From: an uncultured Alphaproteobacteria bacterium
Lineage (GTDB): Bacteria; Pseudomonadota; Alphaproteobacteria; RF32; CAG-239
Length of the DNA: 64,000 nucleotides
NCBI GenBank assembly: GCA_947630965.1
Contig: CANRJO010000002.1
Location: forward strand, 5,038 to 69,037
Direction of reading: 5' to 3'
Part shown: positions 1 to 64,000 of the stretch, piece after piece
Position numbering within the stretch: position 1 is the first letter of the stretch
Layout of the letters: every line of letters starts with the position of its first letter
The notes under the pieces: generated by a model
What the model saw: the letters and a program-made list of their open reading frames with translations, nothing else
What the model was told of the DNA's origin: nothing
The model's database searches: none
Made by a program: the position numbers and the translations under genes

Positions 1-154
1 AACCATGGCGCCGCGCACGGACAATTTTACTGGGTTGGAATGTTCTTTTCATAAGTTTTCTCCGGTTAATTATTGTTATTTAAAGCCTAAAAAAGGCTCT
101 CGGTATTTGTTCAAGAGCCTTATAACTTGCTTTTTTTCTTGAGTCAAGCAAAAA

Positions 155-1510
155 TTATAACGGAATGGCAATTAAAACTTTTAAGCCACCCATGCTGCTT
201 TTATCAAGCGTGATGGTTCCGCCGTGCGAAACAATAATGTCTTTGGCAATGGAAAGCCCCAAGCCGACACCACCTGTTTCCTTGTTGCGTGAGCCCTCAA
301 TGCGGTAAAACGCCTTGAAAACCTCTTCACGCTTGTCTTTGGGAATGCCAGGGCCGTCATCTTCCACCGTGATTTCCATTTTGTTATTATTGCTTTCAAG
401 GTTTACAGCAACAGTTTTGCCATAATAAAAAGCATTGGAGATGATGTTTGTGAGGGCGCGTTTTAAGGCTTGCTCACGCCCTTGAATGGCGCTGACTTCA
501 TCGTGCGTGGTATAACGAATGAGCGCTTTGGAGTTGCGGAATTTGTTTAAAATACTCATAATCAGCTCATTCATATCTACAAAGCTGTTTTGCTCACCTG
601 CCTCGCCGCTGACAAACGCTAAATAACCGTCTAGCATTTTTTCCATTTCGCTGATGTCTTCCAAAAACTCTTTGTTATCCGTGTTTTTGGGCAACATCGC
701 GAGCTGAAGTTTCATGCGCGTTAAAGGCGTGCGCAAATCATGCGAGACGCCTGCGAGCATTTGCGTGCGCTCAGAAATCTGCCTGTTAATGCGCTCTTTC
801 ATCTTGGTAAAAGCAATGCCCGCCTTGCGCACCTCGGATGATCCGTAAGGCTTGAAAGGCGTGTTGATGCCTTTACCAAAGTCTTCCGCCGCCTCAGCAA
901 GTTGCTTGATGGAGCGTGCTTGGACTCGTAAAAACATGGTTGATACCACAAAAAGCAAAAGCGAAGTGCCGACCATCCATGCGATAAACCCGAAGATTGA
1001 GGTGCTAAAAATGTTTTTGGTGGGTGTTTCAAAACGGAACAGGCCGTTTCCTGTGTCAATTAAAGCCAAAAGCGTAGAACGCCCCTCTTCAAGATAAAGT
1101 TGGGTTAAGGCATCAGGAAAATCCGCTTTCAAAGACTCTTCAAAAAAGCCCGTGACAAGCTTGTTTTGTTTGGAGGTTTTGCTTAAAACGGAATGTTTTG
1201 TTTCATTATCATAATATGTGACATCCAGATCATATAAATTGTGCGAAAGCATTTTAATTTTTCCAAATTGATCGGGGAAATCCTCGGTTAACTGCACAAC
1301 AAAAGCCATATTTGAGGACAAATTATTGGAAAGCCTGCGTCCTACCTTGCTCCAGTTGCCGTTAAAAAATGCGATGATGGACACAACCTGAACCACAATC
1401 AGCGGAATAAAAATCAGGAGCATGGTGCGGAAAAACAGCGTTTTCGGCAGAAGCTTCAATTTGAGGTAACGAAGTAAGTTATCTACTTTATTCGGAAATG
1501 TAATATGCAT
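155..1510 (-). CDS. Sensor histidine kinase, EnvZ/ChvG-like (two TM segments, HAMP, HisKA H-box, HATPase)
   Basis: Translated ORF carries an H-box SHDLRTPLTRM and a G-box GGTITLDKSSMGGLKV. The N-terminal half is hydrophobic. It sits immediately next to an OmpR-family regulator. Confidence 0.85.
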   Translation of the reverse strand: MHITFPNKVDNLLRYLKLKLLPKTLFFRTMLLIFIPLIVVQVVSIIAFFNGNWSKVGRRLSNNLSSNMAFVVQLTEDFPDQFGKIKMLSHNLYDLDVTYYDNETKHSVLSKTSKQNKLVTGFFEESLKADFPDALTQLYLEEGRSTLLALIDTGNGLFRFETPTKNIFSTSIFGFIAWMVGTSLLLFVVSTMFLRVQARSIKQLAEAAEDFGKGINTPFKPYGSSEVRKAGIAFTKMKERINRQISERTQMLAGVSHDLRTPLTRMKLQLAMLPKNTDNKEFLEDISEMEKMLDGYLAFVSGEAGEQNSFVDMNELIMSILNKFRNSKALIRYTTHDEVSAIQGREQALKRALTNIISNAFYYGKTVAVNLESNNNKMEITVEDDGPGIPKDKREEVFKAFYRIEGSRNKETGGVGLGLSIAKDIIVSHGGTITLDKSSMGGLKVLIAIPL

Positions 1511-1525
1511 AAGTATCTCCTTTAT

Positions 1526-2212
1526 TTATTCGGGCAGAAGCATATAGCCTTTGCCGCGAATCGTTTGTAAATGACGCGGGTTTTTAGAATCTTTTTCAAT
1601 TTTTTTCCTTAAGCGGGTGATTTGCACATCAATGGAACGCAGGCTTTGATCGCCACCCAAAATTTCCGAGAGTTCCTCTCGTGATAAAATCTGCCCCGAT
1701 TTCATGGCGAGCGCGTTTAATAATGCCTGCTCCACCGGCGTGATATGAATAATATTGCCTGATTTCGTTAAAAGCTCTTTTTTAGACGGATCAAAAATAC
1801 ATAGCCCTAAATCCAACGGGGCATTTTCATCATTTTTTTGAGGCGCGCGTTTTAAGATGTTTTTAACTCTCAAAACAAGCTCCTGCGGTTCAAACGGTTT
1901 GGGCAGATAGTCATCCGCGCCGTTTTCCAGCCCTTTGATCCGATCACACGTTTCACCCATGGCGGTCAGCATCATCACCGGCACATTATTTTCAAGGCGT
2001 AACGCTTTTAAAAAGTCAAAGCCGTTTTCGCCGGGCATCATTACGTCAACAATCAAAAGGTCAAACTTATATTGTTTGAGGAACATGCGCGCTTCGGCGG
2101 CGTCTTTGGCGCCACTGACGGTAAAACCATTTTCACGCAAAAAGCGCTGAAGCAGATTGCGCAGCCTTGTATCATCATCAACAACTAAAATGTGCGGTTC
2201 GTCACTTTGCAT
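1526..2212 (-). CDS. OmpR-family response regulator (receiver plus winged-helix DNA-binding domain)
   Basis: N-terminal receiver motifs ILVVDDD and DLLIVDVMMPGENG. C-terminal winged-helix region ...ITRLRKKIE....GKGY. Adjacent to the histidine kinase, 16 bp upstream. Confidence 0.9.
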   Translation of the reverse strand: MQSDEPHILVVDDDTRLRNLLQRFLRENGFTVSGAKDAAEARMFLKQYKFDLLIVDVMMPGENGFDFLKALRLENNVPVMMLTAMGETCDRIKGLENGADDYLPKPFEPQELVLRVKNILKRAPQKNDENAPLDLGLCIFDPSKKELLTKSGNIIHITPVEQALLNALAMKSGQILSREELSEILGGDQSLRSIDVQITRLRKKIEKDSKNPRHLQTIRGKGYMLLPE

Positions 2213-2859
2213 TAGGCTCTCTTTTTGGTTTTTGCAGTGCGCGCTTTTGAGGCGGCTTTCGGTGTGGGCGCTTTTTTCACCACAATTTTTGCCTCAACCG
2301 TTTTAACCTTTTCCAAAGAGCGGATATAATCCAAGCTCTTTTGGAAATACTGATAACCTGTGATAAATGTTAAAACGGCGGCAATCCAGAGCAAAAACTC
2401 GCCAATTCTGCCCCAAACCCAAAAACCGTTAAAAAGCATCATGGACAGGGCTGTCATCTGGAAACCCGTTTTCCATTTTGCCAAGCGCGTGACCGGCAAC
2501 CCAACATTGACTTCACGCAAAAACTCGCGCAGGCCGGAAACCAAAATTTCGCGGCACAAAATAACAAACGCGGGAATGTAACTTAAGGTTGTCCAAAGCA
2601 TTCCAGGCTTGACTAAAATCACAACCAACGCGGATGTGACCAAAAGTTTATCGGCAATGGGGTCAAGCAAACGCCCAAGTGCCGATGTCTGATGGCGCAG
2701 GCGCGCGAGGTAACCGTCAAAATAGTCCGTGATGGCGGCCATCACAAACAAGACGGCCACAAACATGGAGCAGGCAAAAGATTGCACATAGGCTGAGAGA
2801 AAGATAAAAACAATTACGGCAATCCTTGATATTGTGAGCATATTCGGCAGATTATACAC
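2212..2859 (-). CDS. pgsA: CDP-diacylglycerol--glycerol-3-phosphate 3-phosphatidyltransferase with a Lys/Ala-rich C-terminal tail
   Basis: CDP-alcohol phosphatidyltransferase motif DYFDGYLAR....GRLLDPIADKL. Multiple TM helices. Confidence 0.8.
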   Translation of the reverse strand: MYNLPNMLTISRIAVIVFIFLSAYVQSFACSMFVAVLFVMAAITDYFDGYLARLRHQTSALGRLLDPIADKLLVTSALVVILVKPGMLWTTLSYIPAFVILCREILVSGLREFLREVNVGLPVTRLAKWKTGFQMTALSMMLFNGFWVWGRIGEFLLWIAAVLTFITGYQYFQKSLDYIRSLEKVKTVEAKIVVKKAPTPKAASKARTAKTKKRA

Positions 2860-2912
2860 GGCATTTTCCCTTCATAAAAATTTTCCAAACAAATATAGTA
2901 TAAAACTTTTTT

Positions 2913-4769
2913 TTAATGATGGAAGTATTTAAATATTTTTTCAGCCGTTTTTTTACTGATGCCTTCCACTTTCATCAAATCTGGGATGAGCGCCTGTTTA
3001 ATATCCTCCGCCGAGCCAAAGTGCGCAAGCAGATCGCGCTTTCTTTTGGCGCCAATGCCCTCAATTTCATCAAGACTTGATTTATAAATGGATTTTGCGC
3101 GTTTTTTGCGGTGCGTGCCAATTGCGAATCGATGCGCCTCGTCGCGCAGATTTTGTAGATAAAACGCCACAGGCGATCGATACGGCAATGCAAAGCTTTC
3201 ACGCCCCAAAATATGGTAAAATTCTTTGCCTGCGTTGCGCTCTGGACCTTTGGATATGGCAATAATCGTGATGCCTGTTAAATCAAAATTTTTCAGGCTT
3301 TCATGCACGGCGTGAAGTTGCCCTAAACCGCCGTCAAGCAAAATGACATCGGGGCGATTTTCGGGCGTTAGTTTTTCAAAACGGCGCGTTAAAACTTCTT
3401 GCATCATGGCGAAGTCGTCGTTTGTGATGTTTGGGTTTTTGATGTTAAACGTGCGGTAGGCTTTTTTATCAAAGCCTTCGGGGGTTGCCACAACCATAGC
3501 CCCCACGGCAAAACTTCCCTGATTGTGCGAGTTATCATAAATTTCTATGCGTTTGGGAAGGTTTGGCAACCCGAAATATGTTTTCATTTCCTCAAGGTTT
3601 TTCTGCACCGAAGATTCCATGGCAATTTTCCGTTCCAGTGCCGCCAGAGCATTATTTTTGGCATTTTCAATCAGTTTTGCTTTTTTGCCGCGTTCAAATG
3701 TTAAGATTTTAACGCCGAGCGCTTCTTCCAAAAAGTTTGCGCTATCTAAAGTTTCAGAAATATAAATTTCTTTGGGCGGGATGTGATTGGCATAAAACTC
3801 ACTGATAAATGCCTCCAAAATTTCAGCATCTGTCGCGTCTTCTGTTTGTTTCGGGAAATATGGCACATTGCCGCAGTTTTGCCCGCCGCGAATGATAAAA
3901 AGCTGAATGCAGACTAGTCCGTTTTTGCGCGCAATGGCAATAATATCAACAGATTTCAAGTCAGCATATTCCACCAAATAACCCGTCTGAACCGAGGTCA
4001 GAGCCTTGATTCTATCACGCAACGCCAAAGCCTGCTCGTAGTCCATATTTTCACTTGCGGCGCGCATTTGCTTGGAAAGCGTTTCCTGAATTTTGGCATT
4101 TTTGCCTTCCAAGAAATCCACCACATCGCGGACAAGCGCGCGGTAATCATCCTTGCTGATTTTATCACAACACGGCGCCGAGCAACGCTTAATTTGGTAT
4201 AAAAGGCACGGGCGCTCGCGGTTTTTGAACTGTGTGTCGCGACAAGAACGGAGCAAAAACGCCTTTTGGAGCGTGTCCATCACGTTGTTGACCGCCATGG
4301 CGTTCACAAAAGGTCCGAAATAGCGGCATTTATCGGCGCGGCGTCCACGGGCTTTGCGCAGGGCGGGATAATCTTCCGCCAAGTTAATCATCAGGTGCGG
4401 AAAGGTTTTATCGTCTTTGAGCAAGATGTTAAACCGCGGCGAAAAGCGCTTAATCAGCTCATTTTCCATTAAAAGCGCCTTTGCCTCGTTTTCAACAATA
4501 ATAAACTCCATGCGATCCACTTCCGCCACCATGCGCTTTAAGCGAAGCGGTAATTTATCAAACTTAGTGTAAGCCACAATGCGCTTTTTGATGTTTTTGG
4601 CTTTGCCGACGTAAAGAACCTCGCCCGAGGCGCTGATCATGCGGTAAACGCCCGGCTTTTCAGGTGCAAGCCGAACATTTTTTTCAAGAACTTCTAAACC
4701 GTGTTGAATATTTGACATCTTTACCTCATGAGGTATAATATAACGCATATTTTTGAAAAGTGAAAACAT
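2913..4769 (-). CDS. uvrC: Excinuclease ABC subunit C
   Basis: N-terminal GIY-YIG motif (GVYRMISASGEVLYVGKAKNIKKRI), a UvrBC-interaction region, and C-terminal RNaseH-like and HhH regions. 618 aa. Confidence 0.9.
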   Translation of the reverse strand: MFSLFKNMRYIIPHEVKMSNIQHGLEVLEKNVRLAPEKPGVYRMISASGEVLYVGKAKNIKKRIVAYTKFDKLPLRLKRMVAEVDRMEFIIVENEAKALLMENELIKRFSPRFNILLKDDKTFPHLMINLAEDYPALRKARGRRADKCRYFGPFVNAMAVNNVMDTLQKAFLLRSCRDTQFKNRERPCLLYQIKRCSAPCCDKISKDDYRALVRDVVDFLEGKNAKIQETLSKQMRAASENMDYEQALALRDRIKALTSVQTGYLVEYADLKSVDIIAIARKNGLVCIQLFIIRGGQNCGNVPYFPKQTEDATDAEILEAFISEFYANHIPPKEIYISETLDSANFLEEALGVKILTFERGKKAKLIENAKNNALAALERKIAMESSVQKNLEEMKTYFGLPNLPKRIEIYDNSHNQGSFAVGAMVVATPEGFDKKAYRTFNIKNPNITNDDFAMMQEVLTRRFEKLTPENRPDVILLDGGLGQLHAVHESLKNFDLTGITIIAISKGPERNAGKEFYHILGRESFALPYRSPVAFYLQNLRDEAHRFAIGTHRKKRAKSIYKSSLDEIEGIGAKRKRDLLAHFGSAEDIKQALIPDLMKVEGISKKTAEKIFKYFHH

Positions 4770-4841
4770 AATTTTACGATTTTGCTTGCATTTTTGTTTT
4801 GAACGTGTTATATGTAAGGCAAATTTTGGAATGGATGTTAG

Positions 4842-5201
4842 ATGATTATCAATAGTAATGATAAGTTACAAAGAAACATCTTGACCAACAAGTGTTTCTA
4901 CCAAACTACCGCTCAAATTATGCGCGATTTTGAGCAGAAGGGCTATGCCAACTCTGCCGATGAAACCGCTAAAGTAATTACTGCTTATCATGCCCTTGTT
5001 CAGAAAAAAACTAAAAACAACTACAGCAAAGATTATAATGAAGCTTTCGGCAAAATAGATAATGCCATTCGGAATATGGCGAACAAAGTTTTTTATACCT
5101 ATGATAAAGAAAGCTTTGATTATGCTTATCACTCCTTCCAAAATTTTGATTATATCAATGCCATTATCGGGCGGCAACGTATGAAAAAGCAAAAGCCTTA
5201 G
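4842..5201 (+). CDS. Hypothetical protein (119 aa)
   Basis: Intact ORF between uvrC and a gpsA-like gene. No recognisable motif. Its AT-rich upstream region is consistent with a promoter. Confidence 0.35.
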   Translation: MIINSNDKLQRNILTNKCFYQTTAQIMRDFEQKGYANSADETAKVITAYHALVQKKTKNNYSKDYNEAFGKIDNAIRNMANKVFYTYDKESFDYAYHSFQNFDYINAIIGRQRMKKQKP

Positions 5202-5292
5202 GGTGGCTGTTGACTTTTTTGTTTTATCCGTTGCAAACTTTATAACGCCTTATTAAACTTATTTTATCAGAAACAATAAAAAAGAGGAACTT

Positions 5293-6255
5293 ATGAAACA
5301 AATCTCTCTCATTGGGTGCGGGCGTTGGGGCACGTTTTTAGGTTGGTATGCCGCCAACTATTGTGTTGACCAAGTTTTACTTTACGATATTCCGACATCA
5401 CCGAATTTTATTGAGCTTAAAGAAACGCGCAAAAACGCCTATTTAAGCTTAAGCGACAATATGTATTTGAAAGAGAAAATTGCCGATGTTTTAGAATCAG
5501 ATGACATCATCATCTCTATCGGATGCCAACATTTGAGGAGTTTGGCGCGTGAGCTCAATGGTTATAATTTGGCGGGCAAAAACTTTTTACTCGCGATGAA
5601 AGGGCTTGAGGAGCCGAGCGGCACCATTTTGGTTGATGTATTCCGCCAAGAAGTTAAGCAAGATGTGCATGTGGCGTGCCTTGGCGGCCCGGGTCATGTG
5701 CAGGATTATATGAAAAAAGTGCCCTCTTGCGCTGTGATTGACAGTTATGAAGAGGCGGCTAAAGAACATTGGATTAATTTGTTGCAAAGTGATCTCATCC
5801 GTTTTTATTACGGCAATGACGTGATTGGCAATCAGATTGGGGCGGCGCTTAAAAACGTAGTCGGTCTTGCCGCCGGCATTTTAGACGGTTTAGAGTGGTA
5901 TGGTCTTAAAGGCGCTTTAATGGCGCGCGCGCCTGTTGAAGTTGGGCGCTTTATCAAGCATTATGGCGGCAACCCGCTTTCAGCGTATGGCTTGGCGCAT
6001 TTAGGCGATTATGAAGCCACGCTTTTTTCAAAGCACAGTCACAACCGCATGTATGGCGAGATGTTTGCCAAAGGCGAGCGTTTCGGCAAGCTTGCCGAGG
6101 GTGTGCCAACGCTTAAAGCGGTTAAGCTGATTGCTGATAAGGAAAATATCGATATGCCGATTTGCCAGATGCTTTATAAGGTGATTTATGAAGAGGCAGA
6201 GATTAAGGAATCGATTAGGGTGCTATTTGATCGTTCCCTAAAAAGAGAATTTTAA
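5293..6255 (+). CDS. NAD(P)H-dependent glycerol-3-phosphate dehydrogenase family protein (divergent GpsA-like)
   Basis: N-terminal Rossmann motif ISLIGCGRWGTFLGWYAA. The length of about 320 aa and the overall layout are typical of GpsA. A GAGG RBS lies upstream. Confidence 0.55.
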   Translation: MKQISLIGCGRWGTFLGWYAANYCVDQVLLYDIPTSPNFIELKETRKNAYLSLSDNMYLKEKIADVLESDDIIISIGCQHLRSLARELNGYNLAGKNFLLAMKGLEEPSGTILVDVFRQEVKQDVHVACLGGPGHVQDYMKKVPSCAVIDSYEEAAKEHWINLLQSDLIRFYYGNDVIGNQIGAALKNVVGLAAGILDGLEWYGLKGALMARAPVEVGRFIKHYGGNPLSAYGLAHLGDYEATLFSKHSHNRMYGEMFAKGERFGKLAEGVPTLKAVKLIADKENIDMPICQMLYKVIYEEAEIKESIRVLFDRSLKREF

Positions 6256-6280
6256 GGAAACCCATCTCATGGGCGCCTAG

Positions 6281-6357
6281 AGTGATTTTTTGCTCAAAAG
6301 TGTCCTCATGTACCTTTTACGTACACTCCGGTACTTTTGAGCAAAAAATCACTCTAA
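6281..6357. repeat. Palindromic repeat element A (~77 bp, ~22-bp perfect inverted arms)
   Basis: agagtgattttttgctcaaaagt...acttttgagcaaaaaatcactct. Copies also occur at 43140-43215 and 61881-61953. Each lies just 3' of a gene end. Confidence 0.8.
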
Positions 6358-6369
6358 TCACCTCATTAT

Positions 6370-6630
6370 CTGGCTTTCCTTGCTTTGGCGTCTGTCGCCG
6401 CCTCGCAAGCTAACATACGCGTGATGTCGCCTATAAAACAATAATTACTTTTATTGTTTTATAGGCTTTCTTGCTCGTAAGCTCTGCTCTATGAGCAATC
6501 GCTAACTCGCTTCGGTCACCGCTCTGTAACGCTTGCTTTGGCGTCTGTCGCCGCCTCGCAAGCTAACATACGCGTTATCTCGCTTTCCAAACAACAATTA
6601 CTTTTGTTGTTTGGAAAGCTCTACTGTTAA
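6370..6630. repeat. Repeat element B, two tandem copies of a ~147-bp unit
   Basis: The string cttgctttggcgtctgtcgccgcctcgcaagctaacatacgcgt occurs at 6380 and again at 6527. A related copy is at 62031-62215 and fragments are at 25120-25150 and 25655-25690. Confidence 0.75.
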
Positions 6631-6915
6631 TTGGAGGCCGAGGGCGCGGAGGGCTTTGCAAATGGTTTCAAAGCGGGGTTTTGTGTTGCCGTTTAAGGAT
6701 TTATATAGTCCCTCGCGTGTGACACCCATTTTTTGAGCCAGTTCGTTCATCCCGCGCGCACGCGCGACATCATTGATGGCTTGAACCATAAATTCAGGGT
6801 CGTTTTCTTCAGCAGCTGCGCGTAAATAAGCAGCAATAGTCTCTTCGCTGTCAAGATAATCCACGACATCCCATTTGCTTAATTTACAGTCGTCTTTTGT
6901 AACTTTTAGAGACAT
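6598..6915 (-). CDS. HigA-family addiction-module antidote protein (HTH antitoxin)
   Basis: Sequence of the DNA-binding HigA/antidote type (…IAAYLRAAAEENDPEFMVQAINDVARARGMNELAQKMGVTREGLYKSLNGNTKP…). 105 aa. Confidence 0.65.
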   Translation of the reverse strand: MSLKVTKDDCKLSKWDVVDYLDSEETIAAYLRAAAEENDPEFMVQAINDVARARGMNELAQKMGVTREGLYKSLNGNTKPRFETICKALRALGLQLTVELSKQQK

Positions 6916-7009
6916 TTTTTCAACTCCTTTGCTTTTTCAATATCTTTGCTTTTAAGAGCTTAGATGTCAAGTTTTTTATTTTTGTATGACGTTGGGTGTG
7001 TCCGCCCCG

Positions 7010-7129
7010 ATACGTCACTCTGAGCGGAGCGAAGAGTCCAGGAGGAAAAACGAATCAAATTGTCATGCTGAACTCGTTTCAGCATCTTGTTTATGAGATC
7101 CCGAAACAAGTTCGGGATGACAATAAGGA
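7010..7129. repeat. Composite of small palindromic elements: type F (cgtcactctgagc…agagtccagga) followed by type E (two adjacent hairpins gtcatgctgaaYtcgtttcagcatc and atcccgaaacaagttcgggat)
   Basis: A near-identical E copy is at 24991-25052. F-like copies are at 24935-24973, 37497-37587, 44858-44897 and 62491-62530. Confidence 0.75.
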
Positions 7130-7280
7130 TGAGTTTGTTTTCACCTGGATTCTTCAACCCCTAAAGGGGTTTCAGAATGACGTACAGAGCGGGTTGCAGG
7201 CACCACCCGCCGTTCCACAGGATGACAGAGAGAGTAAAAGAAAAGGCGCCGGGAGGCGCCTTTTCTGAGGAAAGGAAGGA

Positions 7281-7955
7281 TTAATAATATTTCCAAGCAA
7301 CTGCTGGATTCTTTACATCGCACCATTTAATAGCCGTGGCAACAGCAACGGGTGTTGGGGTACCCGAGTTCCCGCCATGCGCGTCAGGTGATCCAATGTC
7401 GTTACTACTATTGCCGACGTAAAACTTGTCCAAGCCATTAAATGGAGAGTCATCATAGCTCGCACTACCAGCACCTGCGGTAACACCAACAAGACCTGAG
7501 CCTTGCCCGGAGCCCCAATCGCCTGTTACAACCGTCACGCAAGCTTCCGTGCTCAGGCCGGTATATTCAATCGTAAATGCAGCACCATCATTAGCTGAGG
7601 ATAAATCAGAGGCTTTAATATATACTTTACCACCAAATGCGTTGGATAACTCAAAATCAGAGTCTGAAGAGTAATTAGACGCAGTCAACTGTGTGGCATT
7701 GTACATATCATTCGGGACAATACCGAACTTAACGGCTTGACCGTTACCTAAGCCCACGTATGTGCCTTGAGTGGAAAATAATGTACGGATGTTTGCCACC
7801 AACATGGAAACCTGATCCGTTGTCTTGTTAATTTTGTATTTGTTCATGGCCTTGGAATAACCGGCGATACCGCCAACGGACAACACGCCGATAATGGCAA
7901 GCACGCCTAACATTTCAACCATCGAACGGCCCTGCTCGTTAAAATTTCTCATCAA
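7281..7955 (-). CDS. Type IV pilin-like protein with a prepilin-type N-terminus
   Basis: N-terminus MMRNFNEQG|RSMVEMLGVLAIIGVLSVGG: a short basic leader, Gly at the cleavage site, Glu at +5, then a hydrophobic helix. 224 aa, with a Gly/Ser-rich C-terminal half. Confidence 0.6.
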   Translation of the reverse strand: MMRNFNEQGRSMVEMLGVLAIIGVLSVGGIAGYSKAMNKYKINKTTDQVSMLVANIRTLFSTQGTYVGLGNGQAVKFGIVPNDMYNATQLTASNYSSDSDFELSNAFGGKVYIKASDLSSANDGAAFTIEYTGLSTEACVTVVTGDWGSGQGSGLVGVTAGAGSASYDDSPFNGLDKFYVGNSSNDIGSPDAHGGNSGTPTPVAVATAIKWCDVKNPAVAWKYY

Positions 7956-8086
7956 ATTTCTCCTTTGTCATAATTGAATTATATGCCGTTGCCCAAGGGT
8001 ATCAGCATAAAAGGACAACCCCTTTAATATTGAGTTTAAGGCATAAGGTCTTAAAAATCTGTTAAAAAATAATACATTATTGGGGA

Positions 8087-8479
8087 TTAATTGTATATTT
8101 TTTTTGTTTTTTCGCCCGTTTCTATTGTTACCGTTGGGATTTTGACCTCTTCTATCGCTTTGCTTTTTTCGCGCACAATGCGGCAACTTCCGTATAAAAC
8201 ACCGTGTTTTAAGCTTGTTGGCGCCTCCGCGGCATACTCAAAATATTCCCCAGGGTTGAGCTCCGGTAACTCGCCCTTGAAGCCAACCTCGGTATTGTAA
8301 AAATTGTTGCCCTGCTCGTCCGTGATGCAAAAGTCTTTCCCTAAAAGCTGAATTTTCTCAAACGTGTTGTTCTCTATGCGCAGATAATATGCGCACGGGG
8401 CATCATCTAACATGGCTTGGCAGGCGGAAATTTCTATCCCGTTCGTTTGTGTGGTGATGTATTCCGGCTCAAATGACAT
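8087..8479 (-). CDS. apaG: ApaG-domain protein (DUF525)
   Basis: 130 aa. Conserved ApaG features YxLRIENNTxxxIQLLxKDFxITDExGN…GxxPxLxPGExFEY. Confidence 0.75.
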   Translation of the reverse strand: MSFEPEYITTQTNGIEISACQAMLDDAPCAYYLRIENNTFEKIQLLGKDFCITDEQGNNFYNTEVGFKGELPELNPGEYFEYAAEAPTSLKHGVLYGSCRIVREKSKAIEEVKIPTVTIETGEKTKKIYN

Positions 8480-8635
8480 TTTGTTTTCCTTACGTTTTTA
8501 ACTTTTAATTAACTTTTTAGGCAAAGAAAACCCTTATCTCCCTCTTGTCCACAAGAATCTCTTTCCTAAAACCGGCGGTTTTAAATAGAATCGAGAGGGT
8601 GAGGTGTTTCGGGAATGATAATATGATTCAATTTT

Positions 8636-8675
8636 TCCTGGATCCTTCACTGCGTTCAGGATGACGGAGGGAGGG
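8636..8675. repeat. Short repeat element D (cctggatccttcactgcgttcaggatgacgg)
   Basis: Further copies at 25069-25105 and 25623-25660. Variants at 54483-54520 and 62546-62601. Confidence 0.7.
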
Positions 8676-8689
8676 GGTTGCGCCTTTTA

Positions 8690-9463
8690 TTATTCCGCGG
8701 TTGTTTCCACCAAACGATCCAGACTTTCTGTTTCCGTTTCCTGATAACCCTTGAAATCTTCCGCCGCTTTTTCTGCCGCGGTTTCCGCCGCCTTTTCAGC
8801 CGCTTTTTCTATTTTGGGTTGGACAAGATCTTGAAATAGCTCTTCCGTCTTGGCTTTTTCTTCTTCCTGGTCTTTTTCTTTTGCCTTTTCTTTTTCTTCA
8901 TCTTTTGCTTTGGCTTTGTCCGCCTTTTTCTTTTCACCAAGGCCGACTTTTTCGCCCTCTTTCTTTAGCATCTCCATGGTGTCTTCAGGGATAAGGCTCT
9001 CAATCGGCGCTGCAAATTTGCCTGCTAACTGATAATAATGCGACTCCTTAAATATGCCTTCTTGCGATTCCTCAGGCAACAACCAACTCATTAAAATGTT
9101 AAACAAAATTACAATCAGCGCCGCGCGTACCACACCGAAGAACAATCCTAAAAGCCTATCTAAAGCGCTTAATTTACTCGTGCGCAGCTTGCCTACCATG
9201 CGATCCGTTGATAAAATCCACACCACGAAAAATACCACCAAAATCACAAGCCCCGTCACAATGCCTGACATCAGCTCGCTTGCAATGTATTTGTGCGCCA
9301 CGGGCGTTAAAACCGGCAGTAAATAGACTTCCAGAACTGCCACCAAAACCCAACCGACAATGGATAAAACCTCTTTGACGAAACCGCGGCAAAGCGCAAT
9401 CAGCGCCGAAATTGCCGTGATGATTAAGATGATGACATCCAAGTTATTGAGCTGCTGCATCAC
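8690..9463 (-). CDS. cvpA: CvpA-family membrane protein with a Glu/Lys/Ala-rich low-complexity C-terminal tail
   Basis: Four TM helices in the first ~110 aa with CvpA-like spacing. Gene order cvpA-radA is common in Proteobacteria. Confidence 0.65.
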   Translation of the reverse strand: MMQQLNNLDVIILIITAISALIALCRGFVKEVLSIVGWVLVAVLEVYLLPVLTPVAHKYIASELMSGIVTGLVILVVFFVVWILSTDRMVGKLRTSKLSALDRLLGLFFGVVRAALIVILFNILMSWLLPEESQEGIFKESHYYQLAGKFAAPIESLIPEDTMEMLKKEGEKVGLGEKKKADKAKAKDEEKEKAKEKDQEEEKAKTEELFQDLVQPKIEKAAEKAAETAAEKAAEDFKGYQETETESLDRLVETTAE

Positions 9464-9470
9464 ATTCTCC

Positions 9471-10838
9471 TTAATTAAACCAGTTGACTAACCGATGCAC
9501 GTTGCCGATTTCATACGTGCTTAAAGCGCCGGCCTTTTTCTCTTTGCCGAACGTGGGCGGGACAATCGCATTCGTGAAACCCAATTTTTGCGCCTCTTTC
9601 AAGCGCAAGCCTGGTTGCGTTACCGCGCGAACCTCGCCCGAAAGCCCGATTTCGCCAAAAACAACCATATCCGAGGGCAATGGCTTGTTCGTGAGCGAGG
9701 ATATAACCGCCATCGCCACCGCTAAATCCGCCGCCGGTTCGGTGATTTTTAAGCCACCGGCAATGTTTAAGTAAACATCTTGCGCGCTCAAATTCATGCC
9801 GCAACGCGCTTCCAAAACCGCCAAAATCATCGACAGGCGGTTAGAATCCCAACCGACAACGGCGCGCTTGGCACCGCTATAGCCACTTGAGCTCACAAGC
9901 GCCTGAATTTCCATTAAGACAGGGCGCGAACCTTCAATGCCTGCAAAAACACACGAGCCTGAAACATTGCCCTGACGTTCCGCCAAAAACAACGCGGAGG
10001 GGTTTTCCACCTCAACAAGCCCTTTATCCTGCATTTCAAACACGCCAATTTCATCGGTGGCGCCGTAACGGTTTTTCACTGCACGCAAAATGCGGAAATG
10101 ATGCCCGCGCTCGCCTTCAAAATAAAGCACTGTATCCACCATGTGTTCCAAAACGCGCGGCCCTGCAATCGCGCCCTGCTTTGTGACATGCCCTACCAAA
10201 AACAGCACAAAACCTTTGCGCTTGGCAAGTTTGATCAGCTCATAGGCGGTCGCGCGCACCTGCGCCACACTTCCAGGGGTGGACTCGACATCTTCCAAAT
10301 ACATCGTCTGAATGGAATCGATAATCACAACGGCGGGTTTTGCCTTTTCAAGCGTGGCAATAATGTCTTTGACTTCTGTGGTGCTTGCCAATTTCACAGG
10401 CGATTGCGCCAAACCTAAACGCTCGGCACGGATACGCACTTGATCAATGGCTTCCTCGCCCGAAATATAAAAACATTCGTTCTCGGCAGAGGCGTTTGCG
10501 ACACTTGCGCATACCTGCAACAAAAGCGTGGATTTGCCAATGCCTGGATCGCCGCCAACCAAAATTGCCGACCCTGGCACCAAGCCGCCGCCCGTAACAC
10601 GGTCTATTTCACGAATGTTTGTTTTGATACGTTGAAATGTTTGCGCCGAGCCGCTTAACGGCACAAAATCTATGATGCCGCCCTTCTTTTTATTATTGAT
10701 GACGGAAAAACCCGAGGCTTCAACTTTTTCTTCCTCAATGGTGTTCCACTCGCCGCAAGAATCGCATTTGCCCTGCCATTTCGGATATGTGGCGCCGCAG
10801 TTTTGACATACATATTGCATGGTGCTCTTTTTTGCCAT
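9471..10838 (-). CDS. radA: DNA repair protein RadA/Sms
   Basis: N-terminal C4 zinc finger CQNCGATYPKWQGKCDSCGEWN. Walker A GDPGIGKST. KNRYG motif. C-terminal Lon-protease-like domain. Confidence 0.9.
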   Translation of the reverse strand: MAKKSTMQYVCQNCGATYPKWQGKCDSCGEWNTIEEEKVEASGFSVINNKKKGGIIDFVPLSGSAQTFQRIKTNIREIDRVTGGGLVPGSAILVGGDPGIGKSTLLLQVCASVANASAENECFYISGEEAIDQVRIRAERLGLAQSPVKLASTTEVKDIIATLEKAKPAVVIIDSIQTMYLEDVESTPGSVAQVRATAYELIKLAKRKGFVLFLVGHVTKQGAIAGPRVLEHMVDTVLYFEGERGHHFRILRAVKNRYGATDEIGVFEMQDKGLVEVENPSALFLAERQGNVSGSCVFAGIEGSRPVLMEIQALVSSSGYSGAKRAVVGWDSNRLSMILAVLEARCGMNLSAQDVYLNIAGGLKITEPAADLAVAMAVISSLTNKPLPSDMVVFGEIGLSGEVRAVTQPGLRLKEAQKLGFTNAIVPPTFGKEKKAGALSTYEIGNVHRLVNWFN

Positions 10839-10840
10839 TT

Positions 10841-11608
10841 TTAAACATCCATTTTAATCGGCCCGCGTGCGCAACCGTTGATGAATTGGCACACATAGGG
10901 GTTATCGGTTTTATCCATTTCTTTGACGGTTCCCTGCCAGATGATTTTGCCCTCATAAAGCATGGCAACCTTATCCGCAATTTTGCGCGCTGATGCCATA
11001 TCGTGCGTGATGGTTAAGGTTGTGGCGCCCAAGCCTTTGGCTGATTCAACAATCAGGTCATTAATGACATCCGCCATAATGGGATCCAATCCCGTGGTGG
11101 GTTCGTCAAAGAAAATAATCTCGGGCTTGGTGATGACTGCACGCGCCAAACCAACGCGCTTTTGCATGCCGCCCGAAAGCTCGGAAGGCGCTAAATCAGC
11201 CACATCGGGGGCAAGCCCGACCTGACGCAAAACACGCACTGCCTCAACCTTGGCGCTCGCCCGATCGATTTTTTGATTTTCTAAAAGCGAAAACGCCACG
11301 TTTTCCCAAACAGTTAGACTATCAAACAAGGCACCGCCTTGGAAGAGCATGCCCATTTTAGCGTGCATGTCTTTGAGATTTTTGCCTTTGGTTCCGACCG
11401 TTTCTTCGCCGTCAATTTTAATGGAGCCGGCATCAGGCGTTAAAAGCCCCTGAATGCACTTGATGAGCACCGACTTGCCCGTGCCCGAGCCGCCGATGAC
11501 CACCAATGATTGGCCTTTTTCAATATCTAAATCCACCCCATTTAAAACATGCTTTTTGCCAAAAGATTTGTAGAGGTTCCGAATTGAGATTTTTGTGTTT
11601 GTTTCCAT
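10841..11608 (-). CDS. mlaF: ABC transporter ATP-binding protein, MlaF-like
   Basis: Walker A GGSGTGKS, ABC signature LSGGMQKRV, Walker B IIFFDEPTTGLD. It sits immediately downstream of an MlaE-like permease. Confidence 0.8.
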   Translation of the reverse strand: METNTKISIRNLYKSFGKKHVLNGVDLDIEKGQSLVVIGGSGTGKSVLIKCIQGLLTPDAGSIKIDGEETVGTKGKNLKDMHAKMGMLFQGGALFDSLTVWENVAFSLLENQKIDRASAKVEAVRVLRQVGLAPDVADLAPSELSGGMQKRVGLARAVITKPEIIFFDEPTTGLDPIMADVINDLIVESAKGLGATTLTITHDMASARKIADKVAMLYEGKIIWQGTVKEMDKTDNPYVCQFINGCARGPIKMDV

Positions 11609-11620
11609 CTTCGCGCACCC

Positions 11621-12427
11621 TTACTTTGAAAAGAAAATTTCGGTGATAATGTAGTTGAAAATCAAGATCAGAATTGAGGCCGAGACAACCGCATTGGTTG
11701 TTGCCTCGCCAACGCCTTGCGCACCGCCTCTGGAGCGATAACCGTTGTAGCAACCCATGACTGCTATGATAAACCCGAACACCGCCGCTTTGACCAAGCC
11801 TGATATAATATTTAAGGCTTCCATATCCTCCAAGGTGGAGTTAATGTAATTGGCAGGATTGAAACCTAACTTGTAAACGCCGACCACATAGCCGCCGAAA
11901 ATACCGATAACATCGCCAATTAAAACCAAAAGGGGTAGCACAATCACGCCCGACCAAATCCGTGGCGCAACTAAATATTTGAAAGGATTTGTGGATAAGG
12001 TGACCAAAGCATCAATCTGCTCTGTCACACGCATGGTGCCAATTTCGGCAGCCATCGCCGCACCAATGCGCCCCGCCACCATTAAGGCAGACAACACAGG
12101 CGCTAGCTCGCGCGTGACCGAAATAAGCACCACGGAAGCAATGGCTTTTTCAGCTCCGAAACGCGCAAAGCCTGAATAACTCTGCAGGGCAATGACCATA
12201 CCGGCAAAAATGGTTGTGAGACCGACCACCGGCAAAGAATAAAACCCCATATCCAACAATTGACGTAAGAAATTCTTGCCGTAATATGGCGGCGTGAAAC
12301 AATGGTACAACGCTTGCAAGACAAACTGCATTAACTCGCCGAAGCGTATAACAAATTGTACCAACGGCTTACCTAAAGATCTTAAAAAGTTTTCAAATTT
12401 ATGTGCTCTCATCATCTTCCCCTTCAA
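11621..12427 (-). CDS. mlaE: ABC transporter permease, MlaE-like
   Basis: Polytopic membrane protein with MlaE/YrbE-like conserved motifs. Appears co-transcribed with the MlaF-like ATPase. Confidence 0.75.
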   Translation of the reverse strand: MKGKMMRAHKFENFLRSLGKPLVQFVIRFGELMQFVLQALYHCFTPPYYGKNFLRQLLDMGFYSLPVVGLTTIFAGMVIALQSYSGFARFGAEKAIASVVLISVTRELAPVLSALMVAGRIGAAMAAEIGTMRVTEQIDALVTLSTNPFKYLVAPRIWSGVIVLPLLVLIGDVIGIFGGYVVGVYKLGFNPANYINSTLEDMEALNIISGLVKAAVFGFIIAVMGCYNGYRSRGGAQGVGEATTNAVVSASILILIFNYIITEIFFSK

Positions 12428-12457
12428 AGAACATCTTTATTTTAGAAATTTTTTAGC

Positions 12458-12877
12458 CTAAATCAAGGGCGCATTTAACTTTATAACAATCTTATCTGTG
12501 GCGGAACTTTCAAAAGGACAAAGCCTTAAAAGCGGAATTGAAACGTCTTCAAAGTGCCAAAACGCAGGCTTGGGCATACGTTCAACCGCTGTCCTTTTCA
12601 CAAGTTCCACCACCAAATTTATTTGTGCATTTGGCTCAAAGGGCAGTCGGCACACACCAACGCCGCGCACTTCTAAAAGCCCCGCCAAAACAGCCGGCAC
12701 CGACGCTGATATTAGCGCGCCTTCGCGGGTTAAATCCACCCTATCATCTGCCACCAAAGAAGCGCCTTTGTCTTGGATGAGTCGCAAGGCTAAATCCGAC
12801 TTACCGGCGCCTGAACGACCGATCAGTAAAACACCTTTGCCTTGAAGTTTGACGCATGTGGCGTGAATATTTTTCAT
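12458..12877 (-). CDS. hprK: HPr kinase/phosphorylase C-terminal-domain protein (truncated HprK of the alphaproteobacterial type)
   Basis: P-loop GRSGAGKSDLALRL followed by LVADD and LEVRGVG motifs. Only ~139 aa, as in alphaproteobacterial HprK homologues. Confidence 0.65.
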   Translation of the reverse strand: MKNIHATCVKLQGKGVLLIGRSGAGKSDLALRLIQDKGASLVADDRVDLTREGALISASVPAVLAGLLEVRGVGVCRLPFEPNAQINLVVELVKRTAVERMPKPAFWHFEDVSIPLLRLCPFESSATDKIVIKLNAPLI

Positions 12878-13356
12878 TCTTCCTCCTCCAAAACATCAGG
12901 CTTTCGTACTGCGCTCAAAAAACGCTCTTTCTCTTTTGGCGGCACAAGTACTTTTATACGTCTGCCCGTCTGATAAGGCTCAATATTTATTTTGATGATG
13001 TTTTTGGGTAAATACGCGCCCATTTTTTCAGGCCATTCAATCAGGCAGACTGCGCCGCTTAGGGCCTCTTCCATATTAAGTTCCCAAATTTCCTCAGCAT
13101 TTTTAAGGCGGTATAAATCAAAATGATAAATCTCAAAATCAGGCGCTTCATAGGTTTGCACCAACGTAAAAGTGGGGCTTGGCACCTCGGGTGCGTTTGT
13201 TAAATGTTTGATAAAAGCGCGGGCAAAAACGGATTTTCCCATACCTAACGTACCGAAAAGCGCGTAAACATCGCCTTTATGGCTGACGTCCGCAAACGCC
13301 TCCGCCAAGGCTATCGTTACTTGTTCATCAGGACAATCGTAAATGAAAGCCGGCAT
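12874..13356 (-). CDS. tsaE: tRNA threonylcarbamoyladenosine biosynthesis protein TsaE (YjeE ATPase)
   Basis: P-loop LFGTLGMGKSVFARAF. 160 aa. Overlaps the downstream hprK start by 4 bp. Confidence 0.7.
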   Translation of the reverse strand: MPAFIYDCPDEQVTIALAEAFADVSHKGDVYALFGTLGMGKSVFARAFIKHLTNAPEVPSPTFTLVQTYEAPDFEIYHFDLYRLKNAEEIWELNMEEALSGAVCLIEWPEKMGAYLPKNIIKINIEPYQTGRRIKVLVPPKEKERFLSAVRKPDVLEEEE

Positions 13357-13358
13357 TT

Positions 13359-14297
13359 TTACCCGAAAATTCCTTTCAAACGTTTGGGCGGTTCAATGAT
13401 TTTGATGGTGGCTTTGCGGGATTGTATTCTGCGCCAATCCCAAGGTTTGTAAAACTTGCCCTGCCATAAGCCGCGGCGCGCTTTTTGCGCCTGCATTTCA
13501 TAAGGATAATAAATGTCCGTGACTGCCGTGTTTGCCACCGCCCAACCAGCATTGACCAACGCTGCACCTAAGTCATACGGACCGTAATTACATGTGCCCA
13601 ACAATTTCCCCTGTTTATCCTGATCTAAAACGTGGCACTCAATCTCATTATCTTTAATCCAGCTTTTGAGCCAATTCGCCGCCTGCTGTCCGCAATTATA
13701 TGACCGACCGCGTCCATCTGCGCAAGTCTGCTTGGGCTCCGGCGCATCAATACCGAACAAAACAAGCGAATACCCCTGAAGAACAAGCGTATCCGCATTT
13801 AAAACGCGGGCAGAACCGTAAATCGCCGGATAATCCATGGGGTTGAAACCTTGCGGCTCAGCTTCTTCTACGGGCTCGATCTCAACATCTTCCTCATAAG
13901 CGCCGTACAACTTCGGTGAAGCATCTTCTTCCGTTTGCTCCGTTTTTACCTCAGCTTTTTTTTGCCTTTGCGCCGGACGCGGCTTTTCTTCCTTGGCAGA
14001 TTGCTCCGTTCCAATGAAACTTAGAAGAGAATCCTTTAAACCGCCAATGCCGTTGTTAAAAAGCCCGAAAGTGTACATCATAAACATCGCGATCAGAGCC
14101 AAAATCAGCGTTGCCATCATACAACCCAATCCGCGCAAAACCATCTTGCCGAAAATATATAAAATGAGGAGCCCTGCCAGTAAACCAACAAAACCCAAGC
14201 CCTGCATAAACAAGCTGTTGCTCTGCGCACCGGAACCGCCTAAGTAAAGCACGGCAATTAAAGATAAACCCACAAAAACCTTTTTTATAAACGCCAT
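13359..14297 (-). CDS. Membrane-anchored thermonuclease (SNase-like) domain protein
   Basis: N-terminal TM helices, an acidic linker, then a C-terminal segment LVLFGIDAPEPKQTC…LLGTCNYGPYDLGAALVNAGWAVA typical of staphylococcal-nuclease homologues. Confidence 0.5.
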   Translation of the reverse strand: MAFIKKVFVGLSLIAVLYLGGSGAQSNSLFMQGLGFVGLLAGLLILYIFGKMVLRGLGCMMATLILALIAMFMMYTFGLFNNGIGGLKDSLLSFIGTEQSAKEEKPRPAQRQKKAEVKTEQTEEDASPKLYGAYEEDVEIEPVEEAEPQGFNPMDYPAIYGSARVLNADTLVLQGYSLVLFGIDAPEPKQTCADGRGRSYNCGQQAANWLKSWIKDNEIECHVLDQDKQGKLLGTCNYGPYDLGAALVNAGWAVANTAVTDIYYPYEMQAQKARRGLWQGKFYKPWDWRRIQSRKATIKIIEPPKRLKGIFG

Positions 14298-14360
14298 TTT
14301 TATGCCCTTTTCGGTTTAATTTACCCTATTAAAACACAGTTTTTTTCAGATTGCAATCAA

Positions 14361-16109
14361 TTAATCATACAAAGGGGGCAAAGGTGTTTTTGTTTCTTTT
14401 TGTTTCCTTTTTTGCTTTAAGATTTTCTGAAATGTATCGGCAAAAACTTTAGCATTAAACGTTTCTGCTTTGCTCGTACCATAAAGATTTTGAATGAGAA
14501 TATCAATTTGTTCTTTAAATTCGGGCATATTTGCTGCATTAGCAACATCATTTAAGTTTGTGATTGTCTTTTCAGGATAAAAACCCGTTGCCCAAGAAAC
14601 TAAAGCATCGCGCAAGGAACGGTAGTCATTCTGATAAGCTTTTTGCAGAATATATTTCGGGAACTGCCTTGTTTCGCACTGAGGCTTTTCACCGTGACGC
14701 CGGAACAAAAAAGCACTTAAAAAAAGCCCTGCCAAAAATGCCGCCGCCACTGCCAATGCCATCCAGAGGCTTTGCAGGGACTTATCTTGAGGCAGTTGAG
14801 CTTCAGGTTTTGGCGCCAGATTTTTTTGGGGCTCAAGGTTTGTTTCAGCGGTTACTTCGGGTTGTTCTTGTTCTTTAGGTGCGCTTTCAGCATTAAGAGC
14901 ATCACTTGCCGTCACATTTATTGTTTGCGCCGGCACAACTGCACGCTCCATTTTTTGTGTGGTTGTATTAAACCAATCCACACTTATTTCAGGGATTGTC
15001 AATTGACCCGCTTTTTCAGGAACATACACGTTTGTTACTTTTTTTTGCCCGGCAACAAGCCCCTGACGCAACAAATTAATGCCATCCGTTTTTTCGGCAT
15101 ATTGCTTAAAATCAGGCGTGGCGGGGAAAGAAATTTCCGGTAATTGCGTGAAACTTATGCCATCTGCCTCAAGCGTTATTTGGCGCCGAAAAGGCTCGCC
15201 TTGCAGGATCTCGGATGCGGGCGTTAACATTTCAGCCTTAAGCGTGACGTTTTTGGCAGGGAGCCACCAATCTTTTGCCTCAGGCGATGCCGGTAGAACA
15301 TTGATACTTTGTGCAGGTGCGCGTAAACTAACTGGGCGCTCAATGTTTAGAAAACCTTGCATCCCAATGTTGAATATACCCCCGAAATCAAGCGACATAT
15401 TTTGCATGGGATCGCCTAAAACATGACCGTCAAATGTTGCCGCCGGAATTTCTAGCTGACCACTTTTTTGCGCAAACATCGCGTATTTAAAAACAATTTT
15501 TCTTTGTGTCTGTCCATTGACAACTTCTGTGCTGATATCTGGATTTCCCAAGCTTAAAATCAGCCAATCATTGTTATTGTTTTCAAAAACGGGTTCGCCA
15601 CCTTGCAAGCCACCCGAATCCGTTAAGATGATGTTATAGTTCAGCTCTTGTTGCACATAATAAGCTTTGGGTGGATTAACAACCTCGCCTTTCATGGAAA
15701 ACGAGGCTTCGGGCGCGACTTGCGTATTAGTTGTTGTGGGCGCTTCTCCAATATCTAAGACTTTGATTTCAATAGGAGCGCTTTGTTCTGTACCAATATG
15801 AATTGCAGGTATCTGCTGAATGCCTGGTTTTAAGGAAATCAGCCCGATTTGCCACTTCATTGTTGAAGTCGCGTTGCCATTTATAACATAATCTTGTTTT
15901 GAAACAGTTCTGGAATAAATTTTAAAAGTAGGGCTCAAAACACTAAAATCCGGCTCACCGGAAACATTGCCCTCGGCGGTTAAGGTCAGCATAAAGACCT
16001 CACCTAACGGGACTTCCGAACGGTTGACACTTGCCCTGATTTGCGCTGCCGAAGCGAAAGAAGAATAAAGGCATAAAATTAATCCAAATAAAAATTTTTT
16101 CATGTTCAT
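14361..16109 (-). CDS. BatD-like aerotolerance-operon protein (signal peptide, C-terminal TM anchor)
   Basis: 582 aa with an N-terminal signal peptide, a TM segment near residue 450 and a C-terminal cytoplasmic tail. Last gene of a Bat-like operon; its start overlaps the upstream VWA gene by 4 bp. Confidence 0.55.
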   Translation of the reverse strand: MNMKKFLFGLILCLYSSFASAAQIRASVNRSEVPLGEVFMLTLTAEGNVSGEPDFSVLSPTFKIYSRTVSKQDYVINGNATSTMKWQIGLISLKPGIQQIPAIHIGTEQSAPIEIKVLDIGEAPTTTNTQVAPEASFSMKGEVVNPPKAYYVQQELNYNIILTDSGGLQGGEPVFENNNNDWLILSLGNPDISTEVVNGQTQRKIVFKYAMFAQKSGQLEIPAATFDGHVLGDPMQNMSLDFGGIFNIGMQGFLNIERPVSLRAPAQSINVLPASPEAKDWWLPAKNVTLKAEMLTPASEILQGEPFRRQITLEADGISFTQLPEISFPATPDFKQYAEKTDGINLLRQGLVAGQKKVTNVYVPEKAGQLTIPEISVDWFNTTTQKMERAVVPAQTINVTASDALNAESAPKEQEQPEVTAETNLEPQKNLAPKPEAQLPQDKSLQSLWMALAVAAAFLAGLFLSAFLFRRHGEKPQCETRQFPKYILQKAYQNDYRSLRDALVSWATGFYPEKTITNLNDVANAANMPEFKEQIDILIQNLYGTSKAETFNAKVFADTFQKILKQKRKQKETKTPLPPLYD

Positions 16110-17821
16110 TCTCCATACCTGTTTTTCAAATATTCCCGGCGGATAAAGGCGCGCAACAAGCCACCCTTATCTTCCGGAATTTGGCGATAAACTTGTTCTC
16201 GCGCTTGTGCGGTTTCGCTATAATTTTCGTTTCTACTGCTTTCTTTTGCCTGAAACGGATGTTCTTCTTTTTGATCTGCCGTCATATCAGAAGCTTCATT
16301 TTGCTCTTGGTTCTCATCTTGTTGAGATTCATCTTCCTGCGTTTTTTTATCTATCTGATTGCTTCCGCCATTTTGTGCTTTTGAATCTTCTGATTCTTCT
16401 TTTTCCGAGCCTTTGTCTTCACCTGTAAATTTTTCTTTATCTACCTCGTCACCGTCTTCTTGGTTTTCCGAACTTTGGGAAAGTTCTTGTTTTTCGCCGC
16501 CAGCCATTGCCATTTGATTTTGCTGTGGAGATTCCTGCATTTTTTTAATGTATTCCAAATTAAAACGCGCATCTTCATGGTTAGGATCTTTTTCTAAAAC
16601 CTGTTCATATACTTTAATTGCTTCCTCTGTCTGCCCTGATTTTGCAAGCGCATTGGCATAATTATATCGCATTTCATTATCTTCACCCTCCGAAAATGCC
16701 TCTAGCGCTTTCTGATAATTGCCCGCGCGATAATATGAAGCCCCTTTCCATTCTTGATTTTGAAATTTTTCAGCGGCTTCATCAAATTTTTTATCTTCAA
16801 ACATCTTTTGAGCAAGGACATTATCGCTTAACCAAAAACCTGCTTCGGCACGCACACCCCATGATAAAATAAGCAAAACGACCAACGCGCCTTTTCTAAA
16901 AAAGTAAAGGCAACATAAAAGCGGTAGGAACAAAAGGTAATAACCGTCATCTGCGCGAGAGTAAAGTTTGTTGGCGTTTGTATCAAGTATGGCGCTTGGC
17001 TTTGCTGAAATTTGCGATGTGATATGCGATAAGTTGTTTTCTTTTTCAACAAATATGCCATCGCCTATTGAGGCGATTTTTAATAAACTATCTTGAGATT
17101 TGTTTGAAACGTTTATTGCTGAAACTTTTATGCCGCTTTCCAACGCACGCTTTGCCGCCGATGCCGCCTGATTGAAACTTTCGCCCGTGCCGGTACTGAA
17201 AATGACAATATTACCTTTTGCATAACCCGCATTTTTGATGCGCTCAACCGCTAAATCTATGGCGCGGTCAACCCTGTTACCATTTATGGGCATAATGTCC
17301 GTGTTTAATGCGGGAAGTAAGTTTGTGATGAGGTTGACATCTGTTGATAAAGGCGAAACAATAAAAGGCTCCGCACTGTAAACAATCAACCCCGTTTCAA
17401 AATCAGTCATTGCTGATAAAAAATCCGTCATTTCAATTTTGGCACGAATTAAATTATCCTCTTTATTCATATCGGAAGATAAATCCAACAGCACAAAAAC
17501 AGGGGTTTCATTGAAAAGGCGCATATCTTGCTTTTGCCGCCATGATGGACCTGCCGCTGATAAAACGGCAATGATGAGCGCGGAATTGATGAGAAATTGT
17601 TTTAATTTATGCGCGCTATCTTTGTTTTTTATCAGCAAATATTGGAGCAATTTTTTATCACAAACTTTTTCCCAACTGCTTTTGGTATCTTTCTCTCTTA
17701 TTGCTTTCCAAAACATCAAAAGCGGGAAAATCAGCAATAACAACAACCATGGCCTTAAAAACTGAAAAGTAACCATCTGTTCCATTTTTAAAACCTCCAC
17801 ATCAAGATAAGCCCTAGGCAA
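16106..17821 (-). CDS. VWA-domain plus TPR-repeat protein (BatB/BatC-like fusion) with an acidic C-terminal region
   Basis: N-terminal TMs, a vWFA domain with a MIDAS-like DLSSDM motif, then TPR-like repeats (…YYRAGNYQKALEAF…AIKVYEQVLEKDPNHEDARFNLEYI) and a Glu/Asp/Gln-rich tail. Confidence 0.6.
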   Translation of the reverse strand: MPRAYLDVEVLKMEQMVTFQFLRPWLLLLLIFPLLMFWKAIREKDTKSSWEKVCDKKLLQYLLIKNKDSAHKLKQFLINSALIIAVLSAAGPSWRQKQDMRLFNETPVFVLLDLSSDMNKEDNLIRAKIEMTDFLSAMTDFETGLIVYSAEPFIVSPLSTDVNLITNLLPALNTDIMPINGNRVDRAIDLAVERIKNAGYAKGNIVIFSTGTGESFNQAASAAKRALESGIKVSAINVSNKSQDSLLKIASIGDGIFVEKENNLSHITSQISAKPSAILDTNANKLYSRADDGYYLLFLPLLCCLYFFRKGALVVLLILSWGVRAEAGFWLSDNVLAQKMFEDKKFDEAAEKFQNQEWKGASYYRAGNYQKALEAFSEGEDNEMRYNYANALAKSGQTEEAIKVYEQVLEKDPNHEDARFNLEYIKKMQESPQQNQMAMAGGEKQELSQSSENQEDGDEVDKEKFTGEDKGSEKEESEDSKAQNGGSNQIDKKTQEDESQQDENQEQNEASDMTADQKEEHPFQAKESSRNENYSETAQAREQVYRQIPEDKGGLLRAFIRREYLKNRYGE

Positions 17822-18801
17822 GAAAGGATAATGGCTGCTAAGAGCGGTATCCAGTAAAGATCTATCTGCGGGCGGGTAAATGCCTGCTCTTTTTGCGTGG
17901 GCTCCATTTCATCAATCGTTTTATACACTTCAATGAGCGCGTTTAAATTGTTTGCCTGAAAAGCTTTTCCATTTGTACTGTTGGCTAAGGCGGTTAACTC
18001 GCTATTTTCCAAGTTATCATTTTCAATCCCAAAAATTGAGCTGAAAAACGAAAATCCATCAAGCCCAACACTTATCGTATAAACTTTGGCATCTTCTTGC
18101 TTTGCTAACGCTAAGGCTTGCTCCATATTCAGACTGCCGTCATTATTTTCGCCGTCTGTGAGTAAAATAATGATTTTATCATTTAGGCTTTCGCCCGTAT
18201 TCTTTAAGGTTTTGAGTGCCATACCAACAGCATCACCAATGGCTGTGGAATTGCCTGCCATGCCTGCCGCCATGGAATCTAACACCTCTAACACCGCCTG
18301 ATGATCATAAGTCAGCGGGGCTTGTAAATAAGCCCTTGTGCCAAACAAAACAAGCCCTAGGCGGTCTTGCGGTCTGTTTTTTACAAAATCAGAAACCACC
18401 GCACGAACTGCCTGTAAGCGCGAAATTCGATTGCCTTGATAGGAAAAATCTTTCTCTAACATAGAAGTTGAAATATCCGTCACAAGCAAAATATCACGCG
18501 CATTTTGCGGCGTGCGCACAGGCTCGCCCAAAAAAACGGGACGCGCCGCTGCAAGTGTGAGCAAGAGCCAAATCAGGCTTAAGAAAATCAGGTGGCGCTT
18601 TTGATTAAAAGCATCTGTCGCACCGATTGATTTCGGGGTTTTATTGGCTATTTGTTTAAAATCTGAGACAAATGGCACCTTCAGCGCCTTTTCCTCAAGG
18701 GCTTGCACCGAACTCATAAAATGCCGCCAAATGAAAGGCACAACTAACAATAAAAACATCCATGGATAAAGAAAAGTGATCATAAATTTTCCCCTATCCA
18801 T
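17788..18801 (-). CDS. VWA-domain membrane protein, BatA-like
   Basis: N-terminal TMs, a vWFA domain with MIDAS motif DISTSM, and a C-terminal TM. Confidence 0.65.
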   Translation of the reverse strand: MDRGKFMITFLYPWMFLLLVVPFIWRHFMSSVQALEEKALKVPFVSDFKQIANKTPKSIGATDAFNQKRHLIFLSLIWLLLTLAAARPVFLGEPVRTPQNARDILLVTDISTSMLEKDFSYQGNRISRLQAVRAVVSDFVKNRPQDRLGLVLFGTRAYLQAPLTYDHQAVLEVLDSMAAGMAGNSTAIGDAVGMALKTLKNTGESLNDKIIILLTDGENNDGSLNMEQALALAKQEDAKVYTISVGLDGFSFFSSIFGIENDNLENSELTALANSTNGKAFQANNLNALIEVYKTIDEMEPTQKEQAFTRPQIDLYWIPLLAAIILSCLGLILMWRF

Positions 18802-19229
18802 TTTTGTATAAACAGGCGCACTTCTTCAAAATCAGGCTCTTTAAAATTTTTGCTTTGGGCAATATAGGGGGCATAAAGCAACAAATCAGCCGCTTTGCCT
18901 TTAAGTTTATTTTTACTGTGCGTGTTTAAGAAATTGAGCCAATCCGCACCCGAAAGACCAACTGCATCAGGAAATTTGAGTCTGCAAATGCGGCGCAAAA
19001 TTTCAGAAGCTAAACGCACGGTTTGAATATTATTTTCCGGCGCGTTTTTTAATAACCTTAAAGCATAAAACTTTTTGCTTTTTATGTACCAAATTTTGCT
19101 TAATTTATAAATAAAATAAGCTGCGCAAGCTAAAATAATCAGAACAAACCAACCGTACCCCGGCACAAAAGCCAAGATATCAGCAGGCAGATGAATATCT
19201 CTTAAAAGCGGCAGATTGTCTTCCATCAT
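18780..19229 (-). CDS. DUF4381-like small membrane protein (first gene of the Bat-like operon)
   Basis: LRDIHLP motif followed by a TM helix and a basic stretch, the typical DUF4381 layout. Overlaps the batA-like start. Confidence 0.5.
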   Translation of the reverse strand: MMEDNLPLLRDIHLPADILAFVPGYGWFVLIILACAAYFIYKLSKIWYIKSKKFYALRLLKNAPENNIQTVRLASEILRRICRLKFPDAVGLSGADWLNFLNTHSKNKLKGKAADLLLYAPYIAQSKNFKEPDFEEVRLFIQKWIGENL

Positions 19230-19374
19230 TTACCTTCATCTCAAGTTTTAAAACAATTTAGGACGTTTTCATATAAATATCAAGTCTAAAAAAAACGATT
19301 CATTAATTGAAAATTTAATTTTTTGTGCTATGAGGCTCTATAATTGACCGATTTTTTATGAGGATAATTTCAAG

Positions 19375-20124
19375 ATGGAAACACAACAACTTACGGATAT
19401 CATGACAAACACCGCTTCACAAATGTCTTTGTGGGATATGGTCTGGGCATCAGATACGGTCACAAAGCTTGTGATGATTGGGCTGATTGCTGCCTCGGTG
19501 TGGTCGTGGGCGATTATTTTTGAAAAGTTTGCCACTTTGCGCCATGTGCGTCGGCTTTCCAAAAATTTTGAGGAAGCCTTTTGGTCGGGTGGCTCGCTTG
19601 ATAAACTTTATGATAGCATCGGCTCCAAAGCGCGTGATCCGATGTCAGCCATGTTTATGGCGGCTATGAAAGAGTGGCGCCGCACGAATATTCTTAAATC
19701 TAAGACAGACCGCGGTTTACGTGGAGCATCGCTCCAACAGCGCGTGGAAAAAGCCATGTCTATTTCCATGGATAAAGAACTTGACGAGCTTGATCATCGT
19801 ATGGGCTTTTTGGCTTCCACCGGTTCTGTTGCCCCGCTTGTAGGGCTGTTCGGCACTGTCTGGGGCATTATCAACAGCTTTAACGCCATTGCCTTAACGC
19901 AAAGTAACTCGCTCTCAGCGATGGCGCCCGGTATTGCAGAGGCTCTTTTTACCACGGCTTTCGGGCTGATTGCCGCTATTCCCGCCGTTGTGGCTTATAA
20001 TATGATTACGTCTGAAATTGACCGCTATGCCAAACGACTCGAGAATTTCAGCGGCGAATTTTTGAGCATTCTTTCCCGCGAGCTTGACGATAACGCTATT
20101 AAAGCAGAACTTGCCGGAGAATAA
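19375..20124 (+). CDS. tolQ: Tol-Pal system protein TolQ (MotA/TolQ/ExbB family)
   Basis: Three TM helices and the conserved C-terminal region …APGIAEALFTTAFGLIAAIPAV…. Followed 3 bp later by a TolR/ExbD-type gene. Confidence 0.85.
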   Translation: METQQLTDIMTNTASQMSLWDMVWASDTVTKLVMIGLIAASVWSWAIIFEKFATLRHVRRLSKNFEEAFWSGGSLDKLYDSIGSKARDPMSAMFMAAMKEWRRTNILKSKTDRGLRGASLQQRVEKAMSISMDKELDELDHRMGFLASTGSVAPLVGLFGTVWGIINSFNAIALTQSNSLSAMAPGIAEALFTTAFGLIAAIPAVVAYNMITSEIDRYAKRLENFSGEFLSILSRELDDNAIKAELAGE

Positions 20125-20126
20125 TT

Positions 20127-20549
20127 ATGCGCAACACATCTTCCCGACGCCCGAATCGACGCAACGCCACAATTAACATCACAAACCTGATGGATGTGAT
20201 GATGGTTTTGCTCGTGGTGTTTATGGTTGCCGCGCCTTTGATGACTTCAGGCATTGCGCTTAATCTGCCGAAGGTGGGCGGAAAGTCGTTTGAAGGCAAG
20301 GAAACTTCCATTAACATCAGTGTGGATAAAGAAGGGCGCTATTACATCGGCAAAACAGAGGTGGAGCCTGATAAGATTATTGCCAAAGTTAAGGCTATCC
20401 GTGGTGAAAATAGTGAAGCCACCGTGACAATCTCGGGTGATACGGAATCGGCTTACGGGCGCGTGATTAACCTGATGGCGCTCTTAAAAGAAGCTGGTTT
20501 TGAAAAAGTGGGGCTCAAAACGGAACCTCGCCCACTGAACAAAGGATAA
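20127..20549 (+). CDS. tolR: Tol-Pal system protein TolR (ExbD/TolR family)
   Basis: INITNLMDVMMVLLVVFMV N-terminal TM. 140 aa. Confidence 0.85.
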   Translation: MRNTSSRRPNRRNATINITNLMDVMMVLLVVFMVAAPLMTSGIALNLPKVGGKSFEGKETSINISVDKEGRYYIGKTEVEPDKIIAKVKAIRGENSEATVTISGDTESAYGRVINLMALLKEAGFEKVGLKTEPRPLNKG

Positions 20550-20555
20550 CGCCCG

Positions 20556-21521
20556 TTGATGAAACCTTACCTTTACAGATCTATCGGTTTGCATATTGTG
20601 GTTTTTCTGCTGTTTGTGTTGGATTTGCCCTTTATGCACGCGCGCATGACCATTGGTCAGGCACCGATTATTGTTGATCTGAAAGATGTGAAACTCGCGG
20701 AAATGACCAACTTGCCGCCCAAAGCTGTGATTGGGGATGAAAATAAAAAAGCAACGGCGCCAAAGGAAAAAAAGCCTGAATTTACACACGAGGAAACCAA
20801 AAAGCCCGATACCCCGCCGCCGGCGCCTGAAATGAAAAAGGAAGATAAAGCCGACTATGTGAAAGAAGTAAAACCTGAGCCCGCGCCAACGCCTCAACCC
20901 AAGCCAAAGCCCAAACCTGAGCCGAAGCCCAAACCGAAGCCGCAGGAAAAACCAAAACCTCAAGCACCCACGAAGCCTAAGGAACAGCCCAAGCCTAAAG
21001 CTAAAGCGCAACCCAAGCAAGCTTCGAACAATACGGTTGCTAATCCGCTTAAGAGCTTAATGGATTCCGTTTCCGCCATGGAAAAAGAGATCGGCGAGGA
21101 GGCACCTGCCGTGATTAAAGAAGGCACACCTGTTGCTAATATGGGCATTGAGGGTGGTCGCGAGGGATCGTATTTTAGCGAGCTAACCATTTCTGAAACG
21201 GATGCCATTGCGGGGCGTTTAAGAGAATGTTGGAATTTGGATCCCGGCGCGCGTGGTATTGAAAATATGGTGGTTGAAATTCGCGCCACGCTGAACCGTG
21301 ACGGCTCTTTGAAAGATGTGAAGATTTTGGACACCGCGCGTTATAATGCCGATCCACATTTCCGCGCCATTGCCGAAAGCGCCCGCCGCGCCGTGTGGAG
21401 TTGCGCCAACAAAGACAATGTGAATATCTATAAGCTCTTCCCTGAAAAGTATGCCGATAAATACAGTTTGTGGCAAACGCTTTTGTTGCGCTTTAATCCG
21501 ATGGATGCCAGCATCCAATAA
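20556..21521 (+). CDS. tolA: TolA-like protein with a Pro/Lys-rich periodic linker
   Basis: N-terminal TM, then a long PKPKPEPKPKPKPQEKPKP-type linker and a C-terminal globular domain. It occupies the position of tolA after tolQR. Confidence 0.6.
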   Translation: MMKPYLYRSIGLHIVVFLLFVLDLPFMHARMTIGQAPIIVDLKDVKLAEMTNLPPKAVIGDENKKATAPKEKKPEFTHEETKKPDTPPPAPEMKKEDKADYVKEVKPEPAPTPQPKPKPKPEPKPKPKPQEKPKPQAPTKPKEQPKPKAKAQPKQASNNTVANPLKSLMDSVSAMEKEIGEEAPAVIKEGTPVANMGIEGGREGSYFSELTISETDAIAGRLRECWNLDPGARGIENMVVEIRATLNRDGSLKDVKILDTARYNADPHFRAIAESARRAVWSCANKDNVNIYKLFPEKYADKYSLWQTLLLRFNPMDASIQ

Positions 21522-21523
21522 AC

Positions 21524-22693
21524 TTATTTTTTGAGTTCAATGATGATATCGCGTTTTTTCGTGTCGTAGCACAAAACCGCCTTGCCTTTTCTGAAAGCCA
21601 AAGCATATTTGCCAAACATTTCATAACGCCAACCTTGAAGTGCGGGGTTTTCTTTGTCGTTATTTCCACAGGCAATTTGGCGCAAATCCTGCTCGGAAGC
21701 CACAAGCCGCGCCACAACGCCCTCTTGCTCGCTCCTGATTTTTAAAACCATACGCAAAACTTCCATTAAAGCGGCAGCTGTTGAAGGAACAACAAATTGC
21801 TTCTCACGTTCAATTTTGCGTAAATCGTTATTTAAGGGCTCGGCAAGTGCTTTTTGCACTGCCTCAACAATCTCAACACCGAGTTTGCCTTTGGCAATGT
21901 CAGAACGCATGTTGCGTACTTTCGCAAGCTCTTCAATGCTCTGCGGTGCCGCGGCGGCAATGTTTATTAAAATCTCATCTTTGATAAGTGTTCGACGCGG
22001 CAGGTTATGTTTCATGGCTCTTAATTCGCGCCATGTCGCCAACGCTTTCAGTACCGCCAAAAACTTGGGGCTATGCGCCGTATGATGTATTTTTTGCCAA
22101 GCATTCTCCGGATCGGGCTTGTACAAAGCCTCATTGCAAAGCGCGGCGGTTTCTTCTTTTATCCAACTCTCGCGCTTGTGCGTTTTAAGATAATCCGCCA
22201 AATATTGATAACACGGAATTAAAAATGTGACATCACGGAGCGCGTATTCCAGTTGCGTTTTATCAAGCGGGCGCTTGCTCCAATCCGTTAACCTGCTTGA
22301 TTTATCAAGCTCAGTCTGCGTTATCGCGCGAACCAAGCCATCATAACTGATTGATGCGCCAAAACCTGCCACCATGGCGGCAATCTGCGTATCAAAGACA
22401 GGGGTTGGAATTTTGCCGCTGATGTTATAAAAAATCTCAATATCTTGCCGCCCCGAATGCAAAACTTTTAAGATTTTTTTGTTTTGCATAATTTCTAAGA
22501 AAGGTCCTAAATCTAGCCCTTGCGCCAAAGGGTCAACAATGGCAGCATCGTCTAACCAACCCACTTGCAAAAGGCAAAGTAACGGATAATAGCTTTTTTC
22601 GCGGACAAACTCGGTATCTACCGTTATAAATTTTTGCTTTTTCAGCTCGCGGCAAAGCGCTTCTAAATCTTCGGTATTTTCAATTATTCTCAT
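21524..22693 (-). CDS. rnd: Ribonuclease D
   Basis: DEDDy 3'-5' exonuclease motifs (ITVDTEFVRE…, …YALRDV…) and an HRDC region. 389 aa. Confidence 0.8.
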   Translation of the reverse strand: MRIIENTEDLEALCRELKKQKFITVDTEFVREKSYYPLLCLLQVGWLDDAAIVDPLAQGLDLGPFLEIMQNKKILKVLHSGRQDIEIFYNISGKIPTPVFDTQIAAMVAGFGASISYDGLVRAITQTELDKSSRLTDWSKRPLDKTQLEYALRDVTFLIPCYQYLADYLKTHKRESWIKEETAALCNEALYKPDPENAWQKIHHTAHSPKFLAVLKALATWRELRAMKHNLPRRTLIKDEILINIAAAAPQSIEELAKVRNMRSDIAKGKLGVEIVEAVQKALAEPLNNDLRKIEREKQFVVPSTAAALMEVLRMVLKIRSEQEGVVARLVASEQDLRQIACGNNDKENPALQGWRYEMFGKYALAFRKGKAVLCYDTKKRDIIIELKK

Positions 22694-22812
22694 TTTCTTT
22701 TCCTAAAATGGGATTTTAAGGGGGATTACTTAATATTTTTTTAATTTTGTGTTGCTTTTTCGTGAAAGTGATTCTAAAACTAAACCAGATTAAAAAATAA
22801 AAAGAGGAAATT

Positions 22813-24579
22813 ATGAAAGAATATCGGACTCATACCTGCGGCGAACTCCGCAACACCCATATCGGGCAAAAAGTTAAGCTCGCCGGCTGGATTCATCGCA
22901 AACGCAACCTGGGTAATTTGTGCTTTGTGGACTTGCGCGATCATTACGGCATAACACAATGCGTTGTGGATTCATCGTCCGATTTGTTTGAAAAAATTGA
23001 AAATACGCGCGTGGAAAGCGTGGTTGGCTTTGAGGGCGAAGTTGTGGCGCGTGAAAGCGTTAATAAAAATATGCCAACCGGCGATATTGAAATTAAGGTT
23101 TCAAGCATGGTGGTTTATTCCGAGGCCGATGTTTTGCCGATTCAGGTTTTTGGCGAAGATGACTCTCCTGAAGAATTGCGCTTGAAATATCGGTTTTTGG
23201 ATTTGCGCAAAGAGCGGATTCATAACAACATCAAACTCCGCTCGCAAGTAATTGCCGAAATGCGCCGCTTGATGACCGAGCAAGGCTTTACAGAATATCA
23301 AACCCCTATTTTGACCGCGTCATCGCCCGAGGGCGCGCGCGACTTTTTGGTGCCTTCGCGGATTAATCCGGGGCGGTTTTATGCCTTGCCCCAAGCGCCA
23401 CAACAGTTCAAGCAACTTTTAATGGTTTCGGGCTTTGATAAATATTTTCAAATTGCGCCGTGTTTCCGTGATGAAGATCCGCGCGCCGACCGTAGCCCTG
23501 GCGAATTTTATCAGCTTGATATGGAAATGTCTTTTGCCACGCAAGAAGATGTCTTTGGCGTGATTGAACATACCATGGGTGGCATTTTTAACAAATTCGC
23601 CAATGGTAAAACCGTTTCGCAAGCACCTTGGGTTCGCATTCCGTTTAGAGAGGCGATGCTTAAATATGGCTCTGATAAGCCTGACTTGCGCAACCCGCTC
23701 ATCATTCAAGACGCAACAGACTTTTTTCACAATTCCGGCTTTGGGCTTTATGATTCCAAAGTCCAAAATGATGAAAAAATTCGCGCTATTGTCGCACCTC
23801 AAGCCGGCGATAAGCCGCGCTCGTTCTTTGATAAAATGGACGGCTTTGCTAAAGAAGAAAATATGGGCGGCGTGGCGTATGTGGCATTTTCTGCCGCAGG
23901 CGCCAAAGGTATTGCCAAATTTTTGAGCGCCGAAAAGCTTGATGAACTTAAGCAAAAATTCGGCGTTGCCGAAGGCGATGCTATTCTTTTTGTTGGCGGA
24001 AAAGAAAAGGTTTTGAATAAATTTGCCGGCAAACTCCGCAATAAATTGGGCGAAGAGCTTGGCTTGTTTGATTATAACACATTCAAAATTTGCTGGATTG
24101 TTGATTTCCCGATGTATGAGGAAAATGAAGAAACCGGCAAGGTGGAATTTTCACATAATCCGTTTTCTATGCCCCAAGGCGGTATGGATGCTCTGCAAAA
24201 CAAAAATCCGCTTGATATTTTGGCTTATCAGTATGATATGGTTTGTAACGGCGTGGAGCTTGCCTCGGGCGCGGTGCGTAATCATAAGCCCGAAATTATG
24301 TATAAGGCGTTTGAAATTGCCGGTTATGATCACTCGGTTGTTGATTCTAAATTCGGCGGTATGATTAATGCTTTTAAATATGGCGCGCCACCGCACGCAG
24401 GAGCGGCGCCAGGGGTTGACCGTACAGTGATGTTGCTCCTTGATGAGCCAATTATTCGTGATGTGATTATCTTTCCGCTAAACGGCAAAGCGCAAGACTT
24501 GTTGATGCAGGCGCCGAATGTGGTGACGGAGGAGCAGCTTGCAGAACTCCATATTGCTATCGTAAAGAAAGACGTATAG
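22813..24579 (+). CDS. aspS: Aspartate--tRNA ligase
   Basis: Class II aaRS motifs (…[24 protein letters not shown]…, …GGMDAL…, …[14 protein letters not shown]). 588 aa. An AGAGGAA RBS lies upstream. Confidence 0.95.
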
Positions 24580-24595
24580 CTGGCAGGGGAATGCG

Positions 24596-24900
24596 TCTAA
24601 TGGACGATTCATCGTTCAAAAAGAGGATTTGAAATTCACGTACGCTTAAGGTCTTACTCGTAAGGGTTGCCAGAAATGGCAACCCTAACTCGTTTCGGTC
24701 ACTTGCTTTGTAAAAGTTGTATCGGTCGTTATCACTTCCTCACAACTTTAACAAAGCTACGCCGCTTGTGGTAAAAACAACCCGTCGGGGTTGTTTTTAT
24801 CCTCGCGCGCTAAAATTCCAAATCCTCTTTTCTCACTTCTACTCGCCTCATTATCCGCATTCCCGCGGACTATGAAAAAAAATAAGAATTAGTTTTTTAT
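24596..24900. repeat. Repeat element C (~300 bp); second copy at 43255-43560
   Basis: Long stretches near-identical to 43255-43560, for example ctaactcgtttcggtcacttgctttgtaaaa… and ttaacaaagctacgccgcttgtggtaaaaacaacccgt.ggggttgtttttatcctcgcg.gctaaaattccaaatcctcttttctcacttctactcgcctcattatccgc. Both copies lie directly after the stop of a +-strand gene (aspS, fabG). Confidence 0.8.
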
Positions 24901-25362
24901 CCTCATTCCCAAGGACTATGAAATAGCCTACTGACGTCATTCTGACGACCGTAGGGAGGAAGAATCCAGGTGGAAATAAATTCATCCTTATTGTCATGCT
25001 GAATTCGTTTCAGCATCTTCCTTATGAGATCCCGAAACAAGTTCGGGATGACATTTTGATTTCTTTTTTCCTGGATCCTTCACTGCGTTCAGGATGATGT
25101 TGTGTGCCTGTTGGCGTCTTGGAAGCAACTTCACGCGTGATGTCATAAAAAAATACTTGCAAAAATCAGATTTTTATTTAACATAAACCCTGCCGTCGTT
25201 GGGCGGTGGTGTTCACAAAACATCTTTACCAACTAAACTCCTTGTTAAGGGGAGTTTCCGATATAAGGCTTTTGCTCGAATAAGGAAAACTGACAGTTGG
25301 CAGTTTTGTGGCTCCCCACCTTTTTTATAAAGGTGGTTTTCTTTAACCTCAAGGAGCTGAAA

Positions 25363-25614
25363 ATGAAAATAAAAAACAAAGATCTGACACTTTACATCAA
25401 AAAAACAATGATGACGCTTTTTCGTGAAGAACGTATTAAAAGGGGCGAAACTCTGGAACAAACGGCGCGTAAAATCAACATTCCGCTTTATGAACTTGAT
25501 TTCTTGGAATGCGGAAGAGGCTGTATTTCTTGGAAAAAAATGATTGATTATTTAGAAATGTACAATAAAACGCTTAAAATTACTTTAGAAGACGACCCCG
25601 ATGAAAGTAGCTAA
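25363..25614 (+). CDS. Small HTH-like protein (putative XRE-type regulator), copy 1
   Basis: Start reassigned to the internal ATG at 25363, preceded by AAGGAG with 7-nt spacing. The segment LFREERIKRGETLEQTARKINIPLYELDFLECG resembles an XRE helix-turn-helix. Confidence 0.5.
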   Translation: MKIKNKDLTLYIKKTMMTLFREERIKRGETLEQTARKINIPLYELDFLECGRGCISWKKMIDYLEMYNKTLKITLEDDPDESS

Positions 25615-25915
25615 TTTGTTGCCCTGGATCCTTCACTGCGTTCAGGATGACGGACGGAGAGGGTTGCCACCATAGCAAGCTAACAATCGCGTGATGTCAT
25701 AAAAAAATACTTGCAAAAATCAGATTTTTATTTAACATAATCTCTGCCGTCGTTGGGCGGTGGTGTTCACAAAACACTTTTCTAGTAAACTCCTTAAATA
25801 AGGGGAGTTTCCGATATAAGGCTTTTGCTCGAATAAGGAAGACTGATTACTAGCAGTTTTGTGGCTCCCCACCTTTTTTATAAAGGTGGTTTTCTTTAAC
25901 CTCAAGGAGCTGAAA

Positions 25916-26176
25916 ATGAAATTAAAAAACAAAGATCTGACACTTTACATCAAAAAAACAATCATGATGCTTTTTCGTGAAGAACGCCTCAAAAGGGGCG
26001 AAACTCTGGAACAAACGGCACGCAAAATTGATATTCCGCTTTATGAACTTGATTTCTTGGAATGTGGGAAAAATTGCCTTTCTTGGCGCAAAATGATTGA
26101 TTATCTAGAGATGTACAATAAAACGCTTAAAATTACTTTAGAAGACGACCCCGATGAAAGTACCAACGACTTTTGA
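25916..26176 (+). CDS. Small HTH-like protein (putative XRE-type regulator), copy 2 (paralog of 25363-25614)
   Basis: Same RBS and start context at 25916. About 85% identical to copy 1. Followed by a hairpin terminator. Confidence 0.5.
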   Translation: MKLKNKDLTLYIKKTIMMLFREERLKRGETLEQTARKIDIPLYELDFLECGKNCLSWRKMIDYLEMYNKTLKITLEDDPDESTNDF

Positions 26177-26183
26177 ATAGAAA

Positions 26184-26217
26184 AGGCGTCTAGCAGACAC
26201 CTAGACGCCTTTTCTTC
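26184..26217 (+). terminator. Rho-independent terminator after the second HTH gene
   Basis: Hairpin aggcgtctag-cagacac-ctagacgcct followed by tttcttc. Confidence 0.6.
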
Positions 26218-26234
26218 AGGTTAAAAAAAACGGA

Positions 26235-26591
26235 TTATTCAACTGCAGGACTTCCATCAGCTTGATATACCGTTGTTATATCATCTTCTGTTGTTAGCAT
26301 GTAGCTGCCGTCAGCATATACATCGCAACACTTCAGGTTATCCGCAACCAACGAGCCATCCTCCCGATATAACGCCACGCGATCCGTTGCTTCCAACTTA
26401 TACCAACCGTTGGCATAAACATGTTTTTTAAAAAACTTGTCTATCAGAAGTGTTCCGTCAGGCCGATACATAGACCAACCATCCTCGGTTTCCAACATGT
26501 AGTAACCATTTTCAAAAATGTACTTTTGCTTAAATAACAAGTTGAAAAGCTCGCGCAAGTACCATCCGATTTGTTTTAAAATAGTTTTCAT
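26235..26591 (-). CDS. NGWY-repeat protein (three 33-aa repeats), member 1 of a tandem paralog array
   Basis: N-terminus MKTILKQIGWYLREL…. Repeats of the form C.V(Y/F).NGWY.L.T..G.ALYR.D.SLVAD.L. No signal peptide. Confidence 0.5.
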   Translation of the reverse strand: MKTILKQIGWYLRELFNLLFKQKYIFENGYYMLETEDGWSMYRPDGTLLIDKFFKKHVYANGWYKLEATDRVALYREDGSLVADNLKCCDVYADGSYMLTTEDDITTVYQADGSPAVE

Positions 26592-26662
26592 AATTATTAT
26601 TTTTTAAGGATTAAACAAAATAATTTTTTTCTAAAGAATATATTATTTTCTTTTTAGAAAGA

Positions 26663-26705
26663 AATCAACAAAAAACCTCCGAATACACCAAGTATTCAGA
26701 GGTTT
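26663..26705 (-). terminator. Rho-independent terminator downstream of the 251-aa NGWY-repeat gene
   Basis: Minus-strand sense: cctctgaatacttggtgtattcggagg followed by ttttttg. Confidence 0.6.
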
Positions 26706-26720
26706 TTGTTTTAAAAACGC

Positions 26721-27476
26721 TTACTCCATTATTAAAAATAAGGAACCATCATCCCGATAAAATGCCGTGCCGTCCGCCGTTGTGACTACAGACAAGCCTT
26801 TGCGCTGAATATGGCAATTTTGTATTTTATCAGCAATCAAGGCCTCATCAGCACCATACAAAGCTCTGTTCTCCGGCGATTCTAGAAGGTACCAACCGTT
26901 TTTGTAAACAAAGCAAAACAACAAATTATCAGCAACTAACGACTCATCTTTCCGATACAAAGCCATACCTTCTTTTGACTTTAATTGATACCAACCGTTC
27001 AAATAAACATCGCAATGCTTGAGTTTATCCGCAACCAAACTTCCGTCTGCGCGGTACAAAGTCGTGCCTTTCTTTGTTTGCAGAAAATACCACCCGTTAT
27101 GAAAAACATGGCAATCTTCCAAATGATCAGCAACCAAAGACTCATCAGCTTGATACAATGCAAAAGATTTATCTGTTTTCAGTTTATACCAACCGTTGTC
27201 AAAAACTTGGCACTTTTTCAGTTTATCGGCAACAAGCGAATCATCGGCGCGATATAATGCGGTTCCGTTTGCCGTTTCTAACGCATACCAACTGTTTGGA
27301 TAAACGTCACAATCTTTTAACTGATTGGCAACCAAGGAGCCGTTTTTGCGGTATAAAGCATTGCCACAAGCCGAGCGCAACATGTACCAACCGTTATCAA
27401 AAATGTACCTGTGTTTCAAACATACGTGGTAAAACTTACGTAAGCGCCACTGAATTTTTTTCAAAATAGTCTTCAT
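26721..27476 (-). CDS. NGWY-repeat protein (about seven 33-aa repeats), member 2
   Basis: MKTILKKIQWRLRKF… followed by about seven tandem 33-residue repeats, each with a single Cys, NGWY, ALYRADxSLVAD. Confidence 0.55.
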   Translation of the reverse strand: MKTILKKIQWRLRKFYHVCLKHRYIFDNGWYMLRSACGNALYRKNGSLVANQLKDCDVYPNSWYALETANGTALYRADDSLVADKLKKCQVFDNGWYKLKTDKSFALYQADESLVADHLEDCHVFHNGWYFLQTKKGTTLYRADGSLVADKLKHCDVYLNGWYQLKSKEGMALYRKDESLVADNLLFCFVYKNGWYLLESPENRALYGADEALIADKIQNCHIQRKGLSVVTTADGTAFYRDDGSLFLIME

Positions 27477-27616
27477 AATTATTATTTTTTAGGATTAAAC
27501 AAAATAATTTTTTTCTAAACAATATATTATCTTATTTTTAGAAAAAATCAATAAAAAAGCGTCTTCGAATAAAAAAACTCCGGATACCGATGTAACCGAA
27601 GTTTTAAGCTTTTGCG

Positions 27617-28177
27617 CTAATAATCTCTTTCTAACAACATGCCGTCAGATCGGTATAAAGCACGACCTTTTTTCGTTCTTACTTCATACTTTCCGTCAGC
27701 GTAAACATCGCACCACTTTAGTTTATTGGCAACAAGCGATTCATCAGCGCGGTATAATGCAATTCCGTTTGCCGTTTCTAATGCATACCAACCGTTGTCA
27801 TAAACATTGCACCAATTCAACTTATCAGCCACAAGCGATTCATCGGCGCGGTATAATGCGGCTCCGTTTGGCGTTCCCAACTCATACCAATTGTTGTCAA
27901 AAAGATTGCACCAGTTCAAATTATCAGCAACAAGCGAATCATCGGCGCGGTATAATGCGGTTCCATTTTTCGTTCCCAACTCATACCAATTGTTAATCCA
28001 AATATAGCAATAAGTCAATTTATCCGCAACCAAACTTCCGTCAGATCGGTATAAAGCCGTTCCGTTTGGCGTTCTTATAAAATACCACCCATTTTCAAAA
28101 ACATACCTGTCCTTTAAAAAATAGTCATGATAAAGCTTGCGCAAATGCTGCTTAATCTTTTTCAAAATAGTTTTCAT
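27617..28177 (-). CDS. NGWY-repeat protein (about five repeats), member 3
   Basis: Start reassigned to the conserved MKTILKKIKQHLRKL. The ORF track begins 8 codons earlier. The upstream leader is conserved with members 1 and 2. Confidence 0.5.
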   Translation of the reverse strand: MKTILKKIKQHLRKLYHDYFLKDRYVFENGWYFIRTPNGTALYRSDGSLVADKLTYCYIWINNWYELGTKNGTALYRADDSLVADNLNWCNLFDNNWYELGTPNGAALYRADESLVADKLNWCNVYDNGWYALETANGIALYRADESLVANKLKWCDVYADGKYEVRTKKGRALYRSDGMLLERDY

Positions 28178-28385
28178 AATTTTTATTTTTTTAATAATCA
28201 TACAAAATAATTTTCTTTCGGGGCGGATGTTAGCATCTTTTTTATGGAAATCAACAAAAAAATCCCAAGCAATACTAAAATGCAGCTCTTGGAATAAAGC
28301 TGTTACGTATTTATTGACTTATTTGGGCATATTTGGTAACATTTGAAAAAGCATTGTTCATATTGGCTTTATAAAATTATTCAGA

Positions 28386-28625
28386 ATGCCTAAATTTTAT
28401 TCTCCGGGAATGGTAACCGCCGAAATTCAATTTATGGTTAGTGTTTTATTTTATGCTTATCTCGCAAAACACCACATGGCAACAGGTTTGGAATATGTGC
28501 TTGGGGCATTGTTCATGATTATAGCATTTATGATGATGCAAAAGTCTTTAGTAAAAATCATTGGAATAAAGAGTTATTTTGAAGTTCCGAAAATGGTTTT
28601 AAAAAGAATAAAAAGCAAATCCTAA
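28386..28625 (+). CDS. Possible small membrane protein (79 aa)
   Basis: Two hydrophobic helices. No RBS evident and AT-rich surroundings, so it may be spurious. Confidence 0.2.
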   Translation: MPKFYSPGMVTAEIQFMVSVLFYAYLAKHHMATGLEYVLGALFMIIAFMMMQKSLVKIIGIKSYFEVPKMVLKRIKSKS

Positions 28626-28639
28626 CTGCTTGAGATTAT

Positions 28640-28675
28640 AAAAAAAACGGCTCTTGCGAGCCGTTTTTTGATTTT
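28640..28675. terminator. Bidirectional hairpin terminator at the 3' end of rpoA
   Basis: aaaaaaaacggctcttgcgagccgttttttgatttttt: a GC stem flanked by A-run and T-run on both sides. Confidence 0.65.
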
Positions 28676-29686
28676 TTAGAAGTGATCATCACACTTTTTG
28701 ATCAATTCTTCAATGTTCTCAGGCGGCCAACCCGGCGTATCCATACCAAGATGAATGCCCATCTTTGCCAAAACTTCCTTGATTTCGTTCAAGGACTTGC
28801 GCCCAAAGTTCGGGGTGCGCAACATTTCGGCTTCGGTCTTTTGAACCAAATCGCCAATATAAACGATATTGTCGTTCTTGAGGCAGTTTGCTGAACGCAC
28901 GGAAAGCTCCAATTCTTCCACTTTCTTTAACAGATTGCGGTTGAAAGGCAACTCTTCCTTAATGTCTTCCGCCTCAGCCTCAGGCTCATCAAAGTTAATA
29001 AACGGTTTGAGCTGGTCTTGCAAAATACGCGCCGCAAAAGCAACCGCATCTTCAGGCGTGACCACGCCATTTGTTTCAACAACCATGGTGAGCTTGTCAT
29101 AGTCCGTGATTTGACCGACACGCGTATTTTCCACCTTATAAGAAACCTTTTTAACAGGCGAATAAATGGCATCAACGGCAATCAAGCCAATCGGGGCATC
29201 CAAAGGCTTGTTTTGCGAAGCCGGAACATAACCCTTGCCGGTATCCACCGTTAATTCCATATTGATTTTGCCGCCGGCATCTAAGTTGCAGATGACATGA
29301 TCAGGGTTCATAATTTCCACATCATGACCTGTTTCAATCATGGCCGCTGTAACCGTGCAGGGACCTTCTGCCTTCAAGGTCATCATTTTTTGCCCCTCGC
29401 TATGAACAGCCACAGCCAAACCTTTGATGTTTAAGACAATATCCGTCACATCTTCACGAACGCCCGGAATGACCGAAAATTCGTGCAAAACGCCGTCAAT
29501 TTTGATGGCTGTGACAGCACCGCCTTGTAAAGACGACAAAAGAACGCGTCTTAAAGCATTACCTAAAGTTAAGCCGAAACCGCGTTCCAGGGGCTCTACC
29601 ACTATTTTAGACTTATGTCCGCCTTCGCCGGATGTAACTTCTAAATTAGTCGGTTTAATAAGTTCTTGCCAATTCTTTTGAATCAC
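28676..29686 (-). CDS. rpoA: DNA-directed RNA polymerase subunit alpha
   Basis: 336 aa. Conserved N-terminal domain (…[21 protein letters not shown]…) and alpha-CTD (…[22 protein letters not shown]…). Confidence 0.95.
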
Positions 29687-29776
29687 CGGTATACCCTCTT
29701 TCTAATTTTGTGCACAATTTGAAATCGTTAAACAGCGGAGATTGTAAAGCCAACCTCCGCTGACCAAAAAATAATT

Positions 29777-30172
29777 TTAGACGCGGCGGCGCTTTCTTAA
29801 GCGACAGCCGTTATGCGGAATAGGTGTAACATCCTTAATAGATGTAATTGTAAACCCAACCACCTGCAAAGCTCTGATTGCCGACTCGCGCCCTGAACCC
29901 GGTCCTTTAACTTCAACTTCCAAAGTTTTCATACCGTTTTCCTGCGCTTTTTTACCGGCTTCCTCTGCGGCAACCTGCGCGGCATAAGGGGTGGACTTAC
30001 GAGAGCCCTTGAAGCCCTGTGCGCCTGCGGTTGACCATGCAACAGTATTGCCCTGTGCATCAGTAATGGTTACGCGGGTGTTGTTAAATGTTGAATTCAC
30101 GTGGGCAACGCCGGAAGTGATATTCTTTTTTTCTTTTTTCTTAACACGTTGTGTTGTAACTGCTTTTGCCAT
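29777..30172 (-). CDS. rpsK: 30S ribosomal protein S11
   Basis: 131 aa with a typical uS11 sequence (…[18 protein letters not shown]…[15 protein letters not shown]…). Confidence 0.95.
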
Positions 30173-30184
30173 TGCTACCTCACC

Positions 30185-30553
30185 TTACTTCTTCTTATTG
30201 GCGACGGTTTTGCGTTTGCCTTTACGGGTACGCGCATTTTGTTTGGTGCTTTGACCGCGAACAGGCAAGCCCTTACGGTGACGCAAGCCGCGATAGCACC
30301 CCAAATCCATCAATCGTTTAATGTTAACGCCAACTTCACGGCGAAGTTCGCCTTCAACTAAATAGTCCTTATCAATAACCTCACGGATTTTGGCGACATC
30401 TTCTTCGCTTAAATCCTGCACGCGCGAATCGGCATTAACGCCAGATTTTGCGCAAATGTCTTGAGCAGTTTTTCTCCCAATGCCAAAGATGTAGGTCAGC
30501 GCGATCTCAATCTTCTTTGCGGTGGGAATGTTTACGCCAGCTATACGAGCCAA
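30185..30553 (-). CDS. rpsM: 30S ribosomal protein S13
   Basis: [26 protein letters not shown]… is the canonical uS13 N-terminus. 122 aa. Confidence 0.95.
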
Positions 30554-30693
30554 ATTGTCTCTCCATCAACAAAAAATTAAAACATTTTATTTAAAAAATT
30601 GATCACCATTTTTCAAAATTAAGCGGATTATATCCAAAAAAAAATAAGAGTCAAGCAAGATTTAACAAAAAATTTATTTTTTTTCAAAAAAGC

Positions 30694-31374
30694 TTACTTT
30701 GCTTCGCTCAATCCAAGGATTCGCGCTATTTTTTGCGCCGTGGCCTCAATGGTGCCTGTGCCGTCCACGCAACTTAAAAGCCCCTCTTTCTCAAAATAAG
30801 GGATTGTCGGATATGTGAGCATGCGATAATTGACCAACCTGTTTTGCACAGTGGCGCGATTATCGTCTTGTCGGCGGGAAAAGCTTGTGCCACCGCAAAC
30901 ATCGCACACGCCGTAAACCTTGGGCTTTAAGAACTTGTCATGATAGCCCTGCCCGCATTGCATGCAGGAATAGCGCCCTAAAATGCGCTCCATGATGATT
31001 TCATCGGGTACCTGAATTTCAATGACGCGATTAAGCTTGATTTTCTTTTCCGCCAACATTTTTTCCAAAACTTCCGCCTGAAAAAGTGTGCGCGGAAAGC
31101 CGTCTAAAATAAAGCCATTGGCGCAATCCTGCGCGTCAATGCGGTTTGAAACCATTTCAATGATCATTTCATCGGTGGCAAACTCGCCCCGATCAAGCGC
31201 GGCTTTCAAGCTTTTACCTAACGGCGTGTCTTTTTGGGCTTCGGCACGCAACATCTCGCCGGTGGAAAGGTGGCAAATGTGCGCACGTTCTTTTAAGATG
31301 CGCGCCTGCGTGCCTTTACCGCACCCTGGTGCACCCGTTAAAACAATATGAAGCCCGGCGCCCTTTTGATCCAT
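30694..31374 (-). CDS. adk: Adenylate kinase with a Cys4 zinc-binding LID
   Basis: P-loop GAPGCGKGTQA. LID with CMQCG…CDVCGG. It sits between secY and rpsM, as in alphaproteobacteria. Confidence 0.9.
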   Translation of the reverse strand: MDQKGAGLHIVLTGAPGCGKGTQARILKERAHICHLSTGEMLRAEAQKDTPLGKSLKAALDRGEFATDEMIIEMVSNRIDAQDCANGFILDGFPRTLFQAEVLEKMLAEKKIKLNRVIEIQVPDEIIMERILGRYSCMQCGQGYHDKFLKPKVYGVCDVCGGTSFSRRQDDNRATVQNRLVNYRMLTYPTIPYFEKEGLLSCVDGTGTIEATAQKIARILGLSEAK

Positions 31375-32753
31375 TACTTTCTTCTCTTGTTTTGCAGAAG
31401 TTGCGCCTTTTTAATAAGCCCTTCGTACTGATACGCAATCAGGTGCGATTGAACCTGCGTCACAAAATCCATGGTGACCTGCACCACGATCAAAAGCGTT
31501 GTACCACCTAAAACAAACGGTACAGAGAGTTTGGAAATCAGGACTTCAGGCACAATGCACAAAACCGTTAAATACGCCGCGCCCAAAACGGTTAAGCGCG
31601 TGATAACGTAATCAAGGTATTCCGCGGTGTTTTTGCCGGGACGAATGCCCGCGATGAAGCCGCCGTGCTTTTTCAAGTTATCCGCCGTTTCCTCGGGGTT
31701 AAATACCACAGCGGTGTAGAAAAACGAGAAAAACACAATCAAAAAGGCGTAAAGCGCCAAATAAACCGGTTGGCCGTGACCGAGCCATTGGCTCAGGCTT
31801 TGCGCCCAAGACGGACCGTTTTGCGCCGAGAGGTTGGCAACTGTTATTGGCAAAAGCAACAACGAGCTTGCAAAAATCGGCGGAATAACGCCTGTGGGGT
31901 TAATTTTGAGCGGCAAGTGCGATGTTTCCGCCGCGCTGATGCGCATGCCCATTTGACGTTTGGGATATTGGATGATGATTTTGCGTTGCGCGCGCTCCAC
32001 AAACACAATCACATAAATGAGCGCTAAAGCCATGACCAAAAGCAAAGCAATGGTTAATAACGACATGGAGCCGACACGCCCTAATTCAAACGTGCGCGCC
32101 AAGGCTGTCGGGATGTTGGCGATAATGCCGACCGTGATGATAAGCGACGAGCCGTTGCCCACACCGCGCGAGGTGATTTGATCGCCCAGCCAAACCACAA
32201 ACATGGTGCCACCGACCAGCGAAACAATGGTTGTAAACTTAAACACAAAGCTCGGGATAACCACCGCCGAAGCGCCGGCGCCGCTTGTCATGCTTTCAAG
32301 ACCAACGGCAATGCCGTAGCCTTGAATAATGGTGATGAACACTGTTAAAATTTTGGTATAATGCGTGACCTTGCGATGCCCCGCCTCGCCTTCTTTCTTC
32401 AAAGCTTGCAAGGACGGGATAATCGATTGCCCGAGTTGGATGATGATGGAGGCGGAAATGTAAGGGAAGATGTTTAAGGCAAAAATGGTCATACGTTCCA
32501 AAGCACCACCGGAAAACATATTAAACATGCCCAAAATGCCGCCGTTGTGCTGTGAAAAAACCTCAGAGAGGATGTTCGGATCAATGCCCGGCAACGGAAT
32601 AAACGTGCCAAGGCGAAACACAACCAACGCCATGATGGTAAACCATAATCTTTTTTTCAGTTCGTCAGCTTTGCTAAAGGCGGACATATCCAAGTTTGCC
32701 GCCATTTTTTCTGCCAATGATGCCATTTTCTTTTCCTTTAAAATTACACACAT
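31374..32753 (-). CDS. secY: Protein translocase subunit SecY
   Basis: 10-TM protein with conserved SecY motifs (…GIMPYISASIIIQL…, …GGTSLLI…). The true start is probably a downstream Met (MASLAEK…). Confidence 0.95.
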   Translation of the reverse strand: MCVILKEKKMASLAEKMAANLDMSAFSKADELKKRLWFTIMALVVFRLGTFIPLPGIDPNILSEVFSQHNGGILGMFNMFSGGALERMTIFALNIFPYISASIIIQLGQSIIPSLQALKKEGEAGHRKVTHYTKILTVFITIIQGYGIAVGLESMTSGAGASAVVIPSFVFKFTTIVSLVGGTMFVVWLGDQITSRGVGNGSSLIITVGIIANIPTALARTFELGRVGSMSLLTIALLLVMALALIYVIVFVERAQRKIIIQYPKRQMGMRISAAETSHLPLKINPTGVIPPIFASSLLLLPITVANLSAQNGPSWAQSLSQWLGHGQPVYLALYAFLIVFFSFFYTAVVFNPEETADNLKKHGGFIAGIRPGKNTAEYLDYVITRLTVLGAAYLTVLCIVPEVLISKLSVPFVLGGTTLLIVVQVTMDFVTQVQSHLIAYQYEGLIKKAQLLQNKRRK

Positions 32754-32848
32754 AAACAGGGCGCTTACAGCCCTTTTGGCATAGTTAATACACCATTTAA
32801 AACAAATTGCAACAAAATAATGCGTTTTGTACAGAAAGAGGCGGAATC

Positions 32849-34054
32849 TTACTTGCTCGTCCAGTTTGGTGAGGAAGGAATATCCGTCAACGTTGTTGTC
32901 GCAGATGCTGTCGGGTGGTATGAAACACCTTTATAAACCAATGTGTCCGTCAAGTTAGAGGCGGTGATTTCTATAGTTTCCGGCCAAAGATCCGAACCAC
33001 CCTCTAACTCCAGAAAAACGGGTTTTTGCGGGGTGCCTGACAATACCAAATTATACTTATATTGCTTTTCATTTGTCATGCGCTCCGTAATATTGAAAGT
33101 AACCCGGCTTCCTTCCTCAATAACATATTCTCCCTTATGATCATAAGCAAAAAGTTTTTCTGCCGTTATGTTCGCCGTTGTTCCCTTAAATCTGAAAGGA
33201 GCTCCGTTAGAAAAAGTGTTTGCTTTCGTAATATTTATTTGCGCATTCTCAAAAGTTAACTCTGAGCCATGAAAAACACTTCCGTTAGGATTTGTGAAAG
33301 AGGCTGTCAAATCGGTGCCCGCAAATTGAACTTTTGAGGATGTGAAAACATTACAATGTATAGAGTTAATATCAAGGTCAATTTTATCTTTTAAAACATA
33401 AGTTGCCTTATTGAACGCCACATTTATTTGATTTTCTGTCACCTTAGAATCATAAATTAAAGAAACATTTTCTAAAGAAATCTCGTTTTCTGTATTAGAA
33501 CTGTTAAGGTAAACATTGTTATTGTGAGTTATGCTGTCTTGATGATGCAGATTAATGTTTTTGAAAGCGGTGTTGTTTTCTGCCGTAATGACTGTTTTAT
33601 TTGCTTGATTCGCGGAAGTTGATAACGTATGTCCGCCACCGTCAATCGTAGTGTTGGCGGCAAGCGTAAAGCCTTGGTTTGTTGGAATTGTGATGTCGCT
33701 TTTCATCGTGATGAGCTTGCATTTTCCTGAACCGGCGAGGTATTTAAGTTCGTCGTAGTTGGTCGCGATACAAGCTTTTTGACAAAGTGTTAAATTTTCA
33801 TTGCCCCTACATTTAATGATGTCAGCGCACCACGATGTTTTGTCCGATTCTGTAAAGCCAAGCTTGGTGCAATCGTAATTGACGCATCTTTTATAGGACT
33901 TATCAAAAGGGCAATACATATACCCGTTATCCGCACAGTTCGGGTCATTATCTTTGGAATAACCCAAGCTCGCGCAATCTGGCACTTTCTCACAATCCAT
34001 GGCATTTGCCACATTCGCAAACATCAAAGCCAACAAAAACAAAATATAGCGCAT
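32849..34054 (-). CDS. Secreted cysteine-rich protein with an N-terminal Cys module and a beta-helix-like Asn/Thr-rich C-terminal region (paralog of 62623-63846)
   Basis: Start reassigned to MRYILFLLALMFANVANA (signal peptide). An 8-Cys module DCEKVPDCASLGYS…NCADNGYMYCPFD…C..YDC. Then TIDGGGHTL and N-rich repeats. Confidence 0.5.
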   Translation of the reverse strand: MRYILFLLALMFANVANAMDCEKVPDCASLGYSKDNDPNCADNGYMYCPFDKSYKRCVNYDCTKLGFTESDKTSWCADIIKCRGNENLTLCQKACIATNYDELKYLAGSGKCKLITMKSDITIPTNQGFTLAANTTIDGGGHTLSTSANQANKTVITAENNTAFKNINLHHQDSITHNNNVYLNSSNTENEISLENVSLIYDSKVTENQINVAFNKATYVLKDKIDLDINSIHCNVFTSSKVQFAGTDLTASFTNPNGSVFHGSELTFENAQINITKANTFSNGAPFRFKGTTANITAEKLFAYDHKGEYVIEEGSRVTFNITERMTNEKQYKYNLVLSGTPQKPVFLELEGGSDLWPETIEITASNLTDTLVYKGVSYHPTASATTTLTDIPSSPNWTSK

Positions 34055-34083
34055 TTTCTTCTCCTTATTCGAATCGATCAAAA

Positions 34084-34175
34084 AAAGGGTACCTTTAAAT
34101 GCAACGCGTTAACCAACGCAAAATTGCGGGTTTTAGAGCTTGACAAGCCCATTTTTTTAGGGTACCTTTTTTTGC
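34084..34175. promoter_or_regulatory. ~92-bp element bounded by GGTACC-centred palindromic boxes (AAAGGTACCTTTAAA) around an embedded TTGACAAG, upstream of the Cys-rich gene
   Basis: Near-identical full copies at 62364-62458 and 63906-64000. Isolated boxes at 34265-34283, 34348-34367 and 37640-37660. Confidence 0.5.
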
Positions 34176-34596
34176 TTTTAGCGATCTTTACAATCAAGGA
34201 AAAATTAAAATGTTTTGAAAACTCGATGTTCATTCGAGCTATTAACTTTTTGAAATATAACGAAAAAAGGTACCTTAAAAAAGTGCCTTTGTCAATAATA
34301 AAAAATCAAGTAAATTCAATGTTTCGTGGTTTTTAAAAGTATAGCAATTTTAAGGTACCCTTTTTTTGATATATTCGAATCGAGAGGGGGAAATTTTTTT
34401 CTAAACAAGGAAAATGGACTATTTTGGGCTTTAAGCAACGCAAATTCGGGAATATGCCGTATTTTGCACCCCCTCAATGCTAAAAGCCCAAAGCCTCTTT
34501 TAAAAAAAGACGTTTGTCTTTGGAGTAAAGATTTTAAAAAATCGCTCAGAAATTAGACAAATGGTCGTTTTTTAAGAGGTTAAAGGAAGGGTAAGG

Positions 34597-37317
34597 ATGC
34601 GTAAAGTAGCGGCAATTATTTTTTTGGGCCTCATCAGCTTAAGCACTTCTGTGTATGGCGCATGTTTTAACGAGTGCAAAGCCGTGCCGGAATGTGCCAA
34701 AATGGGGTATAAATTACAAGGGGATATTTTCTGCCCTGATGGTTACATTACGTGTCCGTTCGATTCCCAATATATTTGGTGTAAAGAATATACCTGTAAA
34801 GATGGACGTTATAGTGATACGGAAGAGCTAACGGGCGAGAAAGGTTACGTTTGCGATGAGGTAGATTATCATCATCGGAAGTGTTATCATTGCCATTGTG
34901 ATCCTGACCCCGAAGAGTGTCAATGGAGTAATCTCAACAAAGGCGTTGGCGAGTTAGGCGATAGATGTTGTGACGGGCACTATGCCAGTTGTAGAAATTT
35001 ATGCCAAGACAAGGTCAGCGTGCCGGCTCACGCGCATGGTAATAAAGAGTCTTGCACGGGGTGCAATATTACAAAAGATATTATCACAAGTTGGTCATGT
35101 GATGACTGGTATGATCAAATGGGCGAAGCCTGTTATGCCCGCCAATGCCCCGATGGTTATACCATAACAGATGCTCGTATTGAGGATTGTGGACGCACAA
35201 AAGATCAAGGTTGGACATGGGAGAGCAAAGGTCAAAGCGGCGAGCAGATTTGCGGCAAATGCACCGCAAAGAGTTGTTCAGGCGATTACAGCACAGATTA
35301 CCCAGGCGTGGATAGTTGTGGCGATAGCGGCTCCAAGGGGTGGACTTGGAACCAAAGCGGTTGGAGTGGCGATGACGCCTGCGGCAAATGTACGGCAAAA
35401 GAGTGTTTACCAGGTTTTAGCACACAATATTCAAGTATAGCGAGTTGTGGCACAAGTGGCAACAAGGGTTGGACATGGGAGCAATCAGATCAATATGCGG
35501 GTAATGACATTTGCGGGAAATGCACCAAGAAAGAATGTGAAGAAGGTGACACTGACCCCGATATCAAGAGTTGCAAGTTTGAAAGCGATTATTTAGGAAG
35601 CAAGACTGAAAACGGATATTATAGCGAAGATAAAAAGTGTTACACTTGCCATTGTGCGGCGAATGATACGAACTGTCATTGGAGTGAGGGAAACAAAGGT
35701 CAGGGCAGATTGGAAACAAAATGTTGCAATGGTAAATATGCTACCTGCACATCAAATTGCGTTAAAGTTGAAGTGCCGGATCATGGTCAATGTGCTGATC
35801 GTTGCACAGGCTGTGAAACGGAAGTTTGTTCAGCATATAGTTGCGATAAAGGTTATCAAAAGGATAATTCACAGACAAAATGCGAAGTGGCGCCTTGTGC
35901 CAATGGTACGGCAACGGAAGCGAGCAAATGCGGGAATGGAACCGGTGCTGCAAATGGTTGGGAAACGAGCACTGACACAGGTCATTTAAGTGGTGAGAAG
36001 AAGTGTTATCAATGTACCATGAAAGATTGTCCGACAGGTGAGAGCACCGATTATCAAGATGTCAGCAAGTGTGGCACAGGTGCTTCTAAGGGAGCCGGGT
36101 GGACGAATAAGGGCACAACAAATTATCATGGCGACACAAGATGTTACAGTTGCAGTAAGAAAGCATGCACGGGTGGTTACGATACAAAATATAAAGATGT
36201 CAACAGCTGCGGCAAAGCGGGCGACAGTGGTTGGGACTGGAGCACAAACGGTTGGAGCGGTGATGAAGTGTGTGGTAAATGCACGCCTAAAACATGCCCG
36301 AATGGATACAGCAGCGAAAAGAAGAGTATTGATGATTGCGGCACCACAAAAGATAAAGGTTGGACATTTGAAAAATCTTCCACCAATTCCGGAGAGAATG
36401 TTTGCGGTAAGTGTGATGCTCGCCAGTGCCCAACTGATGAGAACACAAATGCTTCAGCATCAGATTGTGGCACAAGCGGTGAAAACGGTTGGACAAAGAA
36501 AACAACGGGGCATTTTGCGGGAGATAATGCTTGCTATAAGTGCGAGAAAAAGGTATGTGAAGGAGGTTCTAGCACCAAGTACCAAAGCATAAGTGACTGC
36601 TCGGCGGGGTGTGCAACTTACCACTCTGAGGGTTATTCAGGTGATCAAAAGTGTGGCGTTTGCTATTATACCGTTGATGAGCAGGTTCCTGAGAATGCAA
36701 CATGTACGTACACAACCAAATGCGAGAGAGGCACAGCCTGTACGAAATGGGATTGTAACGAGGGCTATACAAAATCAGCAGATGGCAAGAAATGTGATGT
36801 TGCCAAATGTCCGGAGGGATACGACGTACAGAAACAATCAGGCCCTGATTGCGGTAATGAAAGTGGTTGGCGTGTGGAAACTCTGGGCAAGAGCGGCAAT
36901 AAAAATTGCGGTAAATGCATTTGTGAGTCTAGTTGCACCTGGGACAATAACAATAAAGGCGAAAAAGGATCCTTAACTAATAAATGTTGCAATGGTAAAT
37001 ATGCCAATTGCACCAATAACTGCCCGAATGTTCAGGTGCCTCCGAACGCTTATGGAACAAACCCTTGCACGGCTTGCAATCAAGCGGTCAGATACGGCGG
37101 TTGGGAATGTAATGAAGGTTTCTTGAAATTAGACGGCGCATGCGTTGAGCAATGCAAAGACCCGCAAGTGGACTATGAAACTTGTTGGAATGGAAGTTTC
37201 GCCTCAGGCGGCGGTTTGTCTGACTGCGATAAGCAAGGCTATAAACACTCCAAAGGGGATTGCACTAACTTTATTGCTTGTCCGACGAATGCTAATAAAA
37301 TCCGTTGCTTACATTAG
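34597..37317 (+). CDS. Large secreted cysteine-rich modular repeat protein (906 aa)
   Basis: Signal peptide MRKVAAIIFLGLISLSTSVYGA. An N-terminal Cys module related to the 32849 and 37758 genes. About ten ~40-aa repeats of the form DCG.SG.KGWTWE..G.SG…CGKCT.K.C. Three ~50-aa modules of the form C.C..…W…NKG.G.L…CCNGKYA.C..NC..V.VP. GGA RBS upstream. Confidence 0.55.
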   Translation: MRKVAAIIFLGLISLSTSVYGACFNECKAVPECAKMGYKLQGDIFCPDGYITCPFDSQYIWCKEYTCKDGRYSDTEELTGEKGYVCDEVDYHHRKCYHCHCDPDPEECQWSNLNKGVGELGDRCCDGHYASCRNLCQDKVSVPAHAHGNKESCTGCNITKDIITSWSCDDWYDQMGEACYARQCPDGYTITDARIEDCGRTKDQGWTWESKGQSGEQICGKCTAKSCSGDYSTDYPGVDSCGDSGSKGWTWNQSGWSGDDACGKCTAKECLPGFSTQYSSIASCGTSGNKGWTWEQSDQYAGNDICGKCTKKECEEGDTDPDIKSCKFESDYLGSKTENGYYSEDKKCYTCHCAANDTNCHWSEGNKGQGRLETKCCNGKYATCTSNCVKVEVPDHGQCADRCTGCETEVCSAYSCDKGYQKDNSQTKCEVAPCANGTATEASKCGNGTGAANGWETSTDTGHLSGEKKCYQCTMKDCPTGESTDYQDVSKCGTGASKGAGWTNKGTTNYHGDTRCYSCSKKACTGGYDTKYKDVNSCGKAGDSGWDWSTNGWSGDEVCGKCTPKTCPNGYSSEKKSIDDCGTTKDKGWTFEKSSTNSGENVCGKCDARQCPTDENTNASASDCGTSGENGWTKKTTGHFAGDNACYKCEKKVCEGGSSTKYQSISDCSAGCATYHSEGYSGDQKCGVCYYTVDEQVPENATCTYTTKCERGTACTKWDCNEGYTKSADGKKCDVAKCPEGYDVQKQSGPDCGNESGWRVETLGKSGNKNCGKCICESSCTWDNNNKGEKGSLTNKCCNGKYANCTNNCPNVQVPPNAYGTNPCTACNQAVRYGGWECNEGFLKLDGACVEQCKDPQVDYETCWNGSFASGGGLSDCDKQGYKHSKGDCTNFIACPTNANKIRCLH

Positions 37318-37339
37318 AGCGCAAGTGCAATATATTAAA

Positions 37340-37374
37340 GACCGCCCCGAAAGTTCGGGACGGTCTTTTTCTTG
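37340..37374 (+). terminator. Rho-independent terminator after the 906-aa gene
   Basis: gaccgccccgaaagttcgggacggtc hairpin followed by tttttcttg. Confidence 0.6.
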
Positions 37375-37757
37375 AAAATAACCTTAAGCGTTTACAATCA
37401 GGCACTTTTTACAATTAATAGCTTTCGCTACACCGGCAAACAATGAAACAACAAAAACAAAATATATTTCTTTCCATTCCTTGCGTCTGCCTGCTGATGT
37501 TATTCTGAGGCGAAACTGAAGAATCTAGGTGGAAAATATAGCTCATTTGTTGTCCTGGACTCTTTGCCTATGGCTCAGAGTGACGGTTTGGAGTGTGTTT
37601 TACTCCTTTCCCGATGTTCGAGGTTGGCGAATCGATCAAAAAAAGGGTACCTTTAAATTGCTATATCAGAGCAACAAAAAACGTCCATTTTGAAATGGAC
37701 GTTTTTGTTAAGAACGATATTTTTTTCTAGCTTCTTATTCTTGCGGTTGCTTTCCGA

Positions 37758-38090
37758 TTAAAGGCATTTATAAAAGCCACCGCAAGTGTCACGGCTAGCG
37801 CGGAGCCCTGCCTTCACACAATCCTCTTTAGAAAAGGCATAATCCTCCGAGCAGCAACTTTTATAATACCATCTGTGATAAGGGCAAGGGTTTGTTAACC
37901 GATAACCTGCCTGGCATTTTGTTAGAGTATAACCTTCTGCCCGGCATTTTTCTTCCGGTTGTTTTTGTGAGGAACCAGTGCTCGTGTTACCCGAGCTCTC
38001 GCCCGGCAAAAACATCACTCCGGCATGAGCCGAAAACGCAAATGAGCCTAAAAAGAGCAATGTTAAGATTGTTAATTTCGTTTTGACCAT
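37758..38090 (-). CDS. Small secreted cysteine-rich protein (110 aa) related to the N-terminal Cys module family
   Basis: Signal peptide MVKTKLTILTLLFLGSFAFSAHA. KCRAEGYTLTKCQAGYRLTNPCPYHRWYYKSCC… resembles the GY…C.DGY..CPFD module. Confidence 0.4.
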   Translation of the reverse strand: MVKTKLTILTLLFLGSFAFSAHAGVMFLPGESSGNTSTGSSQKQPEEKCRAEGYTLTKCQAGYRLTNPCPYHRWYYKSCCSEDYAFSKEDCVKAGLRASRDTCGGFYKCL

Positions 38091-38148
38091 CTCAAATATC
38101 CTTTCTCTTTAAATTATAAGCAAAAAATTTGAAAACTCAAGTGTTTTT

Positions 38149-40458
38149 TCAACCAATGACTTCTCGCCGCCCGACATGGTCTGCCGCGCTGACAATGCCT
38201 TCTTCTTCCATGCGGTCAATGAGCGCCGCGGCGCGGTTATAACCAATGCGGAGTTTGCGCTGAATATAACTTGTGGAGGCCTTTTTATCATTTCGGACAA
38301 TGTTGACAGCTTCTCTATATAAATCTTCCTCGCCGCCCATGCCGGTGCTATCAAAAACAGCGCCTGTGTCTTTGGTGTTTGAAAGTTCGCCTTCCGTTAC
38401 ATCGCTGACGTATTCGGGTGCACCTTGGGTTTTGAGATATTCCACCACCGCCTCAACCTCGCTATCTTTAACAAAACTGCCGTGCACACGCAACGGACGC
38501 AAGCCCGCGGGCATATAAAGCATATCGCCCATGCCTAAAAGTTGTTCGGCGCCCATCTCGCCCAAAATGGTGCGGCTATCAATTTTAGACGTCACCTGAA
38601 AGCTGATGCGGCTTGGGAAGTTTGCCTTGATGGTGCCCGTAATGACATCAACGGACGGGCGTTGGGTGGACATAATCAGGTGTAGGCCTGCCGCACGCGC
38701 CATTTGCGCCAACCGCTGAATGGCGGCTTCTACCTCTTTGCCCGCTACAAGCATGAGATCAGCCATTTCATCAACCACAATCACAATGTAAGGCAAAGGC
38801 GTGGTATCAAGGGGCTGTTCTTCATATATCGGCTTGCCGGATTCGGCATCAAAGCCAACTTGAATGGTGCGGGTTAAATTTTCGCCGCTTTCGCGGAGCT
38901 CTTTAAGCTTTTGATTATAACCTGCAATGTTGCGCACATTAAGCTGCGCCATTTTGCGGTAACGCTCTTCCATCTCGCGCACCGCCCATTTGAGGCCGAC
39001 AACAGCTTTGGCGGAATCCGTAATCACTGGCGTTAAAAGGTGCGGAATGCCGTTATACATTGAAAATTCAAGCATTTTCGGGTCAATCAATATCAGCTTG
39101 CATTCCTCAGGCGTCATGCGGAACAAAAGCGATAAAATCATCGAGTTCACACCAACCGATTTACCGGAACCCGTTGTTCCTGCTACCAAAAGGTGGGGCA
39201 TTTTGGCTAAATCGGCGTAAGTGTTTTTGCCGCCAATATCTTTACCTAAAACCACATTGAGCGTGTTTTTTGTTTCGCGGAAATTCGGATCCTCCAAAAG
39301 ATCTTTGAGCCAGACGGTTTCACGCTTTTTGTTTGGTATTTCAATGCCGATGGTGTTAGACCCCGGAACAACGGCAATACGGACTGAAACAGCAAACATG
39401 GAGCGCGCAATATCATCCGCCAGACCAATCACACGGGCGGTTTTTGTGCCGGGCGCCGGCTCAAGCTCATAAAGCGTGACAACAGGGCCTGGGCGCATAC
39501 GCACGATTTTGCCGTTTACGCTGAACTCTTGTAAAACCTTCTCAAGCTTGCGCGCAACCTCTTCTAATTCTTTTTGGCTGATTTCCTGACCGCCAGTATC
39601 TTTCGGGCGAGAAAGCAGGTTTGTATCAGGAAAAACATAGCCGCTTTCCGAAACAGCGGGTTTAGAAACGGGCGCAGGTTTTGGTTGCGGTTTCGGCTCT
39701 TTTGCGAGTTTGGGCTCAGGCTTAATTTTTTTCTCAATCAAAGGCTTCTCTTTCTCGGGCTCTTCTTCTAAAAGTTGCGGTTCCTGACGCTTGAAAGAAA
39801 TTTTCTTAAACCTTATAGATTTTAACAAATTCAGCGCTGATTTTAAGCCTTTGAATATAAATATCACAAAAATTTTAAGCCCGCTGAAAATATAACGCAA
39901 GCACTTGAACCAATCGGTATAAGTTATGCCTAAAACCAAATTCAGCGCCAAAAAGCCGATGATGAATAATGCCCCGATAACTACAAGATCAATATGATGC
40001 GGATAAACACCCAAATTTAGCTTTTTTAAAAGTATCTGACCGATGTTTCCTCCCCAAAAACTGCCCGATATAGATGGCGGCATCTTGTGTCGAAGTGTAA
40101 AATTAAGCGCCACAGAAGAACTGAAAATGCCAATCACAAAAGCCAAAATCCGCGTTTTCCAAAATAAAAGCGCGTTGTAACGCACAAGATGATAACCCCA
40201 AACAAAAAAGCCAAGCATAAAAATAGGCAAAATAATGCCAAATGAGCTTAAAACAATGTCCGAAAGCCAAGCCCCGGAATTACCTAATAAGTTAAGCGCA
40301 ACACCATCATGCTGATAATTATACGAAGAATCTTCCTTATGGAAGGTTGCCACAGATAAAAACACGGCAAGCGCGGCAATAATTAAGAAAATTCCCCATA
40401 GTTTGGGCAGATATTTTTTAAATTTGCTTGTTAATTTTTTTTTGCTTTTCTTAGCCAT
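38149..40458 (-). CDS. ftsK: DNA translocase FtsK
   Basis: N-terminal TM helices, a Pro/Lys-rich linker, an ATPase domain with Walker A GTTGSGKS, and a C-terminal winged-helix gamma domain (…YIQRKLRIGYNRAAALIDRMEEEGIV…). Confidence 0.9.
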   Translation of the reverse strand: MAKKSKKKLTSKFKKYLPKLWGIFLIIAALAVFLSVATFHKEDSSYNYQHDGVALNLLGNSGAWLSDIVLSSFGIILPIFMLGFFVWGYHLVRYNALLFWKTRILAFVIGIFSSSVALNFTLRHKMPPSISGSFWGGNIGQILLKKLNLGVYPHHIDLVVIGALFIIGFLALNLVLGITYTDWFKCLRYIFSGLKIFVIFIFKGLKSALNLLKSIRFKKISFKRQEPQLLEEEPEKEKPLIEKKIKPEPKLAKEPKPQPKPAPVSKPAVSESGYVFPDTNLLSRPKDTGGQEISQKELEEVARKLEKVLQEFSVNGKIVRMRPGPVVTLYELEPAPGTKTARVIGLADDIARSMFAVSVRIAVVPGSNTIGIEIPNKKRETVWLKDLLEDPNFRETKNTLNVVLGKDIGGKNTYADLAKMPHLLVAGTTGSGKSVGVNSMILSLLFRMTPEECKLILIDPKMLEFSMYNGIPHLLTPVITDSAKAVVGLKWAVREMEERYRKMAQLNVRNIAGYNQKLKELRESGENLTRTIQVGFDAESGKPIYEEQPLDTTPLPYIVIVVDEMADLMLVAGKEVEAAIQRLAQMARAAGLHLIMSTQRPSVDVITGTIKANFPSRISFQVTSKIDSRTILGEMGAEQLLGMGDMLYMPAGLRPLRVHGSFVKDSEVEAVVEYLKTQGAPEYVSDVTEGELSNTKDTGAVFDSTGMGGEEDLYREAVNIVRNDKKASTSYIQRKLRIGYNRAAALIDRMEEEGIVSAADHVGRREVIG

Positions 40459-40470
40459 TTTCGGTTTCCG

Positions 40471-41292
40471 TTAAAGATTAAAATTTTTCAGCTCATTCAT
40501 GGAAAGATAGACGCTACGATCAATAAATTCAGATGATTGAAGCTCAATGTGTGCAATGTTGTTTGCCTTATAAGCATCAAAACGCAAAGCATTCGGCACC
40601 TTTTTTTTCTTGGCTCGAATTTTTGCCGAAAGTTTTTCCAAACGCGGTTCGTGATCAGGCGGGGTGGGCGGACCGTATTGCAAACGACACAGGCTCAAGA
40701 CCTCGTCCAAGCCTTGCGAAGAAAGCCCTTTTTGCATAAAATACATTAAAATGTCAGGATCATTATCTTTGGGCTTTATCGGTAAATATTTACGAATGTC
40801 CGCGCTGTTTAACATAAGCGTGGAAAGGCAGATTTCAGCCTTTTTATGATAATTTACTAAATTAATGTTCGGCTCTATTTTGCAACATCCAACGGGCAAA
40901 ACGGCGCATAAATTATCTATAAAAGCATAGCTTGTGTGGCATAGCGAGGTTTTATAACGCATAGCAAAGCCAATTTGCTTGCTGATTTTATCTTTTACCC
41001 AAACATTTTCAGGCTCCAAAAATGCAATAAACTTGCCTTGAGCTTCCTTTAATGCCGTATTAAACAGTACTTCCGGCTGTTGCGGCTCCAAAAACGGATA
41101 AACTTTCAGGCGCGAATCTTTGCTTTGATATTGCAAAAGTAAATCTAAAGTGCCATCGGTGGAGTGGTTATCCACAATCAGCCACTCGGCATTTTGATAA
41201 TCTTGATACGCAAAAGATTTATAGGCTGTTTCTATAAACTTGGCGCTGTTTTGCGTGATTGTCACAACCGAAACTTTTTTTGAAGAGTACAT
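40471..41292 (-). CDS. Family 2 glycosyltransferase
   Basis: VSVVTITQNSAKFIETAYKSFAYQDY…LIVDNHSTDGT is a GT-A fold GT2 signature with a DxD-type motif (VDN-STDGT). Confidence 0.65.
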   Translation of the reverse strand: MYSSKKVSVVTITQNSAKFIETAYKSFAYQDYQNAEWLIVDNHSTDGTLDLLLQYQSKDSRLKVYPFLEPQQPEVLFNTALKEAQGKFIAFLEPENVWVKDKISKQIGFAMRYKTSLCHTSYAFIDNLCAVLPVGCCKIEPNINLVNYHKKAEICLSTLMLNSADIRKYLPIKPKDNDPDILMYFMQKGLSSQGLDEVLSLCRLQYGPPTPPDHEPRLEKLSAKIRAKKKKVPNALRFDAYKANNIAHIELQSSEFIDRSVYLSMNELKNFNL

Positions 41293-41409
41293 TTTATCCC
41301 CGTATTTTATACCAAAGCCTGTGGCTCACTTTTTATAAAAACTTGACTTTATCTTAAAGTACACCTAAATTCCCAATAAAAGATTAATAAATAAGAGGTT
41401 TTTTTATCA

Positions 41410-42354
41410 ATGAAATATGCTTTTGTTTTTCCGGGGCAAGGCTCACAATTTGTCGGCATGGGCAAAGATCTCTACGAAAACTTTGCCGCCGCACGCGCGG
41501 TTTTTGAAGAAGTGAATGACGCACTTTCTCAAGATCTTTATAAGCTCATGACCCAAGGTCCCGAACAGGAATTAACTTTAACCGCCAACGCGCAACCCGC
41601 TTTAATGGCGCATTCTTTAGCGGTGGTTGCCGTTTTGGAAAAAGAGTTTGGCATTTTGCTTAAAAATAAGGCTTCATTCGTAGCGGGGCATTCTTTGGGC
41701 GAATATTCCGCGGCTGCCGCAGCGCATGTGTTTTCACTTTCAGATACGGCAAAACTCTTGCGTATTCGTGGTGATGCCATGCAAAAAGCCGTTCCGTTCG
41801 GCGTGGGCGGTATGGCAGCTGTTTTGGGCGTTTCGTTTAAAGACATTGATGCCCTTGTTGAAGCTTGTAACGATGAAAAAAATCTTTGTGTTGCCGCTAA
41901 TGATAACTCCGATGGTCAAGTTGTGCTCTCTGGACATATGGCTGCCATTGAAAAAGCTATTGAAATTGCGCCCGAGTTCGGCGCTAAGCGTTGCGTGAAG
42001 CTCCCTGTGAGCGCACCTTTTCATAGCCCGTTAATGAAACCCGCGGCAGAGGCTATGGCGCGCGCTTTAATGCAAGTTGAAAGCAAAGATGCGGAAATTC
42101 CGCTCGTTGCAAATGTTTTAGCTGCTCCGATAACAAATCATAAAGAAATTATCAAGCACTTAATTGAACAAGTGACCGGAACAGTCAGATGGCGGGAAAC
42201 CGTTCAATTTTTGAAAGAACAAGGCGTTACGGATCTTATAGAATTGGGCGCCGGTAAAGTTCTTTCTGGTCTTGCCAAACGTAGCGATAAAGAACTTAAC
42301 GCTGTTTCGGTGGGCTCTGCCGCCGAAATTGAAGAGTTGGCAAAAAATTTGTAA
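41410..42354 (+). CDS. fabD: Malonyl CoA-acyl carrier protein transacylase
   Basis: MKYAFVFPGQGSQFVGMG…GHSLGEYSA motifs with the active-site Ser in GHSLG. Confidence 0.9.
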   Translation: MKYAFVFPGQGSQFVGMGKDLYENFAAARAVFEEVNDALSQDLYKLMTQGPEQELTLTANAQPALMAHSLAVVAVLEKEFGILLKNKASFVAGHSLGEYSAAAAAHVFSLSDTAKLLRIRGDAMQKAVPFGVGGMAAVLGVSFKDIDALVEACNDEKNLCVAANDNSDGQVVLSGHMAAIEKAIEIAPEFGAKRCVKLPVSAPFHSPLMKPAAEAMARALMQVESKDAEIPLVANVLAAPITNHKEIIKHLIEQVTGTVRWRETVQFLKEQGVTDLIELGAGKVLSGLAKRSDKELNAVSVGSAAEIEELAKNL

Positions 42355-42375
42355 ATTTTAGAAAAGGAAAATACC

Positions 42376-43113
42376 ATGTTTAGATTAGATGGAAAAGTGG
42401 CTTTAATTACCGGTGCTGCCGGCGGTTTGGGAAACAAATTTGCCCGCACGCTTCACGCTCAAGGCGCAACTCTTGCCTTGACTGACAGACGCTCTGAACC
42501 TATGGAAGAGCTCAAAAAAGAACTCGGCGAGCGCGTGGAATGGTTTGTGGCGGATTTGTCCGATGCAAACGCTATTCAAGACTTGGTCAAACAGGTGGAA
42601 GAAAAATTTGGTCAGATCGATATCTTGATTAATAATGCAGGCTTAACACGCGACAACCTCTTTATGCGTATGTCTGATGAAGATTGGCAACTTGTTCTTG
42701 ATGTGAACCTCTCGGCAGGCTTCAAGCTTGCCAAAGCCGTTATCCGCGGTATGATGAAGCGTCGTTATGGTCGTATCATCGGCATTGCCTCCGTGGTGGG
42801 CGTTATGGGTAACGCCGGTCAGGCAAACTATTCCGCCTCTAAGGCCGGTATGATTGCTATGAATAAATGTCTGGCGCAAGAGGTTGGCTCGCGTGGCATT
42901 ACCGTCAACTCCGTGGCACCCGGATTTATCCGCACGCCGATGACCGATGTTTTGCCTGATGATGTTAAAGCAAACCTCTTAGCCCGTATTCCGGAAGGCA
43001 AGCTTGGTGAGGCTCAGGATATTGCCAATGCTGTTGCCTTTTTGGCTTCCGATGAAGCGCAGTACATTACGGGGCAGACTATTCACGTCAATGGTGGCAT
43101 GGCCATGATATAA
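42376..43113 (+). CDS. fabG: 3-oxoacyl-[ACP] reductase
   Basis: SDR: Rossmann motif TGAAGGLG, NNAG, catalytic YSASKAG. 245 aa, directly after fabD. Confidence 0.9.
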   Translation: MFRLDGKVALITGAAGGLGNKFARTLHAQGATLALTDRRSEPMEELKKELGERVEWFVADLSDANAIQDLVKQVEEKFGQIDILINNAGLTRDNLFMRMSDEDWQLVLDVNLSAGFKLAKAVIRGMMKRRYGRIIGIASVVGVMGNAGQANYSASKAGMIAMNKCLAQEVGSRGITVNSVAPGFIRTPMTDVLPDDVKANLLARIPEGKLGEAQDIANAVAFLASDEAQYITGQTIHVNGGMAMI

Positions 43114-43139
43114 TAGGGAAAGGCGTCTAGCTGGCACCT

Positions 43140-43215
43140 AGAGCAATTTAAGGGGAAAAAGTGTCCTCACGTACTTCTTATGTACGCTGCGGTACTTTTT
43201 CCCCTTAAATCACTC
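43140..43215. repeat. Palindromic repeat element A copy, immediately after the fabG stop
   Basis: aatttaaggggaaaaagtgtcctcacgtac…gtacgctgcggtactttttccccttaaat: a long inverted repeat whose core gtgtcctcacgtac…cgtacgctgcggtac is shared with 6281-6357 and 61881-61953. Confidence 0.75.
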
Positions 43216-43254
43216 TATCTGCACACGCTATCCACCTTTCCTTCGGTTTTGGAA

Positions 43255-43560
43255 CGCGTCTAATGGGCGATTAATCGTTCAAAAAGAGGATTTGAAATTC
43301 ACGTACCATTAATGGTCTTACTCGTAAGCTTTGCGCTTAACGCAAAGCTAACTCGTTTCGGTCACTTGCTTTGTAAAACCTGCCACGGTCGCTACCGCTC
43401 CCTAGCAGTTTTAACAAAGCTACGCCGCTTGTGGTAAAAACAACCCGTTGGGGTTGTTTTTATCCTCGCGTGCTAAAATTCCAAATCCTCTTTTCTCACT
43501 TCTACTCGCCTCATTATCCGCGTTCCTACGGCTTAGGTGCAAAAAATAAGGATTTTTTTT
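43255..43560. repeat. Repeat element C copy (~300 bp), paired with 24596-24900
   Basis: Near-identical to 24610-24880, including ttaacaaagctacgccgcttgtggtaaaaacaacccgttggggttgtttttatcctcgcgtgctaaaattccaaatcctcttttctcacttctactcgcctcattatccgcg. Confidence 0.8.
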
Positions 43561-43690
43561 ATCCGCGTTCTCGCGGCTTGGGATAAAAATAAGGATTTTT
43601 TTTATCCGCGTTCCCACGGCTTGGGATAAAAATAAGGATTTGTTTTTTATCCGCGTTCCTGCGGCTTGGGGATAAATTATAAAAAGGCAT
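43500..43690. repeat. Tandem array of ~44-bp direct repeats (about four copies) at the 3' edge of element C
   Basis: Unit atccgcgttcNNNcggcttgggataaaaataaggatttttttt occurs at ~43515, 43560, 43603 and 43648. Two degenerate copies are at 24845-24930. Confidence 0.75.
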
Positions 43691-43713
43691 TCTAACGGTT
43701 ACGTTAGAATGCC
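43675..43713 (-). terminator. Rho-independent terminator downstream of the OMP gene
   Basis: Minus-strand sense: ggcattctaacgtaaccgttagaatgcc followed by tttttataattt. Confidence 0.6.
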
Positions 43714-43777
43714 TTTCTTCTCTATAAAGGAATTTATTGACTAACAAATACGATTAATAATAAAAACCTTTCCTACT

Positions 43778-44488
43778 TTAGAAAGCGTAGCTTAAACCAG
43801 CCCGCACGCCATTATAAACTTGCGCTCTCGTTTGGTTATCTATCATGGGGTTGTTGGGATTGCGGTTGTATGTAGGACGTTTCACATCAGCCGTGTTTCC
43901 GGAGAATTGGTATGCAGCAAAAACACCAACGTTTTCCGTCACATCATAACGAAGACCGATTTCAGCTGAATAAGCCAATCCCCAAGCAGAATCGTCCACT
44001 TTTGTATTGTAAAACTCATCTGGTGCGTCTGATTGTGTTGACTTGTATTTCAGGTAAGCAACGCCCGCATTTACACCGGCAAAAGCTTTGAGCTTGTCTT
44101 GATAGACAGGTATGCTATAACGATATCCCGGCATGATGCTGAACAATTCAACTTTGTCTTTAACGCTAGTTGCTTCTCCATCGATATTGATTGAATCATC
44201 ACCTGCGGCGTATCCGAAACGCAATGTTAAAGCTTGCTTATCCGTTAAATTATAAACGCCCGTGACATCTGCCGAAATAAGATCAACTTTAGGCATTGAC
44301 AAGTTTGAACGATAAATATTTTCACCATTGCTTGCCATCGGTGATTTCTGAAATTCTCTGGCGGCAAATTGATAACCACCGGCTAATTCCACAGACCATG
44401 GATTTGTTGTTACAGAATTTGCTTGCGCAGTTGCGGCAGAAGTGACAATCGCCACGAAGGCTGTTGTTAATAAAAGATTGTTTTTCAT
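43778..44488 (-). CDS. Outer-membrane beta-barrel protein (OmpA/OmpW-like small OMP)
   Basis: Start reassigned to the ATG at 44488 (MKNNLLLTTAFVAIVTSAATAQA signal peptide) with a GAAAGG RBS. The track starts at an upstream TTG. Alternating amphipathic strands and a C-terminal …GLSYAF aromatic terminus. Confidence 0.6.
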   Translation of the reverse strand: MKNNLLLTTAFVAIVTSAATAQANSVTTNPWSVELAGGYQFAAREFQKSPMASNGENIYRSNLSMPKVDLISADVTGVYNLTDKQALTLRFGYAAGDDSINIDGEATSVKDKVELFSIMPGYRYSIPVYQDKLKAFAGVNAGVAYLKYKSTQSDAPDEFYNTKVDDSAWGLAYSAEIGLRYDVTENVGVFAAYQFSGNTADVKRPTYNRNPNNPMIDNQTRAQVYNGVRAGLSYAF

Positions 44489-44830
44489 ATGATAGAACCT
44501 TTCTTTTTTCAATTGTTAAAAAGAAAACCACCTCAAAAGGTGGCCGGAGAGTTCAACAATCATATTACTCAAAATGATTCCTTTAGCCTTTAAAGCCATA
44601 TCAGTATGTCTTCTGGACATTCGCTAAAAGCTCCCCGACCATATGAATATGAATCGGGGATATATCTACTGTCAGCTAAAATTCATAGCTGACAATATGA
44701 CGACATTATATCCTAACGCCGTGAGTAATATTGAGCCGTTGAAAGCTCCGTACCTCTTGGGTACTAAGCATAAAAACTTTTTATGCCTGAAAGTACTGTA
44801 AGATATTATTTAGCGAAATGCAAGGAAAAA
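44489..44830 (-). promoter_or_regulatory. Conserved ~300-nt structured 5' leader of the OMP gene, paralogous to 54111-54430
   Basis: About 90% identical to the leader of the autotransporter gene. Contains several hairpins (tgtcagctatgaattttagctgaca; tccccgattcatattcatatggtcgggga; ccaccttttgaggtgg followed by ttttcttttt). Confidence 0.6.
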
Positions 44831-44904
44831 TTTACAAATGTGTGTAATGAATAATTTGTTGTCCTTGACTCTTCGCTGAAGTTTAGAGTGACGGACGGTG
44901 CCTT

Positions 44905-45303
44905 TTATCGGCAGCCGTTGCCGCGCCATTGCCATGAGGTGATGATGCCGTCTTTAATCCAAAACTTGGTCTGGCAGACTTCTTGCACCTGATTATCCGT
45001 GATGATGGCTTCGGGGCCCATTTGCGCCTCGCCCATAATCGGGTCTAGAAGCACGTTTTCTTCACCCCATCCATCGTTATAAAAATAATACTCTGAGGGC
45101 ATATACCAGTCTTGCACGCGCGTATATGTAATGACGGATTCATTGGCGTTAATATACTGACGCATGCTCGGGCGTCCCCACGCGCTTATGAGCGAAGCCT
45201 CACTTTGCCCTACCCATTGTTTGAGCTTGTTATCATAAGTTTGTGTGTTGGCGCACGCCAACAAAAGCAATGTAAAAATCAGTCCGAAAACAACCTTACG
45301 CAT
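44905..45303 (-). CDS. Putative lipoprotein (132 aa)
   Basis: MRKVVFGLIFTLLLLAC: signal peptide with a lipobox (LLAC). No further homology recognised. Confidence 0.45.
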   Translation of the reverse strand: MRKVVFGLIFTLLLLACANTQTYDNKLKQWVGQSEASLISAWGRPSMRQYINANESVITYTRVQDWYMPSEYYFYNDGWGEENVLLDPIMGEAQMGPEAIITDNQVQEVCQTKFWIKDGIITSWQWRGNGCR

Positions 45304-45363
45304 TTTTTCCTCCGTTTTTCTTTGAAATAATGAAGGAAAAAATTTTTTAAATTATCTGATAGT

Positions 45364-46518
45364 TTAGTCGTCGCCAAACGAGCTGCGCCCTAAATTAATA
45401 TTACGGTTAACATCCATACATAAAATAATGCCGAAACTTGCCATAACCGAAAGCATAACCGTTCCGCCGTAAGAGATGAGCGGCAAGGGCACGCCAACCA
45501 CAGGCAATAGCCCCAAAACCATGGCGATGTTGATAAAAACATATAAAAAGTAATTGGTGTTCAGCCCGATAATAACCAACTTTCCAAAGTAACTTGTCAC
45601 GCGAAACGCAAACAAATAGCCGTAAACAATTAAAATTAAGTTCAGCAAAATCACCAGTGCGCCACCCATCATTCCGAACTCTTCCGACCACATTGTAAAG
45701 ATAAAGTCCGTGTGCTTTTCCGGCAAAAAGTTAAGGTGACTTTGCGTGCCATTCAAAAAGCCCTTGCCGAAGACCCCGCCGGAACCCAACGCAATTTTTG
45801 ACTGGATAATATGATACCCCGCGCCTAACGGATCGCGCTCGGGGTTTAAGAAAGTGAGCACGCGGTTTTTCTGATAATCATGCAAAAATTGCCACGCAAT
45901 CGGCGCCAAAACCGCCGCACCACCGCCCAAAAGCGCAAATTTCCACCATTGAACACCTACCACAAAAAAGATGGCCATGGTGGTAAACATTAGCATTAAT
46001 GCCGTCCCGAGATCCGGTTGTAAAATGATGAGCGCAGCAGGAAAAAGTGCCATCAACGCCGGCGCCACCAAACCACGAAGGCTCTCAATTTTGTTTAATG
46101 TGCAACCGTGAAAATATTTTGCCAACATCAAAACCATTGTGATTTTCATTAATTCCGAGGGCTGAATTTTGAAAATTTTAAGATCAATCCAACGTTGCGC
46201 TCCCATGCCGACATGCCCGCCGACTTCCACAGCAATCAATAGTAAAAGCACAAGAAAATAAGAAATGTAAGCAAATTTGAGATAATATTTTATATCCACA
46301 AGTGTTAACGCAAGCATCAACCCAAACCCAATGCTAAAACGCACAAATTGCGGCCATGCCCAAGGCATCCACTTGCCACCGGCGGCGGAATAAAGGCACA
46401 AAACGCCAATGCCCGCTAAAAGCATAATGCAAAATACATAACCAAAGTTTATGTTATAAAACTTGTCTTTAATGGATAGCGCTTGGCTTTTGAATCCGGA
46501 TTCATAATATTTGTACAT
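45364..46518 (-). CDS. mrdB: Peptidoglycan glycosyltransferase RodA (SEDS family)
   Basis: 10-TM SEDS protein (…PSEL.K…LQPDLGTA…GGTSM…) directly downstream of mrdA. Confidence 0.85.
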   Translation of the reverse strand: MYKYYESGFKSQALSIKDKFYNINFGYVFCIMLLAGIGVLCLYSAAGGKWMPWAWPQFVRFSIGFGLMLALTLVDIKYYLKFAYISYFLVLLLLIAVEVGGHVGMGAQRWIDLKIFKIQPSELMKITMVLMLAKYFHGCTLNKIESLRGLVAPALMALFPAALIILQPDLGTALMLMFTTMAIFFVVGVQWWKFALLGGGAAVLAPIAWQFLHDYQKNRVLTFLNPERDPLGAGYHIIQSKIALGSGGVFGKGFLNGTQSHLNFLPEKHTDFIFTMWSEEFGMMGGALVILLNLILIVYGYLFAFRVTSYFGKLVIIGLNTNYFLYVFINIAMVLGLLPVVGVPLPLISYGGTVMLSVMASFGIILCMDVNRNINLGRSSFGDD

Positions 46519-46526
46519 CTTTTTTC

Positions 46527-48338
46527 CTACTTTATATCCAATTTCAACGCTTCCTGCAAAATTTTGGAGGCAATTGGCGCCGCCACGCCCGAGCCCGAAG
46601 ACCCATGCTCCACCACAACCGCCACGGCATATCGCGGATTTTCATACGGTGCAAAGCCCACAAAAAGTGCATGGTTGCGCAAATTCCACGGTAAATCTTC
46701 ATCTTTGATAATGCCACTGCGGCGCTCTTGCAAGCTGATACGTCTGACTTGTGTAGTGCCTGTTTTGCCGCCCATTTTCATGCCATTGATGTTAAACCTT
46801 GCACCCATAGCCGTGCCGTGCTCGCCGTTGACTACCTCAAACATTCCTCGTTTGACAATGTCAATATTGTTTTTGGAAATGGCAAGTTTGCGGATTTTAT
46901 CTTTTTCTTTTAGGTTAAGCTTTTGGAATGTCGGGCTCACTTCATAACCACCATTAACCACGCGTGAAAGCATGGTTGCAAGTTGTAAGGGCGTGACCAA
47001 AACATAACCTTGCCCAATACCGGCAATCACGCTTTCGCCTTTTTGCCACTTTGTGCCGAAGCGTTTTAATTTCCATGCTTCATCAGGAATAAGCCCCTCG
47101 CGCTCATGGTCAAGCGTAATGCCTGTTTTTTCGCCAAGGCCCAAACGACGTGCCATAGCGGCAATTTTCTCTATGCCAAGCTCCATAGCTACTTGATAAA
47201 AGAAAATATCGCACGAGTTTTTAAGCGCTTCCACCACATTTTGCGGACCATGCCCCGAATGGCGCCAACAGTGAAACAAATGATTTCCAAGTTGCATCAC
47301 GCCCGTGCAATTAAATTGTGTGTCTGGACGAATAACACCTGCTTCCAAGCCTGCCAAAGCCACCACAATCTTAAAGGTTGACCCCGGCGAATATTGCCCG
47401 CTGATGGCTTTGTTCGTGAGCGGCTTTTTGGGGTTTGTAAGCAACTCATTCCATTCTTTACTGCCAATGCCTGTTGTAAACAAATTCGGGTCAAAGGAGG
47501 GCACCGACACAAACGCCAAAATTTCGCCGCTATGCACATCCATCACCACTGCCGCGCCGCTGTTATCGCCAAAGGCATCTTGCGCCACTTTTTGTAAGCG
47601 GCTATCAATCGTTAAATAAATATTTTCGCCCTCAACACCGCGGCTACGCTCTATTTCCTGCATCACACGCCCTAAGGCGTTCACTTCCAACTTCACATTG
47701 CCGCCTAGCCCGCGCAGACGGCTTTCATAAAATTTTTCAAGCCCCGCTTTCCCGATTTTGAACCCCGGCACCATCAAGAGCGGATCCGTATCTTTAAGAT
47801 CTGTATCTGACACAGCGCCGACATAGCCCAAGAAATGAGCGGTATAATTGCCCAAAGGATAACTCCTGTTTAAGCCCTCATCAATAATCACGCCCGGCAT
47901 ATCCGGCGCGTTGAGCTGAAGTTTGGAAACTTCTTCCCATGTCAGGTTATCTTTGAGTTTAACAGGCACAAACTTGCGCTTGGCCTTAATTTCCTCCCTA
48001 ATTTTGGTTTCTTCCTCAGGAGTCAGCGGCATTAACTCTTTAAATTTTGAGAGTGTTTCATCAATGTTGGCGGCTTGTTCGGCAACAATAAGGGCTTGAA
48101 AATTTTGTTCATTTGATGCCAAAATTTCGCCGTTGCGGTCATAGATAACGCCACGCGGGGGAATGAGCATACGCGTTGCAATACGGTTTTCATCGGCGAG
48201 CATTTTGTATTTTTCAGCTTGCAACACCTGCAAATAATAAACACGCCCGATGAGTAAAAACACGCATAAAATACTTCCGATTGTCAAAATCGAAAGCCTT
48301 TGAAGTAAAACTTTGCCTTTGTCATTATCCCTGTTCAT
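46527..48338 (-). CDS. mrdA: Penicillin-binding protein 2 (elongasome transpeptidase)
   Basis: N-terminal TM, a dimerisation domain, and transpeptidase motifs SPGSTFK, SCD and KTGT. The start is probably the MNRDNDKGKV Met at 48338 rather than the longer ORF, which would overlap mreD. Confidence 0.9.
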   Translation of the reverse strand: MNRDNDKGKVLLQRLSILTIGSILCVFLLIGRVYYLQVLQAEKYKMLADENRIATRMLIPPRGVIYDRNGEILASNEQNFQALIVAEQAANIDETLSKFKELMPLTPEEETKIREEIKAKRKFVPVKLKDNLTWEEVSKLQLNAPDMPGVIIDEGLNRSYPLGNYTAHFLGYVGAVSDTDLKDTDPLLMVPGFKIGKAGLEKFYESRLRGLGGNVKLEVNALGRVMQEIERSRGVEGENIYLTIDSRLQKVAQDAFGDNSGAAVVMDVHSGEILAFVSVPSFDPNLFTTGIGSKEWNELLTNPKKPLTNKAISGQYSPGSTFKIVVALAGLEAGVIRPDTQFNCTGVMQLGNHLFHCWRHSGHGPQNVVEALKNSCDIFFYQVAMELGIEKIAAMARRLGLGEKTGITLDHEREGLIPDEAWKLKRFGTKWQKGESVIAGIGQGYVLVTPLQLATMLSRVVNGGYEVSPTFQKLNLKEKDKIRKLAISKNNIDIVKRGMFEVVNGEHGTAMGARFNINGMKMGGKTGTTQVRRISLQERRSGIIKDEDLPWNLRNHALFVGFAPYENPRYAVAVVVEHGSSGSGVAAPIASKILQEALKLDIK

Positions 48339-48861
48339 AAACCGCCTCTTCTCCGGATAAAAGCCAATTTTGAACAAAAATATTAATGCGCGCAATCAGC
48401 GGATAAAGCAACAAAGTTGTAACATAACCCAAACAAATGCCGGGCAATGGTAAAAATGTGCTGTAATAAAAAGACGCCACCAACCACTTAAAAGCATATG
48501 CCCCAAGCGCCACCAAAGCAAAGCCACTCCAACTGACTGTGAAAGCTCTGGTATTGACATAACCGCGAAAGATGTTTGTAAGCAAAAATGCCGTCATATC
48601 CGCCATGACATTCAGTCCGATGGGCGAAAGACTGAGGCAATCCGTTATCAAGCCCAAGAAAAACGCCGAGCCAATCCCAAACAAATCGCGCCGGTAAGAT
48701 GCCCAAAAATAAACGCACATCAAGCTGACATCAGCAATGATATATTTTGAAAATACAAAGTGATAAGGAATGCAAGAAACCAAAATGAGTAATACCGAAA
48801 AACTTACCGGCACCAAGCGCTTCAACTGAAAACTTAAAACTTCAACAAACGAATCGCGCAT
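48325..48861 (-). CDS. mreD: Rod shape-determining protein MreD
   Basis: Small polytopic membrane protein between mreC and mrdA, the conserved mreBCD position. Confidence 0.6.
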   Translation of the reverse strand: MRDSFVEVLSFQLKRLVPVSFSVLLILVSCIPYHFVFSKYIIADVSLMCVYFWASYRRDLFGIGSAFFLGLITDCLSLSPIGLNVMADMTAFLLTNIFRGYVNTRAFTVSWSGFALVALGAYAFKWLVASFYYSTFLPLPGICLGYVTTLLLYPLIARINIFVQNWLLSGEEAVYEQG

Positions 48862-48862
48862 T

Positions 48863-49738
48863 TTAAAGTTTTCCTTTCGATTCCGTTTTCATCTCTTCCG
48901 AATCGGTTTTATAAGCGTCATACGATACAATTTTCACAAATTCAAGGCTTTCAACATCGGTTAAAAGCTTAATAACAATCTGATCCTTATTAACAAAGCG
49001 AACAACACCAAGCGGCAAGCTTGAAGGGAAAATACCACCTACGCCCGATGTTAAGATCAGATCGCCTTCTCTAATATCGGCATCGCGGGCAGTAAACAAA
49101 AGCTTGGGCGATAAGGTGTTATCGCCTGCCAAAATGCCTTGAGCACGCGTGCGTTCGGTTATGACCGGTATGCGCGAGTTGATATCTGTGAGCAAAATAA
49201 TGCGGGCATAAGGTCCGCTCACGCTTTCAACACGCCCGACCACACTTTCGGCACCCAAAACAACTTGCCCTTTTTCCACCTTATGCGTATCGCCAATATA
49301 TGCCATAAGCGAATGTGAAAAACCATCGCCCTCTTCCTGCACAACACGGGCAGTTACAAAACTTGCCTTAGCAGGTGGTGTATAATTTAAGAGATTCGCC
49401 AAAAGCGCATTTTCAATTTCGAGTGTGCGCACCTGATTTTTGAGCATGAGCATTTGCAGATTTTCCTGCTTCAGCTCTTTGTTTTGACTGTAAACAAAAG
49501 CCACATCACGCACTTTTTCATAACCACTATATAAAATTTGCGCCGGAAGTTGCATGCCTTGAATGAGCGGGCTTAAAAATGCTGCAGTCATATCCGAAGC
49601 CTTTTGTAAAAGCAAATTATCGGCTTTGCTCAAAATTAGCAAAGCTAAGGCAACAACAAACAAGACGGCCGTCACGCATTTTCGCAAAAACAGCCGAAAC
49701 TGGCTTAATTTTATAAATAAAACACGGCGCCGCCTCAT
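48863..49738 (-). CDS. mreC: Rod shape-determining protein MreC
   Basis: N-terminal TM, a coiled-coil, and beta-rich domains with …GDLILTSGVGGIFPSSLPLGVV… typical of MreC. Confidence 0.8.
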   Translation of the reverse strand: MRRRRVLFIKLSQFRLFLRKCVTAVLFVVALALLILSKADNLLLQKASDMTAAFLSPLIQGMQLPAQILYSGYEKVRDVAFVYSQNKELKQENLQMLMLKNQVRTLEIENALLANLLNYTPPAKASFVTARVVQEEGDGFSHSLMAYIGDTHKVEKGQVVLGAESVVGRVESVSGPYARIILLTDINSRIPVITERTRAQGILAGDNTLSPKLLFTARDADIREGDLILTSGVGGIFPSSLPLGVVRFVNKDQIVIKLLTDVESLEFVKIVSYDAYKTDSEEMKTESKGKL

Positions 49739-49771
49739 CTGTTATTTTCTCCCGACAGAACGGACGAACGG

Positions 49772-50812
<1,041 letters not shown>

Positions 50813-50979
50813 TCAATTTCTCCGGAAAAAATCATTCTTTTGTAAAATTTTTAGCCCCTTGAGGTCTTATTTTCAATATTTTTTTCATAATATCCTCTTT
50901 TTATTTAGGACACGCTTAAGGCGAGCGAATTTTAAAAGAAACAGCGCTAGAAGGTAAGACTTAAGAACTGTACTGTGAG

Positions 50980-51028
50980 ATAAACAAAAAGAGAGGATGA
51001 GTTATTGCACGAACTCACCCTCTTTTCT
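50980..51028 (-). terminator. Rho-independent terminator downstream of the autotransporter gene
   Basis: Minus-strand sense: gagggtgagttcgtgcaataactcatcctc followed by tctttttgttt. Confidence 0.55.
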
Positions 51029-51065
51029 CTATAAAGGAATTTAGAATAATATTTATGTTCTAAAA

Positions 51066-54000
51066 CTAGAACTTGTATTTGGCTGAGAGAATGCCGCTAT
51101 GATCTTCGAAATCTTTGCGGAACTTGCCTTCATAGCCGGCGGAAATATCCCAACTTTCGTTCAAGGAAGCTGTTAAGCCAACACCGGCTTCAACGCCAAA
51201 GCGTTCTAAGCTCTCGCCTTCAACCCGGTAGGAGCTGCTACCGACATTGACAACGGCGCTGTTATCGCCATCCATCAAGTCGTAGGTCACGCCCAAGCGT
51301 GCTTCAGGACGGAGGCTGATGCCGTTGTCAAACGCCACTTCTTTGGACGCTTTCACATCGGCAACCGCGGTCAAGATGTCTTGATCTTCGGCTTTCACAC
51401 GCTGACCTGCCGTGTCTGTGTAGGCTTCCTGATCAAGGTGTGCATAACGCAAACCAATTTCAGGTGTCACGTTCACGCTGCCTGCCAAGGCTTCATAGCC
51501 TGTCATAGCTTGCAAGCCGAAGACATCAACGTCATACTTGCCGCTGAAACCGCCTAACAAGCTGCTCTTCTTTTCTTTGTACTTAGACATACCATAAGAA
51601 GCAATGCCGTTGACATACCAGTTGCTCGGCTTATATTCGCCATAAAGCATAAAGGTGTGCGAATCGACATCAATATCGCGGTGATGACCGTCAATTTCCG
51701 TATCGCCATAAGCATAAGCAACACCGAGTTTCACGTTATCTGCCACTTCATGATGTGCACCAAAAGCAACGCCTTTTGTCTTGGCATCAAAACCTTTTGC
51801 CTCAGACATATCGTCAACGGTGGACTTGTTAAACAAAGCTTTCACCCAAACAACAGCCTTGTCAAACACGCCGTCGCCCGAAGATTTTCCGGCGGAAGCT
51901 GTGTCAATGCTGTTGGTGCTCAAGTTTGCGCTTACAGCGCCATAGGCGTGAGCCAATTGGTTGGTTTCAACTGTTTGAACGACAGGTGCGAAAGCCGGCG
52001 CCACGTCTTCAGCAAGTGCGGCAACGGTGTTTACATCGTGCTTTTGCAGATGTTCATACATGAAATCATGAATCTCTTTGGCTTTGCCATCCAGATTTTT
52101 CTCTAAGGCGAAAGCGCTCATCGCATTGGAAGCGTTTTCACCCGCACCGGCTTCTTGAGCTTTGGAAGCAATTCTTTCCGCCGAGTTCTTTGAGGCAACG
52201 ACTTGATTGCCTTCAACATTCAAATCATAAAGAACGTTTTCAGCGTGAAGTTTGCTCTTCTCGCCTTTCAAGAGTTCGTCTGTTACGACCTTGCCAAAGT
52301 TAAGCGCTTGGCCATCAATGACGTCACCGGCTTCTTCAGTAACATAAAAGTCAAGTGTGGCATTGCCATTTACGGTTAAATTGGCATAATCATCTTCATC
52401 GGATCTGATTTTACCGTTCACAAGAATGTCATTGTCAGCTTTTTCAACATCAACATGTAAGACGGAGCCATCCTTTAACGTTACGGCGCTGTCATATGTA
52501 CTTGTGCCTAGGTCAAGTGTGCCTGCAACGGCTGTTTTGGCAATGTCGTAATATGCGTCATCCACATGGAGCGTGGCATCCTTTTGGATTACAACTTTAT
52601 TGGCCGTGAATAGTTTTGTATTGTCTAGTGTGAACTCATGGCCGCCTGTGACAGTCATTCTCTTAAGCTCTGCTTTGCCACCAAAGAGACTGCCTGATGA
52701 GGTGTCGGCATTGATGTTTAAGTCTTTCAACAACCCACCTTCTGCAGTTTCCTGAATGGATTTAATTTTAGCTTCGGCTGAGTTGACGTTGATTGTGCCG
52801 ACATTTTCACCACCTATGATGCCGTCAATCTCGCCTTCAAGGTTTATAACAGCATCTTCATCATCCAATGTGAACGTTGATTTATTGATCGATTTCATCA
52901 CGCCGCCTTTTTTGACATTAATGGTGGCATTTTCAATGAACATATTGCCTTTATCATTCTTAGCTGTTCCGTCGCCTAAGGCGCCTTGTAGAAGCATACC
53001 GCCATCATCAATGGTAACCTCGGCACCATCGATTGTGTTTTCATCATCATAACCTGCAATATAGGCTTTGTTGCCATCGGCATCAGTGCCACCAATGTAA
53101 ACTTTAGTACGAATGATGCCTTTATCATCCGTATCGCCGTCAATCGTAAAATCAACGGCATCAATATTGGCGCCGTTCTTGACGGAAATGGTGTCGAGAT
53201 CATTTAGGAGAATTGTACCGCTTTCAACAGAGGCATCGTTATTATCATGTGTGTGAACGGCCACAATTCTTGCGCCATTTTCCAAGCTTATATTGCCACC
53301 ATCAACAGTAATGGTAAAATCTTCATCTCCTTTTGCTCTCTCAGTACTCTCTGTATGTGTGTCTCGACCTAACCAGCCACCATCAGAGTGATAATTTATG
53401 TTTTTCAATTCTAAATTATAAGAAGCAACCACTTTACCTTTATTTTCAATATTGGCGCCGTTCCCTTGACCTGTAATAATGAGGGGAGCAAGGCCCACAT
53501 ATTTTTGATCATCCGTGGTATTTGTCCCGTTACCGCCGTAAATCAGGTGGTCACCTTCTTCAAAGGTCAACGTTTTGTTTTCTGAAATATCTAAATAATG
53601 AGCAGTACCGTTTTTGGGTTTATTATTATACAAATAAATGTTGGTGCCATCTGCCATTTCGACATTGCCGACTGTCAGAGGCTTTCCTTTCTCTTCATTA
53701 TTTGGGTTTGAATTTTGACCAATAATAAGCTCACCTTCCGTAATGCCGGAAGTGCCTTTTTCAATCCGGAGATCAATGCCGCTTAAGTCAACACCTTTAA
53801 GGTCTTTCCACTTTTCTACGCCGGATTTAATACCGTCAACGGTTAAATAACCTTGCACGGTCATTTTATGTCCGCCTGTTAATTTTGAGCCATCATGAAC
53901 TGTAACCCAATGCCCTAACGTGACATCGTTTTCTACCTTAACGTCTTCACCGTTAATGTTAATGCGCGCACTTGAACTGTCGTGACTTGTTACATCACTT

Positions 54001-54110
54001 TCAACAATCAATGATGTGTAGTCATTCTTTGCAGCTTCTTCTGCTTGCGCATTTGAAACCGCAAAGGCGACACTCACGAGCGCTGTTGTTAATAAAAGAT
54101 TATTCTTCAT
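51066..54110 (-). CDS. Autotransporter (type Va) outer-membrane protein with a beta-helical passenger
   Basis: Signal peptide MKNNLLLTTALVSVAFAVSNAQA. A long Gly/Asn/Asp-rich passenger with repetitive beta-strand motifs. A C-terminal ~280-aa beta-barrel ending …LSAKYKF. Confidence 0.75.
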   Translation of the reverse strand: MKNNLLLTTALVSVAFAVSNAQAEEAAKNDYTSLIVESDVTSHDSSSARININGEDVKVENDVTLGHWVTVHDGSKLTGGHKMTVQGYLTVDGIKSGVEKWKDLKGVDLSGIDLRIEKGTSGITEGELIIGQNSNPNNEEKGKPLTVGNVEMADGTNIYLYNNKPKNGTAHYLDISENKTLTFEEGDHLIYGGNGTNTTDDQKYVGLAPLIITGQGNGANIENKGKVVASYNLELKNINYHSDGGWLGRDTHTESTERAKGDEDFTITVDGGNISLENGARIVAVHTHDNNDASVESGTILLNDLDTISVKNGANIDAVDFTIDGDTDDKGIIRTKVYIGGTDADGNKAYIAGYDDENTIDGAEVTIDDGGMLLQGALGDGTAKNDKGNMFIENATINVKKGGVMKSINKSTFTLDDEDAVINLEGEIDGIIGGENVGTINVNSAEAKIKSIQETAEGGLLKDLNINADTSSGSLFGGKAELKRMTVTGGHEFTLDNTKLFTANKVVIQKDATLHVDDAYYDIAKTAVAGTLDLGTSTYDSAVTLKDGSVLHVDVEKADNDILVNGKIRSDEDDYANLTVNGNATLDFYVTEEAGDVIDGQALNFGKVVTDELLKGEKSKLHAENVLYDLNVEGNQVVASKNSAERIASKAQEAGAGENASNAMSAFALEKNLDGKAKEIHDFMYEHLQKHDVNTVAALAEDVAPAFAPVVQTVETNQLAHAYGAVSANLSTNSIDTASAGKSSGDGVFDKAVVWVKALFNKSTVDDMSEAKGFDAKTKGVAFGAHHEVADNVKLGVAYAYGDTEIDGHHRDIDVDSHTFMLYGEYKPSNWYVNGIASYGMSKYKEKKSSLLGGFSGKYDVDVFGLQAMTGYEALAGSVNVTPEIGLRYAHLDQEAYTDTAGQRVKAEDQDILTAVADVKASKEVAFDNGISLRPEARLGVTYDLMDGDNSAVVNVGSSSYRVEGESLERFGVEAGVGLTASLNESWDISAGYEGKFRKDFEDHSGILSAKYKF

Positions 54111-54430
54111 ATGATTGAACCTTTCTTTTTAATCAATTGTTAAAAGAAAACCACCTAAAGGTGGCCGGAGAGTTCAACAATCATACATCAGTAAATGATT
54201 CTTTTAGCCTTTCAGCCTAAGCTTTGGACATTCGCTAAAAGCTCCCCGACCATATGAATATGAATCGGGGATATATCTACTGCCGGCTAAAATTCATAGC
54301 TGACAATATGACGACATTATATCCTAACGCCGACTGATGTTGAGCCGTTGAAAGCTCCGTACCTCTTGGGTACTAAGCATGAAAAAAGCTCCATGCCTGA
54401 AGGTACTGTAGGATATTATTTTAGAAAATG
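54111..54430 (-). promoter_or_regulatory. Conserved ~300-nt structured 5' leader of the autotransporter gene, paralogous to 44489-44830
   Basis: Near-identical to 44513-44820, including the leader hairpin ccacctttaggtgg followed by ttttctttt about 35 nt upstream of the ATG. Confidence 0.6.
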
Positions 54431-54678
54431 CAAGGGGAAAATTTAGGGAATGTGCATGATGAGTAATTAGCTATGTTTTTTGTCCTGGATCTTTCACTTC
54501 GTTCAAGATGACGTACCGAGGCAGCCGCTCCTTTCTTATCCAAGTTTCGACAAGGTGGAGAACCGTTTAGATAGAGTGAAAAATAAAGCGGTAAAAATTC
54601 TAGCGTACTAAAAAAGGTACATGAATTTTGCGAGACCCGAAAAAACGGCTTTAGATGCGCCGCTATACGTCTTTCCAC

Positions 54679-55401
54679 TTAAAAAAGTTCTTGTTGGATA
54701 TTTGTATTGATAATATTCAGTGCTTCCTTGACAATCGGTACTGTCACGGCACGTTGGCGTGCCAAAGAGACGGCGTCTATCTCTTCCACCAAGCGTCGCG
54801 CAAAGGCAAAGGAGCGCTCTATGTTTTGCACGATGTAATTTAACACTTCTTGCGAAACTACAATTTGTCTGTCGGTTAAAAGTTTTAAGACCAACGCCGC
54901 CAACATTTCATCATCAGGTTCTTTAATGGCAACCGTCGGGATCATATTCAGTCTTGACTGTAAATCAGGCAATTTAAAGTGCAAGCGCGCGGGCGGATTT
55001 TCGCCGGTGAATAGCACCGATCCCCCGTTGTTATGATATATGTTAAACAAATGAAACAGTGCTTCATTATCAACTTTTGGCAAAACATCCTCAACCACAA
55101 GGCAAGGACTTTCTTTAAATATTCTATCCACATTCTTGAGTTTGATGTCCTGCGCTTTGATAAACAAAACACGGAAAGGCTTGGCGCAATATTTTATGAC
55201 ATTTTCTGCAAAAATGTGCGCTAAATGCGTTTTGCCGCAGCCTTGTGGACCATATAAAAACAAAGCAAAAAACGTCCATTTAGGCCAAGCTTCTATGACT
55301 TTAAGCGCTTCAATGTTGCAACGCGCCGCCAAAAAATCTTCGCGGTTCATACACGGTTTGACCTCAAAATGAAACGGAATTTGCCTGCTTTGCTCAACCA
55401 T
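54679..55401 (-). CDS. hdaA: DnaA-related regulatory protein HdaA (DnaA regulatory inactivator)
   Basis: Short DnaA-like AAA+ domain: Walker A LYGPQGCGKTHLAHIF, Walker B CLVVEDV. No DnaA DNA-binding domain. 240 aa. Confidence 0.7.
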   Translation of the reverse strand: MVEQSRQIPFHFEVKPCMNREDFLAARCNIEALKVIEAWPKWTFFALFLYGPQGCGKTHLAHIFAENVIKYCAKPFRVLFIKAQDIKLKNVDRIFKESPCLVVEDVLPKVDNEALFHLFNIYHNNGGSVLFTGENPPARLHFKLPDLQSRLNMIPTVAIKEPDDEMLAALVLKLLTDRQIVVSQEVLNYIVQNIERSFAFARRLVEEIDAVSLARQRAVTVPIVKEALNIINTNIQQELF

Positions 55402-57976
55402 TTGTCTGCCCTTTATTTAACACCGCCAAAACTTTTTTGCTTAAATCGCCCAAGCTGTAGGGCTTGGCAATAAACTCAAAATCTTGCGAACCGGCAAGCT
55501 CCTTTTTCGCAATTTCTTCCGAATAACCCGAGGCTAAAATGATGCGAATGTCTTTGATTTTGTTCTTCACGCATATCGCAAGCTCCGCCCCGCTGATGCC
55601 CGGCATGACCATATCCGTAATTAAAAGGTTGAAGGTTTTGCCCTCGTCCAAAAGCTCTAGCGCTGCCTCGCCCGAGGCACAGCCTGTGACTTCATAGCCT
55701 TTTTTCTTTAAAGCCCGCACACCAAACACACGCACGGAATCTTCATCTTCCACAAACAAAATTTTGATGTCTTGCGGATTACCAATAGGCTCCATAACGT
55801 TATCAATTTTGGAAACGTTTAAGCCTAAAATGGGCTTATTGTTGCCCGCACCTGCCGTTAACAAGGGTGCTTTTTGCTCTTTGGGCGCTTGCTCTAAAAT
55901 AACATCGTCTTCATCAAGCGTGTCAAAACGCGGCAAATGTATGGCAAAAGTTGTGCCTTTGTTTAAAACACTTTCAACCTTTATGAAACCGCCTGTTTGA
56001 CGCACAATGCCGTAAACCATCGCCAAGCCCAAGCCTGTGCCCGAGCCGACAATGTTTTGCTTGGTGGAGAAAAACGGCTCAAAAATGTGGCTTAAATTTT
56101 CCGGCGGAATGCCACAGCCCGTATCTGTGACGCGGATAACCACAAAATCGCCCGGGGAAATGGTGTCCGCGCCGAACTGATAAGGCTCGCGCAGGGTTTC
56201 CGTATCCGTTGAAATGCTTAATGTTCCCTTGCCTTCCATGGCGTCTTTGGCGTTAACCGCTAAGTTCAAAATGACTTGCGAAAATTGCACCGGATCAACG
56301 CGAATATAGCCTAAATCGCGCCCATGATAAAACTCCAACTTAATCTGCTCGCCCAAAATACGCTTTAATAAATGCGAAAGCTCAATGAAGTTTTCCGTGA
56401 CATCTATGCGCTTTGGATTTAAGGGTTGTTGGCGCGAAAATGCTAATAATTGCCGCACCAAACTTGCCGCACGGTTGGCGTTTTGCTTGATCTGAATTAA
56501 ATCAGCAAATGAGGGGTCGCCAACGCTGTGACGCTGCAATAAAAGATCGCAAAAGCCAATCATGGCGGTTAAAAGATTGTTGAAATCATGCGCAACACCG
56601 CCTGCCATTTGTCCCATGGCTTGCATTTTTCCCCCTTGTACGGCACGCATTTCCAGATTTTTTTGTTCGGTCACGTCTGTTAAATACAAAACAAGCCCAT
56701 CATAAGATTTCTGCGCACTGTGCCCCCGACGGCGCGGCGCCGTAACAACACGCACAATTTTACCCGCTTTTAAGCGCGTTTCAAGCTTGTTCATATCGCG
56801 ATTTTTTTCGGACTTCGCGTACTGATTGTAAACTTCTTCCAACAAAGTTAGCGCTTTGGCTTGGAAAAAATCTTTCAATTTTTTAGTTGTCAATTCACTT
56901 AAAGGCGTGTCTAAAATTTCCGCTGATTTTGCGTTTGCATGCTCTATCCGCCCTAATTTATCAACAAATAAAATGCCTGTGGGCGCCGTGTTAAACAACC
57001 AGTCTATTTCATCAGTTACATAATTGCGGCTTTCCAAAATTTCAGAATCAAGTGGCACATGGCGCAAGATCAGCCCTCTGATTTTGACCTCATCATTTTC
57101 TTTAAAATTGTTCTGAACCACAAAAAATTGGGCGTTTGTTTTATCGGCTGTTTTAAAAAAGTTCAGCCCCTCAAAAGGCGTTGTGAGGGCATTATCTATG
57201 CAAAGTTGGGTTAAGTTTTTGCCGATTAAATCTTCCCGATTAAAACCTAACAGGCGCGCAAACGTTTCATTAACATATTCCAACGTTCCGTCTGTGCGCG
57301 CCGTGAAAATACCAATCGGTAAATATTGTATGAAGTTATGCAGGCGCTGGCGTTCGTTTTCAAAAATCTGCCCCATGTTGCGCGCTGCCGTGATGTTCTC
57401 AACCGTCCATAAAAAATATGTTTCGCGCTTGATTTTTTCAATGGAATATTCTTCCTCAAACAGCGCCGCTTTCTTCAAACTTATGGGGCGCAACGCCACT
57501 TTATACCACCCTTTGCCGTCCACATTAAGCGATAGCGTTATTTCTTCCTCGCGCAGTTTTTTTAGCGCGGTTTTTAGGCGCTCAAAATCCGTGATGTCTG
57601 CTTCTTCGGAAAGATTTTTTTCTAAAAAATCAATGACTTTTTCGTCCGTTTGGAAAAAGTTTTGCGCCGGCAAATTTTCAATGATGGGCGCGCCATCGGC
57701 ATTATCAATGCGTTTGATGATATGGCGGCTTTGCATGATTTCACTTACCAAACCGCCAAAGGCTATAGCGTCTTCACTAGAGCCTAAAACCCTGATGGCA
57801 AGCCCGATTGATAAGACGGTGATTATTAAAATTGCCATAATCAGCACAAGCGATTGTTGCGGATAAATGAACAAAAGCAACAAGCTGATTGTTAAGGCAA
57901 TCAGCGCGTAAACAAGCGCAATCAACGTTGATTCAAGCTGTTGATCTGGTCTGTCGGGTACGCGCTTTTTTAACAT
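55394..57976 (-). CDS. cckA: Hybrid sensor histidine kinase/response regulator with two N-terminal TMs and PAS domains, CckA-like
   Basis: H-box VAHDFNNLLTAMIGFCDLL. HATPase G-boxes (DTGCGIP, GTGLGLAMVYGI). C-terminal receiver (ILFVEDEDSVR…LITDMVMPGISGAEL). The layout, the HDFNNLL motif and the hdaA adjacency match alphaproteobacterial CckA. Confidence 0.6.
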   Translation of the reverse strand: MLKKRVPDRPDQQLESTLIALVYALIALTISLLLLFIYPQQSLVLIMAILIITVLSIGLAIRVLGSSEDAIAFGGLVSEIMQSRHIIKRIDNADGAPIIENLPAQNFFQTDEKVIDFLEKNLSEEADITDFERLKTALKKLREEEITLSLNVDGKGWYKVALRPISLKKAALFEEEYSIEKIKRETYFLWTVENITAARNMGQIFENERQRLHNFIQYLPIGIFTARTDGTLEYVNETFARLLGFNREDLIGKNLTQLCIDNALTTPFEGLNFFKTADKTNAQFFVVQNNFKENDEVKIRGLILRHVPLDSEILESRNYVTDEIDWLFNTAPTGILFVDKLGRIEHANAKSAEILDTPLSELTTKKLKDFFQAKALTLLEEVYNQYAKSEKNRDMNKLETRLKAGKIVRVVTAPRRRGHSAQKSYDGLVLYLTDVTEQKNLEMRAVQGGKMQAMGQMAGGVAHDFNNLLTAMIGFCDLLLQRHSVGDPSFADLIQIKQNANRAASLVRQLLAFSRQQPLNPKRIDVTENFIELSHLLKRILGEQIKLEFYHGRDLGYIRVDPVQFSQVILNLAVNAKDAMEGKGTLSISTDTETLREPYQFGADTISPGDFVVIRVTDTGCGIPPENLSHIFEPFFSTKQNIVGSGTGLGLAMVYGIVRQTGGFIKVESVLNKGTTFAIHLPRFDTLDEDDVILEQAPKEQKAPLLTAGAGNNKPILGLNVSKIDNVMEPIGNPQDIKILFVEDEDSVRVFGVRALKKKGYEVTGCASGEAALELLDEGKTFNLLITDMVMPGISGAELAICVKNKIKDIRIILASGYSEEIAKKELAGSQDFEFIAKPYSLGDLSKKVLAVLNKGQTNG

Positions 57977-57985
57977 CTTTTTCCT

Positions 57986-59605
57986 CTAGGTTATAACGTC
58001 TGCCTTGGCTTTGCCCGTGCGCGCTTTCACTTCCGCAATTTCAAAGGCAACTTCGGCAAGGCGTTCTAACATTTTTTTCGGTTCGGCATCAAAGTTTGAT
58101 TTTTCAAAAACTTCTAAATAGACTCGAAGTGTAGCGCCGTTTGTGCCTGTGCCTGAAAGGCGATAAACAATCCGTGCGCCGTTTTCAAACCAAGCAATTA
58201 AGCCGTTTTTAGTGCTTGAGCCGTCCACGGGGTCGTGATAAATGAAGGCGCCTGCCTCGGAAACTTTGTAACCATCAAAATCTTTGCCTTTTAAGGTTGG
58301 GAGTTTTGTTTCTAAATCTGCCATCAGCTTATCGGCGACAGTTGTGTCAATGCCCTCAAAGTCAAAGCGCAAATAATAGCTGCGACCATATTTTTTCCAA
58401 AAATCGCGGACGACTTCTTCCACCGTTTTGCCCGTAACGGCTAAAATATTGAGCCAGAATAAAACCGCCCAAATGCCGTCTTTTTCACGAATGTGGCTTG
58501 AGCCTGCGCCAAAACTTTCTTCCCCACAAAATGTGATGCGCTTAGAATCCATTAAATTACAAAAATATTTCCAGCCTGTCGGCACTTCATAGCAATCCAC
58601 ATTTAAAGCTTTTGCCACACGGCAAACCGCCGTTGAGGTTGCCGCCGATTTTGCCACACCGTGAATGCCGTTTTTATAAGCCGGGATGAGTTTGTAATTA
58701 TCTGTCAAAAGCGCTAAATTATCACTCGGGGTTACAAAAAATTTGCGTCCCAAAATCATATTACGATCGCCGTCGCCGTCATTTGCCGCTCCGAAATCTG
58801 GTGCGTGATCAGAATACATTAAATCAACGAGCTCTTTGGCATAAATCAGGTTCGGATCAGGGTGAAGCCCGCCGAAATCAGGCTTTGGCGTAAAGTTTTT
58901 GACAGAGCCTTTGGGCGCGCCCAAAATTTCTTCAAAAATGCGAATCGCATAAGGACCCGTGACGGCGTTCATCGCGTCAAAGCACATGGTAAAGCCTGAT
59001 TTGAAAAGTTTTTTGATGGCCTCAAAGTCAAAAATGTTTTGCATCATTTCAACATAATCAACAATCGGGTCAATGATTTCAATTTCCATGTTGCCGAGTT
59101 TTTGCATGCCGATGTTTTTCAAGTTAACATCGGGCGCGTCTTCAATCTTAAAAGATGAGATTTCTTTGCTTTTGGCATAAATTGCATCGCTGATTTGCGA
59201 GGAGCATTGTCCGCCGCTCTTGGTGGCGTATTTGATGCCAAAATCGCCTTTTTCGCCACCAGGGTTATGCGAGGCGGAAAGCACCAAGCCACCGTCGGCA
59301 TGATTTTTGAGCAAAACGTTGGAGCTTGCCGGTGTGGACATATAGCCGTTTTGTCCGATGATGAGTTTTTTCATGCCGTTTGCCGCGGCAATTTTGATGA
59401 TTTTTTGAATGGCAATATCGTTATAAAAACGACCGTCACCGCCAATCACAAAAGTTTGTCCTTTCACGCCGCCAATGGCGTCAAACAGGCTTTGGATAAA
59501 GTTTTCAATATAATTTGGGCGCACAACGTCCGTTACTTTTTTTCTGATGCCGGCGGTGCCCATTTTTTGATCGGTATAGGGGGTTGTTTGAACTGTTTTT
59601 ATCAT
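57986..59605 (-). CDS. pgm: Phosphoglucomutase (alpha-D-glucose phosphate-specific)
   Basis: Active-site loop SASHNPGGEKGDFGIKY, metal-binding GDGDGDRN, and a sugar-binding region. 539 aa. Confidence 0.9.
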   Translation of the reverse strand: MIKTVQTTPYTDQKMGTAGIRKKVTDVVRPNYIENFIQSLFDAIGGVKGQTFVIGGDGRFYNDIAIQKIIKIAAANGMKKLIIGQNGYMSTPASSNVLLKNHADGGLVLSASHNPGGEKGDFGIKYATKSGGQCSSQISDAIYAKSKEISSFKIEDAPDVNLKNIGMQKLGNMEIEIIDPIVDYVEMMQNIFDFEAIKKLFKSGFTMCFDAMNAVTGPYAIRIFEEILGAPKGSVKNFTPKPDFGGLHPDPNLIYAKELVDLMYSDHAPDFGAANDGDGDRNMILGRKFFVTPSDNLALLTDNYKLIPAYKNGIHGVAKSAATSTAVCRVAKALNVDCYEVPTGWKYFCNLMDSKRITFCGEESFGAGSSHIREKDGIWAVLFWLNILAVTGKTVEEVVRDFWKKYGRSYYLRFDFEGIDTTVADKLMADLETKLPTLKGKDFDGYKVSEAGAFIYHDPVDGSSTKNGLIAWFENGARIVYRLSGTGTNGATLRVYLEVFEKSNFDAEPKKMLERLAEVAFEIAEVKARTGKAKADVIT

Positions 59606-59675
59606 GCGTTCATCTCCTTTAAATATTTTTATAGATCTTATTTAACCCCAAAACATTCGAGGCGTAAAGTAAAAT

Positions 59676-60350
59676 TTATTTGTTCTGCCAAATAAAATCA
59701 GTTATTTTTTTCAAATCACGCCGGGCGTACAAATCTGGCATTTTGAAAAGACTTTCTAGACTTTTTATGTCTTTATCCATAACCGTAATGCCTGTTTTTA
59801 AGCCTGTTTCAAATTCCGCCCGATGTGGCAAACGTGGCGCCACTTCAAAGCCTGCGAATCGACCTGTTTTTTGGAGCTGTTGCTCTTCGGCCGAGGAAAA
59901 ATCATCATTCGGGACAACCACCCAACGAAAGGCGTTTTTCCCCATGGCGGCACGGCGCTTTTTGGCATCCCAAACCAATGATGCAAATGATGCCTTTGCC
60001 TCACTTAAGGCGCTCAAGCCGCTTTTGCCCTTCACGGGTGTGATAAGCACATCTGCCTCAGGGAAAAAATTGGGATCGGGCGCGTCTAAAATGACGGCAT
60101 CAAAATGAGAAAGGTTGTTTGTTAGCTCCGTTTTGGTCAAGCTATGATAAGCGGGCACAAAAAGATTGTAATTTTTGCTCAAATTCAGATGATAGCGCGC
60201 TGCAATAAACGCCGCTAAAGGGCTTTTTTCCGCCGCCGAATCGAAGAGCGCGGTTTTATAATCTTTGCAAAGCATAACACTTAAATGCGCGCTTAAAAGC
60301 GTTTTGCCCGATTGCGCATTTAAGCTGCTAATGACAATTACTTGAGCCAT
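59676..60350 (-). CDS. P-loop ATPase, ParA/MinD-superfamily-like with a deviant Walker A
   Basis: Start set at MAQVIVISSLNAQSGKTLLSAHL (AQSGKT P-loop). ~225 aa. No obvious partner gene. Confidence 0.45.
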   Translation of the reverse strand: MAQVIVISSLNAQSGKTLLSAHLSVMLCKDYKTALFDSAAEKSPLAAFIAARYHLNLSKNYNLFVPAYHSLTKTELTNNLSHFDAVILDAPDPNFFPEADVLITPVKGKSGLSALSEAKASFASLVWDAKKRRAAMGKNAFRWVVVPNDDFSSAEEQQLQKTGRFAGFEVAPRLPHRAEFETGLKTGITVMDKDIKSLESLFKMPDLYARRDLKKITDFIWQNK

Positions 60351-60351
60351 A

Positions 60352-61515
60352 TTACCTCTGCGCGTAAGTCCGCGGTTTTTGAGACGCAATCACAACGCAT
60401 GTTTGCCCCTGCTTTTTAAGCCAAGAGCAAGCTTTTTGCGCATTGCTTTTGTTCAAACCCGCCAGTTTTGCCCGATAAACAACACCTTTTTTAAGCGAGA
60501 CTTTTTCAACACTCACCTGACTTGCGCTAATTTTGCCCGAAAGCTTGCGTTTGTTGTTTTCCGCCACTTCTTTTGCCGCGGCATAAGTGTTGAATGCACC
60601 CATTTGAATGCTCCAATCGCCCGCCACAACTTTGGCTTTTTTATTTGTTTTGGCTTTGGGCGCGAGTTTTAAGGCACTGTTGATTTCAGCGGCTAAAACT
60701 TTCGGGTTGATTGTGTCGGTCTGTTCCATTTTTTCTAGAGCTTTATCCATCATGGCATAAACCTTTTGGTCACGATCTTTGGCCTTTTTGTGTCCCATCG
60801 TCACGGCAATCACGCGATGATTGCCCCGCTTTGCCGAAGTCACAATATTAAAGCCCGCCGCTGCGGTATAACCCGTTTTCATGCCGTCAGCGCCCGCAAA
60901 TTCTTCTAAAATCGGGTTATGCGCGGAAATCGTTTTGCCCTGAAATTCAAACGAGCGAATCGAGAACCAAGCGTAATATTGCGGAAAATGATGATATAAC
61001 GCCGCCGCCAAAATTGCCATATCGCGCGCGGTGGTTTTTTGCGCACGGTTCGGCAAACCCGAGGCGTTTTTGAAAGTGGTGTTTTTCATGCCCAATTTAT
61101 GCGCCGTTTCCGTCATTAGGCGTGCAAATTCACGCTCGTCTTTTGCTAAAGCCTCGCTCAAAACAGAGGCGCAATCATTGGCTGATTTGATGATGGTGCC
61201 TAAAATCGCCGTGCGGACATCAATCGTCTTGCCAGGGGTTAAGCCTAAACGCGAGGGCGAACGACCCGCCGCCGTGTAAGAGATTTTGAGATTGTCATCC
61301 AAGGAAAGCTTACCCTTTTCTAAAGCATCAAACGTGATGTAAAGAGTCATGAGTTTCGTTAAAGACGCCGGATAACGCAAAGTATCGGCATTGTCCGAAT
61401 ATAAGACGCTACCGCTACCGGCATCTATGATAATGGACGAAACCGCCGCCTCAGCAGGTGCGTATTTTAATAAAAATAAGGCAAAAGCCGCTAATATATA
61501 AATTATTTTCTTCAT
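60352..61515 (-). CDS. dacA: D-alanyl-D-alanine carboxypeptidase (PBP5/6 class) with a C-terminal SPOR domain
   Basis: Signal peptide, then SLTKLMT (SxxK), SANDCA (SxN) and KTGYT (KTG). C-terminal SPOR-like segment …WSIQMGAFNTYAAAKEVAE…GVVYRAKLAGL…. Confidence 0.8.
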   Translation of the reverse strand: MKKIIYILAAFALFLLKYAPAEAAVSSIIIDAGSGSVLYSDNADTLRYPASLTKLMTLYITFDALEKGKLSLDDNLKISYTAAGRSPSRLGLTPGKTIDVRTAILGTIIKSANDCASVLSEALAKDEREFARLMTETAHKLGMKNTTFKNASGLPNRAQKTTARDMAILAAALYHHFPQYYAWFSIRSFEFQGKTISAHNPILEEFAGADGMKTGYTAAAGFNIVTSAKRGNHRVIAVTMGHKKAKDRDQKVYAMMDKALEKMEQTDTINPKVLAAEINSALKLAPKAKTNKKAKVVAGDWSIQMGAFNTYAAAKEVAENNKRKLSGKISASQVSVEKVSLKKGVVYRAKLAGLNKSNAQKACSWLKKQGQTCVVIASQKPRTYAQR

Positions 61516-61660
61516 TTTTTCTCAAAACTTTTTTCGTTGCAATTAACTTTTATTTTAACCCGTAAATCGCCAATAAATTGTTAATATCATAAATATTTTT
61601 GAAGTTTGAATTTTTTTATTGACTTTCAACAATAAACTTTGTACAAACGCTTTAATCCGT

Positions 61661-61737
61661 GGCGGACGTAGCTCAGTTGGTAGAGCCCCGGTTTGTGGTA
61701 CCGGTTGTCGTGAGTTCGAGCCTCATCGTCCGCCCCA
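61661..61737 (+). tRNA. tRNA-His (anticodon GTG) with an encoded G-1 and an encoded 3' CCA
   Basis: Cloverleaf: extra 5' G, acceptor GCGGACG/CGTCCGC, D-arm GCTC-AGTTGGTA-GAGC, anticodon arm CCGGT-TTGTGGT-ACCGG, T-arm GTGAG-TTCGAGC-CTCAT, discriminator C plus CCA. Confidence 0.85.
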
Positions 61738-61770
61738 GATTATTTTTTTTGTTTTTTAAAAACATCCTTT

Positions 61771-61846
61771 GGGGCTGTAGCTCAGTTGGGAGAGCGACAG
61801 GTTCGCAATCTGTAGGTCGTGGGTTCGATCCCCATCAGCTCCACCA
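61771..61846 (+). tRNA. tRNA-Ala (anticodon CGC) with a G3:U70 pair and an encoded CCA
   Basis: Acceptor GGGGCTG/CAGCTCC with G3:T70, D-arm GCTC-AGTTGGGA-GAGC, anticodon loop TTCGCAA, T-arm GTGGG-TTCGATC-CCCAT, discriminator A plus CCA. Confidence 0.85.
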
Positions 61847-61880
61847 ATCCTAAAACACGTATAGCAGCGCATCTAGCGCA

Positions 61881-61953
61881 ATTTTTTGCTCAAAAGTGTC
61901 CTCACGTACGTCTATGTACGCTGCGGTACTTTTGAGCAAAAAATCACGCTATC
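61881..61953. repeat. Palindromic repeat element A copy, just after tRNA-Ala
   Basis: aattttttgctcaaaagtgtcctcacgtacg…cgtacgctgcggtacttttgagcaaaaaatcacgct. Confidence 0.75.
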
Positions 61954-62030
61954 TACACTACTCTCCGTGTTTTATATTTTCTATTACATTTGCGGACATT
62001 TTTTATCTGGTGTTCGCTGTGGGGGTCTAG

Positions 62031-62215
62031 CTCATAAGTGTTGCCTACTGTGGCAACACTAACTCGCTTCGGTCACCGCTCTGTAACGCTTGCAGCGGCG
62101 CCTGCCGGCACCTCGCAAGCTAACAATCGCGTAATCTCACCTAAAAAACAACAATTACTTTTGTTGTTTTTTAGGCTCTTCTTGCTCCGTAAGCTCTAGC
62201 AATCCTAAAATAAAA
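62031..62215. repeat. Repeat element B copy
   Basis: …aactcgcttcggtcaccgctctgtaacgcttgc…cctcgcaagctaacaatcgcgt…caattacttttgttgtttt… is related to 6370-6630. Confidence 0.7.
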
Positions 62216-62363
62216 CTTTCACGTTTTTGTGAAAGCCTTTATTTTATCCATAAAGTAAATTTTTCCCTAATCTATCCCTAATTTTGTGGAGCTGATACCT
62301 GTTCTATGGTAATTTTATTATAAAAACCGCCTGTATGAATATGGGCGTTTTTTTAATGGTGCA

Positions 62364-62458
62364 ATTTAAAGGTACCTTAAAAATTTGGGGTTGTCAAGCT
62401 CTAAAACCCGCAGTTTCGCGTTGGTTAATCTGTTGCATTTAAAGGTACCTTTAAATTG
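62364..62458. promoter_or_regulatory. GGTACC-box element (two palindromic boxes flanking TTGTCAAGCTCTAAAACCCGCAG) upstream of the second Cys-rich gene
   Basis: atttaaaggtaccttaaaaatttggggttgtcaagctctaaaacccgcagtttcgcgttggttaatctgttgcatttaaaggtacctttaaattg. Same orientation relative to its gene as the 34084-34175 copy. Confidence 0.5.
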
Positions 62459-62490
62459 ATGCGTCAGGAAAGGAGTGAAACACACTCCAT

Positions 62491-62601
62491 ACGTCACTCT
62501 GAGCCATAGGCGAAGAGTCCAGGACAACAAATTAGCTATATTTTCTCCTGGATCCTTCGCGAATGCCCTTCAGGCAAAGCTCAGGATGACGGACGGAGAG
62601 G
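62491..62601. repeat. Type F plus type D small palindromic elements, immediately upstream of the Cys-rich gene
   Basis: acgtcactctgagccataggcgaagagtccaggacaac (F) followed by cctggatccttcgcgaatgcccttcaggcaaagctcaggatgacggacggagagg (D variant with an internal insertion). Confidence 0.7.
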
Positions 62602-62622
62602 AACGAAAAAGAGGAGTATAAA

Positions 62623-63846
62623 ATGCAATATGTGTTGATTTTGTTGGGTGTGATGTTTGCGAATGTGGCAAATGCGATGGATTGTGAGAAGGTGCCTGAT
62701 TGTGAAAGCTTGGGTTATTCCACCAAAGATGACCCAAATTGTGCGAATGATGGCTATATGTACTGTCCGTTTGATCAGGATTATAAGGTGTGCGTGCAGT
62801 ACAATTGCGCTGCCTTAGGTTTTACGGAATCGGACAAAACGTCTTGGTGTGCAGACCTCATCAAATGCAAGGGCAACGAAAAAATGACACTTTGTCAAAA
62901 ACCATGTTTTGCAACCAATTATACTAGCCTGAAAGAACTTGCGGAATCGGGAGATTGTAAAGTCACAACTGTGCAGGGCGATATCACTATCCCCGAAAAC
63001 CAAAGTGTCACTCTTGCAGAAAACACTGTCATCGATGGCGGAGGTCATACACTTTATACATCGGGAAATCAAAAAGACTTAACCGTTTTTTCCATGGGTA
63101 ACAACACAGGTTTGAAAAACCTTAAACTAAAACATACACAAAAAGAGACGCAAGATGGTTATTCTCTCTTGTTCTCTTTAGCTCCCGACGATGTCATTTC
63201 TCTTGAAAACGTGGATATTACTGTTAATTCAGACAATGTGGAAGATGTGCGCGCGCCTGTTATTGGCAATGGTATTTATAATATCCATGGAAAATTTGCA
63301 CTTACTCTAGACTCAAGGATTCGACTTATCGCTTTCCAATTTAATACCATGAATTTCACGGATGCACAGGTTTCCATTATTACTCAGGGAACGGAAACTG
63401 GTAACGCTGATATGGCGGAGGGTTCAACGTTAACGTTTACAAACTCTACAGTGGAGGTGAGTGTTGATGGCTCCACTTTTACAAAAAACGGAACTGCAAC
63501 CTTTATAAACAGTCAAGCAAACATTAGCGCAGCTGCTCTTTTCTTTGGAGATACAACAGAGAATCATGAAATCTTCTTAGATAAATCTAGCCTTACAAGC
63601 AAGACGACTTATCGTATCAGCAACCACATTCAAAAAAGCATTACCCTCAAGGGAACAGGCGAACAGCCCTCTATTTTAGAAATGACATATAATAAGCCGG
63701 ATACGGATGTTCCGACCAATATTGTGGCGACAAACACAACGGATAAAGTGATTCTTAACGGTATTACCTATCGTCCGAAACAGGCAGGAATGACTAAACT
63801 TTCGGAAATAGGTAGCTCGAAAAACTGGGAAAAGGTTTTACAATAA
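62623..63846 (+). CDS. Secreted cysteine-rich/beta-helix-like protein (paralog of 32849-34054)
   Basis: Signal peptide MQYVLILLGVMFANVANA. Cys module DCEKVPDCESLGYS…NCANDGYMYCPFD… about 70% identical to its paralog over the first 150 aa, then divergent. AAGAGGAG RBS upstream. Confidence 0.55.
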   Translation: MQYVLILLGVMFANVANAMDCEKVPDCESLGYSTKDDPNCANDGYMYCPFDQDYKVCVQYNCAALGFTESDKTSWCADLIKCKGNEKMTLCQKPCFATNYTSLKELAESGDCKVTTVQGDITIPENQSVTLAENTVIDGGGHTLYTSGNQKDLTVFSMGNNTGLKNLKLKHTQKETQDGYSLLFSLAPDDVISLENVDITVNSDNVEDVRAPVIGNGIYNIHGKFALTLDSRIRLIAFQFNTMNFTDAQVSIITQGTETGNADMAEGSTLTFTNSTVEVSVDGSTFTKNGTATFINSQANISAAALFFGDTTENHEIFLDKSSLTSKTTYRISNHIQKSITLKGTGEQPSILEMTYNKPDTDVPTNIVATNTTDKVILNGITYRPKQAGMTKLSEIGSSKNWEKVLQ

Positions 63847-63905
63847 GCATTTTTCTCTTTATCTACATCTAACGCCGCATTACTGCGGCGTTTTTTAATG
63901 GTGCA

Positions 63906-64000
63906 ATTTAAAGGTACCTTAAAAAAATGGGGTTGTCAAGCTCTAAAACCCGCAGTTTTGCGTTGGTTAATCCGTTGCATTTTAAGGTACCTTTAAATTG
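63906..64000. promoter_or_regulatory. Third full copy of the GGTACC-box element, downstream of the Cys-rich gene at the window edge
   Basis: atttaaaggtaccttaaaaaaatggggttgtcaagctctaaaacccgcagttttgcgttggttaatccgttgcattttaaggtacctttaaattg, same orientation as 62364-62458. Confidence 0.5.

Follow-up and report, generated by a model that had tools for sequence, protein, structure and literature searches.

Paired GGTACC-centred palindromes (boxes) found 5' of genes for Cys-rich secreted proteins are, in a judgement somewhat better than even, the ends of very short invertible promoters, with the boxes themselves serving as symmetric recombination sites. They were studied in a window of 64 kb from an uncultured Alphaproteobacteria bacterium (positions count from the window start) and in related contigs. 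Both orientations of the core are found between the boxes, and the -35 hexamer of the core mostly points away from the gene, so that recombination sites fit better than the plain operator pair proposed in an earlier note on this DNA.

The boxes and the genes that they precede

Each of the nine palindrome sites that had been listed for the window carries an A/T-flanked GGTACC box (GGTACC at 34088, 34161, 34269, 34354, 37646, 62371, 62444, 63913, and 63986). The sequence AAAGGTACCTTT is matched 7 times with at most one mismatch, against 0.16 matches expected in the window, a number reached in 0 of 100 shuffles, and GGTACC as such occurs 13 times against 4.7 expected. The four unboxed occurrences lie at 7359, 26888, 31007, and 61697, the last inside a tRNA-His gene (called at 61662-61737). 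The earlier count of at least 11 palindromes is reduced to nine: a scan allowing two mismatches returns 12 matches, three of which (26516, 27401, and 34279) are not boxes. As had been claimed, all nine boxes lie at the 5' ends of Cys-rich family genes or of a decayed member, and they are a non-random, family-specific cis element. A box consists of RGGTACCY with A/T tracts and a TG ending 7-9 nt out, and the extended palindrome (CA-W7-GGTACC-W7-TG) spans ~24-26 bp around a symmetric centre. In an inverted-repeat test, both boxes of each unit are inverted, palindromic copies of one another. When the units are folded, the two boxes pair into a 17-bp stem (z -3 to -5.7), but such a stem is the trivial outcome of an inverted repeat, and a reading as sRNA or riboswitch was rejected; Rfam reports two tRNAs in the window and nothing else.

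The window holds four paired-box units, with a GGTACC-to-GGTACC spacing of 73 or 85 bp (Table 1). Three are ~92-bp copies (34084-34170 on the minus strand, 62364-62455, and 63906-64000) with 86-92% identity and a spacing of 73 bp. The two-box layout of ~92 bp described earlier therefore holds for three copies, with 73 bp in place of the ~75 bp given; the fourth unit (34265-34360) has a spacing of 85 bp and a different core, with the same boxes and the TTGTCAA motif. The -35-like hexamer noted between the boxes is indeed present in the window units as a TTGACA/TTGTCAA motif. Across lineages, the core between the boxes measures 67-80 bp, and the spacings of 73 and 83-86 bp correspond to 6.95 and 7.9-8.2 helical turns. 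Units 1 and 2 stand head-to-head with a ~100-bp spacer between them. The copy at the window edge is real, and precedes a third paralog (399 aa) that begins just past the window end. All window units have one orientation relative to their gene, as had been stated, and since all four copies are co-oriented, inversion is not apparent from the window alone. The leader between unit 3 and the 407-aa gene contains insertions of other small repeats.

Searches of the family proteins by sequence in Pfam, NCBIfam, and PDB found no family, and the 906-aa protein has no Pfam or NCBIfam match. Of the searches on family proteins, only the fold search was informative: the AF2 model of the 407-aa member (pLDDT 84) is a right-handed beta-helix, like those of adhesins and tailspikes. 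The family members are secreted proteins in which a Cys-rich module is joined to a beta-helix, and they resemble adhesins. The 906-aa and 401-aa proteins were also looked up for other assemblies of the units at 34084-34367, and neither is recorded.

Table 1. Positions of boxes, cores, and genes in the window (canonical, the prevailing core orientation).
Feature	Position	Strand	Sequence or remarks
401-aa family member	32849-34054	-	signal peptide, ~75-aa Cys-rich module, beta-helix
Unit 1, gene-proximal box	34080-34101		AAAAAAAG-GGTACC-TTTAAATG; 34 nt separate it from the ATG at 34054 (401-aa paralog, minus strand)
Unit 1, type-1 core	34102-34152	-	canonical relative to the 401-aa gene; plus-strand TTGACA 34140-34145, 17-nt spacer, TACCTT 34163-34168 in the distal box, directed away from the 401-aa gene
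Unit 1, distal box	34153-34174		TTTTTTAG-GGTACC-TTTTTTTG
Unit 2, distal box	34261-34282		CGAAAAAA-GGTACC-TTAAAAAA
Unit 2, type-2 core	34283-34345	+	TTGTCAA 34289-34295; minus-strand TTGACA (34295-34290), N17, TACCTT (34272-34267), directed away from the 906-aa gene; plus-strand TTGTCA-N16-TAAATT (34289-34316), listed by the promoter scan, directed at the 906-aa gene
Unit 2, gene-proximal box	34346-34367		AATTTTAA-GGTACC-CTTTTTTT, then TTGAT arm; 238 nt 5' of the 906-aa gene
906-aa Cys-rich secreted protein	34597-37317	+	family N-terminal motif C..VPEC..MGY
Family-gene remnant	37378-37477	-	truncated and frameshifted, behind the solo box
Solo box	37638-37659		GGTACC 37646, without core
Unit 3, distal box	62363-62384		AATTTAAA-GGTACC-TTAAAAAT; directly past terminator hairpin 62328-62347
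Unit 3, type-1 core	62385-62435	+	canonical; minus-strand TTGACA (62397-62392), N17, TACCTT (62374-62369), directed away from the 407-aa gene
Unit 3, gene-proximal box	62436-62457		CATTTAAA-GGTACC-TTTAAATT, then TTGATG arm; perfect 18-bp palindrome; 174 nt 5' of the 407-aa gene
407-aa family member	62623-63846	+	
Unit 4	63905-63999	+	boxes 63913 and 63986; type-1 core, canonical; 3' of terminator hairpin 63871-63892, 5' of the 399-aa paralog beyond the window end

The same association is found outside the window. Contigs totalling ~214 kb, fetched via homologues of the family proteins and in many cases representing one locus from different samples, contain 13 further distinct paired-box loci, all in intergenic regions of family genes: 12 directly 5' of a family gene, and one orphan (L037:2980-3058) between the 3' ends of two. 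Paired-box units precede every family member examined in these contigs, and the sole boxed GGTACC elsewhere in them is a loose match within a prophage terminase gene. A paired-box scan of the whole collection (596 Gb) returned 25 loci, 22 of them from three related rumen Alphaproteobacteria metagenome-assembled genomes (MAGs). The rumen MAGs carry a sister element in 25 near-identical copies, with a spacing of 86 bp and a core unrelated to those of the window. These copies adjoin genes of a different secreted-protein family, except for two (L011:6527 and L021) whose gene side is cut off or replaced. Boxes are thus common to lineages with unrelated cores, and three unrelated core types are known, the third from locus L028. 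A metagenome scan with a 20-mer of the window core matched only one unrelated, purine-rich contig (L027).

Core orientation and promoter direction

The outer flanks of the units are polar, with a distal arm (..TATAGCAA) running into the box on one side and a box followed by TTGAT on the gene side, so that core orientation can be read against fixed arms. Among the 17 loci of the window lineage, 15 have the core in the canonical orientation and two have it flipped. In one of these (L037:4357-4435, 5' of a 358-aa family gene), the outer arms are canonical and the core is inverted, with 62/67 positions identical when reverse-complemented, compared with 37/67 in the forward sense; the other is the orphan unit, whose core is identical at 64/67 positions as reverse complement. 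The sister element shows the same pattern, with 23 canonical and two flipped copies among 25. At a syntenic locus of the rumen genomes RGIG3338 and RGIG8116, the 554 bp upstream are identical at 505/552 positions, and the 80-bp core is identical at 79/80 only as reverse complement. The flip junctions fall within the box palindrome, and since the arms diverge from 2 nt past GGTACC, the crossover is confined to ~10 bp. A stretch of this length is too short for RecA-dependent recombination. Mis-assembly was ruled out as the source by reasoning: the palindrome of 10-16 bp is far shorter than typical assembler k-mers, and the flips recur across independent assemblies and in different lineages. The only flips on record are between one locus and another or between one genome and another; at 7 loci compared in consensus assemblies of 3-4 samples, no orientation differences were found, all copies being identical.

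The solo box at 37646 also speaks for recombination at the boxes. On its minus strand, a distal-type arm (..CTCTGATATAGCAATTTAAA) runs straight into a proximal-type arm (CTTTTTTTGATCGATTCG), and the same distal arm recurs at another locus (L049). The family-gene remnant behind it is spread over three frames as the pieces KKYILFLLF, SLFAGVAKAINCKK, VPDCKRL, and GY. Judged by this arrangement, the solo box is what a box-by-box deletion of the core would be expected to leave.

TTGACA-N17-TACC is found in 17/17 loci of the window lineage and in the third core type, with differing spacer sequences, and TTGACA lies exactly 17 bp from the box TACCYT in three core types. In 15/17 loci, including 4/4 window copies, TTGACA is directed away from the gene. 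TACCTT matches TATAAT at 3/6 positions, and a consensus scan leaves it unlisted. Canonical type-1 cores contain no gene-directed sigma-70 promoter; type-2 cores contain a forward TTGTCA-N16-TAAATT/CAGAAT, from which the gene could be transcribed with the core in canonical orientation. The proximal box is 31-34 nt from the ATG in several genes and up to ~250 nt in others, and where the gap is only 31-34 nt the promoter must lie within the unit. In the one flipped sister copy that was scanned, the scan lists TGGACA-N17-TACCAT with an upstream TG, directed toward the gene and straddling the gene-side box; the one canonical sister copy scanned (L022) has TGGTCA-N19 at that position, which is unlisted. 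TTGATT-N18-TAAAAA was considered as the core promoter of the rumen copies and set aside, as it lacks the T at -10 position 6, in favour of the scan-supported TGGACA-N17-TACCAT. In a third lineage (L014), TTGATT-N17-TACCTT is directed at a gene for a POMP-repeat surface protein.

Under the invertible-promoter reading, the box would be both the binding and the crossover site of a trans-acting site-specific recombinase, and would itself supply the -10 (TACCYT) to the core TTGACA 17 bp off. In the canonical orientation the promoter would fire away from the gene, a state read as OFF or low: in units 3 and 4 it would run into the upstream gene's terminator hairpin, and in units 1 and 2 the two promoters would fire at one another. 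Recombination between boxes would flip the core and place TTGACA 17 bp 5' of the gene-side TACCYT, which we infer to be the ON state. Because the sites are symmetric, one enzyme could also delete the core, leaving a solo box, or swap arms between loci. The flips would be enzyme-driven, frequent, and reversible, and due to a putative recombinase. Pfam detected none among 24 window proteins (the four family genes and 20 others), and phmmer searches with Hin, XerD, and FimB against 1,890 ORFs of at least 70 aa from the window and 60 loci found nothing. Known inverton systems often encode their enzyme elsewhere. Efficient Cre recombination has been reported with at least 82 bp between sites (bioRxiv 10.1101/2024.12.21.629127). 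The spacing of 73-86 bp lies at or under this limit, and would therefore call for strong bending in direct synapsis, or for two-step flips between loci. Surface proteins, such as the beta-helix adhesin-like targets here, are the usual inverton cargo (PMC11892184, PMC2268961).

Other readings of the paired boxes

A dimeric-regulator operator pair is the main competitor of the invertible promoter. According to this reading, a dimeric factor bound to both palindromes would loop out the 73-86 bp between them, occlude TACCYT, and co-regulate the family, and the rare flips would be accidents, for example of template switching. That the boxes are palindromic and are kept in lineages whose cores are unrelated suggests that a dimeric protein recognises them. 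The half-sites are of dimer size (palindromes of ~24-26 bp), the boxes are spaced in whole helical turns, and they overlap -10-like hexamers. The lack of orientation polymorphism (7 loci, 3-4 samples) and of a recombinase (window and 60 loci) also favours this reading. Of the earlier operator proposal, the palindromy, the pairing at fixed spacing, and the -35-like hexamer are supported, but a plain operator pair leaves the core orientations and the promoter direction unexplained. An operator pair needs a fixed arrangement of promoter and operators, whereas the core is inverted in 2/17 and 2/25 copies, and the sole consensus -35 points away from the gene in 15/17 loci, facing a terminator hairpin in units 3 and 4. 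Nor does this reading account for the core-less solo box or for clean flips with palindrome-internal junctions, found in two lineages and at one syntenic locus. No unit has a linked regulator gene among the genes called in those family loci that protein look-up retrieved. The duplicated small ORFs ~8 kb away (25297-25614 and 25859-26176), which the earlier note had put forward as candidate regulators, give an impression of being XRE-like from their sequence; the one that was scanned has no NCBIfam match, no link between the pair and the boxes was found, and they lend the operator reading no supporting evidence. Altogether, an operator pair appears unlikely, while still deserving some weight.

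Two further readings were weighed against the invertible promoter. The units could be a non-autonomous MITE-like cassette with terminal inverted repeats that has spread beside the gene family in either orientation, an alternative also raised earlier. Such an element would have inverted repeats at its ends and numerous near-identical copies, and the units have both (25 copies in the RGIG MAGs, at least 17 here). Cores that are more alike than their flanks (core 79/80 against 91% identity of the flank, for instance) and frequent contig breaks at the element would also suit it. Yet no copy lies at an unrelated gene among the contigs examined, and this absence from unrelated contexts argues against a free MITE. 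Beyond the boxes lie conserved, polar arms (TATAGCAA... and ...TTGAT) rather than random insertion sites, the flanks are not direct repeats and lack target-site duplications, and ~440 kb of sequence contained no transposase whose ends match. Nor did the paired-box pattern match any of 2.9 million viral contigs, and boxes common to three unrelated cores are unlike a single MITE family. This origin is improbable. More improbable still is an epigenetic switch resembling that of pap, in which the GGTACC pair would be methylation targets and exclusive protection of one box by a regulator would set a heritable ON or OFF state. The pap operon has two GATC sites, and the units likewise present two identical short palindromes at fixed spacing 5' of surface-protein genes; moreover, the rest of the window shows no avoidance of GGTACC (4 unboxed against 4.7 expected). 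However, conservation extends ~10 bp either side of GGTACC, exceeding a methylase target, no methyltransferase occurs among the window proteins in the partial Pfam survey, and the flips would be left unexplained.

Significance and comparison with known systems

If the invertible-promoter reading is true, phase variation would act genome-wide over 17 to 25 or more adhesin-like genes per genome, and would account for surface variation in poorly known gut and rumen alphaproteobacterial symbionts. The cassettes would lie at the lower size limit of site-specific inversion, among the shortest invertons known, with symmetric sites that permit inversion, deletion, and exchange and with the -10 inside the recombination site. 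They would offer a testable minimal substrate for a putative recombinase and a compact natural switch for synthetic biology. For annotation, the warning is that palindrome pairs that look like operators around a -35 hexamer may be inversion sites.

In Mycoplasma penetrans, every gene of the mpl (P35) lipoprotein family is preceded by an invertible promoter of its own (Horino et al. 2003, described in PMC2268961). The elements described here would resemble this system in serving a large, dispersed family of surface-protein genes, each with a short invertible promoter bounded by short inverted repeats; the mpl genes are thought to switch independently, with most of them silent and recombinases acting at many loci. 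The mpl invertible promoter is ~135 bp long, whereas the boxes here are 73-86 bp apart and each end is palindromic with a symmetric centre. The host here is an alphaproteobacterium and not a mollicute, the -10 is apparently inside the repeat, and inversion is deduced from sequence comparison.

The invertible regions of Bacteroides measure ~170-230 bp. They comprise many promoters across the chromosome that share one inverted-repeat consensus, control surface structures in a gut-associated bacterium, and depend on a recombinase encoded elsewhere, as described in PMC2268961, PMC11602134, and PMC11892184, where invertons are detected by PhaseFinder or DeepInverton. The units here would share these features. 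PMC11602134 puts more than 75% of known invertons below 300 nt. By comparison with those of Bacteroides, the units here stand at the extreme short end, their GGTACC box repeat is unrelated, and their targets are single protein genes instead of polysaccharide operons.

Correia/NEMIS elements of Neisseria, of ~100 bp, have terminal inverted repeats, many copies, and promoter hexamers by genes, and are scattered at unrelated genes with TA duplications. The units here are likewise short, inverted-repeat-ended, and multicopy with promoter hexamers, but they keep to a single gene family, conserved polar arms enclose them, and they show no duplication. A Hin/hix-type site spans ~26 bp, each half-site having an A/T tract followed by TGAT, with a 2-bp crossover centre. 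The ~26-bp boxes share the A/T tract and the TGAT of the half-sites; unlike hix, their half-sites are ~3 bp longer, their centre (TA) is symmetric, and phmmer found no serine recombinase in the window and 60 loci. The invertasomes of Hin-type enzymes depend on an enhancer, and the segment that they invert must be much longer. Repeats resembling hix are also known from B. fragilis (Patrick et al. 2003, as cited in PMC11602134).

Finally, in loxPsym/Cre promoter shuffling, directionless symmetric sites allow one enzyme to invert, delete, and exchange segments (bioRxiv 10.1101/2024.12.21.629127), and the outcomes seen here are alike: some cores are flipped, arms are swapped, and a solo box is without a core. 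Tentatively, and with more doubt than confidence, the boxes might form a natural system of this kind, in which one trans-acting recombinase would act on dozens of symmetric boxes per genome to invert, delete, and swap cores of 67-80 bp, the crossover site would double as the -10, and the box would have been kept in at least three gut or rumen alphaproteobacterial lineages. The box would then have been recruited to three unrelated surface-protein families: the Cys-rich beta-helix proteins, small 'TVTSRDYVD' secreted proteins, and a POMP-repeat protein. Unlike loxPsym/Cre, which is synthetic and needs at least 82 bp between sites, such a system would be natural and its sites lie closer together.

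GGTACC units and other repeats in the window

The window holds four paired-box units. Each is located 5' of a gene whose secreted product carries the N-terminal motif C..VP.C..LGY. Four A/T-flanked GGTACC boxes lie within 34084-34367 and five others at 37646, 62371, 62444, 63913 and 63986, which confirms the nine that the earlier note had listed near Cys-rich genes; its count of at least 11 was not reproduced, the additional matches, at two mismatches, being non-boxes. There are 13 GGTACC sites in the window against 4.7 expected (9 of the 13 boxed), and seven matches to AAAGGTACCTTT with at most one mismatch against 0.16 expected. The conserved box consists of RGGTACCY, 6-9 A/T and TG, with an extended palindrome of about 24-26 bp. 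Three units have in common a sequence of about 92 bp (type-1 core; box spacing 73 bp, 86-92% identity), and the type-2 unit has the same boxes with a spacing of 85, a different core and also TTGTCAA 14 nt inside one box. Copies had been claimed upstream of paralogous genes and at the window edge, and the window-edge unit does precede a further paralog. The gene of one secreted Cys-rich protein (110 aa), whose C..GY motif is related, is preceded by no GGTACC box, so the element does not govern every Cys-rich gene here.

The 400-aa paralogs combine a signal peptide, a module of about 75 aa with 10 Cys residues invariant in the alignment, and a right-handed beta-helix (AF2 model, pLDDT 84), for which a fold search matched tailspikes, pectate lyases and the L. 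reuteri SRRP adhesin. Pfam, NCBIfam and PDB sequence searches with family proteins gave no match; a protein family search returned 81 hits, in which the N-terminal module is often joined to other C-termini.

Several other repeats are present. Arrays of a 99-bp tandem repeat lie within two ORFs that, together with a third similar ORF, have conserved upstream repeats; none of the three has a Pfam family. Tandem repeats of about 45 bp (TTATCCGCGTTCC..GCGGCTTGGGATAAAAATAAGGATTTTTT) occur in two intergenic regions with a common 204-bp repeat. Short dispersed hairpin repeats, of the types CCTGGATCCTTC...CAGGATGA and GTCATGCTGAAC...GTTCAGCATGAC, resemble true MITEs or REP-like elements in their behaviour. 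They lie at unrelated places and, in some family leaders, stand between the gene-side box and the RBS, being absent from others. Hairpin repeats also flank a type IV pilin gene.

Coordinates of units, genes and repeats in the window
Feature	Position	Strand	Remark
Unit 1	34084-34170
Unit 2	34265-34360		type 2
Unit 3	62364-62455
Unit 4	63906-64000
401-aa paralog	32849-34054	minus	family gene behind unit
906-aa protein	34597-37317		family gene behind unit
407-aa paralog	62623-63846		family gene behind unit
399-aa paralog	just beyond window end		seen on independent ENA contig L001
Truncated, frameshifted family-gene remnant	37378-37477	minus	behind solo box 37646, wedged against 3' end of 906-aa gene
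110-aa Cys-rich protein	37758-38090	minus
PilS/bundlin-like type IV pilin	7281-7955	minus	Pfam E-value 2e-12
99-bp tandem repeat arrays	26318-28098
ORFs with 99-bp repeats	26721-27476, 27617-28201	minus
Third, similar ORF	26235-26591
Upstream repeats of these ORFs	26546-26679, 27431-27563, 28132-28266
553-bp tandem duplication	25246-26176		91% identical
ORFs of ~105 aa in duplication	25297-25614, 25859-26176
~45-bp tandem repeats	43514-43679, 24851-24923
204-bp repeat	24679-24882, 43342-43545		87% identical
Dispersed hairpin repeats	62464-62600, 37532-37614, 8612-8664, 25045-25097, 25598-25650, 54459-54511, 7046-7160, 24954-25068

Units at related loci and in other genomes

Contigs for nine family members were retrieved from five ENA sample assemblies and one NCBI MAG (L028-L060; 214 kb in total, including loci duplicated between samples). 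Every family member examined on them has a unit upstream, although two units are degenerate, with the gene-side box mutated to CGTACG (L028) or one intact GGTACC left (L041). Taken together, the window and these contigs contain 17 distinct loci with intact paired boxes, all within family intergenic regions and one an orphan with no gene behind it; the sole boxed GGTACC outside such regions on the contigs is a loose match within a prophage terminase gene. In four sample assemblies (L033-L036), a prophage (terminase, MuF, capsid, S24 repressor) and a tRNA gene adjoin the family gene P0004 and its unit, upstream of the gene.

When 596 Gb of species-representative genomes were scanned for pairs of boxes 55-75 nt apart, only 25 loci emerged: 22 in three related MAGs of rumen Alphaproteobacteria (RGIG8116, RGIG3338 and RUG585), one in the gut alphaproteobacterial MAG MGBC103387, where the unit precedes a POMP-repeat protein, and two that are probably chance matches. 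The same pattern had no match in a viral collection. The rumen (RGIG) group carries 25 near-identical copies with a spacing of 86 and a core unrelated to those of the window. In almost all of them a gene belonging to a different secreted-protein family (MRISILSIGAIAS..TVTSRDYVDAQDALKQ) starts about 48 nt into one flank; the two exceptions are L011:6527 and L021, whose gene side is missing or replaced. Across lineages the box stays conserved and the cores and target genes vary, which points to a putative protein that reads the box. In RGIG8116, a box-core-box-core'-box array whose middle box is common to two cores lies between two divergent family genes (L010, 1228-1420), a three-box variant of the head-to-head arrangement at 34084-34367 in the window. 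At a locus syntenic in two rumen MAGs (L004 4100-5400, L005 6800-8000), identity is 91% over the upstream gene and flank, but the family gene downstream of the unit is a different paralog, a sign that genes may have been replaced or exchanged at the boxes.

Core orientation and promoter arrangement

The arms outside the boxes are polar: distal CTGGTCAC and gene-side GTTAC-TATAAAC... in the RGIG copies, distal (T)ATAG(A)GCAA-box and gene-side box-TTGAT in the window lineage. Between identical flanks, the RGIG core lies one way in 23 copies and the other way in two. At a locus syntenic in RGIG3338 and RGIG8116, the upstream 554 bp are identical at 505 of 552 positions, and the 80-bp core matches (79/80) only as the reverse complement. 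In the window lineage 15 loci have the canonical (majority) orientation, and the unit before a 358-aa family gene (L037:4357-4435) has canonical arms with an inverted core (62/67 as reverse complement versus 37/67 forward). An orphan between two convergent genes on that contig (L037:2980-3058) also has its core inverted relative to the arms. The entire 358-aa gene (minus strand) is enclosed by two 92-bp units of the same orientation (2980-4435), and boxes 3053 and 4357 might allow inversion of this whole 1.3-kb segment. The inversions are differences from one paralogous locus or one genome to another rather than signs of ongoing switching.

The arms diverge 2 nt past GGTACC, placing the exchange within about 10 bp (16 bp in RGIG copies). 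A tract of this length would not suffice for homologous recombination, and the k-mers typical of assemblers are far longer. At solo box 37646 the distal arm is joined straight to the gene-side arm, the structure that deletion between two symmetric sites would leave. For seven loci, assemblies from three or four samples were compared, and the orientation agreed in every case; protein look-ups gave no further assemblies of the window's own units, and a metagenome scan gave no useful match.

In all 17 loci TTGACA stands exactly 17 bp from TACCYT of the adjoining box, and a third core type (L028) keeps this arrangement with different spacers. In canonical orientation TTGACA faces away from the gene; it is aimed at the upstream gene's terminator hairpin in units 3 and 4, and in units 1 and 2 the two putative promoters face each other. 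A flip would place it 17 bp from TACCYT of the gene-side box. Only 31-34 nt separate that box from the ATG in several genes, leaving no room for another promoter. A consensus scan omits TTGACA-N17-TACCTT because TACCTT matches TATAAT at 3/6 positions, and type-2 cores also hold forward TTGTCA-N16-TAAATT/CAGAAT; for these reasons, which orientation is ON and which OFF is something we infer. In the one flipped RGIG copy scanned, TGGACA-N17-TACCAT is listed, preceded by a TG; it straddles the gene-side box and points toward the gene. At that position the one canonical copy scanned has TGGTCA-N19, unlisted. The RGIG element would thus lend independent support to the promoter logic.

Interpretation and known systems

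The best explanation, and on balance a probable one, is that the units form a family of very short invertible promoter cassettes. The earlier note had read them as a regulator's operator pair or, alternatively, as a MITE-like element. The former reading is only partly supported overall. Expressed in helical turns, the box spacings are 6.95 (73 bp) and 7.9-8.2 (83-86 bp), which is what would be expected of two boxes bridged by a protein. The proposed HTH regulators, the two ORFs in the 553-bp duplication, look XRE-like by eye; the one that was scanned had no NCBIfam match, and nothing ties either to the boxes. A free MITE is unsupported within the sequence reached, which contained neither a target-site duplication at the units nor a unit copy at an unrelated gene. 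With regard to invertible cassettes, no recombinase was found by Pfam among 24 window proteins, or by phmmer among ORFs of at least 70 aa in the window and 60 loci, with Hin, XerD and FimB queries. Efficient Cre recombination is reported to need at least 82 bp between sites (bioRxiv 10.1101/2024.12.21.629127), and the box spacing of the units is at or below this minimum; alternatively, a core might be flipped by recombining twice in succession with a box from a different locus, without short-range synapsis.

Among known systems the nearest counterpart is the mpl family of Mycoplasma penetrans, with 38 genes, most of which are believed to switch independently, each through an invertible promoter next to it (PMC2268961). 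In Bacteroides, similarly, globally acting recombinases invert promoters at dispersed loci (PMC2268961). Invertons are widespread, most of them being shorter than 300 nt (PMC11602134), and those of gut bacteria are associated with surface genes (PMC11892184). Symmetric loxPsym sites undergo inversion, deletion and exchange at similar probability (bioRxiv 10.1101/2024.12.21.629127), a product mix that matches the one seen at the GGTACC units. The GGTACC units differ from known systems in their size, with boxes 73-86 bp apart, in ends that are each themselves palindromic with a symmetric centre, in a -10 apparently inside the repeat, and in their host lineage.

Follow-up and report, generated by a model that had tools for sequence, protein, structure and literature searches.

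Cysteine-rich modules between two conserved caps in an exported protein family of gut Alphaproteobacteria

Giardia VSPs are Cys-rich proteins with frequent CXXC motifs that reside in the gut lumen, form a multigene family and are presumed to resist proteolysis. Autotransporter passengers, as a rule, are nearly Cys-free. In Myxococcus xanthus, the Cys-rich repeats of TraA have been proposed to form a rigid stalk for presenting a receptor at the surface (PMC3325183), and CysRRep, a repeat of Neocallimastix and Myxococcota, has the spacing C-x6-9-C-x5-7-C-x8-11-C-x7-8-CC (Daugavet et al. 2026, bioRxiv 10.64898/2026.06.07.730663). How does a 906-aa Cys-rich protein from an uncultured alphaproteobacterium compare with these systems? 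We analyzed its gene within a 64,000-nucleotide stretch of DNA, referred to below as the window.

An intact gene for an exported protein

The open reading frame is intact (34597..37317, plus strand; 906 aa and a TAG stop), as an earlier sequence-only reading of the window had it, and its product is identical to P0001 of an NCBI-derived collection. It is a real, conserved gene for an exported protein. Direct reading of the sequence places a Shine-Dalgarno-like AGGAAGGG (34584..34591, +) 6-13 nt 5' of the ATG, while an intrinsic-terminator-like stem-loop, GACCGCCCCG-AAAG-TTCGGGACGGTC followed by the T-run TTTTTCTT (37340..37373, +), starts about 25 nt 3' of the TAG. The secretion claimed by that reading is borne out by a Sec-type signal peptide at residues 1-21 (34597..34659, +), assigned from sequence features to the signal peptidase I type, with the n/h/c layout MRK-VAAIIFLGLISLS-TSVYG and cleavage after MRKVAAIIFLGLISLSTSVYG and before Ala. 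A lipoprotein was considered and rejected: the sequence ...SVYGAC, with Tyr at -3, departs from the lipobox [LVI][ASTVI][GAS]C.

Relatives found at E<1e-3 among 1.84 billion representative proteins form 141 clusters. An N-terminal hydrophobic segment is present in 115 of the 141 representatives, the remainder being mostly fragments, and the first Cys of homologues lies 1-5 residues past the predicted cleavage site. The closest relatives are fragments, 70% and 59% identical. Over the first 184 residues, no Cys varies among 11 homologues (alignment A1).

Mature protein length is 885 aa (about 96 kDa, pI about 5.1). Cys accounts for 98 of the 906 residues (10.8%) and Gly for 11.8%; Leu, Ile, Val, Met and Phe together make up just 8.2% of the mature chain. 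The number of Cys is even, both in the protein as a whole and inside each module. Five ORFs of at least 98 aa overlap the gene. They had been described as many antisense ORFs, which proved wrong for three of the five, these being alternative sense-strand frames, and right for two. All were rejected as genes, judging from the conserved, confidently modelled frame inside which they lie.

Repeats, large modules and terminal caps

The protein is modular and built from two kinds of repeat, as had been recognized together with its very high Cys content. The short (R) repeats number eight canonical and three variant units of ~43 aa, and a family-wide repeat HMM detects 10-11 units, in keeping with the earlier count of about ten ~40-residue repeats; the consensus then given, DCG.SG.KGWTWE..G.SG...CGKCT.K.C, was correct. 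Cys residues are spaced C-x21/22-C-x2-C-x4-C-x13/14 with a period of 43-46 aa. Two motifs were counted against 5000 composition-preserving shuffles: C..C....C occurs 9 times (shuffle mean 1.2, maximum 7) and GW.{8,16}C..C also 9 times (mean 0.28, maximum 4). The family consensus, likewise present here, is Cp.GY......v..Cg..g..GW.....G.SG...CGKC..K.C; across 157 family proteins there are about 740-800 R repeats, with 0-24 units per protein.

Three large (M) modules, marked by CC[DN]G.Y at residues 124, 376 and 797, interrupt the short repeats. Their presence had been noted correctly; their length had been put at ~50 aa and is ~90 aa, a further ~40 residues having the pattern ...VP..A....C.GC....W.C.EGY....C, and the third, previously placed at 745-800, spans about 770-853. 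The chain begins, past its N-terminal cap, with an R0-like hairpin and M1 (aa 68-183; 34798..35145, +), which AF2 models as consecutive beta-hairpins at pLDDT 88-98 and which has the pattern KCYHCHC...CQWS..NKG...CCDGHY..C...C....VP.HA....C.GC......W.C..WY....C. R1-R3 follow (aa 184-226, 227-269 and 270-313; 35146..35535, +; pLDDT 92-98), with the pattern CP.GY......V..CG..G..GWTW...G.SG...CGKCT.K. A degenerate R4' (aa 314-347) then leads into M2 (aa 348-433; together 35536..35895, +), which DNA repeats D3 and D6 tie to M1 and M3. Next come R5-R9 (aa 434-477, 478-523, 524-566, 567-610 and 611-653; 35896..36555, +), a variant R10 (aa 654-689) with the degenerate half-module M2b (aa 686-737; together 36556..36807, +; pLDDT 80-98; ..VPENA.C....C....W.CNEGY.....C....), and R11 (aa 738-776) leading into M3 (aa 770-852; together 36808..37152, +; pLDDT 90-98). 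M2b, a fourth module of which the sequence-only reading made no mention, joins the conserved caps, the true length of the large modules, the paralogues in the window and the sense-frame ORFs as features new to this analysis. Compared as DNA, the repeats share no more than 64-86% identity over 22-59 nt and thus reflect old duplications rather than an assembly artefact; recent repeat expansion and assembly collapse were ruled out by the same identities.

Both ends of the protein are capped. The N-terminal cap (NTD, aa 22-67; 34660..34797, +; NTD HMM E=6e-25) has the spacing C-x3-C-x5-C-x3-GY-x7-C-x3-Y-x2-CPFD-x2-Y-x2-C-x4-C, every Cys being invariant in alignment A1, and is modelled at pLDDT of about 93-96, with about 75 for the first ~10 residues. 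It carries the family pattern C..C...P.C...GY....C..GY..CPFD..Y.WC directly after the signal peptide. The C-terminal cap (CTD, aa 853-906; 37153..37314, +; CTD HMM E=1e-25, alignment with seven homologues) reads VDYETCW...C..QGY.....C...I.CP.....IRC, in line with the family pattern VDY..CW...C..LGY....C..Y..CP.....C; its AF2 confidence is low (pLDDT <50). Aligned by hhalign, NTD and CTD match with a probability of 90.5% (E=1.4e-6 over 31 columns), and by this profile comparison their cores are homologous "C-x3-GY...CP" mini-domains. The smallest family members, of 147-158 aa, consist of a signal peptide, N-cap and C-cap and nothing else, so the modules are insertions between two conserved ends. 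The longest member, P0057, reaches 3041 aa.

Predicted fold and cysteine chemistry

Structure prediction, which had been suggested for a single repeat, gives confident models of long segments. Residues 22-320 form an all-beta chain of hairpins (pLDDT 95) and residues 654-853 are hairpins alone (pLDDT >90); each of R1-R3 has a loop and then a long hairpin, for example W206-S214 / Q217-A224. Foldseek comparison of both models with the PDB returned no match with E<0.05. The weak matches were to eukaryotic EGF, CCP, TNFR and Eph-CRD ectodomains (E 0.06-1, TM-scores at most 0.2), those to EGF arrays having E of at least 0.15 and TM of at most 0.18. Searches with the 906-aa protein gave no Pfam match at E<=10, no NCBIfam family at E<=0.01 and no PDB sequence at E<=10. 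Judged by these searches, the three module types are previously undescribed and without a counterpart in Pfam, NCBIfam or the PDB. The architecture is, as the earlier reading had it, unusual in bacteria.

The protein had been called EGF-like or disulfide-knotted. Strings of hairpins and weak Foldseek matches sustain such a comparison as analogy; homology to EGF or to a known knot finds no support in the Pfam, NCBIfam, PDB sequence and structure searches. The EGF-like label fits in the first sense and not in the second. One relative has a weak cEGF match (E=0.037) and another an EGF_Teneurin match (7e-4) in a different region. Might the array nevertheless be of EGF, TNFR or CCP type, taken over horizontally from the host or a gut protist for host mimicry? 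The best non-significant Foldseek matches, to EphA2 CRD, Pfs25/28, factor H/CD55 CCPs, TNFR1 and an Entamoeba lectin, would point that way. We regard such an origin as most improbable, as none of these matches reaches an E below 0.06 or a TM-score above 0.2, Pfam EGF, Sushi and TNFR are unmatched even at E<=10, and the PDB sequence search is empty. Moreover, the signal-like N-terminal segment recurs in 115/141 relatives, the genomic loci are bacterial MAGs, and viral contigs scanned with the N-terminal profile yielded no relatives.

Are the Cys residues stapled together or do they hold a metal? Four invariant Cys per short repeat, including a CXXC, and the anoxic gut lumen would suit a metal-binding or redox-buffering protein resembling a zinc ribbon or metallothionein, with the four Cys of each repeat as ligands. 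The models argue otherwise: C3 and C4 of CGKC are i/i+3 in one beta-strand, and hence on opposite faces, so that one metal ion could not bind both. Two independent repeats (P0009 193-237, P0076 785-827) have each lost C2 along with C4, and C3 is relocated to the opposite strand in one repeat subtype; paired loss and relocation are the behavior that would be expected of structural disulfides. Each repeat has a single CXXC, in place of the two CXXC knuckles or four converging Cys of a zinc ribbon or Cys4 site, His/Asp ligand patterns are absent, zinc-ribbon and metallothionein families are unmatched, and the protein is exported to an oxidizing periplasm. We therefore find the metal reading very unlikely and infer that the Cys residues form disulfides rather than metal sites. 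Within the short repeat the bonds are likely C1-C3 and C2-C4, given the two cases of co-loss and the predicted strand geometry.

Family context, proposed role and known systems

The family is rare and, among the genomic loci checked, restricted to MAGs of gut and rumen Alphaproteobacteria. Source organism was examined for these loci, all bacterial MAGs; 20 of the 23 are labelled uncultured Alphaproteobacteria or Rhodospirillaceae, and the sources are rabbit, rumen, deer, yak, reindeer and human gut. Relatives' loci hold solitary genes amid housekeeping genes with no conserved partner: the neighbors are secY-adk and ftsK here, and ribosomal proteins and transketolase at the related locus L027. 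The window and a gut MAG of one relative have a collinear block of nine genes in common. Related genomes do not keep the family genes in syntenic positions. Neither here nor at related loci is a secretion or processing gene linked.

The N-cap also occurs at the start of Cys-poor beta-helix proteins, two of which are encoded in the window. A divergently transcribed paralogue, a 410-aa ORF (32849..34081, -; likely start ATG at 34054; NTD HMM E=1.8e-14) has a signal peptide and two C-x3-G[YF]..C..C(P) mini-domains, followed by a Cys-poor beta-helix-like body. It is matched twice by the CTD HMM (residues 31-68 and 69-100) and by no Pfam or NCBIfam family. Its own paralogue, of 407 aa (62623..63846, +; NTD HMM E=9e-15), has the same N-terminal mini-domains. 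A 110-aa secreted Cys-rich protein (37758..38090, -; C-x3-GY-x4-C-x3-Y-x5-CP-x8-C, a pattern seen by eye; HMM E about 0.1, no Pfam match) is probably a divergent family member. The window further contains a decayed paralogue fragment; a palindromic element bounded by AAAGGTACCTTT is repeated upstream of the paralogues and common to them. A PF03797 barrel is present in an unrelated gene at 51066-54110.

Such a set of genes recalls a variable coat of the Giardia VSP kind, a CXXC-rich, protease-resistant shell whose diverging paralogues would provide antigenic or phage-receptor variation. Points that would accord with it are the several paralogues and the decayed fragment that the 64-kb window contains, a palindrome repeated upstream of the paralogues, loss of synteny between related genomes, a variable module number (0-24 R units), the gut habitat, and about 10% Cys, each repeat having a single CXXC. 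We nonetheless hold this to be quite unlikely: there is no Pfam VSP match and no membrane anchor, the DNA repeats are old and diverged, and switching is not evident, with no invertible segments or simple-sequence tracts noticed in an unsystematic look around the gene.

Where does the protein act? Its relatives' fusion partners suggest a surface or extracellular location. An autotransporter beta-barrel is fused in 7 of 29 large members, and P0003, P0005, P0007 and P0012 place R repeats ahead of a beta-helix passenger and PF03797 barrel; other partners of R repeats are Lcl_C (three members), BspA-type LRR, DUF285, a pectate-lyase-like adhesive domain and BigA. The 906-aa protein itself has no beta-barrel, lipobox, C-terminal sorting tag or hydrophobic anchor, and no recognizable ligand-binding head domain. 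A point against the surface reading is that a folded, disulfide-bonded 96-kDa protein has no evident route across the outer membrane. It may instead be a structural protein of the periplasm or envelope, exported by Sec, oxidized by Dsb and never passing the outer membrane, as a spacer, scaffold or partner of an envelope complex. That the Sec signal is the only export signal, that an outer-membrane translocation module, anchor and linked secretion genes are all absent, and that family genes stand alone among housekeeping genes would fit this placement. We judge it rather unlikely, however, as R repeats also occur in autotransporter passengers and are joined to Lcl_C, BspA LRR and pectate-lyase-like adhesive domains, all of adhesin type and active outside the cell, and a rod whose length varies and can reach 3041 aa (P0057) fits the periplasm poorly.

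We lean towards a protein that is exported by Sec, oxidized in the periplasm and placed on or outside the cell surface as a stalk or coat, rigid and resistant to proteases. After removal of the signal peptide by signal peptidase I, the chain would fold in the oxidizing periplasm into a long series of small beta-hairpin modules, each short repeat being a loop around a two-stranded hairpin. With a hydrophobic core almost absent, up to 49 disulfide bonds would support the chain. The layout comprises an N-cap, three successive sets of a large CC module and short GW...CGKC repeats, and a C-cap; the conserved caps may serve attachment or partner binding, and the length would depend on how many modules are inserted, a number that varies. 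The product could then act as a stiff stalk, spacer or coat element outside or on the cell of a gut alphaproteobacterium, with a putative stalk, adhesin or coat function. A bolder and distinctly speculative extension is a new bacterial system of disulfide-stapled extracellular rods, comprising three new folds, in which caps join molecules head-to-tail or dock to an envelope partner to yield, in gut Alphaproteobacteria alone, a filament or coat that resists proteases, and in which the Cys-rich modules of autotransporter relatives are either carried through type V secretion or folded once it is over. Were this true, Cys-rich passengers would contradict the nearly-Cys-free rule. The autotransporter relatives offer a natural test of how far type V secretion tolerates disulfide structure. 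Little is understood of gut and rumen Alphaproteobacteria, which are uncultured; the family provides a lineage-specific, probably surface-related toolkit, could mark the gut and rumen alphaproteobacterial lineage, and gives structural biologists and protein engineers new, small disulfide-rich scaffolds to work with.

Set beside known systems, the protein resembles EGF arrays (Pfs25/Pfs28), CCP/sushi modules, TNFR CRDs and the Eph CRD in having ~40-aa all-beta modules with two or three disulfides, here putative, and little hydrophobic core. EGF has six Cys per ~40-aa module (C1-C3, C2-C4, C5-C6), whereas the short repeat has four, probably paired C1-C3/C2-C4, and, unlike the eukaryotic ectodomain arrays, is a loop-plus-long-hairpin unit of bacterial origin. 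EGF-like membership was rejected, with no Pfam EGF clan profile matched and four Cys in the short repeat. Giardia VSPs (PF03302) are alike in their about 11% Cys, frequent CXXC, gut lumen habitat, multigene family and presumed protease resistance; they differ in a C-terminal transmembrane helix and CRGKA tail that are absent here, and in switching, which is not evident. Membership was rejected, as Pfam gives no match and the C-terminus, ...CPTNANKIRCLH, has no hydrophobic segment. CysRRep shares Cys-rich repeats, secretion, gut-associated organisms and a CC doublet; identity was rejected, since the M spacing C-x2-C-x-C-x6-C-x15-CC-x6-C-x3-C departs from the published pattern. Classical autotransporters (T5aSS, PF03797) are approached through the four relatives named above that have R repeats and a barrel; being Cys-rich, those relatives are themselves atypical. 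The 906-aa protein ends in its 54-aa Cys-rich cap instead of a PF03797 barrel, and was rejected as a classical autotransporter. The Myxococcus repeats (TIGR04201 / TIGR02232) were unmatched in the NCBIfam scan (0 families at E<=0.01), whose library we take to include TIGR04201. TraA (TIGR04201) is nonetheless similar in being bacterial, Sec-exported and built from tandem short Cys-rich repeats that are assumed to be disulfide-bonded and read as a stiff stalk or spacer in surface presentation. It differs in Cys pattern, phylum and habitat, and in its PA14 head and MYXO-CTERM anchor, neither of which is present in the 906-aa protein, whose two ends are homologous caps.

Repeat architecture of the 906-residue protein

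The 906-residue protein is encoded by one uninterrupted ORF (34597-37317, + strand), as the sequence-only reading had claimed. The ATG is preceded, 6-13 nt away, by a purine-rich stretch resembling a Shine-Dalgarno sequence, AGGAAGGG, and ~25 nt beyond the TAG stop there is a stem-loop and then a T-run. Residues 1-21 (MRK, VAAIIFLGLISLS, TSVYG) are arranged like a Sec signal peptide, with probable cleavage by signal peptidase I; no lipobox was found in it. The protein contains 98 Cys (10.8%) and 11.8% Gly and is rich in Lys, Thr, Ser and Asp, with Leu, Ile, Val, Met and Phe together making up only 8.2% of the mature chain.

The Cys spacing C-x21/22-C-x2-C-x4-C-x13/14 returns every 43-46 residues. 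The patterns C..C....C and GW.{8,16}C..C occur nine times each, versus means of 1.2 (maximum 7) and 0.28 (maximum 4) when the mature sequence was shuffled 5000 times. At the DNA level, repeat copies share just 64-86% identity across 22-59 nt. The repeats are therefore ancient rather than a product of assembly.

The signal peptide (aa 1-21) is followed by an N-terminal cap (NTD or N-cap, aa 22-67), an R-like hairpin with large module M1 (aa 68-183), three canonical short repeats, R1-R3 (aa 184-313), a degenerate repeat leading into module M2 (aa 314-433), five canonical repeats, R5-R9 (aa 434-653), a variant repeat with a half-module (aa 654-737), repeat R11 leading into module M3 (aa 738-852), and a C-terminal cap (CTD or C-cap, aa 853-906). 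The large modules proposed earlier are present, including their CCNGKYA.C..NC..V.VP part, but span ~90 rather than ~50 residues, continuing as "..A....C.GC.....W.C.EGY.....C"; the third lies ~25 residues further along than had been thought. Cys number is even within every module type and in total.

Five overlapping ORFs of at least 98 aa lie inside the gene. Many antisense ORFs had been attributed to repeat composition; only two of the five are antisense, the other three being sense-strand alternative frames, but the artefact interpretation is retained. Because all five fall within a reading frame that is conserved and modelled with confidence, we regard them as side effects of the purine-rich composition (GC skew +0.2).

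Predicted fold and probable disulfide bonding

No family was found for the protein in Pfam (E<=10) or NCBIfam (E<=0.01), and no match among PDB sequences (E<=10). AlphaFold2 with family alignments gave a mean pLDDT of 95 for residues 22-320 (277 of 299 residues >=90), >90 for residues 654-853, and <50 for the C-cap. Apart from short helical turns, the models show nothing but successive two-stranded hairpins, the short repeat being an irregular loop then a long hairpin (e.g. W206-S214 / Q217-A224). Foldseek against the PDB returned nothing with E<0.05; the best non-significant matches were eukaryotic strings of small disulfide-bonded modules (the EphA2 Cys-rich domain, Pfs25/Pfs28, factor H/CD55/CD46 CCPs, TNFR1, PAPP-A and an Entamoeba lectin).

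Do the four Cys of the short repeat (C1-C4) bind metal or each other? In the model, the CGKC pair sits three residues apart on one beta-strand, so the side chains face opposite ways. C2 and C4 are replaced jointly, with C1 and C3 kept, in two independent repeats (P0009 193-237 and P0076 785-827), and a widespread repeat subtype lacks C3 on strand 2, having a Cys on strand 1 near the turn instead. These features argue against a Cys4 site and leave a metal-binding protein very unlikely. Together with export and a near-absent hydrophobic core, they indirectly favour two structural disulfides per short repeat, most simply paired C1-C3 and C2-C4.

Relatives, caps and neighboring genes

A word-indexed search with the protein detected 25 proteins. 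Searching 1.84 billion cluster representatives exhaustively with phmmer gave 141 matches at E<1e-3 (median Cys content 9.3%), of which 29 reached E<1e-30; the longest has 3041 residues. Of the 141, 115 carry an N-terminal hydrophobic segment, the remainder being mostly fragments. A short-repeat HMM (consensus Cp.GYst...v..Cg..g..GWt...nGySG...CGKCtaK.C) marks ~740-800 units in 157 of 207 collected proteins.

Scanning one genome per GTDB species, a set from which the window's own genome is absent, yielded 23 loci. Twenty are labelled uncultured Alphaproteobacteria or Rhodospirillaceae MAGs (rabbit, rumen, roe deer, yak, reindeer, human gut, faeces), two Proteobacteria only, and one Lachnospiraceae, possibly a binning error. 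A eukaryotic origin of the 906-residue protein, such as its Foldseek matches might bring to mind, seems very improbable. The viral contigs scanned held no relatives. Family genes are solitary among housekeeping genes and show no synteny between genomes. A nine-gene collinear block (TsaE, SNase, BatD, VWA-TPR, VWA, DUF4381, ExbB, ExbD and an unknown 321-aa protein) is shared by window 12874-21521 and 4704-13321 of L024, a rabbit-gut Alphaproteobacteria MAG contig (44-91% amino-acid identity). The closest full-length homologue, P0002, is encoded on that contig and adjoins the block; RNase D holds that position in the window.

By profile comparison (hhalign, NTD versus CTD core: probability 90.5%, E=1.4e-6, 31 columns), the two ends of the protein are related, with the common motif C-x3-GY-x5-8-C-x3-5-[YF][IL]-x-CP-x6-7-C. 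In the smallest family members (P0149, P0155, P0186 and P0093; 147-158 aa), nothing is present beyond a signal peptide, an N-cap with the M1 start, and the C-cap. Thus the 906-residue protein shares their frame, its M and R modules being insertions between conserved ends. A recurrent gene pair occupies ~7900-9600 in each of loci L014, L016-L020 and L022: a minimal N-cap plus C-cap protein (160-184 aa) and, directly after it, a 281-369 aa protein starting with the same N-cap.

Two ~410-aa paralogues, p410 (32849-34081, - strand, the divergent neighbor) and p407 (62623-63846, + strand, a second copy), begin with a signal peptide and two mini-domains in tandem (C-x3-G[YF]...C...C); the body that follows is poor in Cys, rich in Asn and Thr, and resembles a beta-helix. 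Pfam and NCBIfam gave no match for either. A 110-aa secreted protein (37758-38090, - strand) has a low-complexity linker and eight Cys in the family's C-x3-GY..C..Y..CP..C pattern, and matches the family HMM weakly (E ~0.1). Between it and the 906-residue gene, at 37362-37614 (- strand), is the decayed remnant of the 5' part of a p407/p410-like paralogue (identity 73% with 62464-62719, 74% with 33943-34048), its signal-peptide region interrupted by an in-frame stop. Palindromes of AAAGGTACCTTT delimit an intergenic element of 85-115 bp that occurs at 34085-34169, 62344-62458 and 63887-64000, and partially at 34263-34380 and 37628-37665, with copies 88-95% identical. Its palindrome 13-mer occurs 8 times versus 2.1 expected, and all copies but one adjoin Cys-cap family genes. 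The element was not found in 24 related loci; it may be a common promoter/operator or a small mobile element.

Elsewhere, adjacent genes at 26721-27476 and 27617-28201 (both - strand) encode 33-aa tandem repeats, NGWY.L.T.NGTALYR.D.SLVADKL..C.V (99-nt period at 27703-28074 by Tandem Repeats Finder), with no Pfam match at 1e-5, in the window's lowest-GC stretch (0.38). A 1014-aa classical autotransporter (PF03797) without Cys-rich repeats (51066-54110, - strand) and a PilS/bundlin-like type IVb pilin (7281-7955, - strand) represent additional surface structures of the organism. Other dispersed intergenic repeats (61858-62197 versus 6277-6625, 43124-43224 and 24650-24713; 64-124 nt, 78-86% identity) lie near a tRNA-His/tRNA-Ala pair and elsewhere.

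Proposed role and comparison with known systems

What might such a protein do? Among 117 relatives scanned for partner domains, seven have autotransporter beta-barrels, three Lcl_C, and one each a BspA-type LRR, DUF285, a pectate-lyase-like adhesive domain and BigA; isolated single matches to FAINT, EGF_Teneurin, DUF5874 and uDENN are weak, with no obvious surface link. The N-cap also heads Cys-poor beta-helix-like proteins, including p410 and p407. The short repeats fit a generic rigid spacer and the caps a common attachment or recognition element. The Cys-rich repeats of Myxococcus TraA, unrelated to the R repeats, have been proposed in the same role (PMC3325183). From the partner domains, the shared N-cap and this parallel, we lean toward reading the protein as exported, stapled by disulfides and resistant to proteases, serving as part of a stalk or coat at the surface or outside it. 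How it would cross the outer membrane is the weakness of this reading, since barrel, anchor and sorting tag are all absent and no secretion genes are linked to it. This absence would suit a periplasmic location, which we nonetheless consider unlikely. A VSP-like variable coat is a decidedly slim prospect.

Bacterial exported Cys-rich repeat proteins have precedents as a functional kind. Literature searches turned up nothing about the present family, whose three types of module, cap-insert-cap architecture and confinement to gut Alphaproteobacteria all appear to lack an earlier description. The "CysRReps" of one paper differ in Cys spacing from the modules described here. Four metagenomic relatives (P0003, P0005, P0007 and P0012) are autotransporters in which the parts have an unusual arrangement: a signal peptide, an ankyrin-like segment, a hydrophobic segment, many Cys-rich R repeats, a beta-helix and finally a PF03797 barrel. 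As a rule, an autotransporter passenger has no more than one Cys pair (PMC9769942). For the autotransporter relatives to have dozens is unusual, and the Cys-rich passengers of these four contrast with the usual Cys scarcity of type V passengers.

Follow-up and report, generated by a model that had tools for sequence, protein, structure and literature searches.

Two outer-membrane protein genes preceded by look-alike regions

The window, by which we mean the whole 64-kb stretch of DNA analysed here, carries on its minus strand a gene for a 236-aa OMP_b-brl protein and a gene for a 1014-aa autotransporter (Table 1), both as described in the initial annotation. The regions upstream of the two genes (44489-44856 and 54111-54468, both minus strand) were 85.8% identical over 373 aligned positions (blastn, E 1e-114), close to the roughly 90% over some 300 nt that the annotation had claimed, and a central block of 108 nt (44614-44721 and 54225-54332) was 98% identical. 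The similarity sets in some 30 nt before a promoter-like TTGCAT-17-TACAGT and extends past the ATG over the first ~23 codons, which encode the common signal peptide MKNNLLLTTA...AQA that had been noticed before. In the window, the copied unit comprises the putative promoter, the leader, the RBS and the signal-peptide codons, which agrees with the earlier idea of a shared promoter module: two unrelated mature proteins are provided with a common promoter, leader, RBS and export signal. All four hairpins named in the annotation were recovered on the minus (gene) strand. The 3' flanks, also reported as similar, have the exact 18-mer AAATTCCTTTATAGAGAA in common (43718-43735 and 51025-51042); it has only these two matches in the window (0 expected), and the terminators that follow it otherwise differ. 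The window is also rich in other dispersed repeats.

Searches with blastn, with nhmmer and with a core covariance model (R1, covering the core only, 95 positions; filters off) all detected exactly two copies of the element in the window. R1 scored 98.4 bits for copy 1 and 95.4 bits for copy 2, and the next match in the window reached 16.9 bits. Both copies fold much more stably than shuffled sequence (z = -7.5 and -7.3 for copies 1 and 2, respectively). The copy 1 leader was found with 99-100% identity upstream of the same OMP gene in three independent assemblies from other samples. Because these assemblies carry the leader between the same neighbours (RodA, 132-aa ORF, OMP, FabG), the locus is not an assembly artefact.

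The order of elements is the same in both copies: promoter-like site, P0, P0b, a long helix P1 closing around P2a, P2b, P3 and P4, an intrinsic terminator, RBS and ATG. The RNA is ~270-290 nt long, P1 has ~25 bp, and the terminator lies ~30 nt before the start codon. P4 is interrupted by an internal loop that is conserved (CG.AUGU.CA / AAAGG) and carries a distal hairpin of variable length. In the inner part of P1 the copies differ on both strands (AUAUUACUCA/UGAGUAAUAU in copy 1, ACAUCAGU/ACUGAUGU in copy 2), and complementarity is kept.

Table 1. Features of the two leader copies in the window, with the positions that they occupy and the basis of each assignment.
Feature	Position	Strand	Basis
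Copy 1, promoter-like -35 TTGCAT	44818..44823	-	read from sequence
Copy 1, promoter-like -10 TACAGT, 17-nt spacer from -35	44795..44800	-	read from sequence
Copy 1, P0, 5'-proximal hairpin AGGCAUAAAAA...UUUUUAUGCUU	44766..44788	-	MFE fold; family helix 1
Copy 1, P0b hairpin GUACC-CAAGA-GGUAC	44750..44764	-	MFE fold; family helix 2
Copy 1, P1 5' strand GGAGCUUUCAACGGCUCAAUAUUACUCA, long closing helix with variable 6-bp inner segment	44722..44749	-	MFE fold; helices 4-7
Copy 1, P2a hairpin, near-invariant loop GGAUAUA	44701..44721	-	helix 8
Copy 1, P2b hairpin UUGUCAGCU...AGCUGACAG	44669..44695	-	helix 9
Copy 1, P3 hairpin UCCCCGAU...GGUCGGGGA; 3' strand GGUCGGGGAG, candidate antiterminator strand	44632..44660	-	helix 10
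Copy 1, P4 GCUUUUAGC / GCUAAAGG	44580..44631	-	helix 11; R1 98.4 bits
Copy 1, P1 3' strand UGAGUAAUAUGAUUGUUGAACUCUCC	44546..44571	-	MFE fold; family alignment
Copy 1, CUCUCCGGCC, common to P1 base and terminator stem, complementary to P3 3' strand	44542..44551	-	alternative-helix count
Copy 1, intrinsic terminator GGCCACCUUUUGAGGUGG + UUUUCUUUUU	44518..44545	-	terminator scan; helix 12; hairpin -10.3 kcal/mol
Copy 1, RBS AAAGGU (44497-44502) and ATG (44486-44488)	44486..44502	-	236-aa OMP_b-brl gene 43778-44488
Copy 2, promoter-like TTGCAT (54428-54433), 17-nt spacer, TACAGT (54405-54410)	54405..54433	-	read from sequence
Copy 2, structured RNA body	54167..54398	-	fold; R1 95.4 bits
Copy 2, P0	54375-54398	-	
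Copy 2, P0b	54359-54373	-	
Copy 2, P1 5' strand	54333-54358	-	
Copy 2, P2a	54312-54332	-	
Copy 2, P2b	54280-54306	-	
Copy 2, P3	54243-54271	-	
Copy 2, P4	54201-54242	-	
Copy 2, P1 3' strand	54167-54192	-	
Copy 2, intrinsic terminator GGCCACCUUUAGGUGG + UUUUCUUUU	54142..54166	-	terminator scan
Copy 2, RBS (54119-54124) and ATG (54108-54110)	54108..54124	-	1014-aa autotransporter gene 51066-54110

A widespread RNA family of gut and rumen Alphaproteobacteria

The two regions of the window are copies of a widespread RNA family of gut and rumen Alphaproteobacteria. An exact core 21-mer was present at 20 loci in 18 MAG assemblies of uncultured gut Alphaproteobacteria, with 'Acetobacter sp. 46_36', Candidatus Scatocola faecigallinarum and Rhodospirillaceae RUG769 among the hosts, and a degenerate 27-nt core pattern matched at least 120 metagenome loci, mostly from human gut and rumen. 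Among the collected MAG and metagenome loci (for the metagenomes, the matches listed), nhmmer located 147 copies; these comprised 108 distinct full-length sequences, 76 of which were left after collapsing at 97% identity. Two other long contigs (152 and 215 kb) carried two copies each, as does the 64-kb window. Conservation was extreme across distant hosts, at unpaired as well as at paired positions.

A close relative of the OMP of copy 1 (85% aa identity) is preceded by the same leader, and two contigs of that relative's species (L002 and L004) break inside the element, at 221 nt from the ATG, which is what a repeat would lead one to expect. The leader was lacking upstream of a homologue that is less closely related (L005; 63% aa identity), and the element is thus not bound to this family of OMPs.

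The Rfam 15 gathering scan of the window returned two tRNAs only. Scanning 44400-44950 at E<=10 gave scattered chance matches only (13-22 bits), and a scan of 17 divergent copies at E<=1 gave nothing on the element. The element is a previously uncatalogued RNA family with no match in Rfam 15; its core sequence was found in no searchable full text and was absent from the supplementary files searched. Table S4 of Fremin & Bhatt 2021 (PMC8040213), from a large screen of intergenic regions in human microbiomes, includes HMP2_1648 as a structured RNA with a candidate cis-regulatory role and places it directly upstream of 8 autotransporter genes. HMP2_1648, which is like our element in this autotransporter context, is the one possible earlier listing of it; if the two are the same RNA, the earlier work listed it without analysis.

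Conserved structure and covariation on the gene strand

RNAalifold predicted 65 pairs from 18 sequences, 17 of them compensatory. The consensus of the 76 representatives, taken from a plain MAFFT alignment that was not fitted to structure, has 12 helices and 72 pairs, with 93.8% of cells paired and changes on both sides at 41 of the 72 pairs. The covariation score was 0.375, compared with 0.169 in column shuffles (0 of 500 reached 0.375), and it dropped to 0.07-0.09 when the partners were slid by 1-3 columns as a control. The covariation analysis across homologous leaders of related genomes, which the annotation had named as a check, came out in favour of a conserved structure, and the covarying structured domain that is generally expected of a riboswitch is present.

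Apart from the P3 and P4 stems, which hardly vary, all helices had several covarying pairs. At the 5' end, 6 of the 7 pairs of P0 (helix 1) were changed on both sides, and P0b (helix 2) was 86.8% paired with 3 of 4 pairs covarying. The inner segment of P1 showed all four Watson-Crick pair types at every position; nearly all pairs of this variable 6-bp segment are Watson-Crick (G.U in ~1.6% of cells), which sets it apart from the other helices. P2a (helix 8) was 96.4% paired and 4 of its 7 pairs covaried, as did 6 of the 7 pairs of P2b (helix 9). P3 (helix 10) was 98.7% paired with a single covarying pair (C-G to A-U in 11 sequences), and P4 (helix 11) was 99.8% paired with 3 covarying pairs. 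Finally, the terminator (helix 12) was 96.2% paired and also had 3 covarying pairs, including A-U to G-C in 8 sequences and C-G to U-A in 5.

The structure is specific to one strand. Across the 76 sequences G.U occupied 641 cells and A.C 78 cells (~8:1), and this excess of G.U over A.C means that the structure has been selected on the gene strand. On the gene strand 93.8% of cells pair, compared with 83.2% when the opposite strand is read, and the covariance model scored 98 bits and 15 bits on the gene and reverse strands, respectively. Several G.U pairs are invariant (e.g. columns 98/317, in 73 of 76 sequences), some of them inside P1. We are nearly certain that the element is a genuine structured RNA, conserved and specific to one strand; the annotation's reading of these leaders as conserved and structured is supported both by the covariation and by the G.U to A.C ratio.

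Placement between predicted promoter, terminator and gene

In ~45 of the 76 representatives, a TTGxxx-16/17-TAxxxT pattern stands immediately upstream of P0, with its end 0-5 nt from the start of the extracted element, and P0 starts ~7-12 nt after the -10 hexamer of this predicted promoter. The site, which is sigma-70-like, holds a fixed position before P0. The terminator scan found an intrinsic terminator in both window copies, and it is present throughout the family. Among the 140 copies with enough downstream sequence, 134 were followed on the same strand by an ORF (60 aa or longer) that starts no more than 60 nt from the end of the match (median 29 nt), and one divergent copy (L008:3330-3600, minus strand) had no adjacent ORF. 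The element is placed as the 5' leader of a riboswitch would be on the sense strand, according to these 134 of 140 copies, the promoter-like site upstream and the strand asymmetry. Since the ORF lies so near the terminator, there is no room for a second promoter, and the downstream gene would therefore depend on terminator read-through.

The CCACC/GGTGG hairpin, which the annotation had placed next to the RBS among the leader hairpins, does exist; it is a classical intrinsic terminator, with a U-tract, upstream of the RBS. For this reason the likely control point is transcription termination rather than masking of the RBS, which makes the RNA-thermometer and sRNA-target forms of the earlier proposal of post-transcriptional control less apt; its riboswitch-like form is the best available description of the leader. 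Two other features were considered and discarded. A TATAAT inside the P2a loop is not regarded as a real promoter, given that most members have TATAAC or other variants and that the position is a structured loop; we prefer the site upstream of P0. A 21-codon ORF of copy 1, starting at ATGCTTAGT, is not regarded as a leader peptide, given that the start codon is absent in other clades.

The regular placement also bears on whether the element is only a repeat at the DNA level without RNA function (a MITE/REP-like repeat, a duplicated promoter cassette or an invertible promoter segment), which we consider very improbable. The element is dispersed and multi-copy, the P1 arms form inverted repeats, other dispersed repeats abound in the window, contigs often break inside it (as in L002 and L004), and a few contigs (L026, L089 and L129) have non-matching P1 arms. 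The latter are explained by assembly across the conserved core of ~150 nt. The orientation and distance to ORFs are fixed, however, with 134 of 140 copies directly before a same-strand ORF, which is not how the generic dispersed repeats at non-genic sites envisaged by the annotation would behave. All 147 copies were collinear with the model and none was inverted or split; the promoter-like site lies outside the repeats, and we saw neither terminal duplications nor a transposase association. The 641 G.U against 78 A.C cells, the invariant G.U pairs of P1, which would be mismatches in DNA, and the covariation in eleven further helices are likewise at odds with a DNA repeat. We accordingly rejected a MITE/REP-type repeat, on the fixed orientation and spacing, the 8:1 excess of G.U over A.C and the invariant G.U pairs in P1, and an inverton, on the promoter-like site outside the P1 arms and the lack of inverted copies among the 147.

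Genes downstream of the element

The downstream ORFs fell into 33 unrelated clusters, and surface or secreted proteins dominate. Autotransporters (PF03797) were by far the most frequent (47 copies), followed by proteins with a type IV prepilin-like N-terminus GRSMIEMLGVLAI (16 copies; read from sequence, with no Pfam match). PD-(D/E)XK nuclease-like proteins (PF14281), XRE-type HTH regulators and OMP_b-brl porins were found downstream of 7 copies each, a 66-aa protein of 6 and a secreted SNase-like nuclease of 5. Glycosyltransferases of the GT2 and DXD-sugar types (3 and 2 copies, respectively), YspA/SLOG-like proteins (3 copies) and several lipoproteins were also present. One copy precedes an ORF with a GatB-like N-terminus (read from sequence only), and another lies before an IS200-type transposase-like ORF (N-terminus reading), 130 nt downstream and outside the 33 clusters. 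The element is thus not specific to outer-membrane protein genes, as the annotation had it, and precedes at least 33 unrelated gene families.

We also considered whether the variable 6-bp segment of P1 encodes the function of the downstream gene, and rejected it: the same hexamer occurs before unrelated genes, and the same gene occurs with different hexamers. Recombination between copies or assembly chimeras suffice to account for this mixing of hexamers and genes.

A candidate antiterminator and the proposed switch

Only one substitution was seen in the otherwise invariant 3' strand of P3 (GGUCGGGGAG), which is complementary to CUCUCCGRCC, a segment made of the end of P1 and the first four bases of the terminator stem. 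The resulting alternative helix has 10 bp and was 97.9% paired in the 76 sequences, with one covarying position (G-C to U-A in 7). The substitution forms part of a concerted triple change, in which CCCCGA becomes CCCAGA, UCGGGG becomes UCUGGG, and CCGACC becomes CCAGACC or CCCAGACC. The third partner was changed in 10 of the 11 sequences with a changed P3, 7 of them in register and 3 shifted by one column in the alignment; a single sequence (L067) breaks the alternative helix. The covariation of the triple change may go back to a single evolutionary event. The four terminator bases that enter the alternative helix (GRCC) are almost invariant and the rest of the stem covaries, and near-invariance is the behaviour expected of a sequence that serves two pairings. 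The complementarity between P3 and the terminator suggests that the P3 strand could act as an antiterminator.

For copy 1, the terminated fold had an energy of -102.6 kcal/mol and the forced alternative -85.7 kcal/mol; the alternative is ~17 kcal/mol worse in nested-structure folding, a type of folding that cannot evaluate pseudoknotted arrangements. The modelled energies are consistent with a default OFF state. A possible pseudoknot between the P2a loop (GGAUAU) and AUAUCC before P3 was 91.8% paired, which is no better than shuffles, and a control slid by -2 was equally good owing to an AU repeat; one clade has GGAAUA with UAUUCC at these positions. We treat this pseudoknot between the P2a loop and the junction as a lead only.

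We propose the following mechanism. Each region would encode the 5' leader of the downstream mRNA, made from its own sigma-70-like promoter, and the leader would act as a transcription attenuator, with the gene expressed through terminator read-through only. The default, thermodynamically favoured fold (P1, P3 and terminator) would stop transcription, and in the alternative fold the P3 3' strand would pair with CUCUCCGRCC and disable the terminator. An effector (a small molecule, a protein or an RNA polymerase-associated factor) would determine how the two folds are balanced. With the same sensor before many genes per genome, most of them for surface or secreted proteins, these genes could be co-regulated. 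That the element is a cis-acting, riboswitch-like transcription-attenuation leader seems to us probable, if well short of certain, with the transcription start, conditional termination, the switch and the effector inferred from sequence and predicted folds. The length of P1 counts against an attenuator: at ~25 bp it is stable alone, unlike the short P1 of typical riboswitches. So do the ~17 kcal/mol by which the alternative fold is worse, the possibly single origin of the covariation in the alternative helix, and the L008 copy that lacks an adjacent ORF. The heterogeneity of the downstream genes (XRE, PD-(D/E)XK nuclease, GatB, IS200, surface proteins) also counts against it, as it gives no clear clue to a ligand.

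The favoured terminated fold would also suit a multi-copy gene for a small RNA of ~270-290 nt acting mainly in trans, e.g. in a ribonucleoprotein or by base-pairing with regulatory targets; the gene downstream would then use leaky read-through, or the released leader would be a second product, so that the RNA had a dual function. Such a gene would have its own promoter-like site and strong terminator, as the element does, and could be expected to show the extreme conservation of paired and unpaired positions across distant hosts, the many copies per genome (two in the window and two on each of the 152- and 215-kb contigs) and the occasional copy with no adjacent ORF, such as that of L008. We consider it improbable, given that 96% of the copies have a co-oriented ORF at a tight distance (median 29 nt) with no room for a promoter, which is unexpected for a free-standing RNA, and that the copied unit takes in the RBS and, in places, the signal peptide.

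A constitutive leader without an effector switch is about equally doubtful. It could be an ompA-like stabiliser or enhancer acting through its 5' hairpins, or a processing module in which a cut in P1 (e.g. by RNase III) releases the mRNA and a stable core RNA. The position of P0 within a few nt of the predicted TSS and the many downstream genes for abundant surface proteins would fit a constitutive leader or processing module, and so would the long P1 (~25 bp), with a 6-bp segment that is almost purely Watson-Crick (G.U in ~1.6% of cells). However, a stabiliser needs neither ~230 nt of near-invariant sequence nor a covarying terminator with U-tract before the RBS, and the concerted triple change of P3 and the terminator flank would be left unexplained.

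Possible significance

If the attenuator reading is taken further, the element could represent a new class of riboswitch or of RNA-polymerase-modifying leader, in which one sensor, in perhaps tens of copies per genome, gates the entire repertoire of surface and secreted proteins in an uncultured order of gut Alphaproteobacteria, in response to a signal new to RNA sensing. We put this forward tentatively, as a possibility that we think has less than an even chance of being right. The repertoire so gated would include autotransporter adhesins, porins, type IV pilin-like proteins, lipoproteins, glycosyltransferases and a secreted nuclease. The copy-specific, strictly Watson-Crick 6-bp segment of P1 might add a second, copy-addressable layer, e.g. 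of processing or pairing specificity. As a shared leader, the element would link adhesins, porins, pilins and surface-glycan enzymes in their expression across a widespread, uncultured group of Alphaproteobacteria of the human and animal gut, and it could thereby account for the way in which these bacteria change their surface inside the host.

The element is notable for its size and abundance, for being uncatalogued, and for preceding a large part of the surface repertoire in an uncultured gut lineage. It is now rare to find large structured leaders outside Rfam that have more than 100 examples with clear covariation, and such leaders have been a source of new riboswitch classes and of new signalling molecules. 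In practical terms, the element is a good marker for the regulon and could serve as a compact promoter-leader-terminator module in synthetic biology. It is also a recurrent cause of contig breaks, and possibly of chimeric joins, in metagenome assemblies.

Comparison with known systems

The 5' UTR of E. coli ompA is an mRNA stabiliser of ~130 nt, single-copy, with neither a terminator nor a family-wide conserved core. Our element resembles it as a long, structured, predicted 5' UTR that precedes the gene of an abundant OMP and would have a hairpin right at its 5' end. Processive-antitermination leaders are known from phage HK022 (put) and Bacillales (EAR), and other leaders depend on NusG paralogs (RfaH/ops, LoaP, UpxY). 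Like the element, they stand before long genes for surface structures or accessory functions, and they act on terminators in cis, as the element would; however, the element shares no sequence or structure similarity with them, is far larger than put or EAR, and precedes many genes that are short and single.

T-box leaders are alike in their length of 200-300 nt, in their many copies per genome, in the terminator/antiterminator logic that is proposed for the element, and in having a conserved scaffold with one short copy-specific segment. In the element this segment is paired, as a 6-bp helix, where T-boxes have a single-stranded specifier; a T-box motif and an RF00230 match are lacking, the genes are not related to amino acids, and the phylum is different.

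The regulons of the c-di-GMP-I/II riboswitches comprise pili, adhesins, OMPs, glycosyltransferases and phage genes. The element has a similar gene spectrum, several copies and a probable terminator-based platform, as these riboswitches do, but gave no match to them (GEMM-I and c-di-GMP-II consensus) at E<=10 or E<=1 and is much larger. No GG[DE]EF-containing ORFs were found in 1.07 Mb from these organisms (a redundant sample), which is weak evidence against c-di-GMP as the effector.

Transcription-terminating riboswitches, orphan candidates included, have, like the element, a conserved multi-helix domain in the 5' leader, closed by P1 and directly followed by a terminator. They also share with it a sensor strand complementary to the 5' half of the terminator and several copies per genome. 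The element differs from riboswitches in its P1 of ~25 bp instead of 4-8 bp, in having no Rfam 15 match and in the heterogeneity of its downstream genes. Overall, its regulon resembles that of the c-di-GMP riboswitches, without the features by which membership of the T-box or c-di-GMP classes is recognised, and its architecture resembles that of a transcription-terminating riboswitch or a T-box-type leader.

Copy-specific inner segment of helix P1

We examined the long closing helix P1 of the structured 5' leader in the family alignment (A4) and found that its inner 6 bp differed from copy to copy and were almost purely Watson-Crick. The 147 leader copies carried 54 distinct P1 hexamers. An identical hexamer was found on divergent scaffolds ahead of unrelated genes, and different hexamers were found before one and the same gene, from assembly to assembly. 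We also detected three contigs (L026, L089 and L129) in which the two P1 arms did not match. The recurrence and exchange of hexamers and the non-matching arms may all be explained by recombination between copies, or by assembly chimeras, across the conserved core.

Metagenome contigs repeatedly terminated within the leader (e.g. contigs L002 and L004, both of which stop 221 nt before the start codon of the OMP gene). L004 had the same gene downstream as L002, but a different 3' arm. The leader is a practical source of contig breaks in assemblies of these genomes, and possibly also of mis-joins.

Divergent leader variant

A divergent variant in locus L008 scored 50 bits with the covariance model of the leader core (R1). 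It had only the P3-P4 core in common with the leader family, its flanking helices being different, and it contained its own promoter-like site and its own terminator. The variant was without an adjacent ORF; it adjoined a gene encoding phage tail-collar and YadA-stalk domains.

Location of the leader-associated segments and repeats (window positions unless stated).
Feature	Location	Strand	Remarks
P1 inner segment, alignment	A4 columns 116-121 / 305-310		
P1 inner segment, copy 1	44722-44731 + 44562-44571		
P1 inner segment, copy 2	54333-54340 + 54185-54192		
Divergent leader variant	L008:3330-3600	minus	R1, 50 bits
18-mer	43718-43735, 51025-51042	minus	exact match
Tandem units	43514-43679		three, ~44 nt each
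Repeat blocks	43251-43545		87-92% identity with 24588-24882
Repeat blocks	43114-43224		common to 6253-6363 and 61869-61958 (the second site closely follows two tRNA genes at 61662-61843)
Similar AT-rich upstream regions (n=3)	26546-26679, 27431-27563, 28132-28266		
Palindromic repeat, copy 1	44853-44895		beside leader
Palindromic repeat, copy 2	54459-54520		beside leader
Palindromic repeat	8612-8664, 25045-25097, 25598-25650, 7004-7051, 37545-37586, 62492-62534		further intergenic sites

c-di-GMP signalling

Among the ORFs of 150 aa or more in the window and 145 loci (1.07 Mb; a redundant and small sample), none contained a GG[DE]EF motif. From this sample, c-di-GMP signalling may be little used or absent in these reduced gut Alphaproteobacteria.

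Repeats in the window

An exact 18-mer, AAATTCCTTTATAGAGAA, followed both stop codons, at 42 nt for the OMP gene and 23 nt for the autotransporter gene; these were its only two matches within the window (0 expected). Right after it came two terminator hairpins, otherwise unrelated to each other. The 660-nt non-coding stretch from fabG to the end of the OMP gene (43114-43778) was made up of repeats. Elsewhere, we found a 553-nt tandem duplication (25134-26098; copies 25134-25545 and 25688-26098, 91-96% identical) and a cluster of repeats with a 99-nt period (26318-28266), which, together with the similar upstream regions, suggest an array of paralogous genes that have their 5' regions in common.

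Finally, a short palindromic dispersed repeat with the core CCTGGATCCTTCACTGCGTTCAGGATGA was located directly upstream of the promoter in both leader copies. It could represent a REP-like element, or a terminator or insulator for the upstream gene.
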